A stretch of DNA of 64,000 nt, taken from Macrostomum lignano (lineage: Eukaryota). This document shows, piece after piece, positions 1 through 64,000 of the stretch. The notes beneath the pieces are model-generated. The model worked only from the letters and a program-made list of their open reading frames with translations. It made no database searches and had not been told where the DNA came from. The stretch is from positions 27,062 to 91,061 of the forward strand of contig NIVC01002743.1 in NCBI GenBank assembly GCA_002269645.1. The letters run 5' to 3'. A program made the position numbers and the translations under genes. How positions within the stretch are numbered: position 1 is the first letter of the stretch; every line of letters starts with the position of its first letter.

Positions 1-411
1 GTGGGTGTCAGTCCGTCTTGCATGACCCGCGTCGAGTTCGCTGAGCAGCTGCTTGAGTAGAGAGATAGTTAGGTAGCTTAAAAATGACTGCCAAGTATCC
101 CGCTGGGTTCCTCATCCCGTGACTGAATAATTTAACGTCCACTGGGGGTGCTCAGAGACAGAGTTACAGTGCGGCTGCTGCTGCTGCTGCTGCAGTCTCT
201 GCTCAATCTGTGATGCGTGGAGATCTCTGCTGATGGAGTGAGTGAAAGTGTTAGTGAGTCACGTTTTCAGTTGGCTCACTCGCGCTATTTACTTGAGCGT
301 CTGGATTTGAGCTATTGATCTGGGGGAGTCTGAGATACTAATAGGGGACGAGTCTGAGATTGATGGGATCTCTAAATAGAACTGCGGAGAGTCCGCGACT
401 TATAAAGAGAG

Positions 412-1580
412 GAGAGTCTGAGATTGATCAATGGGAGAGTCTGAGATAGATCAATGGGAGAGTCTGAGATTGATCAATGGGGGAGAGTCTGAGATTGATC
501 AATGGGAGTCTGAGATGGATCAATGGGAGAGTCTGAGATTGATCAATGCGAGAGTCTGAGATTGATCAATGCGAGAGTCTGAGATTGATCAATGGGAGAG
601 AGTCTGAGATGGATCAGTGGGAGAGAGTCTGAGATGGATCTTTGGGAGAGAGTCTGAGATTGATCAATGGGAGAGTCTGAGATTGATCAATGGGGGAGAG
701 AGAGTCTGAGATTGATCAATGGGAGAGTCTGAGATTGATCAATGGGAGTCTGAGATTTGATCAATGGGAGAGTCTGAGATTGATCAATGGGAGTCTGAGA
801 TAGATCAATGGGAGAGTCTGAGATTGATCAATGGGGGAGAGTCTGAGATTGATCAATGGGAGTCTGAGATTGATCAATGGGAGTCTGAGATTGATCAATG
901 GGAGTCTGAGATGGATCAATGGGAGAGTCTGAGATTGATCAATGCGAGAGTCTGAGATTGATCAATGGGAGAGAGTCTGAGATGGATCAGTGGGAGAGAG
1001 TCTGAGATAGATCAATGGGAGAGTCTGAGATTGATCAATGGGAGAGTCTGAGATTGATCAATGGGAGAGTCTGAGATTGATCAATGGGAGTCTGAGATTT
1101 GATCAATGGGAGAGTCTGAGATTGATCAATGGGAGTCTGAGATAGATCAATGGGAGAGTCTGAGATTGATCAATGGGAGTCTGAGATGGATCAATGGGAG
1201 AGTCTGAGATTGATCAATGGGAGTCTGAGATTGATCAATGGGAGAGTCTGAGATTGATCAATGGGGGAGAGAGAGTCTGAGATTGATCAATGGGAGAGTC
1301 TGAGATTGATCAATGGGAGTCTGAGATTGATCAATGGGAGTCTGAGATTGATCAATGGGAGTCTGAGATAGATCAATGGGAGAGTCTGAGATTGATCAAT
1401 GGGAGTCTGAGATGGATCAATGGGAGAGGGTCTGAGATGGATCAGTGGGAGAGAGTTTGAGATGGATCAATGGGAGATTGAGAGTCTGAGATTGATCAAT
1501 GGGAGAGTCTGAGATTGATCAATGGGGGAGAGTCTGAGATTGATCAATGGGGGAGAGTCTGAGATTGACCAGTGATCAAT
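412..1580. repeat. Minisatellite, 21-25-bp unit GAGAGTCTGAGATTGATCAATGG
   Basis: About 50 tandem copies with variable GA/G spacers. Confidence 0.95.
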
Positions 1581-2281
1581 GTTGCTGCTTCCCACAGTTC
1601 AAGGTAAATCGACCCTCTATTAATTCAAAGTCCTCAATTTTATAATAAATATTGCCGGACAGAGCCCGCCGCCGCCTGTTGTCCGAAACATTTCTCGGCC
1701 AGATTATCAAGTAGATATCGGCCGCGCATCTGCCCCTCGAGAGCTTATGAAGCTCTTTGTCCGGCATGTAGATGCAGAGACGCGGACACAAAAAAGCGAC
1801 AACAGAAAATTCGGAAATGAGCTGTGGCAGGCGCGCGTGTAACAGTTGCCGTCAATCTTAAATCTTCATCAGTTTTGCAACATCTTTTGTGAGCAGTGTG
1901 AAGGTTTAAAGGCTCACTGTTATTGTTCGAGATCACTTCAGTGATAATTTCTTTCTTTTCCGTTCGCCTCTTTCTCCGTCATCTATCTCTTCCCCCCACT
2001 GCTTCCACAGCGAGCTGAGTGATTGCGTCACCGCTTGGTTTTTTGACAACGGGATTTTTTTCCACCATGAATCCATGGTCGGTTCCATGAATCTCCCTTA
2101 ACTCCGGTCCTCATTCATTTGAATATTGGTGGCGAGCGAATACAGACTTTATTTGCGTTGGTTCGGCCGATGGAGATCAACTTTGATGGAGAGGTTCGCA
2201 ATTGGGGAAGGTATAGAGACTGAGAAGTACAGATCAGGAATGTTTAAGTATTGAAAAGTAGATTTCGAGATATATTTCTAA

Positions 2282-3118
2282 GACACTGACAAGTAGACAC
2301 TGACAAGACACTGACCAGACACTGACAAGACACTGACAAGACACTGACTTCGGCAGTTTTACTTTAATTGACTAACTGACAAGACACTGACAAGATACTG
2401 ACAAGACACTGACAAGAAACTGACAAGACACTGACAAGACACTGACAAGACACTGACAAGACACTGACAAGACATTGACAAGACACTGACAAGACACTGA
2501 CAAGACACTGACAATACACTGACAAGACACTGACAAGACACTGACAAGACACTGACAAGACACTGACAAGATACTGACAAGACACTGACAAGACACTGAC
2601 TTCGGCAGTTTTACTTTAATTGACTAACTGACAAGACACTGACAAGACACTGACAAGACACTGACAAGACACTGACAAGACACTGACAAGACACTGACAA
2701 GATACTGACAAGACACTGACAAGACACTGACAAGATACTGACAAGACACTGACAAGACACTGACAAGACACTGACAAGACACTGACAAGACACTGACAAG
2801 ACACTGACAAGATACTGACAAGACACTGACAAGACACTGACAAGACACTGACAAGACACTGACAAGACACTGACAAGACACTGACAAGACACTGACTTCG
2901 GCAGTTTTACTTTAATTGACTAACTGACAAGACACTGACAAGACACTGACAAGACACTGACAAGACACTGACAAGACACTGACAAGACACTGACAAGACA
3001 CTGACAAGACACTGACAAGACACTGACAAGACACTGACAAGACACTGACAAGATACTGACAAGACACTGACTTCGGCAGTTTTACTTTAATTGACTAACT
3101 GACAAGACACTGACAAGT
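2282..3118. repeat. 11-bp minisatellite GACACTGACAA with a recurring ~35-bp interruption (higher-order repeat)
   Basis: The insert CTTCGGCAGTTTTACTTTAATTGACTAACTGACAA starts at 2348, 2600, 2896 and 3071. Confidence 0.95.
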
Positions 3119-3741
3119 AGTACTCGCATAATAATTAAACGCTTCAAGTCAGGCATTATCAAGTCTGCAGTTTTCGCAGGCATTCACATCAACACAATTA
3201 CTACAATATACGAGTAAGATTCCCCATTTGCCGCCAAACATTTTTATTGCAACCAGATGGACCAAAAAGCCTCTACCGAATTCCTTATTTTATCCGAACC
3301 AGAAACTTCGCACTTAGCCATGGTGAGTTACGTAACGGTTGGCTAAATTAATGAAATTCTGGCGTAGCCGCTGTCGGTACTGAGGCAGCTGATAAATCGC
3401 TCCGGCCTCTATCAGTGTCGTGTCCCCAGGTTGCTCCACTAGCAGTCCGAGGGGAGTCGAACCCGCGCAACCACCTCTAGCCCCCGTTTCCTGCTCACTT
3501 AGTTTGCGGTTCGATGAGGCGACGCGAAGCAATTGAGAGGCGGAGAATGGGGATTATGGGATCTGGAGGCGTCCTGGGCGGTCAGTCGGAAGTCGATTGG
3601 TGCTAATTTGGCGAGAAATAATGACTGGCTGCCTGGCTGGCTGGGGGCTGAGTAGAGAGGGGGAGAAGGAGAATGAGATGGGGCAGGTTGGGACCGACTG
3701 AGTTCAAACTATTTTATGGGACAGTCACTCTGCCTTTGACG

Positions 3742-4390
3742 AGGGGAGAGGGAGAGTGAGAGAGGAAGGGAGAGGGACAGGTAGAGTGAGAGAGGAAGGG
3801 AGAGGGAGAGGTAGAGTGAGAGAGGAAGGCAGAGGGAGAGGTAGAGTGAGAGAGGAAGGGAGAGGGAGAGGTAGAGTGAGAGAGGAAGGGAGAGGGAGAG
3901 GTAGAGTGAAAGAGGAAGGGAGAGGGAGAGGTAGAGTGAGAGAGGAAGGTAGAGCGAAAGAGGAAGGGAGAGGGAGAGGTAGAGTGAGAGAGGAAGGTAG
4001 AGCGAAAGAGGAAGGGAGAGGGAGAGGAAGAGTGAGAGAGGAAGGCAGAGCGAAAGAGGAAGGGAGAGGGAGAGGGAGAGTGAGAGAGGAAGGCAGAGCG
4101 AAAGAGGAAGGGAGAGGGAGAGGTAGAGTGAGAGAGGAAGGTAGAGCGAGAGAGAAAGGGAGAGGGAGAGGAAGAGTGAGAGAGGAAGGGATAGGGAGAG
4201 GTAGAGTGAGAGAGGAAGGGATAGGGAGAGGTAGAGTGAGAGAGGAAAAGATAGGGAGAGGTAGATGGAGAGAGGAAGGCAGATGGAGAGGGAGAGTGAG
4301 AGAGGAAGGGAGAGGGAGAGGTAGAGTGAGAGAGGAAGGGAGAGGGAGAGGTAGAGTGAGAGAGGAAGGCAGAGGGAGAGGTAGAGTCAG
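3742..4390. repeat. Purine-rich 30-bp minisatellite GAGAGGAAGGGAGAGGGAGAGGTAGAGTGA
   Basis: Tandem copies; source of the REEGRGRGRV and FLSHSTSPSP pseudo-ORFs. Confidence 0.93.
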
Positions 4391-4994
4391 AAGAAATGGA
4401 GAGGGAATTGCAGAGAGTGAAAGGGAGAAGGAGAGTGACAGGTAAGAGACAGGAGATCAAAGGTGCATGCCGAACCAACGCGGGCACCGTTAGTTAGCAC
4501 CTGACCAACAAGAAGCTGCTTGCGGGGTCAAGAGGGTGAGAAGGATGAGACTAAAAGATAAAATCACCCCCTAATACTGACTGGGCCAAACGATAATTCA
4601 GACATCCCCCATCAACCAAAGGATGCGCCTGGCCCATCAACCTACCACCTGTCAAATCCCGGATAAATGAGGGATCAATTCATCTCCCACTGGGATAATT
4701 TTTTGTGGGATAATTACGGCGAATTCCATTCTGGATGTGCATCGCCTGCATCGTCTCTGGCTTAAGTGGGTCTGAATTGCTTTGAACAAACCGATTCTGA
4801 CTGCGGTTGCCGGGGGGGAGTTTAGAGGAGCGGTGAAGTGTCCATGGAGCTTGCGGTCAACCGGACTTGATGGGGCTGATTGATGAAGGCATAAAACTAT
4901 CTCGAAGCACGTTGATAGGCAGTCGGGGTTTTGTTGTGTCAAGTGCTCTTTTTATGAGAAATTCTTAAGGTACTGTGAGTTACTTTATAGGTAG

Positions 4995-6010
4995 ATTCTA
5001 GGGTAGATTCTAGAGTATATTATAGGGTAGATTCTAGAGTAGATTCCAGGGTAGATTCTAGGGAAGATTCTGGGGTAGATTCTAGGGTAGATTCCAGTGT
5101 AGATTTTAGGTATATTATAGGGTAGATTCTAGGGAAGATTCTGGGGTAGATTCTAGAGTAGATTCCAGGGTAGATTCTAGGGAAGATTCTGGGGTAGATT
5201 CTAGGGTAGATTCTAGTGTAGATTTTAGGTATATTATAGGGTAGATTCTAAGGAAGATTCTGGGGTAGATTCTAGAGTAGATTCCAGGGTAGATTCTAAG
5301 GAAGATTCTGGGGTAGATTCTAGGGTAGATTCCAGTGTAGATTTTAGGTATATTATAGGGTAGATTCTAAGGAAGATTCTGGGGTAGATTCTAGAGTAGA
5401 TTCCAGGGTAGATTCTAAGGAAGATTCTGGGGTAGATTCTAGGGTAGATTCCAGTGTAGATTTTAGGTATATTACAGGGTAGATTCTAGGGAAGATTCTG
5501 GGGTAGATTCTAGAGTAGATTCCAGGGTAGATTCTAGGGAAGATTCTGGGGTAGATTCTAGAGTAGATTCCAGGGTAGATTCTAGGTAGATTCTAGGGTA
5601 GATTCTAGATATATTCTAGGGTAGATTCTAGGGTAGATTCTGGGGTAGATTCTAGGGTACATTCTAGAGTACATTTTAGGGTATATTCTAGGGTAGATGC
5701 TAAGGTAGATACTTGGCTGAATTCTAGATAGATGCTAGGCTGAATACTAGGTATACTTTAGAGTATATTCTACGGTAGATTCTAGGGTAGATTCTAGGGT
5801 AGATTTAGGGTAGATTCTAGGATAGATTCTAGGGTAGATTCTAGGTAGATTCTAGGGTAGATTCTAGGGAAGATTCTGGGGTAGATTCTAGGACGATTCC
5901 AGGGTAAATTTTAAGGTGAGTTTTATGGTAGGTTTTAAGGTTGATGCTAGTTTGCATTCTAGGATAGATTCTAGGGGAATTTCTAGGGTACGGTAGATTC
6001 TAGGGTAGAT
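4995..6010. repeat. 12-bp minisatellite GGGTAGATTCTA
   Basis: Tandem copies with higher-order variant blocks. Confidence 0.93.
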
Positions 6011-7377
6011 AATTGATATAATCCAGATAAACGTATTTTACATAGTCTAGGTTTTAAAAGGATTGATTTTAGAAGTAGATTCCTGCTAGGAAGATTTGGA
6101 AAGTCTGTAAGTATGCAACTCACTACTCTGCCAGATGAGTCAGTGAATTCACTTCAAATCACTTTTATTATAATTTTTCAGTTATCCATTTTTGGCCATG
6201 AAATTTAATCCCATCCACTCGCCGCTCTCTCAACATTGCAAACAAAAAGATTTGTTTGAATGCCTGTCAGACTCTCTGCAGGTACAATTAAGCCATTTAA
6301 AACCGGGTTGTTATCTCTGTTTGGCGACTCTCTCAACCTTCCCTTGCTCTCTCTCTCCCCATTTTTATCCCCAAGTGGATCCGGAAACTTTATCTTTCTT
6401 GTCATAGGGAGAAAAAATTTCCCAGCATCCCACCATCATCATCCTGATCGGGTTCCCGCGCACAATATCTGCATTGGGGGTTTCAGGTTTCATGCCAATT
6501 TCCAGCTGAGGCCTGCTCGCTCTCTCTGGGATCGAGTCCCTTCCCTAATCGGCGTCACCCCCCCTGAGTTGGGATATGCTCACTTCCTCATCTCTTCCCC
6601 ATCAAGACAGGGAAGTTTAGACCCCTCACAAGTTGTTGCGCCTCTCTCTCTTATGCCAAGTAAAAAAATACCCAGAAAAATCCTATTCCCCTTTTCGTCC
6701 GTCCAATTTAAGAGCTCGGACAGGTGGGCAAACAATGCGGAGGAAGATGTCGAGGCGGAGGCTGGGGTTGATCCTCCGCGCAGTGTTGCACAAGTCTGTC
6801 TAACAAGGCCGATCCCAGTTCAGCACTGTGTCACCAATATTCCCCATTAGCAGCAGGCCCCCGCGAACCTTAAATCCACATCCCAGATCGCGGCCAGCAC
6901 TTGCGAATGGGAGGATCTGTCATTGCCAAAGCCAAGAGGAAAAGTGACAGCCAGGCGAGCAAAACCAGAAGCATTTTGCCTGTAACTTTATCTGCCTCTG
7001 GCCAAGTCAAAGGGCCTAACAAGAACCCCCCCCCCCTAAACTGGTTGACTTGTCCCAGCGGCGCAGGGGACGCGAACCGGAACTCTTTGAAAGAGATAAA
7101 ACTGCAGATCCAACAGTTTCTAAGGGGGGATCATAAAACATCTGGGTTGCTGTTTCAATTAAAACGATCGGTTTATACTCGGTCAGCCAGGGAGCAAGTA
7201 CTTAAAGACACGTCTGGATAGCATCTGCGCAATGTTTTCATGCGGATATTGGGGGGGGGGCACGCAGTACGTGTTGATTCTTATGACAAGAAGATGTAGC
7301 AAAAGCATTACGAGTGATTTCTAATAATATTTAGACCTAATTGAAGATTTCATTATCAGTTATCAGTTTTTATATGG

Positions 7378-7805
7378 AGCCTTGGCATCTCAGCAGTTCC
7401 CCCTGAGCCTTGGCATCTCAGCAGTTCCCCCTGAGCCTTGGCATCTCAGCAATTCCCCCTGAGCCTTGGCATCTCAGCAGTTCCCCCTGAGCCTTGGCAT
7501 CTCAGCAGTTCCCCCTGAGCCTTGGTATCTCAGCAGTTCCCCCCGAGCCTTGGTATCTCAGCAATTACCCCTGAGCCTTGGCATCTCAGCAATTCCCCCT
7601 GAGCCTTGGCATCTCAGAAATTCCCCCTGAGCCTTGGCATCTCAGAAATTTCCCCTGGGCCTTGGCATCTCAGCAATTCCCCTGAACCTTAGAATCTCAG
7701 CAATTCCCCTGAGCCTTAGAATCTCAGCAATTCCCCCTAAACCTTGGCATCCCAGCTATTCCCCCTGAGCCTTGGCATCTCAGCTCCCCACCCCCGTGAG
7801 CCTTG
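7378..7805. repeat. 28-bp minisatellite GAGCCTTGGCATCTCAGCAGTTCCCCCT
   Basis: About 14 tandem copies. Confidence 0.93.
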
Positions 7806-7934
7806 ACATATCAGATATTCCCAACCTGTGACCCTGGGCATCTTAGCAATTTTCCCCATGAAACTTTCAGCACATCGACCAGAAAGGCGTGAACGTGACC
7901 TATTAACACACAAACAAAAGTACACTCAGCTCAC

Positions 7935-8114
7935 CGTGCTCCCGGAACGGATCGTCATCAATAAAGCAGGTACCCGGCCGCTATCCGACTCGGACGACTG
8001 GGCGCTGGCCTCGCCGCCTGCACCGCCGCCGCGGTGACCACCAACGACCAGTCGTGACGTGCCCGGACCCGAGGCCAGCACTGGTAGGCCGGCGCCGGAA
8101 TCAAAATCGTGCAG
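7935..8114 (-). CDS. Putative internal exon, possibly part of the protocadherin cytoplasmic tail
   Basis: GC-rich 180-nt open frame LHDFDSGAGLPVLASGPGTSRLVVGGHRGGGAGGEASAQSSESDSGRVPALLMTIRSGST. It is bounded by the acceptor TTTCAG (ends 8115) and the donor GTGAGC (starts 7934). Phase 0/0 is compatible with the 18768 donor. Assignment to the protocadherin is inference. Confidence 0.45.
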
Positions 8115-8149
8115 CTGAAAGTTCGAGGGTTTTACTTTTATTGACGGGT

Positions 8150-8650
8150 TGGTTACGTTGAGAGCCCCATTCAGCTACGAGAGTATAACGTTAAGAGCCT
8201 CAACCAGATACGTGTACTTGTAGTTAAAGATACGCGAAAGTTATTGAGAGCCCTTATCTAGCTTATGGTTTAAAAAACGTTGAGAGCCTCGATTTTATCA
8301 ATAGCCCCTAAATAAGCAATTGCTGAGATTCTAAAACAGCCTGTAATTATGTCATTATGAACGTGAGAGCCTCATTCAGCTTCGAGCATAAGTCTATAAA
8401 CGTTAAGAGCCTCGACCAGATGCATGTAGTTAAAGATACGAGGGCCCAACTTATCTAGAAGTTCAAAAAACGTTGAAAGCCTCGATTTTTAATTTTGGAG
8501 CCCTAAAAATATTTAGTACACTTTTAAGAGCTTCCAATACAGAATATGAACATTGAGAGCCTCAATATCTTTATTAGGAACCCTAAAATAATTAGTACAC
8601 TTATACGAAACTTCTAGAACAAAAAATAAACGTTGAGAGCCTCAACCTAA
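8150..8650. repeat. Degenerate repeat with recurring AACGTTGAGAGCCTC motif
   Basis: The motif recurs about 9 times with variable spacers, inside a roughly 210-bp duplicated block. Confidence 0.6.
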
Positions 8651-9539
8651 TTGATCAATTAATACCCTGTGTAAATCGTAGAGAGCCCAATGTCTGTTTA
8701 GGCGTCGTTGAAAAGTCTCTAAAAAACCTTTTGCTCCTTTTTTCAACGTTATTCAGCATTCATCATCACCGTAAACGCTACACAGGAGCTGATGGACAGG
8801 TGCCACATCAATACAATTCAGATGCGCACACACCAAATACAAATATAGCCCTTTGCAGCACTGGTTAGTAGGTAATGTAAATTTGCACATGGCTTCCATC
8901 GCTTTAGAGCGGTGCAAATGGATTACGCAATCACCCCCCCCTAGACTGGACACTGAACAGCCTCTTGCAGAGAGTGAAGGTTCCAATCTGCATGGTCCCA
9001 CAAAGAGACTTTAACGGGGGATAGAGGTTTGGGTTAGAAATGGGAAATACGATAGTTAAACGGCTACGCTGTGTTCAAAGGAAAATGACCAAAACCCGGC
9101 AGGGAAGAGCGGCTGACCATAAAACAGCCTACAGGCAAGATTCTCCCAGCACCCCATCCCAATCTCTGCTTGTCCATCAGGCCGAATTGAGATCAATTGA
9201 TGATCATTTCACTCTTGCGCGCCCGTAGCAACTAAAAAACTTTGGCCTCGAGGCGATTCAATTCGAGTTGGAGTGGCGCCTATTTGAATGAAATTAATGC
9301 TAAAAATTATGTAATTTGAAATTTATCTATGAATTTAAGCCCCGCACAAGTGTTCGAAAAGTGCTATAATAATTTGCATAGCAACTCTCCTAGCAAACTC
9401 GAGGATTAAGAGGGTGAAGATACGAACATAGTTTTTGGACATGCTTATTTTTGAGTAGGAAGAGATAAACTGTTCTCATAGCTGAATCCTGCTCCGGGTC
9501 TAAATAGAACCGCTGGTTCATGATTCAAAAATGTTCTAT

Positions 9540-11490
9540 TTGGGTTGTTTGAGACACATTCTTCTCTAGTTTGAGACACATTCTTCTCTGGTTTGAGACA
9601 CATTCTTCTCTAGTTTGAGACACATTCTTCTCTAGTTTGAGACACACTCTTCTCTGGTTTGAGACACATTCTTCTCTAGTTTGAGACACATTCTTCTCTA
9701 GTTTGAGAAACATTCTTCTCTGGTTTGAGACACATTCTTCTCTAGTTTGAGACACATTCTTCTCTAGTTTGAGACACATTCTTCTCTAGTTTGAGACACA
9801 TTCTTCTCTAGTTTGAGACACATTCTTCTCTAGTTTGAGACACATTCTTCTCTAGTTTGAGACACATTCTTCTCTAGTTTGAGACACATTCTTCTCTAGT
9901 TTGAGAAACATTCTTCTCTGGTTTGAGACACATTCTTCTCTAGTTTGAGACACATTCTTCTCTAGTTTGAGACACATTCTTCTCTAGTTTGAGACACATT
10001 CTTCTCTAGTTTGAGACACATTCTTCTCTAGTTTGAGACACATTCTTCTCTAGTTTGAGACACATTCTTCTCTAGTTTGAGACACATTCTTCTCTAGTTT
10101 GAGACACACTCTTCTCTGGTTTGAGACACATTCTTCTCTAGTTTGAGACACATTCTTCTCTAGTTTGAGAAACATTCTTCTCTGGTTTGAGACACATTCT
10201 TCTCTAGTTTGAGACACATTCTTCTCTAGTTTGAGACACATTCTCTAGTTTGAGACACATTCTCTAGTTTGAGACACATTCTTCAGTAGTTCAACAAGAC
10301 ACATTCTCTAGTTTGAGACACATTCTCTAGTTTGAGACACATTCTCTAGTTTGAGACACATTCTTCAGTAGTTCAACAAGACACATTCTCTAGTTTGAGA
10401 CACATTCTCTAGTTTGAGACACATTCTTCAGTAGTTCAACAAGACACATTCTCTAGTTTGAGACACATTCTCTAGTTTGAGACACATTCTCTAGTTTGAG
10501 ACACATTCTTCAGTAGTTCAACAAGACACATTCTCTAGTTTGAGACACATTCTCTAGTTTGAGACACATTCTTCAGTAGTTCAACAAGACACATTCTCTA
10601 GTTTGAGACACATTCTCTAGTTTGGGACACATTCTCTAGTTTGAGACACATTCTCTAGTTTGAGACACATTCTTCAGTAGTTCAACAAGACACATTCTCT
10701 AGTTTGAGACACATTCTCTAGCTTGAGACACATTCTTCAGTAGTTCAACAAGACACATTCTCTAGTTTGAGACACATTCTCTAGTTTGAGACACATTCTC
10801 TAGTTTGAGACACATTCTCTAGTTTGAGACACATTCTTCAGTAGTTCAACAAGACACATTCTCTAGTTTGAGACACATTCTTCAGTAGTTCAACAAGACA
10901 CATTCTCTAGTTTGAGACACATTCTCTAGCTTGAGACACATTCTTCAGTAGTTCAACAAGACACATTCTCTAGTTTGAGACACATTCTCTAGTTTGAGAC
11001 ACATTCTCTAGTTTGAGACACATTCTTCAGTAGTTCAACAAGACACATTCTCTAGTTTGAGACACATTCTCTAGTTTGGGACACATTCTCTAGTTTGAGA
11101 CACATTCTCTAGTTTGAGACACATTCTTCAGTAGTTCAACAAGACACATTCTCTAGTTTGAGACACATTCTCTAGCTTGAGACACATTCTTCTAGTTCAA
11201 CAAGACACATTCTCTAGTTTGAGACACATTCTCTAGTTTGAACAAGACACATTCTCTAGTTTGAGACACATTCTTCAGTAGTTCAACAAGACACATTCTC
11301 TAGTTTGAGACACATTCTCTAGCTTGAGACACATTCTTCAGTAGTTCAACAAGACACATTCTCTAGTTTGAGACACATTCTCTAGTTTGAGACACATTCT
11401 CTAGTTTGAGACACATTCTCTAGTTTGAGACACATTCTCTAGTTTGAGACACATTCTTCAGTAGTTCAACAAGACACATTCTCTAGTTGA
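9540..11490. repeat. 22/19-bp minisatellite TTTGAGACACATTC(TTC)TCTAG with a GTTCAACAA variant
   Basis: 22-mers on the left; 19-mers plus composite units on the right. Confidence 0.95.
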
Positions 11491-12576
11491 AGACACAGCA
11501 TCCGAGTTGATGAAGACAAAAACGGGGACAGCAAAACTGAGGAGGTGAAATTTGGATACAATTAAGAAAATTTCAATCAGCATCGCAAAAAGAAGCGCGC
11601 AGATCACAGAGGGATTAGGCAGGGAGATCCAACTTCGCACGCTAACCTCAAAAAAACTACACCTCAAAGAGGTATCAGTTATGCCTTTATTTGAGTCCTG
11701 CTCACCTCTTGCGCCGAGGATTAGCGCGGCAGCTGAGCATCGCAACATCAACAGCAAAGGATAACGGCGGCCACTTATAACTGCTCAGCATTCCTCTCCC
11801 GGCTTCATCCGGGGAATCACGGAAAAAAGCGCAGGGTCGAGCAGGCAGAGGCGTCACGCATCGGGCAGGATGCGAAGCGGGGGGAGCCTCTTGCAGAAGC
11901 AGCAGAGCGGCTACTCGTGCGCTTCTGCCTTCTGCTTTTGCTGCCTTCATAACTCCTTTCTTCCTTCTCTCTATATTTCTGCTCAAATTTGATACAACAA
12001 TCTTCTAGTGGAGAAACACTACAGAGAAGCATTGATACTTAAACGCTTTGATGCTCAGTCACGAGTTTGAAAAAGCAGGGCATCAGGAACAGCTGCATCT
12101 GCTGAGCAGCCTTTGTACCCAGAGATACATGGGAACACTGTGTGAGTAATGAGTGCTGGGAGAACTGGCTCCCAAGGAGGGGGATGAGGTGTGATTAGTA
12201 ATCGATGCTGACTGAGGAAATTTTTCTGAATCAATCGCTGATAAAATTTTATTGCCTTCTCTAAGGAAAAGAAAGAGAAGAAGAGAAAAGAGAGGAGAGA
12301 GGGGAGGAGCGAGGGGACAGGGGAGAGGGAAAGGAACATTGGCAGAATAGAGAGAAGAGGGGAGAAAGGAGGCAAGAGGGGAGAAAGGAGGCAAGAGGGG
12401 AGAAAGGAGAGTAGAGAGGGGAGAGGAGAGAGTAGAGGGAAGAATGGAGAGGGGAGTGAGGAGAGAGAAGATTGGAGATGGAAAAAGCAACAGACAAAGA
12501 TATAAGTAGAAAATATAGTAAAGGGGGTATAGAAACACAGAAGAAAAATGTGAACAGCAGTATGAAACCACAAGCG

Positions 12577-12985
<409 letters not shown>

Positions 12986-13469
12986 AATGCAGGCTGCATT
13001 CGAGAGATCAAAGCGCAACGCTGGCCCCTCCGGCAGTTTCGCTCGCTCACCGCACAATTCGAGGCGTCTTAATTTAAGGGTTTTAAATCAAGCAGCGGTC
13101 TCGGAGCGACTGGGGCCTGAAGCTATAATAACAATGATTAGCAGTCGCCAGGGTAGCGCAATGAAACAGTGGGTGGCAGCCCCTGGCCCTTGGGTTGAGT
13201 AGGCAGGCAGGTTGAGTCAAAACAATGGCAGAGAAATTTTACGGAATGGCGTTTGTTGCCGACAGCAACGAATCACTGAGGGGAATAGCTTGGTCTTTTA
13301 TCGGAAGGAATTGCTGCTTGTTAAAATGACTCAGTCTTAGTAATGATACTAGGCATAAAAATAGTAATAATAACAATGGAATGCGACTATTCTGTAATTG
13401 TTATTTGTGTCTTCGTTGCTAGCTACTAACTCGCCGATACTCTCTACTCTTGTGTCTGATGAATATAAA

Positions 13470-14090
13470 AGTGGACATTTTCGCGCCAGAGTGGATATTG
13501 AAGCGCCAGAGGGGACATTTTCGCGCCAGAGTGGACATTTTCGCGCCAGAGTGGACATTTTCGCGCCAGAGTGGACATTTTCGCGCCAGAGTGGACATTT
13601 TAGCGCCAGAGTGGACATTTTAGCGCCAGAGTGGACATTGAAGCTCCAAAGTGGACATTTTAGCACCAAAGTGGACATTTTAGCGCCAAAGTGTACATTT
13701 TCGCGCCAGAGTGGACATTTTTGCGCCAGAGTGGACATTTTAGCGCCAGAGTGGACATTGAAGCTCCAAAGTGGACATTTTAGCGCCAGAGTGGACATTG
13801 AAGCTCCAAAGTGGACATTTTAGCACCAAAGTGGACATTTTAGCGCCAAAGTGTACATTTTCGCGCCAGAGTGGACATTTTTGCGTCAGAGTGGACATTT
13901 TAGCGCCAGAGTGGACATTGAAGCTCCAAAGTGGACATTTTAGCGCCAGAGTGGACATTGAGGCGCCAAAGTGGACATTTTAGCGCCAAAGTGGACATTT
14001 TAGCGCCAAAGTGGACATTTAGCGCCAGAGTGGACATTGTAGCGCCAGTGTGGATATTGAAGCGCCCAAGTGGACATTTTAGCGCCAAAG
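13470..14090. repeat. 20-bp minisatellite GTGGACATTTTAGCGCCAGA
   Basis: About 30 tandem copies with a duplicated variant block. Confidence 0.95.
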
Positions 14091-30366: not shown

Positions 30367-30407
30367 AAACCGATATTTCGGCCCAGACTGGGCCTTCGTC
30401 AGGGTTT
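30367..30407 (-). ncRNA. Minimal type I hammerhead ribozyme motif, copy 1
   Basis: Minus strand reads AAACC-CUGACGA-A-GGCCCAGUCUGGGCC-GAAA-UAUC/GGUUU. This gives stem I AAACC/GGUUU, the conserved core CUGANGA and GAAA, stem II GGCCC/GGGCC, a palindromic AUAU minimal stem III and an AUC cleavage triplet. Confidence 0.82.
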
Positions 30408-31982
30408 ATTTATTCGGGTTTAAAAACAAATATATTGGCAGTGAAGTTATTGTAACATAATTTCAATATATATATGCTACTTTTGGGGGTGCACTGAGCA
30501 GTGTTGAGTAAAGATGTGTACGTATAATTAGTTAAAAACGTGAGTTGAAGCACGCTGATTGGTTAAAGATTGGCAGCTTAAAGCCTTGCACAAAAAATAT
30601 TAAAGATGTTAGGTGCTATAGAAAAACAGATTTAGAGCGTAGAAGTGTATGAATAAGCATCTTGAAAAGTTCAACAAATAAGTTATTTACGCCCGTAGAA
30701 TGAGAACAAATATTAAATTAAAACAGAGCACTGAGAACTTTTCAAAAGAAGTGCAAGTAAATAGATGTTATTACATAAACAGTAAATAAATTGAGTCGCC
30801 AGGCAGGCCACTAGTTGCAGTTGGCGGCGTCTGGTCACAGATCGCCGCCTGCACAGCCCCTGGTCACAGGCGACTGGGCACTGCAGATCAGTTGAGGCTA
30901 GATTATCAGTAGTAGTAGCACTAGTAGTTGCAGTAGTAGCTCGTAGTAGTAGTAATGGAAGTAGTAGTAGTACAAGTATTAGTAGAGTAGTAGTAGAGCA
31001 GTCGTAGGCGTAGTCGTAGTAGAGACGTACTGGTAAGCAGTTATTTGAAGTAGCCAGGCAGGCCACTAGTCGCAGTTGGCGGCGTCTGGTCACAGATCGC
31101 CGCCTGCACAGCCCCTGGTCACAGGCGACTGGGCACTGCAGATCAGTTGAGGCTAGATTATCAGTAGTAGTAGCACTAGTAGTTGCAGTAGTAGCTCGTA
31201 GTAGTAGTAATGGAAGTAGTAGTAGTACAAGTATTAGTAGAGTAGTAGTAGAGCAGTCGTAGGCGTAGTCGTAGTAGAGACGTACTGGTAAGCAGTTATT
31301 TGAAGTAGCCAGGCAGGCCACTAGTCGCAGTTGGCGGCGTCTGGTCACAGATCGCCGCCTGCACAGCCCCTGGTCACAGGCGACTGGGCACTGCAGATCA
31401 GTTGAGGCTAGATTATCAGTAGTAGTAGCACTAGTAGTTGCAGTAGTAGCTCGTAGTAGTAGTAATGGAAGTAGTAGTAGTACAAGTATTAGTAGAGTAG
31501 TAGTAGAGCAGTCGTAGGCGTAGTCGTAGTAGAGACGTACTGGTAAGCAGTTATTTGAAGTAGCCAGGCAGGCCACTAGTCGCAGTTGGCGGCGTCTGGT
31601 CACAGATCGCCGCCTGCACAGCCCCTGGTCACAGGCGACTGGGCACTGCGGATCAGTTGAAGCTAGATTTTCAGTAGTAGTAGCACTAGTAGTTGCAGTA
31701 GTAGTAGTAGTGGTAGTAGAGTAGTAGTAGTACAGTCGTAGTCGTAGCCGTAGTCGTAGTAGTGTCGTGCGTCTTAAATATTCAGCTGCAGAAATAGTAC
31801 TCTTGCTTATCCAAGTAGATTTTTGGCGGAGAATAGCTCGTATACGAAGATATTTTGTTGACAAACATGGCGAGCCTCAATAATAGTCCGGTCCTGGGTA
31901 CAGATATTCATAAGGCAGTTTGAAACTGCAAACCACGCACTCGGAAGATATTGAAGGTTACCAGTTGTCGAATGTTCGAAAA

Positions 31983-32022
31983 AAACCGATATTTCGGCCC
32001 AGACTGGCCTTCGTCAGGGTTT
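31983..32022 (-). ncRNA. Minimal type I hammerhead ribozyme motif, copy 2
   Basis: Same motif with one C missing from stem II (GGCC/GGCC still pairs). The deletion may be a long-read indel. Confidence 0.75.
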
Positions 32023-33598
32023 ATTTATTCGGGTTTAAAAACAAATATATTGGCAGTGAAGTTATTGTAACATAATTTCAATATATATATGCTACTTTTG
32101 GGGGTGCACTGAGCAGTGTTGAGTAAAGATGTGTACGTATAATTAGTTAAAAACGTGAGTTGAAGCACGCTGATTGGTTAAAGATTGGCAGCTTAAAGCC
32201 TTGCACAAAAAATATTAAAGATGTTAGGTGCTATAGAAAAACAGATTTAGAGCGTAGAAGTGTATGAATAAGCATCTTGAAAAGTTCAACAAATAAGTTA
32301 TTTACGCCCGTAGAATTGAGAACAAATATTAAATTAAAACAGAGCACTGAGAACTTTTCAAAAAGAAGTGCAAGTAAATAGATGTTATTACATAAACAGT
32401 AAATAAATTGAGTCGCCAGGCAGGCCACTAGTTGCAGTTGGCGGCGTCTGGTCACAGATCGCCGCCTGCACAGCCCCTGGTCACAGGCGACTGGGCACTG
32501 CAGATCAGTTGAGGCTAGATTATCAGTAGTAGTAGCACTAGTAGTTGCAGTAGTAGCTCGTAGTAGTAGTAATGGAAGTAGTAGTAGTACAAGTATTAGT
32601 AGAGTAGTAGTAGAGCAGTCGTAGGCGTAGTCGTAGTAGAGACGTACTGGTAAGCAGTTATTTGAAGTAGCCAGGCAGGCCACTAGTCGCAGTTGGCGGC
32701 GTCTGGTCACAGATCGCCGCCTGCACAGCCCCTGGTCACAGGCGACTGGGCACTGCAGATCAGTTGAGGCTAGATTATCAGTAGTAGTAGCACTAGTAGT
32801 TGCAGTAGTAGCTCGTAGTAGTAGTAATGGAAGTAGTAGTAGTACAAGTATTAGTAGAGTAGTAGTAGAGCAGTCGTAGGCGTAGTCGTAGTAGAGACGT
32901 ACTGGTAAGCAGTTATTTGAAGTAGCCAGGCAGGCCACTAGTCGCAGTTGGCGGCGTCTGGTCACAGATCGCCGCCTGCACAGCCCTGGTCACAGGCGAC
33001 TGGGCACTGCAGATCAGTTGAGGCTAGATTATCAGTAGTAGTAGCACTAGTAGTTGCAGTAGTAGCTCGTAGTAGTAGTAATGGAAGTAGTAGTAGTACA
33101 AGTATTAGTAGAGTAGTAGTAGAGCAGTCGTAGGCGTAGTCGTAGTAGAGACGTACTGGTAAGCAGTTATTTGAAGTAGCCAGGCAGGCCACTAGTCGCA
33201 GTTGGCGGCGTCTGGTCACAGATCGCCGCCTGCACAGCCCCTGGTCACAGGCGACTGGCACTGCGGATCAGTTGAAGCTAGATTTTCAGTAGTAGTAGCA
33301 CTAGTAGTTGCAGTAGTAGTAGTAGTGGTAGTAGAGTAGTAGTAGTACAGTCGTAGTCGTAGCCGTAGTCGTAGTAGTGTCGTGCGTCTTAAATATTCAG
33401 CTGCAGAAATAGTACTCTTGCTTATCCCAAGTAGATTTTTGGCGGAGAATAGCTCGTATACGAAGATATTTTGTTGACAAACATGGCGAGCCTCAATAAT
33501 AGTCCGGTCCTGGGTACAGATATTCATAAGGCAGTTTGAAACTGCAAACCACGCACTCGGAAGATATTGAAGGTTACCAGTTGTCGAATGTTCGAAAA

Positions 33599-33639
33599 AA
33601 ACCGATATTTCGGCCCAGACTGGGCCTTCGTCAGGGTTT
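33599..33639 (-). ncRNA. Minimal type I hammerhead ribozyme motif, copy 3
   Basis: Identical to copy 1. Confidence 0.82.
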
Positions 33640-35217
33640 ATTTATTCGGGTTTAAAAACAAATATATTGGCAGTGAAGTTATTGTAACATAATTTCAATA
33701 TATATATGCTACTTTTGGGGGTGCACTGAGCAGTGTTGAGTAAAGATGTGTACGTATAATTAGTTAAAAACGTGAGTTGAAGCACGCTGATTGGTTAAAG
33801 ATTGGCAGCTTAAAGCCTTGCACAAAAAATATTAAAGATGTTAGGTGCTATAGAAAAACAGATTTAGAGCGTAGAAGTGTATGAATAAGCATCTTGAAAA
33901 GTTCAACAAATAAGTTATTTACGCCCGTAGAATTGAGAACAAATATTAAATTAAAACAGAGCACTGAGAACTTTTCAAAAAGAAGTGCAAGTAAATAGAT
34001 GTTATTACATAAACAGTAAATAAATTGAGTCGCCAGGCAGGCCACTAGTTGCAGTTGGCGGCGTCTGGTCACAGATCGCCGCCTGCACAGCCCCTGGTCA
34101 CAGGCGACTGGGCACTGCAGATCAGTTGAGGCTAGATTATCAGTAGTAGTAGCACTAGTAGTTGCAGTAGTAGCTCGTAGTAGTAGTAATGGAAGTAGTA
34201 GTAGTACAAGTATTAGTAGAGTAGTAGTAGAGCAGTCGTAGGCGTAGTCGTAGTAGAGACGTACTGGTAAGCAGTTATTTGAAGTAGCCAGGCAGGCCAC
34301 TAGTCGCAGTTGGCGGCGTCTGGTCACAGATCGCCGCCTGCACAGCCCCTGGTCACAGGCGACTGGGCACTGCAGATCAGTTGAGGCTAGATTATCAGTA
34401 GTAGTAGCACTAGTAGTTGCAGTAGTAGCTCGTAGTAGTAGTAATGGAAGTAGTAGTAGTACAAGTATTAGTAGAGTAGTAGTAGAGCAGTCGTAGGCGT
34501 AGTCGTAGTAGAGACGTACTGGTAAGCAGTTATTTGAAGTAGCCAGGCAGGCCACTAGTCGCAGTTGGCGGCGTCTGGTCACAGATCGCCGCCTGCACAG
34601 CCCCTGGTCACAGGCGACTGGGCACTGCAGATCAGTTGAGGCTAGATTATCAGTAGTAGTAGCACTAGTAGTTGCAGTAGTAGCTCGTAGTAGTAGTAAT
34701 GGAAGTAGTAGTAGTACAAGTATTAGTAGAGTAGTAGTAGAGCAGTCGTAGGCGTAGTCGTAGTAGAGACGTACTGGTAAGCAGTTATTTGAAGTAGCCA
34801 GGCAGGCCACTAGTCGCAGTTGGCGGCGTCTGGTCACAGATCGCCGCCTGCACAGCCCCTGGTCACAGGCGACTGGGCACTGCGGATCAGTTGAAGCTAG
34901 ATTTTCAGTAGTAGTAGCACTAGTAGTTGCAGTAGTAGTAGTAGTGGTAGTAGAGTAGTAGTAGTACAGTCGTAGTCGTAGCCGTAGTCGTAGTAGTGTC
35001 GTGCGTCTTAAATATTCAGCTGCAGAAATAGTACTCTTGCTTATCCCAAGTAGATTTTTGGCGGAGAATAGCTCGTATACGAAGATATTTTGTTGACAAA
35101 CATGGCGAGCCTCAATAATAGTCCGGTCCTGGGTACAGATATTCATAAGGCAGTTTGAAACTGCAAACCACGCACTCGGAAGATATTGAAGGTTACCAGT
35201 TGTCGAATGTTCGAAAA

Positions 35218-35258
35218 AAACCGATATTTCGGCCCAGACTGGGCCTTCGTCAGGGTTT
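35218..35258 (-). ncRNA. Minimal type I hammerhead ribozyme motif, copy 4
   Basis: Identical to copy 1. Confidence 0.82.
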
Positions 35259-35954
35259 ATTTATTCGGGTTTAAAAACAAATATATTGGCAGTGAAGTTA
35301 TTGTAACATAATTTCAATATATATATGCTACTTTTGGGGGTGCACTGAGCAGTGTTGAGTAAAGATGTGTACGTATAATTAGTTAAAAACGTGAGTTGAA
35401 GCACGCTGATTGGTTAAAGATTGGCAGCTTAAAGCCTTGCACAAAAAATATTAAAGATGTTAGGTGCTATAGAAAAACAGATTTAGAGCGTAGAAGTGTA
35501 TGAATAAGCATCTTGAAAAGTTCAACAAATAAGTTATTTACGCCCGTAGAATTGAGAACAAATATTAAATTAAAACAGAGCACTGAGAACTTTTCAAAAA
35601 GAAGTGCAAGTAAATAGATGTTATTACATAAACAGTAAATAAATTGAGTCGCCAGGCAGGCCACTAGTTGCAGTTGGCGGCGTCTGGTCACAGATCGCCG
35701 CCTGCACAGCCCCTGGTCACAGGCGACTGGGCACTGCAGATCAGTTGAGGCTAGATTATCAGTAGTAGTAGCACTAGTAGTTGCAGTAGTAGCTCGTAGT
35801 AGTAGTAATGGAAGTAGTAGTAGTACAAGTATTAGTAGAGTAGTAGTAGAGCAGTCGTAGGCGTAGTCGTAGTAGAGACGTACTGGTAAGCAGTTATTTG
35901 AAGTAGCCAGGCAGGCCACTAGTCGCAGTTGGCGGCGTCTGGTCACAGGTTTAA

Positions 35955-39738
<3,784 letters not shown>

Positions 39739-39750
39739 GGATTCTTTCAC

Positions 39751-41512
39751 CTGAACTCCGTCTTGATGCGCTCGGCCGCTCGTTGGCTGAAGCTCAGCGT
39801 GAACAGAATCTCCAGGCCCTCCTGTACGTCCTGAGCCTCCGGGCTGTCCAGCATCAGCTTGACTACAGACAGCACGTTCAGCTCCACCAGCAGGTCTTTG
39901 TTCGCGTCGTTTAAGGCCAGCCGGTTGATGCCTTGAGTGAATAAGACAGTTTTGCTTGACCTGGGTGCTTGTATTCTTCCGGTATCTGCAGTTCTATCTG
40001 CCATCGACTTCACTCTACCCTTTTAAACTATTCTCTTAATTCCGTGAGACCTTTTCACTTCAACTCTCGATTCTATTCTACCCCTGATGCTGTTCTGAGC
40101 TGTCCAGCGATTCACTCGCATGAGAGCCAACCCTAAGCACAGAGAGTGAACGTGCCTGACGATTAGAAAGTCTTGGCCCGCTGTACACCCAGTGCGAAGT
40201 GTATGGAAGACCATATCACCGAAGGCCTATTATTATAGTACTCAACACGCCAGCGTCCCAAGCACCCCCAGCTCACACTTGGACATCTCCGCCACCGAGT
40301 AGCCGTCGCAGGCCCGCTCCGGAGCCTTCAGTCCCAGCCGCAGGATGCTGATCAGGTAGTTGATGCTTTTCTTGGCGCCCAGAAAGATCTCAGCCTGACT
40401 GTCGCCAACCGCGAATGCGATAAATATCAAAGCGGTAGCCTGCGGGCGCGCGGTTTTGGGGTTCAGTGCGCCTGATCGGTACTACTCGCAGTAGGAAGGA
40501 AGGGAGGGGGGAGGGAGGAAGGGAGAGGGGAGGAAGGGAGAGGGGAGGAAGGAAGGGAGGGGGAGGGAGGAAGGGAGGGGGGAGGGAGGAAGGGAGAGGG
40601 GAGGAAGGAAGGGAGAGGGGAGGTAGGAAGGGAGAGGGGAGGTAGGAAGGGAGGGGGGAGGAAGGTAGGGAGAGGGGAGGTAGGAAGGGAGGGGTGAGGA
40701 AGGAAGGGAGAGGGGAGGAAGGGAGAGGGGAGGAAGGAAGGGAGAGGGGAGGAAGGAGATATGGAGGGCAAATGAAGGAAAGGTTAGGAATAAACCGACA
40801 GCAGGTGAGAGGAATGAAAATGAAAGAGAATGAACACAAAGAGCAACTAAAAGGTCTGAGCGGTGCTCACCGACACCCTGGTGACAGGGCTGACCAGGTA
40901 GGGCTTGGCGCTGTCCACCATGCCGGGGAACTCAGCCAGCCTTCGGTACAGCTCGGAGTCATTCTTAAAGTACATGTTGTAGCCGATTCCGAGAGCGCAC
41001 TCGACCAGGGAGGCCGTGTTCAACTCCAGCATCTGGCCTCCGTCCTGCGCGTTGAGCAGGTCGGGAAAATATGAGCGAAAGAATTTGTCCTGGCTTTTGG
41101 CGAATTGCAGGCAAAACTCCAGCGACCTGTCCGTGCAGTTGAGCAGGCAGAGCAGGACTCGAACTGCCAGATCGTCGTAAGCGCCTCTCAAGCGGAGCAG
41201 CGTCAGCAGCAGGTCCACCAGGCTGGTCACCAGGCCGGAGTCCAGCATCTCCTGCTCGACAGTCCGCAGGTCGGCCTTCAGCTCCGGCTTCCACTTGGTG
41301 CCGTGCGAGCTCATCATCCAGTTGAGCTGGCTGAAACTGCGCGACAGTCGGCCAGCGGCGCCAGCATCCGCAGCGCCATCAGGCGCCGCAACGAAGGCAG
41401 CCAGGTCGGAGCCGATCTCCGACAGGCACCGGCGGCAGGCCTCCAGCGAGAAGTCCGGCTCGCTATGGGCTGCGGCCGCAGCCTTGGAGACGGCCTTGGA
41501 GCGGCGCTGCAT
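39751..41512 (-). CDS. ARM/HEAT-like repeat protein (resembles the N-terminal part of invertebrate ARM-TIR proteins); 3' exons not found
   Basis: Exon 41512-40871 (ATG CAG CGC, donor GTGAGC, phase 0), exon 40439-40277 (ATALIFIAF...EMSK, phase 1) and exon 39931-39751 (CINRLALNDANKDLLVELNVLSVVKLMLDSPEAQDVQEGLEILFTLSF, donor GTGAAA at 39750, phase 2). All phases join correctly. The product is helical and Leu-rich. Confidence 0.7.
40493..40760. repeat. GA-rich minisatellite in ARM-gene intron 1
   Basis: GGAAGGGAGAGGGGA-type units. Confidence 0.9.
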
Positions 41513-41928
41513 GACAGTCAGTTTGGCTGAGCTCACTGCTCTCTGTGCATGGAGTGCCAAGAGTGCGGCTCCGGAGCTAAAGTAGCAGCTCACTTGTTCA
41601 GCTTGCCGCTCTCTCGCCCAGCAGCTTAGAGCAGTGCTCACAGGGGGCAGGGGTGTACGCACAGGCTCTGCGTACACTGTGAGCAGTCCAGTGCTATCTA
41701 TCACCTATTTGTTGCTGAAAGGAATTCTTTTCAGTGTACACTGCAGTTTAGAAGCAGCCCTATACTCGCATGCTATCCACGCCGTACAATCGCTTCGTTG
41801 TCATGACTACCTGCATCGCTTGAAAAGCAGGCAATGTACAATCCGAGGATAGGAGTAGGTCGTGAGACTCTACTTATAGTAGGCCAGTATGGCGTACAGT
41901 ACACGTCGTCAATCTAGTATTGCGTCCT

Positions 41929-43075
41929 CAAAGTGGACACTTCTCAAAGCAGACACTTCTCAAAGCGGACACTTCTCCAAAGCAACCACTTGTCAAAGCA
42001 GACAATTATCAAAGCAGACAATTGTCAAAGCAGACAATTATCAAAGCAGACACTTCTCAAAGCGGACACTTCTCAAAGCGGACGCTTCTCAAAGCGGACA
42101 CTTCTCTAAAGCAGACAATTGTCAAAGCAGACACTTCTCAAAGCAACCACTTCCCAAAGCAGACAATTGTCAAAGCAGACACCTCTCAAAGCAACCACTT
42201 CCCAAAGCAGACAATTGTCAAAGCAGACACTTCTCAAAGCAGACACTTCTCAAAGCAGACACTTCCCAAAGCAGACAATTGTCAAAGCAGATACTTCTCA
42301 AAGCGGACACTTCTCCAAAGCAACCACTTGTCAAAGCAGACAATTGTCAAAGCAGACAATTGTCAAAGCAGACAATTATCAAAGCGGACGCTTCTCAAAG
42401 CAACCACTTCCCAAAGCAGACAATTGTCAAAGCAGACACTTCTCAAAGCAGACACTTCTCAAAGCAACCACTTCCCAAAGCAGACAATTGTCAAAGCAGA
42501 CACTTCTCAAAGCAGACACTTCTCAAAGCAGACACTTCCCAAAGCAGACAATTGTCAAAGCAGATACTTCTCAAAGCGGACACTTCTCCAAAGCAACCAC
42601 TTGTCAAAGCAGACAATTGTCAAAGCAGACAATTGTCAAAGCAGACAATTATCAAAGCAGACAATTATCAAAGCAACCACTTCCCAAAGCAGACAATTGT
42701 CAAAGCAGACACTTCTCAAAGCGGACACTTCTCAAAGCGGACGCTTCTCAAAGCGGACACTTCTCTAAAGCAACCACTTCCCAAAGCAGACAGTTGTCAA
42801 AGCAGACACTTCTCAAAGCAACCACTTCCCAAAGCAGACAATTGTCAAAGCAGACACTTATCAAAGCGGACACTTCTCCAAAGCAACCACTTCCCAAAGC
42901 AGACAATTGTCAAAGCAGACACTTCTCAAAGCGGACACTTCTCCAAAGCAACCACTTCCCAAAGCAGACAATTGTCAAAGCAGACACTTCTCAAAGCGGA
43001 CACTTCTCCAAAGCAACCACTTCCCAAAGCAGACAATTGTCAAAGCAGACACTAAACAAAGCAGACACTTGTCAA
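41929..43075. repeat. 16-bp minisatellite CAAAGCAGACACTTCT with variants (CAATTGT, CAACCACTTC)
   Basis: About 70 tandem units; source of the KADTSQSRHFSK pseudo-ORFs. Confidence 0.95.
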
Positions 43076-43784
43076 AGATCTAAAGGTTCACACCAGCAAA
43101 TGAATTGCGGCTGGGACTTATACAAGTACAAGAAAAAATGACTAAAGCTGAAGCAGAGCTCACCATTGACATTTTTTGCATTCATAATTTATGAGCAAAG
43201 TCTTTACTCGTCTCTACACGACGAGATAACTGAGAGTTCTCGCAGATATATTCTCGACTACAATACATTTAGCAAGCAATGCACAAGAGAATAACCATTA
43301 TCACTAGGCAGCAAAAACGCAAATTATTTTCTCTAGGTCCTAGTAGAGTTGCCCAGTTACATCGTTCTTTCAAATAATAATCAATCGAAATTTCCAAGGC
43401 AAGCAGACGTGAAACTCTGGATCTACTTGGCTAAAAATCTATGGATGATAAACCGACATGGAGGATTTAATAGCGACTAGAATTAAATCCCAGATCAGGC
43501 TCTGACAGAGGCGGGACTAAATTAGTAATTCATAAATTTAAAAGCATTTGGCAGGACGCTCGTATCTTCGGTTTTCCTAGGGTTCAGTTTAAAAATGTGG
43601 ATCTGAACTTTGGGCTGGGCCAGAATAGCAAATATTAGGTAAAATACGAGTGCAGCGCAGACGCACCTGTACATGTTGAATTGCAGCTCATGTGCAAGTT
43701 GCATTGTACCCGCACTGATTCTATTTCCACATAGAAACATCACAGATCGGAAAAAAGCGTGCAACTGACAGGCAGACAGGCCAT

Positions 43785-43943
43785 ACAGACAGACAGACAG
43801 ATAGGCAGATGCAGGCTTGAAATGAGGAGACACTGAGACAGATAGAGATTTAACTGGTAGGCACAGGCATCAGACAGACCGACAGACAGACAGACAGACA
43901 GACGGACACTAAGACAGACAGACAGACAGACAGACGGACACTA

Positions 43944-43983
<40 letters not shown>

Positions 43984-44023
43984 GGACACTAAGACAGACA
44001 GACAGACAGACAGACGGACACTA

Positions 44024-44055
<32 letters not shown>

Positions 44056-44063
44056 GGACACTA

Positions 44064-44103
<40 letters not shown>

Positions 44104-44111
44104 GGACACTA

Positions 44112-44151
<40 letters not shown>

Positions 44152-44195
44152 GGACACTAAGACAGACAGACAGACAGACAGACAGACGGACACTA

Positions 44196-44236
<41 letters not shown>

Positions 44237-44289
44237 CTAAGACAGACAGACAGACAGACAGACAGACACACAGACAGACAGACAGCAGG

Positions 44290-44323
<34 letters not shown>

Positions 44324-44350
44324 CACAGACAGACAGACAGACAGACAGAA

Positions 44351-44399
<49 letters not shown>

Positions 44400-44416
44400 C
44401 ACAGACAGACAGACAC

Positions 44417-44447
<31 letters not shown>

Positions 44448-44510
44448 GGCAGGCAGACAGAGAGACAGACAGAGACAGACAGACAGACAGAAAGACAGAC
44501 AGACAGACAC

Positions 44511-44545
<35 letters not shown>

Positions 44546-44554
44546 CACAGACAC

Positions 44555-44601
<47 letters not shown>

Positions 44602-44630
44602 CACAGACACACAGACAGACAGACAGCAGG
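43785..44630. repeat. (CAGA)n microsatellite with variants
   Basis: Lies just downstream of the DNAJB12 stop. Confidence 0.95.
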
Positions 44631-44726
44631 CAGCAGATAGGCGCGCATTGCACTATAATAGCGGTACAAAATTCGTGCTCGGGAGAGGGCAGAGCTCAGA
44701 GAGAAGGGCGGGCGGCCCAAAGACAG

Positions 44727-47268
44727 TCAGCCGCCGTACCGGTTCAGCATATCGCAGTGCGGAGTAGTCAGCTTGGACGCGATAGCATAAGCTTCTTTGT
44801 CGTGGTAATATTTTGCCCGGAATTGCATGGACTCCTCTGGAAGCAGAAAAGACACAAACGATAGTTGTCTAGTCGGTAGCTAGCTAGCTTTGCAATAATC
44901 TGTTATAATCATCAACAAAAAGGCAGAACAAAGGCTAAGAGGACTTACTGTAGCTGCGCTCCCTGTAGCACTTGACTCGCAATGTGTGAAAAAAGTCGTC
45001 TTCGATCTCGGCCTCCAGTTGGCCCAGATTGCCAGTGAATTCCGAGTGAAAATTCGGCTTCACATAGTAAGGCACCTTGCTGTGCCGAGTGTGCCGCACG
45101 TCCGAGTAGGCGCTGCGGGATTGACAGGTGCGAGCTCAAGAGTTAAATCCCTGCTCATGCTTACACTAAGGGATCTGGGGCAGGGAAGCCTGAAGGATCG
45201 GAGGGAGGGCAGCCTGAAGGATCGGGGGAAGGCAACCTGAAGGATCGGGGGTAGGCAACCTGAAGGATCGGGGGTAGGCAACCTGAAGGATCGGGGGAAG
45301 GCAACCTGAAGGATCGGGGGTAGGCAACCTGAAGGATCGGGGGTAGGCAACCTGAAGGATCGGGGGAAGGCAACCTGAAGGATCGGGGGTAGGCAACCTG
45401 AAGGATCGGGGGAGGCCGGGAGGGCAACCGGAGGGATCAGGGGAGGACACCCTGAAGGATCGGGAGAGGGCACCCTGAAGGATCAGGGGGAGGACACCCT
45501 GAAGGATTGGGGAGGACACCCTGAAGGATCAGGGGGAGGACACCCTGAAGGATCAGGGGAGGATACCCTGAAGGATCAGGGGGAGGACGCCCTGAAGGAT
45601 CGGGGGAGGACACCCTGAAGGATCAGGGGAGGACACCCTGAAGGATCAGGGGGAGGACGCCCTGAAGGATCAGGGGGAGGACGCCCTGAAGGATCAGGGG
45701 GAGGACACCATGAAGGATCAGGGGAGGACACCCTAAAGGATCAGGGGGAGGACACCCTAAAGGATCAGGGGAGGACACCCTGAAGGATCAGGGGGAGGAC
45801 GCCCTGAAGGATCAGGGGGAGGACACCCTGAAGGATCAGGGGAGGACACTGAAGGATCAGGGGGAGGACGCCCTGAAGGATCGGGGGAAGGCAACCTGAA
45901 AGCAGCAAAGCAGAAGACTTACTTGTTAGCGGACAGGCTGTACCAGGGGTCGCGGTGCATGAGGCCGGACAGCACGGACATGAGCATGAGCAGGAAGATG
46001 GGTGCAAACTGCAGCAGCATTGAATAAACATTGCGACCGGCCGCTTCGCCAGCCTGGCCGCCGTCGTGCCGGTGATGCCGCCGGGCCCGCCGCTGCCGCA
46101 TCTCGTAGGTCGGAAAGCCGCCGCCGAAGAACATGTTGAAAATTTCTTCTGGCGACACGTCGGCCTCGAATCCGCGCGAATAATCGTCGTAATAGTAGCC
46201 TCTGCCGTTGCTATGACGACGCGTTGCCTGCTGCTCCTCTTCTGAGCCGTACATATCGTAGCGCTGCCGCTTGGCGGGGTCGGCCAGGACGCTATAGGCG
46301 TTTCCAATTGCCTTAAATGCTTCCTGGGCGCCGGGCGCCTTATTCTTATCCGGGTGAAACTTCAGCGCCAGCTTTCGATACGATCGCTTCAGATCGTCAT
46401 CTGTGGCGTCCTTGGCAACGCCCAGGATCTCGTAGTAGTCTTTGGCCTGGCAGGGCATGCAGGAAACATTATTCAGTACATAGTAAATTAGGGAGTTCGT
46501 TTGCGCTCTACAACTACCGCAAGTTCTCGAGCACATTTCTCAAGCATTACAGACATTTCTCAAGCATGACAGACATTTCTCCAGCATGACAGACATTTCT
46601 CAAGCATGACAGACATTTCTCAAGCAACACATACATTTTTCAATTATGGAAGACATTTCTCAAGCATGACAGACATTTCTCAAGCATGACAGACATTTCT
46701 CAAGCATGACAGACATTTCTCAAGCAACACATACATTTTTCAATTATGGAAGACATTTCTCAAGCATGACAGACATTTCTCAAGCAACACATACATTTTT
46801 CAATTATGGAAGACATTTCTCAAGCATGACAGACATTTCTCAAGCATGACAGACATTTCCTTAAGCATGACAGACATTTCCCAAGCATCGCAGACATTTC
46901 TCCAGGCCCGGAGGCTCTGCTCAATAAACGTCTCAAATCACCTTGCGGATCCGCGCCACCCCGCTGGCCTGCTCCTCAGTAAACTGCCGCTCAGGATGGC
47001 CGCTGCCGCTGCTGGTCCGGCGTCTTCGGGCACCTCCATCGTCGTCCTGCGCATTCGACTGTCGCCCTCCCTGTCCACCGTGCGAGCCGCTGTTGCTAAG
47101 CAACTGTTCCAACAGACGCTTGGCCTCCGGACAGCCGTCGACAGCGTCTAAACGGCAGGCTTTGCGCAGCAGCCGCTCTGCTTTTTCCGCGTCACCAGAA
47201 GCCAGCGCGGTCTTGGCGATGCCCAGACAGCGAAGGCTCTCCTCCCGGTTGGCGCTGGTGTCGGCCAT
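44727..47268 (-). CDS. DNAJB12: DnaJ homolog subfamily B member 12/14 (ER J-protein: J domain, TM segment, DUF1977)
   Basis: Four exons: 47268-46942, 46446-45923, 45112-44949 and 44836-44727. All have GT-AG boundaries and consistent phases, giving 374 aa. The J domain DYYEILGV...HPDKN is followed by [20 protein letters not shown], a TM segment, and DUF1977-like VPYYVKPNF...[16 protein letters not shown]...TPHC. Confidence 0.92.
45180..45900. repeat. 23-24-bp minisatellite CCCTGAAGGATCAGGGGGAGGACA in DNAJB12 intron 2
   Basis: Tandem copies in two subtypes. Confidence 0.93.
46525..46905. repeat. 20-bp minisatellite CAGACATTTCTCAAGCATGA in DNAJB12 intron 1
   Basis: Tandem copies. Confidence 0.93.
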
Positions 47269-47454
47269 GGCTCGATGAAGACAGCTGGTGCCGGCTCTGC
47301 TGCTTCTGCTCTACTGCTTTGTTTGTTTTGCTTGCTTCTCTTCTAGTCTTCTCTACCGATCTGAGCTAAAACCAGTTTGCCTCACCTTTCGAATGGCTAA
47401 GTGCATGCATATTATGGCAGTTAGTACTGTATAGGTAATGTTTTAGGACATGAA

Positions 47455-48600
47455 ATATGATAGCAGCACCCAATGCACACCTATGATAGCAGCACCCAAT
47501 GCACACCTATGATAGCAGCACCCAATGCAGCACCTATGATAGCAGCACCCAATGCAGCACCTATGATAGCAGCACCCAATGCAGCACCTATGATAGCAGC
47601 ACCCAATGCAGCACCTATGATAGCAGCACCCAATGCAGCACCTATGATAGCAGCACCTATGATAGCAGCACCTATGATAGCAGCACCTATGATAGCAGCA
47701 CCCAATGCACACCTATGATAGCAACACCCAATGCAGCACCTATGATAGCAGCACCCAATGCAGCACCCAATGCAGCACCTATGATAGCAGCACCCAATGC
47801 ACACCTATGATAGCAACACCCAATGCAGCACCTATGATAGCAGCACCCAATGCAGCACCTATGATAGCAGCACCCAATGCAGCACCTATGATAGCAGCAC
47901 CCAATGCAGCACCTATGATAGCAGCACCCAATGCAGCACCTATGATAGCAACACCCAATGCAGCACCTATGATAGCAGCACCCAATGCAGCACCTATGAT
48001 AGCAACACCCAATGCAGCACCTATGATAGCAGCACCCAATGCAGCACCTATGATAGCAACACCCAATGCACACCTATGATAGCAACACCCAATGCACACC
48101 TATGATAGCAACACCCAATGCACACCTATGATAGCTACACCCAATGCAGCACCTATGATAGCAGCACCCAATGCAGCACCTATGATAGCAACACCCAATG
48201 CAGCACCTATGATAGCAGCACCCAATGCAGCACCTATGATAGCAACACCCAATGCACACCTATGATAGCAACACCCAATGCAGCACCTATGATAGCAGCA
48301 CCCAATGCAGCACCTATGATAGCAACACCCAATGCAGCACCTATGATAGCAGCACCCAATGCAGCACCTATGATAGCAACACCCAATGCAGCACCTATGA
48401 TAGCAGCACCCAATGCAGCACCTATGATAGCAACACCCAATGCAGCACCTATGATAGCAGCACCCAATGCACACCTATGATAGCAGCACCCAATGCACAC
48501 CTATGATAGCAGCACCCAATGCACACCTATGATAGCAGCACCTATGATAGCAGCACCCAATGCAGCACCTATGATAGCAGCACCCGATGCAGCACCTATT
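47455..48600. repeat. 27-bp minisatellite ATGATAGCAGCACCCAATGCAGCACCT between MTG1 and DNAJB12
   Basis: About 45 tandem units, some shortened. Confidence 0.95.
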
Positions 48601-48836
48601 ACAAAACATGTGAGATAGGCTAATGAGCAAAAATTAGAAAAAAGAGTAACAAGCTACAGACGAGAATGGATGCCAAAAGAGAACATCTCTAATCACTCGG
48701 AGTGTTTATTACTTATTACTGTTTATTAAAGTGCTATTCTACAAGCGGCTTTTCTCACTTATAAGATTATCAGATCGCATACAAAGGGTAATTAATGAAT
48801 AAAATGCATCTTTAAGCGTCTTTTAAATCCAAGCAA

Positions 48837-51800
48837 TCAAGGGTGCAACTTGGCCGCTGCGCCCTTGGAATAGGCGAATGGCAATGGCGGATCGGCCGGA
48901 AGGTCGGACGGCAGCTGGTCGAGCACCAGCCGGCCAAGCAGGCCCTGGTTGAAGTGGCGCAGGAGGGCCTGCGCTCCGGCTACCAGGTTGGGCCCGTGCA
49001 CCAGCTGGCCGGTGTGAAAGTTGCGGTGCGCCTGCACCAGGCGGTGCTTCCGGCAGATGCCTGGGGGTTTGGGATGGATGACTCTGTCTATATTGGAGGC
49101 CGGAACTGCAGCTGCGAACTGGAAATCTCACTACTTGAATCTCACCGCAATCCGTTAAAATTAATATTAACCTGACTGGGAATCTCACCTATGCAGATAG
49201 CAATCAGTATGGAAATCTCACCTATGCAGATAGCAATCAGTATGGAAATCTCACCTATGCAGATAGCAATCAGTATGGAAATCTCACCTATGCAGATAGC
49301 AATCAGTATGGAAATCTCACCTATGCAGATAGCAATCAGTATGGAAATCTCACCTATGCAGATAGCAATCAGTATGGAAATCTCACCTATGCAGATAGCA
49401 GTCAGTATGGAAATCTCACCTATGCAGATAGCAATCAGTATGGAAATCTCACCTATGCAGATAGTAATTAGACTGGAAATCTCACCTATGCAGATAGCAA
49501 TCAGTATGGAAATCTCACCTATGCAGATAGCAATCAGTATGGAAATCTCACCTATGCAGATAGTAATCAGTATGGAAATCTCACCTATGCAGATAGCAAT
49601 CAGTATGGAAATCTCACCTATGCAGATAGCAATCAGTATGGAAATCTCACCTATGCAGATAGCAATCAGTATGGATATCTCACCTATGCAGATATCTCTC
49701 ACCCTGCGATCAAAGCAATTAAATAAGCGCCAACCAACCTGCCAGCAGGTCCCGCACATCGGTGACCGGGCCCTCCAGATCGTACAGCTTAACATAGCTT
49801 CTCTCGCCTCGAACGTTGAGCAGGTGCAACAGGTAGTCGGCGATAACCTGCGAGTCGATCTGGTTGAGATCCATGCAGCCGCAGGCGCCCAATTTCAGCA
49901 TGTTGCCAATGTCGTCTTTGAACTCGGGATCAAGGATGCCTGGCGAGTCCAGTACGTATACAGGGGGGTCCTGGCACACCTGCGTTATTAAAAATTGTTA
50001 GATATTTTGTACTAATTAGGCTAATGCAGAAGGATGCTTTCAATTCGAGACTGGATATTGAGACTTACAATGCCGACTTTCACTGTATTATCTATATTAA
50101 GGGTGAGATTCCCATCCTACATACCCTCCCAAGTGTGAGACTCCCATCCTACATACCCTCCCAAGTGTGAGACTCCCATCCTACATACCATCCCAAGTGT
50201 GAGACTCCCATCCTACATACCATCCCAAGTGTAAGACTCCCATCCTACATACTCTCCCAAGTGTAAGACTCCCATCCTACATACCATCCCAAGTGTAAGA
50301 CTCCCATCCTACATACTCTCCCAAGTGTGAGACTCCCATCCTACATACCATCCCAAGTGTGAGACTCCCATCCTACATACCATCCCAAGTGTGAGACTCC
50401 CATCCTACATACCCTCCCAAGTGTGAGACTCCCATCCTACATACCATCCCAAGTGTGAGACTCCCATCCTACATACCCTCCCAAGTGTGAGACTCCCATC
50501 CTACATACCCTCCCAAGTGTGAGACTCCCATCCTACATACCATCCCAAGTGTGAGACTCCCATCCTACATACCCTCCCAAGTGTGAGACTCCCATCCTAC
50601 ATACCCTCCCAAGTGTGAGACTCCCATCCTACATACCATCCCAAGTGTGAGACTCCCATCCTACATACTCTCCCAAGTGTGAGACTCCCATCCTACATAC
50701 CATCCCAAGTGTGAGACTCCCATCCTACATACCCTCCCAAGTGAGACTCCCATCCTACATACCCTCCCAAGTGTGAGACTCCCATCCTACATACCCTCCC
50801 AAGTGAGACTCCCATCCTACATACCATCCCAAGTGTGAGACTCCCATCCTACATACCATCCCAAGTGTGAGACTCCCATCCTACATACCATCCCAAGTGT
50901 GAGACTCCCATCCTACATACCATCCCAAGTGTGAGACTCCCATCCTACATACCCTCCCAAGTGAGACTCCCATCCTACATACCCTCCCAAGTGTGAGACT
51001 CCCATCCTACATACCCTCCCAAGTGTGAGACTCCCATCCTACATACCACACTACAGGCGGGATTTCCTGTCTGCTCAATGAAGCCCACCATAGCAACGCA
51101 CCAGTATCCGTTCTCCAACAACCCGAGTCACGCCGGCCAGTTTGCCAACCCTGGCGGCGGCCTTCTTGCCGGAGTGATAGGTGCGCAGTGCATTAATTAG
51201 GGAACTCTTGCCAACATTTGGCACGCCGGCAATCATGATGTTGAATTCGCGCTTGTCTGGCCTGAACTGCGAGGCCAATTGAAGCAGGCCGGACATCAGG
51301 CTGGTCAGGGTGCGGCCCTGTGAAGGGAGGGATGTAGGGAAGGAGACTAAAGCTGGCAGAATAGTGAATCCTTATCATAACTAAAACGGCCTTTTTCAGG
51401 CTTATAAAATAAATTTATTATGTATTAATGTATTCCAAGTAGCAATGTTCGTGAAGTTTTTTCTATTATTTTAATAACCAAATAAATATTGCTGGAACCG
51501 CCTTAGGCACTTTTGATGGAACCCGATCAAGATTTATTAGTTAAAATCTAATATTTATCATTAGGGATACACAACACAAGCCAAGCTCAAACTATTGGAT
51601 TCATTCATCCGCTTCTTTGTGAAGATAATATTTACCACAATTTTCAGTCTCTTTGGTTGGGTGTCCCATATAAAGCGGAAACGGTCACAAAACATGAGTC
51701 ACAAATCACAATAAACAGTCACAAAACACGGTCACAATGAACAGTCACAAAGCACGCTTACGATTAACAGTCACAAAACACAGACTGGGTTTTTTAAAGG

Positions 51801-52896
51801 TTGGAAATCCAGTTGCCAATGGCTATTTTTGGTTGCCCATTGGCAACTAGCCAAATTCTTGAGGATAAATATTTCCAAGACACTAAATTTTGAGTAACAT
51901 GTACATATTATACTAACAATAACAATAACAAACTAACAATTCTATCATATCATATCAATTCATATGGCGCTTTTTTACACTTACAAAAACAATTTTTGAA
52001 ATTGGCAACTGGCACGGGGAAAATGAAGTTGCCAGATTGGCCTCTGATGCCTAAAATCCAGTTGCCAATGGCTTTTTTGGGTAGCCAGTGGCTACCGTAT
52101 GGCCTAAAAAAACCCAGGAACACAGATACAATTAGCAGTCACAAAACACGGTCACAGTGAACAGTAACAAAACACGGATACAATTAGCAGTCACAAAACA
52201 CGGTCACAGTGAACATTTACAACACACGGTCACAATGAACAGACACAAAACACGGATACAGTTAGCAGTCACAAAGCACAGTCACAGTGAACAGTCACAA
52301 AACACGGCCACAAAACAGTCACCTGCTGACTGGACATAAAAAACGTCACAAAGCACGGTCAAAACACGATAACAGGCTACAATCGTCGCAGGCCTAAATG
52401 ATGGCGAGTTTAGTTTTTATCGGTAATAAAAATTGACAAAGGCACAAAAATAAACGCATTCATATAGCAATGCACTACAGAATGCTGCACCAACCAGTTC
52501 AGCTGACGAAGTGCGCAGGCTGCAGTGAAACACACGACTGCTGGGACCCTCGCGCTCCTCCATAAACCGCTTCCAGGACGCTCGAGCGCTGGGCGCCACC
52601 AAGTCGGCCTTGTTCAGCACAAGGGCGTGCGGCCTGGCAGCCCGGCTGTCCTCAAACAGGCGAGCCCGACCAGTTATTGGGATGCGAGCGTCGTGTACTT
52701 CAACAAATGCATCGACCGCGGCCAGCTTCTGGTTGATGCGCTTCCGACCTTTGTGTATATGGCCAGGGTGCCACATTAGGCTTTCCTTGGACACCAGTCG
52801 CAGCTCATGGCGGTTTCTTGTCAAGCTTGATTGGGCGTCGGCACTGTTGCCATGGCAACACCGGAGACTGCGCCAATAGATGATGCGCTGCTGCAT
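48837..52896 (-). CDS. MTG1: Mitochondrial ribosome-associated GTPase 1 (RbgA/YlqF family circularly permuted GTPase)
   Basis: Four exons: 52896-52495, 51317-51102, 49979-49739 and 49060-48837. Phases are 0, 0 and 1, giving 360 aa. Motifs [19 protein letters not shown] (G4), [12 protein letters not shown] (G1), AGVT (G2), LDSPGI (G3) and C-terminal [12 protein letters not shown] occur in the G4-G1-G3 permuted order. Confidence 0.93.
49175..49695. repeat. 33-bp minisatellite TGGAAATCTCACCTATGCAGATAGCAATCAGTA in MTG1 intron 3
   Basis: About 15 copies. Confidence 0.95.
50105..51047. repeat. 32-bp minisatellite CCCATCCTACATACCATCCCAAGTGTGAGACT in MTG1 intron 2
   Basis: About 29 copies. Confidence 0.95.
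51685..52370. repeat. Degenerate CAGTCACAAAACACGG minisatellite in MTG1 intron 1, interrupted by the MITE
   Basis: The same motif occurs on both sides of 51785-52118. Confidence 0.8.
51785..52118. mobile_element. MITE-like non-autonomous DNA transposon (~334 bp) in MTG1 intron 1
   Basis: Terminal inverted repeats CTGGGTTTTTT / AAAAAACCCAG. The flanking direct repeat AACACAGA lies at 51777-51784 and 52119-52126 (the right end has one extra G). There is an internal direct repeat AAATCCAGTTGCCAATGGCT. The element interrupts a minisatellite. Confidence 0.65.
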
Positions 52897-54330
52897 TGGC
52901 AGCTTGTTGCAAACAGTGGCAGCCTTAAAAATCGTTAGAAACAATTTCAGATGAATGAGACCTTCCTTATAATATCATTATTATTGCACAAGGGCTGTGC
53001 TGTGGGCATACATGCGCAACTGCTGGCCGACCTGGCCGATCCGGCCACCGTAAATTGTGGTAGACGAAGTAGCGAAAATGCCCACCCCAAAGAACAGACG
53101 TGGTACTATACTAATTAGCTGACGAGGCACTTAGCCTTAATAAGCCAGCATAGTTACCCCTGCCGTTTACCCAAAATTGTATTAATCTTGCTCTAGGGTT
53201 TCTTTCACAAGTAAGTCGCATTTTTTGTCAAAAAGTAAGTCGCATGGTTTAACCTGTTCTTATAGTTTAACCCTCAAAAGGTTAAGCCACAATAACAGAA
53301 AAGGCTCTATAAGAAATACATGGCAATCTTTCCTTACTTTCCACTCCCCTAAAAATTCTAAGAAAATAACAAGGTACTGTGAGGTAATATTTATTTTAAA
53401 TAGTATTTTTCTTATAAAATTTATCTTTCAAGAAAAGTTAGGTCAGGATATAGTTCACTTTAAAAATATAATTAGCTTATTCTATAATAAATTTATTTAA
53501 ATAATTAGCCATATATTTAGTAAGGGACAGCTTTATTTCTAATAGTCACAATTTCTAATACTCTAATAATCTAAAATAATTTTAAATTGCTAAATTTCCA
53601 ATAATCTCAAATTTGCTATTAAAGTGGTGAATCTCATTTCCCATTTAAGGGGATTCTAATTTTCTTAAAGATAGTTATAAAATATAATAAAAGCTTAGTA
53701 ATTACAACAATATTAGAGGTCAACATGAAAATAAAATATTTTATAGTTAGTTCTAATTAAATTTATTTTAAAATCAGTAATTTTTTAGGAAAAATTATTA
53801 TAGGGCCTAACTTAACTTTTCTTTAAAAGATCATTTTAATTAGTTAAAAACATTTTTTAGAATTTATAAAAGGTACAAAAAGGATTTAAAAAATGGCCTA
53901 TCATGGGCCCATGAGACCCTAAGACTTTATTAAAGGGTTAAACATTTTATTTAATTGTTTTTATTTAATAATCAAATTAATAATAGTCCTAATTTTTATA
54001 AATTATATACTACTCTTACTTACAATTATTAATAGGCATATATCATCTATTAGAAATAAAGGTTTATTAAGTTTAAGATATAATAATAAATATAATTTTA
54101 ACAATTTAAAAATATTTAAATGGAAAGCTTACTCAATCTTAACAATATCCTTTTAATAATATTAATATTTAATATATGCTAATATTTAAATTTATGCTAG
54201 ATGGCTAGCTAAGTCAAGATTAAAAATAAGAATAAAATGCACAAAACTTTTGTAGCCAACAAAGAACAAGCTTGAATTATATGATAGTGATAAATACAAA
54301 TAAAAATTGATTAGAAAGATGCATACCAGG

Positions 54331-54735
54331 GTAGAATTTAGGGGTCGGACGTGATCACGATTGTGATCACGATTTCATGAATTCACGACCATTTTTTTCA
54401 CGATCGTGATTTCCTTGAAACCCGTTCATGATCCCAGTCATGAATTTCTGCTTTATTACATTTTTATTAGAAGTATAACTTTTCTACTTGGTTTACCAAA
54501 ATATGTGAATACAAATGTGTAAAAGAGTAATAAATTTTAAATTTGTTGACTTGACAGCATTACTGAGTAGCTATTATCAATTTATAAATATTTCTTTTCT
54601 TGTTTTGTTATTTTCAACACTTGTAACTTACGAGCTCAAAATATGTGTATGCAAATATAAATTTACGATCACAATCACAATCACGCCCGACTTTGAAAAT
54701 TTCATGAAATTTCACGCCCGACTAAAATTTTCTGC
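54331..54735. mobile_element. Degenerate MITE-like element
   Basis: The left end GTAGAATTTAGGGGTCGGACGTGATCACGATTGTGATC is imperfectly inverted to the right-end ATCACAATCACGCCCGAC and TTTCACGCCCGACTAAAATTTTCTGC. No TSD identified. Confidence 0.4.
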
Positions 54736-56412
54736 TCATTTGACCTCTAGGCCTAGTAGAATTCATCCCAAAAAACAAATAAATGTTTTTTGCAAAAAGT
54801 AAAAAATTGAATGTATATTGCTATTGGTGCAAGTCTTCATTCAAAATATAAAATATTGTGAGGTACTAAAGCCCTAAGGGCAACTTATCCATTACCTAAA
54901 AGGCTAATAGATAAGCAAAACTATCTATTTCTTAGACTCTTTAGAAAGGGGACCACATTGTAAATATTGGCACCACTAGATCTACCTGAAAGACTGCAGC
55001 ACTAGTTGCCTATGGTTGCCAGGGCTTAATGAAATAGATAGCAACACCTCCTTGCTATATCCAGATGTATGTATGGAGCAACTTGCAGGCTACAGCTTAG
55101 TCAAGTAAATCAAAGCCCTGAATGTGAATGAGCTTTAATAAATTTATAATGACACCAGGCACTAGTATTTCTATTGCTACATTTAAATTCAACAATATCC
55201 ATGCCCTTCTAGCAAAAAAATCTATTGTTTTGTGCACTTTTCTTGGTCAAATTTTTTGTTTTGCATGCTTGATGATATATTATATATAAAGTAGGCTTAC
55301 ATGAATACCTAGGCCTACTAGTGGTAGTGCAGAGCAGAATTAGAAATTATGCACATATCTCTTTATAGGCCTAGTTTTTGACAAAATTACAAAATTACTT
55401 TTTGATGAAAAGGCTTTTGACAAAATGTCTAGTTACTAATTAGGCCTACTAAAAGTATATGACATATATGATTTATATTATGGTACATGTACATGCAATG
55501 TGTAGGCCCTATTATCCAAAGGAAAATTAAAAAATCAAACTTGATAGGGGCATGTGCCTGTGCATCTCCCCCCTAAAACTGCTATTGAATAATGAAAGGT
55601 CCTAGGCCTACTTTTTGTTACAATAGCAATAAACAATGTGAAAAATCGTATGTTTCTCTCTTAAAAATAATGAAATTTGCTAGACTGTTTTTAAAACAAA
55701 TGAACACAACAATGTGCTTAACTCAAAGTAGACCTACCTAGTCTAGTCATGCTCTAATAAGTACTGTTTAATGTTATAGTATAGGCTAGCCTGGGCTGCC
55801 TGGTGGTAGTAGTTACTAACTATTTTTTCAGGCCTAAAGCTGGAGTTAACGACTGATCTGGATTTCTGCTTTCCAAGAAATGCGTTTTTTTATATCACAT
55901 CATGCCCGAACTTCAGCTTATACTTAATGATTCTACATGAACGAGTTCTCAGATTCTCTTAATCACTGATTCTGTTCAAGGATTGTGTACATTGGCTAGT
56001 TAAATCCATTTAAAGATAATTTGTCCAATAATTTTTAAAGTGTAACGGAATGAATACGACTGCACAAAGTAACAAATGATACATTTTAGAGTCCGCTTTA
56101 ATCTTTTAGAGTTAAAGTAAGATACTCAAAGTATTTTTAAGAATTTTTTTACCATACACTGTTTTCAAAATGTAAAACTAAACTCACAATGGTTGCATTA
56201 GATTCACATGCTTCAAAAATCTTTTTTTTCTGCCATTTAAATTTTGCGGGAAGACATCAATTACAAGAATTTCGATACTACCAGAGACCACCAGTTTCAG
56301 TGTGAGTGTGATGTGTCTACGTCTACGTGTACCAGAGACCGTTATCATTAGCTGATCCAGTTTAATATCATAACTTCAAAAATTGTGGTAATTTGAAACT
56401 ATACCTAAGATC

Positions 56413-57141
56413 ATGGCGCGCAAGCATGTCGACGTATCTGATCCACAAAAGACTGCGCTGTCAGTAAAGAGAAATCGGGGTGGTGGATCAAGCTGCTACG
56501 AAACATCGCATTGCAAGAGAGATTCGGAGCCGATATCTTATGCTCAGAGAAAAATCACAGATGAAAGTATTGATCTCGACTCTGCCTCTACTCCACTTCA
56601 ATTAGTGACAGTGAAGCCGAAACTCGAACCACAAATTTCCGTTTTGTCCACTGACAGCGGATTTCTGCCCAGAGATATCCAGGACTCCTCATTTGTAGAA
56701 GACGTGATGGAGGAACTAAACAGCCAAGGCATCAGTCATTCTGATATTATTTGCTGTCATGGTTGCCATGCAGGCACTCAAGAAAGACCACTTAAGCTTC
56801 CTGGCCTTGCAGTATCAAACGGAACACCAGAAACAGCCTGCCAAAAGAAGTCGAGAGAAGCGTGCCAGCGGGATCTCGACGGTCCTTCCTGCAAGAAGGT
56901 GTTCACGCAGAAAGCTTTGGAAGGTCAGGCTGAAGTGAAAAACGAAAAGCGCATTAAGAACAACGCAGCTTCGAGAAAGTCCAGAGCAAGTCGGAAGATG
57001 AATACTTTGGTAAAGGAGCAGGAAATTGCAGCTCTTCAAGCAGACAATCAAAGGTTGGCGATCGTTCTCGAAGACTTCACTTCTATAGCCGCAGCCTGCA
57101 AGCAGTGGATTGTGCGAAACATGGAAACTCCAGACACTTAA
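56413..57141 (+). CDS. Intronless bZIP transcription factor (PAR/C-EBP-like basic region)
   Basis: 242-aa ORF. The C-terminal KRIKNNAASRKSRASRK basic region has the invariant N-x7-R, followed by the heptad coiled coil KEQEIAALQADNQRLAIVLEDF. AATAAA lies at 57651-57656. Confidence 0.8.
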   Translation: MARKHVDVSDPQKTALSVKRNRGGGSSCYETSHCKRDSEPISYAQRKITDESIDLDSASTPLQLVTVKPKLEPQISVLSTDSGFLPRDIQDSSFVEDVMEELNSQGISHSDIICCHGCHAGTQERPLKLPGLAVSNGTPETACQKKSREACQRDLDGPSCKKVFTQKALEGQAEVKNEKRIKNNAASRKSRASRKMNTLVKEQEIAALQADNQRLAIVLEDFTSIAAACKQWIVRNMETPDT

Positions 57142-59559
57142 CATTTACTTTGACCGGAGAAAGCTGCACTTTTCGAACTAAATGTCTTTTTTGTTTTTTT
57201 GCTGTTTTTAACTGTAAACAATTTACGGATTAAAAATGGAATTATCCCGATTGAACAGCACGTGACACCTCTCAGTGACAGTAGATTTCAAAGAAATTGC
57301 GTAACAATCTCGATTTTGAGAACAAGTTTCCATGTCAACTATTCAGTTTTCTTATATATGTAAATTTATTGTGTAACATTTATGCTGGCCGCTGTTACCT
57401 GCCTACTTTGAGCTTTTACTTTTTCATTGAGGACAATTTTAAAAGATTTAATTTCGCAAATATACTATTATATGCAGGTTCGTGCCTTGAGCAGATGCGA
57501 AAGGTTTCTAGATTTTTCACAATAAAGGATACGCAGATTTTGTATTTGCCTAGCTTGGCTCTGATCTCAGAGATCCGATTGTTTTTGCTTTCGCTGCATT
57601 GCACTGCAGTATGCAAACTGCTATGCGTGTTCTTTTAGTGAATCTTGTATAATAAAATGTTATTATTGCAAGCGATTATGGTTTATCTGTGTTAAATGAA
57701 TAATTATTGATGTTGTATAGTTATTTATTAGCCTTGCACTCTTGTCACTCACTCAGCGCATCAAAGGGACTGAGCAATAAACGGGCATACTGAATACAAA
57801 TATCTTTTTTGAGTTTGGATGCAATTTCATCTGTTATTAAAACGTTTTTTTCAGATTAGCTAAATATTCAATTTTGGACCGTCAGCGTTTGTCTTCTAAA
57901 AGTGCATGTTTTTTTTAAAAGAATGATATGAGTCATGCAAACTCATACGTATAGGCTACGGTCAGACGCTATGAGCAGTATAAGATTCACTTCTCCACGC
58001 TGGAAGGTTCAATAGGCCCCCACGTGTCGCCACTCGCCGCGCAAATGTACACAGTCTGGGTGTGGCACGAGAATCTCTTCCCACTAGCTGGGCGGCTTTA
58101 GTTCCAAAGTGTACACCCAGCAGGGCGATTCTATACGCAAGACCAGAGAGTCTAAAATTAGCACTGGCGAAGAATGACGAATGTTAAAACTGCAGTAATA
58201 ATAGTGCATTCATTCAATGCCAACTCTGCATGCATGCCGAAACTAGCGGGGGTATAGTATAGGCCAATGCTGCTAAACGATGACCGGCTGTGGCGCAATT
58301 GCCAATCAGTCAATACGAGAGTTGCAGTGCATGACTTTTTAGAGATTTTTCAGAATGAAGTAGAAAGATCGACGCTTAGACTCGGTTTTCATAGAAATGA
58401 TCTGAAGGCCGGTAAAGGAATGTATATTTGTCGTATCGCTGGTGCATTTCACAACCCGCTAATTTTTTGCACTCACTTTCCTAAACGCAAACTTCACAAC
58501 CACGAAACTTTACAACCGATAAAATGTCACCTACTTTCACAACCTACTTTAAGTGGCATTTAGCGGTTGTGAAATTTCGCGTTTGTGAACCCCCGCCCCC
58601 ACTAAATGTACTGGTGGTTTAACGAACAAGTTATCTAACAATTCACTCGTGGCTGCAGCACGAAAATTCCGGGGTTCAGACCATAGACTGTAGCCTCTGC
58701 TGCTCTCAAGCATTAGCAGCAGCAGCTGGTGTCGGTGGCCCCAACCCCAGGCCAGTCGTTCCTTACTGAACTCCAGAATATTTTTAAGAATATCGAGCTA
58801 TGTTAGCGTCCTACTACTGTACTTCTGCTGTCCATGAAACAACTGCATATGAAACGCTACGGTACTGCTAGGCCGAAAATTTCTTGATAAAATGTACAGA
58901 AAACTCGTTTTATTAAACTGTGAGCCAATTGGGCTTCTGTTGGAACTATAAAAAATTTGTTAACCATACGGGTACCTTTACGTATTTGTATATTCTAGTA
59001 TTATAATTATGATAGCAGATAGTATATATTGTACGAGCTAATGTACAAAAGTTAAGCAAGAGTTCCCATTCAATTGAAGGGCATCACTTCGATTGAAGAG
59101 CTCCAGTGTCACGGCTACAGGGGGCGGCCTCCCTGCCCTCGCCCCACGGCTATTTGCCAAACTCTTTAGGCAGAGGAATGACGCATGACTTGCTTAACTC
59201 CCATGCAGCTTGTACGAGTATGCCACGATACAATGTTTGAATAGATTTGAGTAGCACAATATTCAACTCACGTTTAACATAGCCATCTCAAGTGCATAAA
59301 ATTCAGTTTATCTGCCAAAATATCGCCAAGTCAAATGCAAGTTAGCCAATCAGAGCGCTTCTCAACATTGCAGAGCAACTGGACAAAAAAGAAAATTCAG
59401 AGTCTGCTACTACTTGAAATGATTATAATGCACTTAACTTGGTCTTTTGGTAACTCTGAATTGACCATTTTCAACTTGACAAGAAAAACCCATAGTTGGA
59501 GGCAGGGGCTGTAAATTCCGCCGACTCCCCTGAGCAGCACACAAGCGCGCGGATACGTA

Positions 59560-59789
59560 CGCAGTCACACGCACAGGCACACACTCACACAGGAGTGTAC
59601 AGCGGCCCTGACTTTATTTATCGTTAGGCATGTACACTTCACTGTGCCTTGGGGGTTGGCCCTCAAGGCCGTTAATTGCACGAGCAGAGCCAAGCCGAGA
59701 TTCCAGTTTAGCCTCAAATTAATGTGACTGGACTTGGAATCGAGCCCGGGCCGCTGGCACATGAGAACGCCGCGCTAGACCACTAGGAA
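59560..59789 (-). mobile_element. tRNA-Glu(CTC)-derived SINE-like element or tRNA pseudogene
   Basis: Minus strand reads TTCCTAGTGGTCTAG-CGCGGCGTTCTCATGTGCCAGCGGCCCGGGCTCGATTCC. This resembles eukaryotic tRNA-Glu (A box, CTC anticodon context, GCGGCCCGGGTTCGATTCC T-arm) with ~10 nt of the D-arm missing. A ~170-nt body follows, with ATAAATAAA and a GT-rich end. Confidence 0.55.
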
Positions 59790-60299
59790 TTAGAATCCTT
59801 TTAATTCTGCATGTTGACCTCGACAGATCTCCACAATGCACCACCAACAGAAAAATAATGGATTCGGCTCAGTACAAAATGCTAATACAAGATTCGCCGC
59901 ACTCTACTGAAAGTACGATGCAACAGCAAATCAAAGCAGAGCAATCCAAATTGTGCAGAATAAAAACAAAATGAGTTGTAAATTATTAATTTGTTCCCGT
60001 ATATTTTTGTTGCACATAGAGGTGTTGAAATATATCTTTTCCTAACATTAACTTCAATTTATCGTGCAGCAGTTGATCGAATCTGACAGGCCACAGGTAA
60101 TTAATAACTGTGGGAACAGCTCGCAGGAATTACTCTCACTCTAATAGCTGGTGAAATGTCTAATCTATTCATCTGTTTAACCGAAATCGAGCTACTTCAA
60201 AGCGTGACAAAACAAAATAGCCGAGTTCTACTGCATAGCTTACTGTCAGTAGTTTAGCATCGCAATTGCAACTTGACTGCAACTGCTAATTCAGGGCTG

Positions 60300-60653
60300 A
60301 TGACGCTTGCGGAACAGGCCGCTGTAGTACTGCTGGAACAGGTTCTCCGCGCTCTGCCCGCTGCAGCCCGACGGTCCGGCCGGCCGGCACGCCTGCCTGC
60401 CGCCCAGGCCGCGGTAGCCGGACTTGGAGGGCTCCACCGAGCAGCACTGACCGGCCGGGCAGTCCGCGTCCGAGTCGCAGCCGACGCGTTCGCTGCTGCC
60501 CCGGCCGCCGCTGCCTCCGTCGGCGCCTCCGAGGTCGCCAACAATTTCGCCGATGCCGACGCCGCCCTCGCTTCCCAGCTGTGCCTTGTTGGACGTGCAG
60601 CGGCCGTAGGTGGCTGCGACATTGAGGGAGGAGTTTTCACTGTTTACCCCTGA
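60300..60653 (+). CDS. Hypothetical small Ala-rich protein, or terminal exon of an unidentified gene
   Basis: Sharply GC-rich island in AT-rich surroundings. ATG at 60300, 117 codons ending ...LCLVGRAAAVGGCDIEGGVFTVYP*. A CAG acceptor-like site lies just upstream (60292-60294). No family recognised. Confidence 0.45.
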   Translation: MTLAEQAAVVLLEQVLRALPAAARRSGRPARLPAAQAAVAGLGGLHRAALTGRAVRVRVAADAFAAAPAAAASVGASEVANNFADADAALASQLCLVGRAAAVGGCDIEGGVFTVYP

Positions 60654-63299
60654 TGACCATTTGTATCACCTGAACTTCCAGAATAGCAAATGCACGCAGG
60701 GCAAATGCGTTTTGTCTTTGGTTGATTCATGAGTTTATCCAGTTTCAGTGAAAGGCCAGTTTCTCCGACAATGTTAAATGGGATTCTGCCATGGAGGATG
60801 CGGGTCGCGAAAGATTTATGCAAGAAAAATTGTTTACATACAATACAGTTATGGGATAGTGGAACTCCTAGTGCCCCAATTATATTCCTATTTTGTGTTA
60901 GCTAAAAACATTCAACACAACTGAAATACCTTTTCTTTGGGTCCCAACGCTTCCTATTTTTTAAAAATCCTGACAATACTTTAACTTACCTAGCTCTGAT
61001 ATTTTACAGGGTTAAAACAAACTACTAACAGTAGCGTAAATGTCTATCTGCATTCTTTTCCCCATTGTCCTACGGTTTACGAGCGGATGTATCAGCTATG
61101 TGTAGTATTATACCTCGACGAAAGTGCCATTAAAAGCTATTAAAAATCAAGCTATATCCAATTTGTGGTTGGACAAAATCGTAAAGTATGTTTCTTGTCC
61201 TGCAATAGATTTCAGATTAAATCTCTGTACTTCAAAACCTAATACACTCCATTTTTAACACACCGTCATTTTTGTCTCGTATAACATAAGCCCCAGCTGA
61301 ACTTTGAAAACCAGGAAATTTGCTAAAATTTGTGATGCAGGAACGCTTATTATACGAGAGTATTCCTCCACAGGTTCTTACTAAGTATCAACAATAGAAG
61401 TGCCAACAACGGTAACTTCTGGTGGTCCTTGGTTCTATCGGCAATGGTCTCATATCGATGAAAAACAGCAGCTCTATAGAATGCAACTTTGTAGAAGTTT
61501 CCTGAATTTTGCGACTCCCGTAGTTCCTTGTTGACTGCAATTCAGCCGTCTGAGCCGCGACTGCAGTTTTCAAACTCTTCAATTATTAATGAAAAGGAAA
61601 TACAAGGCATTTATAGGCGCTTGTTTGCTTAGAAACTCCGCCTAGGATACAAATTATTCAAACCGTTGAACGAGTCGTGCAGCCATTTCTAGTGCTCAAC
61701 GCAACCCTGCCTGAGGTCCCTGCAGCGGGGAGCAATCAAGGAAAACTCCTCAGTGTCGTCCTGAGCTACTTCTTAACGGCTTCTAGCTTGAGTCCGTGGG
61801 ACAGTCAAAATTGAATGAGCAATTAAAACTGACATAGTAGAAGGCTGAAGAGACATAGGCTGAGAGATAATTAAGCGAAATAAAAAATTCACGGAAGAGG
61901 GCCGGGCCTTTTTTCGGTTGGAAAAGTCGATGGTGGGCCTCACCAGGGAGTGGATGAACGGACGGCAGCCGTGTGCAGCGTGACAAAAACTTATTTCTTG
62001 TCATTTTCAGAGTGGCGAGGCGCAAATGATTGGAATTGATTGACATCCAGGTCAATCAATTTGGTCAGCGGTCGATCATGTCTCCCAGTTGTCTGCTACT
62101 TTTCGTATCGCTTCTGAAGCACTTTTATACTGTAGCTAACACAACCTTAGGCCGTCACAGCAACGCCTGAGATGTGGCTCGATTGTCATTGGACCATTCA
62201 AGGCATCCCAAATCCGTCACAGACGTGTCCCAAATGTAAGTAAACAAAAGCAGAACAGCAGTACAATCGAGGACCAAGCCGTCAAAGTGCCTCCAGAATC
62301 CAATATACTAAAAATAATGAGCCAAGCTCGTCAAAAGTTGACGATCAGCAGTATAGCTGCCACTTTTGTAGATTTTTGCATCCCCAAATCCCAAAGAAAT
62401 TCAATTACCGATTGCAGTCAGCGGACCAAAGAGCTTCTTTAGCCAAAGGAGGATTTACTTTTTCTGGCTCTTTGAGCTGGTTTTGAGTCTCATTTGTTGC
62501 ATTTCGGCAGCAGAAATCGCACACGCACACACACACACACACACACTCAGCAATGGACTCACAGAAGAGAAGGCTGGGTTTTCAATCGGCCTCCGTTTGT
62601 CACGCGCCAACTGACATAAATCTCGTTCAGTTTCATTTCCTTCGCAACTAATAAAGAATCTTATAGTTTGCTGTTGTCACCCCTGACTGGATTAAAATTA
62701 TTGACACTGTTCGTTATGCAAATACATGCACAACAATCAATCAATATACACCAAATCCAGTGTTGGCGAACAGTGGCTCAACATAATTAAGTGGCTCAAC
62801 AATGCGCCAGGCATGCACATTTCAATTATCTGCAATACAAAACAGTCTGCACTTTATGCTCTAAAGCTTGTCCTGCCCTTACTGGCAATTCACTACGCCG
62901 GTCTCTCAGCCTCAGCCTCGGGGCGAAGACCCACAAACGGATTTTCTCTTGTCTATCAGCGGCTACCTACAGTTGATTTATGATTGACCTGCTCGGACCA
63001 CATTTAGGATTGGTTCATTACTGTGCCGCGTGACCAGCAAACTGCTCATTGCTCACAACAGCAAGCCGGCGCGTGAATATGCTAAGCTAATTGATGCATT
63101 TGATTGAAGGCCGATTGGTAATCGTTTTTTTAGACATTTTCGCTTTCGCTCCCTAATCAACCAAATTGGAGCGGCTTTTGCAGCATTCGTAATTTCCCTC
63201 TTAATTTGCCTAAATCATGGCATACCGAATTGATCATTTCCCATTCACATTCACGATAGACACCTCGGCCATTTATAGATATCCCGGTCATGTATAGAA

Positions 63300-63490
63300 A
63301 TCTCTCGGCCATAGACACCTCGGCCACATATACATGTAGACACCTCAACCATAGACACCTCGGCCATGTATATTCATCTCGGCCATAGACATCTCAGCCA
63401 TAGACATCTCAGCCATAGACATCTCAGCCATAGACATCTCAGCCATAGACATCTCAGCCATAGACATCTCAGCCATAGACATCTCGGCCA
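63300..63490. repeat. 15-bp minisatellite AGCCATAGACATCTC
   Basis: About 10 copies, immediately after the exon-2 donor of the knottin-like gene. Confidence 0.92.
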
Positions 63491-63511
63491 AAAGCTCCAA
63501 GACGCACTCAC

Positions 63512-63999
63512 CCTGGCTAGCCTTCTCGCAGGTAAAGTCCTCGCAGCAGGCGTCCTGCGTGAAGCAGATTCCGCCGTCCTTTTCGCACTGAAAGTTTTAT
63601 AGAAATATAGCCTTAATTTCTTACTTTATTTCTTAACGACTAGCAAATCGTGCTATGCCTTCTCGCACTTTATAAATCTTGTTTCTAAGAAACGGTTCTA
63701 AAATAACGTGTCAGAACAAAAAGATTTTTTTCAGCAAATTTAAATTGAAATTTTGAGATAAAACTGCACCGGAAGCTTTTGGGTGAGGAGTGAAGCTGAG
63801 AACTCTGACAGCCCGCATTCACTGAATAGGCGGAGCGCTAGGATGGAAACCATTGATGAGGCATCGGCAGCATGCGGACCTGACTCACTACTGCTCTATC
63901 CTGCTGGTACCGCCTTGCAGCACAGCAAGGCCCACTGCCCTCCATGCGCAGCAACAGTAGTGTGAAAACAATGGACACGCACATAACTTTTGCTAGCAT
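63512..63999 (-). CDS. Secreted cysteine-rich peptide precursor with inhibitor-cystine-knot-like spacing
   Basis: Exon 1 is 63999-63889: MLAKVMCVSIVFTLLLLRMEGSGPCCAARRYQQDRAV (signal peptide-like, donor GTGAGT). Exon 2 is 63587-63512, after TTTCAG: CEKDGGICFTQDACCEDFTCEKASQ, followed by G|GTGAGT. Phase 0 joins correctly. Not in the ORF track because it is spliced. Confidence 0.72.
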
Positions 64000-64000
64000 T

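Follow-up and report, generated by a model that had tools for sequence, protein, structure and literature searches.

The locus analysed here is very likely best explained as a three-exon Macrostomum lignano gene for a secreted, two-domain protein with a putative ligand-type action outside the cell. Its product of 171 aa starts with a signal peptide and a short Gly-rich N-terminus (FIGIIGGKGRGA); two six-Cys domains joined by a linker come next, and a tail (NLFQQYYSGLFRKR) closes the chain. The locus points to a small and so far uncharacterised family of Macrostomum proteins that are secreted, rich in disulfides, and built of two domains; database entries name its members only as hypothetical proteins or by misleading automatic labels.

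Sequence source and sister copies

The stretch that we analysed (the window, 64,000 nt) is the final 64 kb of M. lignano contig NIVC01002743.1 (assembly GCA_002269645.1, Mlig_3_7). The contig ends at window position 64000; nothing upstream of the ATG at 63999 is therefore visible in the window. Many micro- and minisatellites were found, as well as coding pieces of cadherin, DnaJ, GTPase, and bZIP, while Rfam and tRNA scans detected no RNA genes in the window.

An exact look-up of a single-exon bZIP ORF (56413-57141) placed it on three contigs, namely NIVC01002743.1, NIVC01002116.1, and NIVC01003359.1. The latter two (the sister contigs) were 99.94% identical to the window over 7 kb, and both extend past the window end. 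The presence of three copies is consistent with the published assembly redundancy and with the additional chromosomes carried by DV1, the line that was sequenced (PMC5730564). When the three copies were compared over 60000-64000, only three positions differed; all three were single-base indels in short repeats or homopolymers, and no substitutions were observed. Single-base indels without substitutions are the usual signature of long-read assembly error.

Gene structure

An annotated counterpart of the locus was found on sister contig NIVC01002116.1. This gene, BOX15_Mlig016503g1, encodes a 171-aa 'hypothetical protein' with the layout MAHTRRLALTAAASAILLIACCCTADAFIGIIGGKGRGA / CEKDGGICFTQDACCEDFTCEKASQ / ATYGRCTSNKAQLGSEGG...CDSDADCPAGQCCSVEPSKSGYRGLGGRQACRPAGPSGCSGQSAENLFQQYYSGLFRKRHQP, in which slashes mark exon borders. 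All three exons map with GT-AG borders on the extended sister-contig locus; exons 2 and 3 do so likewise in the window, where they encode residues 40-171 with an exact match.

Exon 1 lies outside the window, at 10001-10117 of the sister-contig locus, about 4.3 kb upstream of exon 2. It begins with MAHTRRLALTAAASAILLIACCCTADA, spans 39 codons, and ends at a GTGAGT donor in phase 0; its product is the signal peptide (MAHTRR...TADA) followed by FIGIIGGKGRGA. Intron 1 is 4.3 kb long on the sister contig, and only its 3' end (63588..64000, minus strand) is present in the window, as both the window and the contig stop inside it. Exon 2 (63512..63587, minus strand; 14414-14489 of the sister-contig locus) is 76 nt long, with a TTTCAG acceptor and a GTGAGT donor, and is entered in phase 0 and left in phase 1. 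Its translation is CEKDGGICFTQDACCEDFTCEKASQ, corresponding to residues 40-64 and to Cys1-Cys5 of the N-terminal knottin-like domain, and its last base begins an Ala codon. Intron 2 (60614..63511, minus strand, 2.9 kb) begins with GTGAGTGC and contains a 15-bp minisatellite at 63337-63490. The coding part of exon 3 (60291..60613, minus strand; 17388-17710 of the sister-contig locus; acceptor GTCGCAG) comprises 323 nt including the stop and encodes residues 65-171. These consist of (A)TYGRC, which supplies Cys6, a Gly-rich linker, the second six-Cys domain (CDSDADCPAGQCC...C...C), and the tail NLFQQYYSGLFRKRHQP*. The exon 3 stop, at window position 60291 in a GC-rich ORF, coincides with the annotated gene end, at position 13880 in a separate numbering of the NIVC01002116.1 locus.

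Judged by this sequence agreement, the window carries a further copy of BOX15_Mlig016503g1, either duplicate or allelic, that is truncated by the contig end. The original prediction had described the gene as unannotated, but the same gene is annotated on NIVC01002116.1, the only one of the three near-identical copies on which it was called. No gene was called on the window copy because exon 1 is missing beyond the contig end. The GenBank annotation was built from RNA-seq genome-guided transcript assemblies (StringTie/TACO/TBONE/TransDecoder) rather than ab initio (PMC5730564). The exon junctions are therefore transcript-based, with transcript support coming solely through the published annotation method.

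The cysteine exon

The cysteine string of exon 2, CEKDGGICFTQDACCEDFTC, has the spacing C-x6-C-x5-CC-x4-C. When the window was translated in six frames, this exact five-Cys pattern appeared a single time, compared with 0.0 occurrences per window over 100 block shuffles, so that chance does not account for the cysteine exon. For a loose six-Cys inhibitor cystine knot (ICK) pattern, the expectation was 0.08 occurrences per window.

The original prediction had picked out this exon by eye, and its reading of the letters was accurate: TTTCAG precedes 63587, the five cysteines follow with the spacing given above, a second GTGAGT follows 63512, and read-through of this donor gives 'GEC'. The exon at 63587..63512, with exactly these borders, proved to be a genuine spliced coding exon matching BOX15_Mlig016503g1. 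It supplies Cys1-Cys5 of an ICK-type C-C-CC-C-C framework, and the protein to which these belong bears a signal peptide, as had been claimed.

Two sources had been proposed for the sixth cysteine. Reading through the donor after 63512 yields G-E-C and then runs into the 15-bp minisatellite (63337-63490), which is translated as (AEMSM)n and keeps the frame open. We rejected this 'GEC' as the source of Cys6, since it is the donor consensus G|GTGAGTGC in translation; the paralog Mlig015013g1 has GGTGAGTCT at this position, which reads G-E-S. The fallback proposal, a sixth cysteine in a downstream exon, was correct. Cys6 comes from exon 3 (60613..60291), 2.9 kb downstream, and the spliced framework is C-x6-C-x5-CC-x4-C-x10-C. 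The expectation of a spliced, secreted, knottin-like product was thus borne out with respect to splicing, signal peptide, and framework, but not with respect to size, since the product is a 171-aa two-domain protein rather than a small peptide. A cysteine domain forming part of a larger protein had been listed beforehand as evidence against the prediction, and the two-domain product corresponds to that outcome in part.

Protein architecture and family

The signal peptide consists of MAHTRR, a hydrophobic core (12-residue Kyte-Doolittle mean of 2.54), and TADA|F, giving F27 as the predicted mature N-terminus. The N-domain is split by the phase-1 intron between Cys5 and Cys6. It is followed by a flexible linker of the Gly/Ser/Asp type, the length of which is highly variable among paralogs, and by the second domain, with the framework C-x5-C-x4-CC-x17-C-x7-C. 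The C-terminal tail is helix-like and strongly conserved ([NS]LFxQYYSxxxR[KS][RG]).

A phmmer search of 1.84 billion representative proteins with BOX15_Mlig016503g1 returned four matches (E 3e-27 to 9e-9), and a profile search returned five, one more than phmmer; every match was from M. lignano. Neither search detected relatives in other organisms, and phmmer in particular returned no arthropod protein. By this sequence comparison, the family is a small one found only in M. lignano among the proteins searched. The paralogs are Mlig030832g1/g2, Mlig022787g1-3, and Mlig015013g1, together with models from an older gene set; they share 40-52% identity and represent four to five loci. On the older-set models, UniRef carries the automatic names 'Ixodegrin protein', 'ITG-like peptide', 'Secreted protein', and 'Disintegrin domain-containing protein'. 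The suggestion that paralogs might lie just beyond the window edge was not borne out, as no tandem paralogs were found elsewhere in the window or within 10 kb upstream on the sister contig. The upstream neighbour on the sister contig is a syntaxin gene.

In a five-sequence alignment, the signal peptide is followed by an N-terminus of the form [FY]xG[IT]xxG. The N-domain then reads C-x6-C-x5-CC-x4-C-x10/11-C, with GG.C.T..ACC and GRC conserved, and the C-domain reads C.(S/T)(D/N).DCP...CC...C...C. Cys1-Cys6 and the tail were invariant in all five sequences. Overall, 10 of the 12 cysteines were invariant, the first two of the C-domain being absent from one family member only. Mlig015013g1 (44% identity), the sole paralog locus checked for gene structure, has the same three-exon layout: here too, exon 2 extends from Cys1 as far as Q, with 25 codons plus 1 nt, and the locus shares both intron positions with the window gene (phase 0 before Cys1; phase 1 five residues after Cys5). 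Compared with its paralogs, the window copy has the same two six-Cys domains and tail, but lacks exon 1 and differs in linker length. Conservation of the cysteines, tail, and intron phases at 40-52% identity indicates a real protein-coding family under constraint. Searches of the literature with gene identifiers and for flatworm knottins returned no expression or functional data on any family member.

The intronic reading frame and alternative gene models

The original prediction had started the gene at an ATG-initiated reading frame inside the window (63889..63999, minus strand), read as a first exon with a signal peptide and an RR dibasic site. Here too the letters were as described. The ATG at 63999 opens MLAKVMCVSIVFTLLLLRMEGSGPCCAARRYQQDRAV, with a hydrophobic stretch (MLAKVMCVSIVFTLLLL) and RR at residues 29-30, and GTGAGT follows 63889, with a gap of 301 nt to the TTTCAG acceptor of exon 2. 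This frame is, however, an intronic ORF outside the annotated transcript, 413 nt upstream of exon 2 and within the 4.3-kb intron 1; the gene takes its signal peptide from exon 1, about 4.3 kb upstream of exon 2.

Compared with both sister contigs, the window carries a single-base deletion at 63947/63948, 53 nt from the contig end, where both sister copies read CTGCTGCTGCATGG and the window reads CTGCTGCGCATGG. With the extra base, the ATG-initiated ORF becomes MLAKVMCVSIVFTLLLLLHGGQWALLCCKAVPAG*, which ends 9 nt before the GTGAGT donor, so that the proposed exon is out of frame in two of the three copies. In the sister copies, the frame matching the donor phase opens only at MEGSGP... and has no signal peptide. 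The frame of 63889..63999 is thus open in the window because of the 1-nt deletion, which probably represents a long-read assembly error. No counterpart of the ORF was found at the paralog locus examined. The intronic ORF of the sister contigs could be brought into the frame of exon 2 by a different donor, GCG|GTACCA; we rejected it as a weak, unsupported site with a chance of coincidence of ~1/3.

These data bear on the possibility that the gene has two exons, running from the ATG at 63999 through a splice joining 63889 to 63587 and then either reading through to 'GEC' or continuing into a further, third exon. The window frame is indeed open and phase-matched to exon 2, and it combines a hydrophobic N-terminus with a strong GTGAGT donor. 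However, the annotated transcript uses another exon 1, 4.3 kb upstream, and the extra base in both longer copies stops the ORF before the donor, leaving an in-phase frame without a signal peptide. The variant that opens the frame sits 53 nt from the contig end, in a comparison (60000-64000) in which every difference between copies was a 1-nt indel. Downstream, read-through enters the (AEMSM)n minisatellite, and the 'GEC' cysteine is not kept in Mlig015013g1; the paralog locus also has no counterpart of the upstream exon. We regard the two-exon model as largely refuted and very improbable. Even less probable is that the three-exon model is an annotation artefact and no protein is made. It was called on one of three near-identical copies and named a 'hypothetical protein', and no paper mentions the gene, all of which would fit such an artefact. 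Against this, the annotation was derived from transcripts, and paralogs at 40-52% identity have kept the tail and the intron positions as well as the cysteines (12 of 12 in four of the five sequences), which would be unexpected in non-coding sequence. The three-exon gene remains our preferred model. The case shows how a Cys-rich exon can be spotted correctly by eye while the adjacent 'signal-peptide exon' is an intronic ORF that owes its open frame to one probably erroneous base position near the end of a contig.

Fold prediction

The spliced N-domain has the ICK cysteine order C-C-CC-C-C with loops in the ICK range, and this arrangement is invariant in the five members. Pfam searches gave nothing above threshold for the whole protein, for either domain, or for any paralog, and the whole of BOX15_Mlig016503g1 matched no family. 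The best results were Toxin_12, at 12-14.3 bits against a gathering cut-off of 21 (E=0.068), and Conotoxin_I2, in one paralog (E=0.034). Dickkopf_N (E=0.16) and Atracotoxin (E=4.7) likewise each gave a sub-threshold match in one paralog. No member matched a Conotoxin family other than I2 at E<=10, and searches of the PDB by sequence yielded no meaningful match for BOX15_Mlig016503g1 or for the family profile. The conotoxin-, spider-toxin-, or agatoxin-like membership put forward at the outset was therefore not upheld, all of these Pfam scores being below cut-off; the protein cannot be assigned to any curated toxin or neuropeptide family.

Structure prediction with AlphaFold2 gave a low mean pLDDT of 57 both with and without the five-sequence alignment. 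Local values were higher for residues 41-70 (about 76-80), where a beta-hairpin was predicted at 57-61/68-72, and at the start of the second domain (about 74-82). In Foldseek searches against the PDB, ICK peptides dominated the lists, with a TM to target of 0.5-0.72 and an rmsd of 1.4-3 A over 30-40 residues, all at E >= 0.24. These neighbours included funnel-web and tarantula toxins, psalmotoxin, tachystatin B, Evasin-3, and a Momordica knottin. The top ranks were taken by Draxin (probability 0.84-0.94, E 0.24-0.27), followed by Dkk4-N. We attribute the Draxin and Dkk4-N matches to the C-domain, an assignment made on our part, as the Foldseek lists give no aligned domain. Taken together, the AlphaFold and Foldseek results point weakly to a cystine-knot fold, and the N-domain, with its knottin-like framework, probably adopts a knottin fold. 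If the N-domain is a true knottin, free-living flatworms would join the groups that use this scaffold.

Possible mode of action and role

From this architecture, a mode of action can be proposed. The protein would enter the secretory pathway, with the signal peptide removed after TADA. The two domains may then fold independently as disulfide-locked modules, the first a knottin and the second Dkk/Draxin/prokineticin-like. Once secreted, the protein might bind a surface receptor or channel outside the cell, and the flexible linker could allow two-site binding. The C-terminal RKR might be trimmed by a convertase and a carboxypeptidase, as in prohormones.

Judging by architecture alone, we favour an endogenous role as a hormone- or neuropeptide-like secreted receptor ligand, although we would put this at slightly under an even chance. 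It is favoured because the family is small, the loops and tail are conserved, the RKR end would allow prohormone-like trimming, and no venom apparatus is known in M. lignano, a diatom grazer. The same protein could instead serve in defence or offence, as an antimicrobial or toxin-like product that blocks channels or damages microbes, perhaps bivalently like the double-knot toxins. Several observations point in this direction, including the ICK framework, the sub-threshold Toxin_12, Conotoxin_I2, and Atracotoxin matches, and the Foldseek neighbours, which are nearly all venom ICKs, tachystatin B (antimicrobial), tick Evasin-3, DkTx, and Hi1a; the family is also lineage-restricted, like many effector families. 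We nevertheless consider this role rather unlikely, as none of the matches is significant, the family has only four to five loci, the residues of its tail and loops show good conservation and not hypervariability, Cys1 is not preceded by a propeptide with a basic cleavage site, and no venom apparatus is known in the host. A gland, seminal, or structural secretion, again judged from the architecture, is likewise unlikely.

With the endogenous ligand as the favoured role, a more specific possibility is that the family is an undescribed class of flatworm bivalent ligands. Here a knottin tethered to a Dkk/prokineticin-like module would act as a hormone or neuromodulator on a receptor or ion channel, perhaps as the lophotrochozoan counterpart of the arthropod ITG-/agatoxin-like precursors. 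This is improbable as it stands. The arthropod precursors of both types are orphans with no known receptors, and RNAi, in situ hybridisation, and transgenesis are routine in M. lignano. If the bivalent-ligand reading is true, an old orphan-ligand question would become testable in a transgenic, RNAi-amenable model.

Comparison with known systems

The N-domain shares with ICK peptides such as the Toxin_12 spider toxins, conotoxins of framework VI/VII, tachystatin, and Evasin-3 the order C-C-CC-C-C, the start C-x6-C-x5-CC-x4-C, and a predicted C-terminal beta-hairpin. It differs from them in its long loop 4 (10-11 residues), in the intron between Cys5 and Cys6, and in being part of a 171-aa two-domain protein that has no propeptide with a basic cleavage site before Cys1. 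In addition, no HMM reached threshold, and the host is a non-venomous flatworm. The conotoxin O-superfamily was rejected on account of the flatworm origin, the lack of such a propeptide, and a single Conotoxin family match (Conotoxin_I2, E=0.034 in one paralog).

The double-knot toxins DkTx and Hi1a likewise consist of two C-C-CC-C-C modules joined by a linker, and both appeared in the Foldseek lists. However, their full-length superposition on the flatworm protein was poor (rmsd 11-14 A, probability <= 0.2). In the flatworm protein, the linker is long and variable with a high Gly content, the C-domain looks more Dkk/Draxin-like, and an extra conserved tail is present at the C-terminus.

Arthropod ITG-like and agatoxin-like precursors are also secreted and contain C..C..CC..C..C modules, but their Cys numbers differ from those of the flatworm protein, which lacks a dibasic site that would free a short peptide before the tail. 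We considered whether the flatworm family might be a diverged orthologue of arthropod cysteine-rich neuropeptide-like precursors of the ITG-like, agatoxin-like, or ixodegrin-prokineticin type. Among the UniRef names of the paralogs are 'ITG-like peptide' and 'Ixodegrin protein', but these automatic names are unverified. The Tenebrio ITG-like precursor combines a signal peptide with several C..C..CC..C..C modules and a C-terminal peptide that adjoins basic residues (PMC9552230 supplement), features that the flatworm protein shares. When the family profile was aligned with the Tenebrio agatoxin-like peptide by hhalign, the whole N-domain was spanned over 40 columns with a single-comparison E of 0.006, but with a probability of only 6%, and that peptide has eight cysteines compared with six in the flatworm domain. 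For the Tenebrio molitor ITG-like precursor, hhalign gave a probability of 0.6% over 16 columns and BLASTP gave E=0.11, and we rejected this relation at the sequence level. As the phmmer search of 1.84 billion representatives also returned no arthropod match, we consider orthology with these precursors improbable, if less so than the alternative gene models above.

The second domain shows a sub-threshold likeness to the Dkk-N/Draxin/prokineticin-colipase modules, including the tick 'ixodegrins'. This likeness is seen in the Foldseek ranks of Draxin and Dkk4-N, the Dickkopf_N match in one paralog (E=0.16), and the UniRef name 'Ixodegrin protein'; the Pfam Prokineticin family gave no match. The flatworm C-domain differs from the Dkk/Draxin modules in having six cysteines rather than ten, with all scores below threshold, but it resembles modules of this group in its C-x5-C-x4-CC start and its C.(S/T)D.DCP motif.

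Copy differences at the contig end and the first intron

The window stops at position 64,000 because contig NIVC01002743.1 ends there. Within its final 53 nt, this contig carries a 1-nt deletion (63947/63948) relative to the two sister contigs. When the three copies of the locus were compared over 60000-64000, they differed at three positions. Each of these differences was a 1-nt indel, a pattern suggestive of long-read errors remaining in the assembly.

Intron 1 of BOX15_Mlig016503g1 lies outside the window and was located on a sister contig at 10118-14413 of L004, the full gene locus. Most of this intron consisted of two satellite arrays, one with a ~13-bp unit (GGGATCTGGGATC) and the other spanning ~1.4 kb with a ~11-bp unit (CAGATCCCATA). 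Together they separate the true exon 1 from the intronic ORF that the original prediction had proposed as a signal-peptide exon.

Naming of the paralogs and search sensitivity

The UniRef entries of the Macrostomum lignano paralogs (P0003, P0005, P0007, and P0012) bear automatic names that are mutually inconsistent, namely 'Ixodegrin protein', 'ITG-like peptide', 'Disintegrin domain-containing', and 'RYDR_ITPR domain-containing'. The sequence comparisons in the present analysis gave no support for these names. Among the entries, P0005 appears to be a gene model of the paralog Mlig030832 with a frameshift. A word-indexed protein search returned zero matches for a query having 25 consecutive residues in common with P0001, the 171-aa product of BOX15_Mlig016503g1; negative results of this search with short queries are untrustworthy.

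Repeats and other coding sequences in the window

Very long tetranucleotide arrays were found at 35955-39742, 16923-18134, 12577-12986, and 43871-44637, and the repeat types were (ATAG)n (~3.8 kb), (GACA)n (~1.2 kb), and (CAGA)n. These arrays generated many long spurious ORFs, for example (LSIY)n, (SVCL)n, and (TDRQ)n. Blocks of a 255-257-bp tandem repeat lay within 29299-34968, a region adjoining a 530-N assembly gap (28769-29298). The blocks at 30794-31734, 32411-33349, and 34028-34968 recurred with a spacing of ~1.6 kb, and the region is a higher-order tandem duplication.

Several further coding sequences were recognized. On the forward strand, a single-exon bZIP_2 gene encoding 242 aa (56413-57141) carries the same annotation on each of the three sister contigs. 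The reverse strand contained a DnaJ-domain exon (45919-46536), belonging to an annotated gene whose 374-aa product has DnaJ and DUF1977 domains, and an exon (52417-52944) belonging to a GTPase of 364-368 aa that is annotated with MMR_HSR1. A 285-aa ORF on the same strand (40847-41704) had a protein-like composition and no Pfam match, and could be an exon of an uncharacterized gene. Two long GC-rich ORFs, also on the reverse strand (18688-20565 and 21760-22881), encoded several cadherin repeats according to Pfam (Cadherin, E=1e-56 and 7e-28, respectively, plus Cadherin_2). A 20-bp minisatellite (20673-21738) separates the two ORFs, which probably represent exons of a single protocadherin-like gene.
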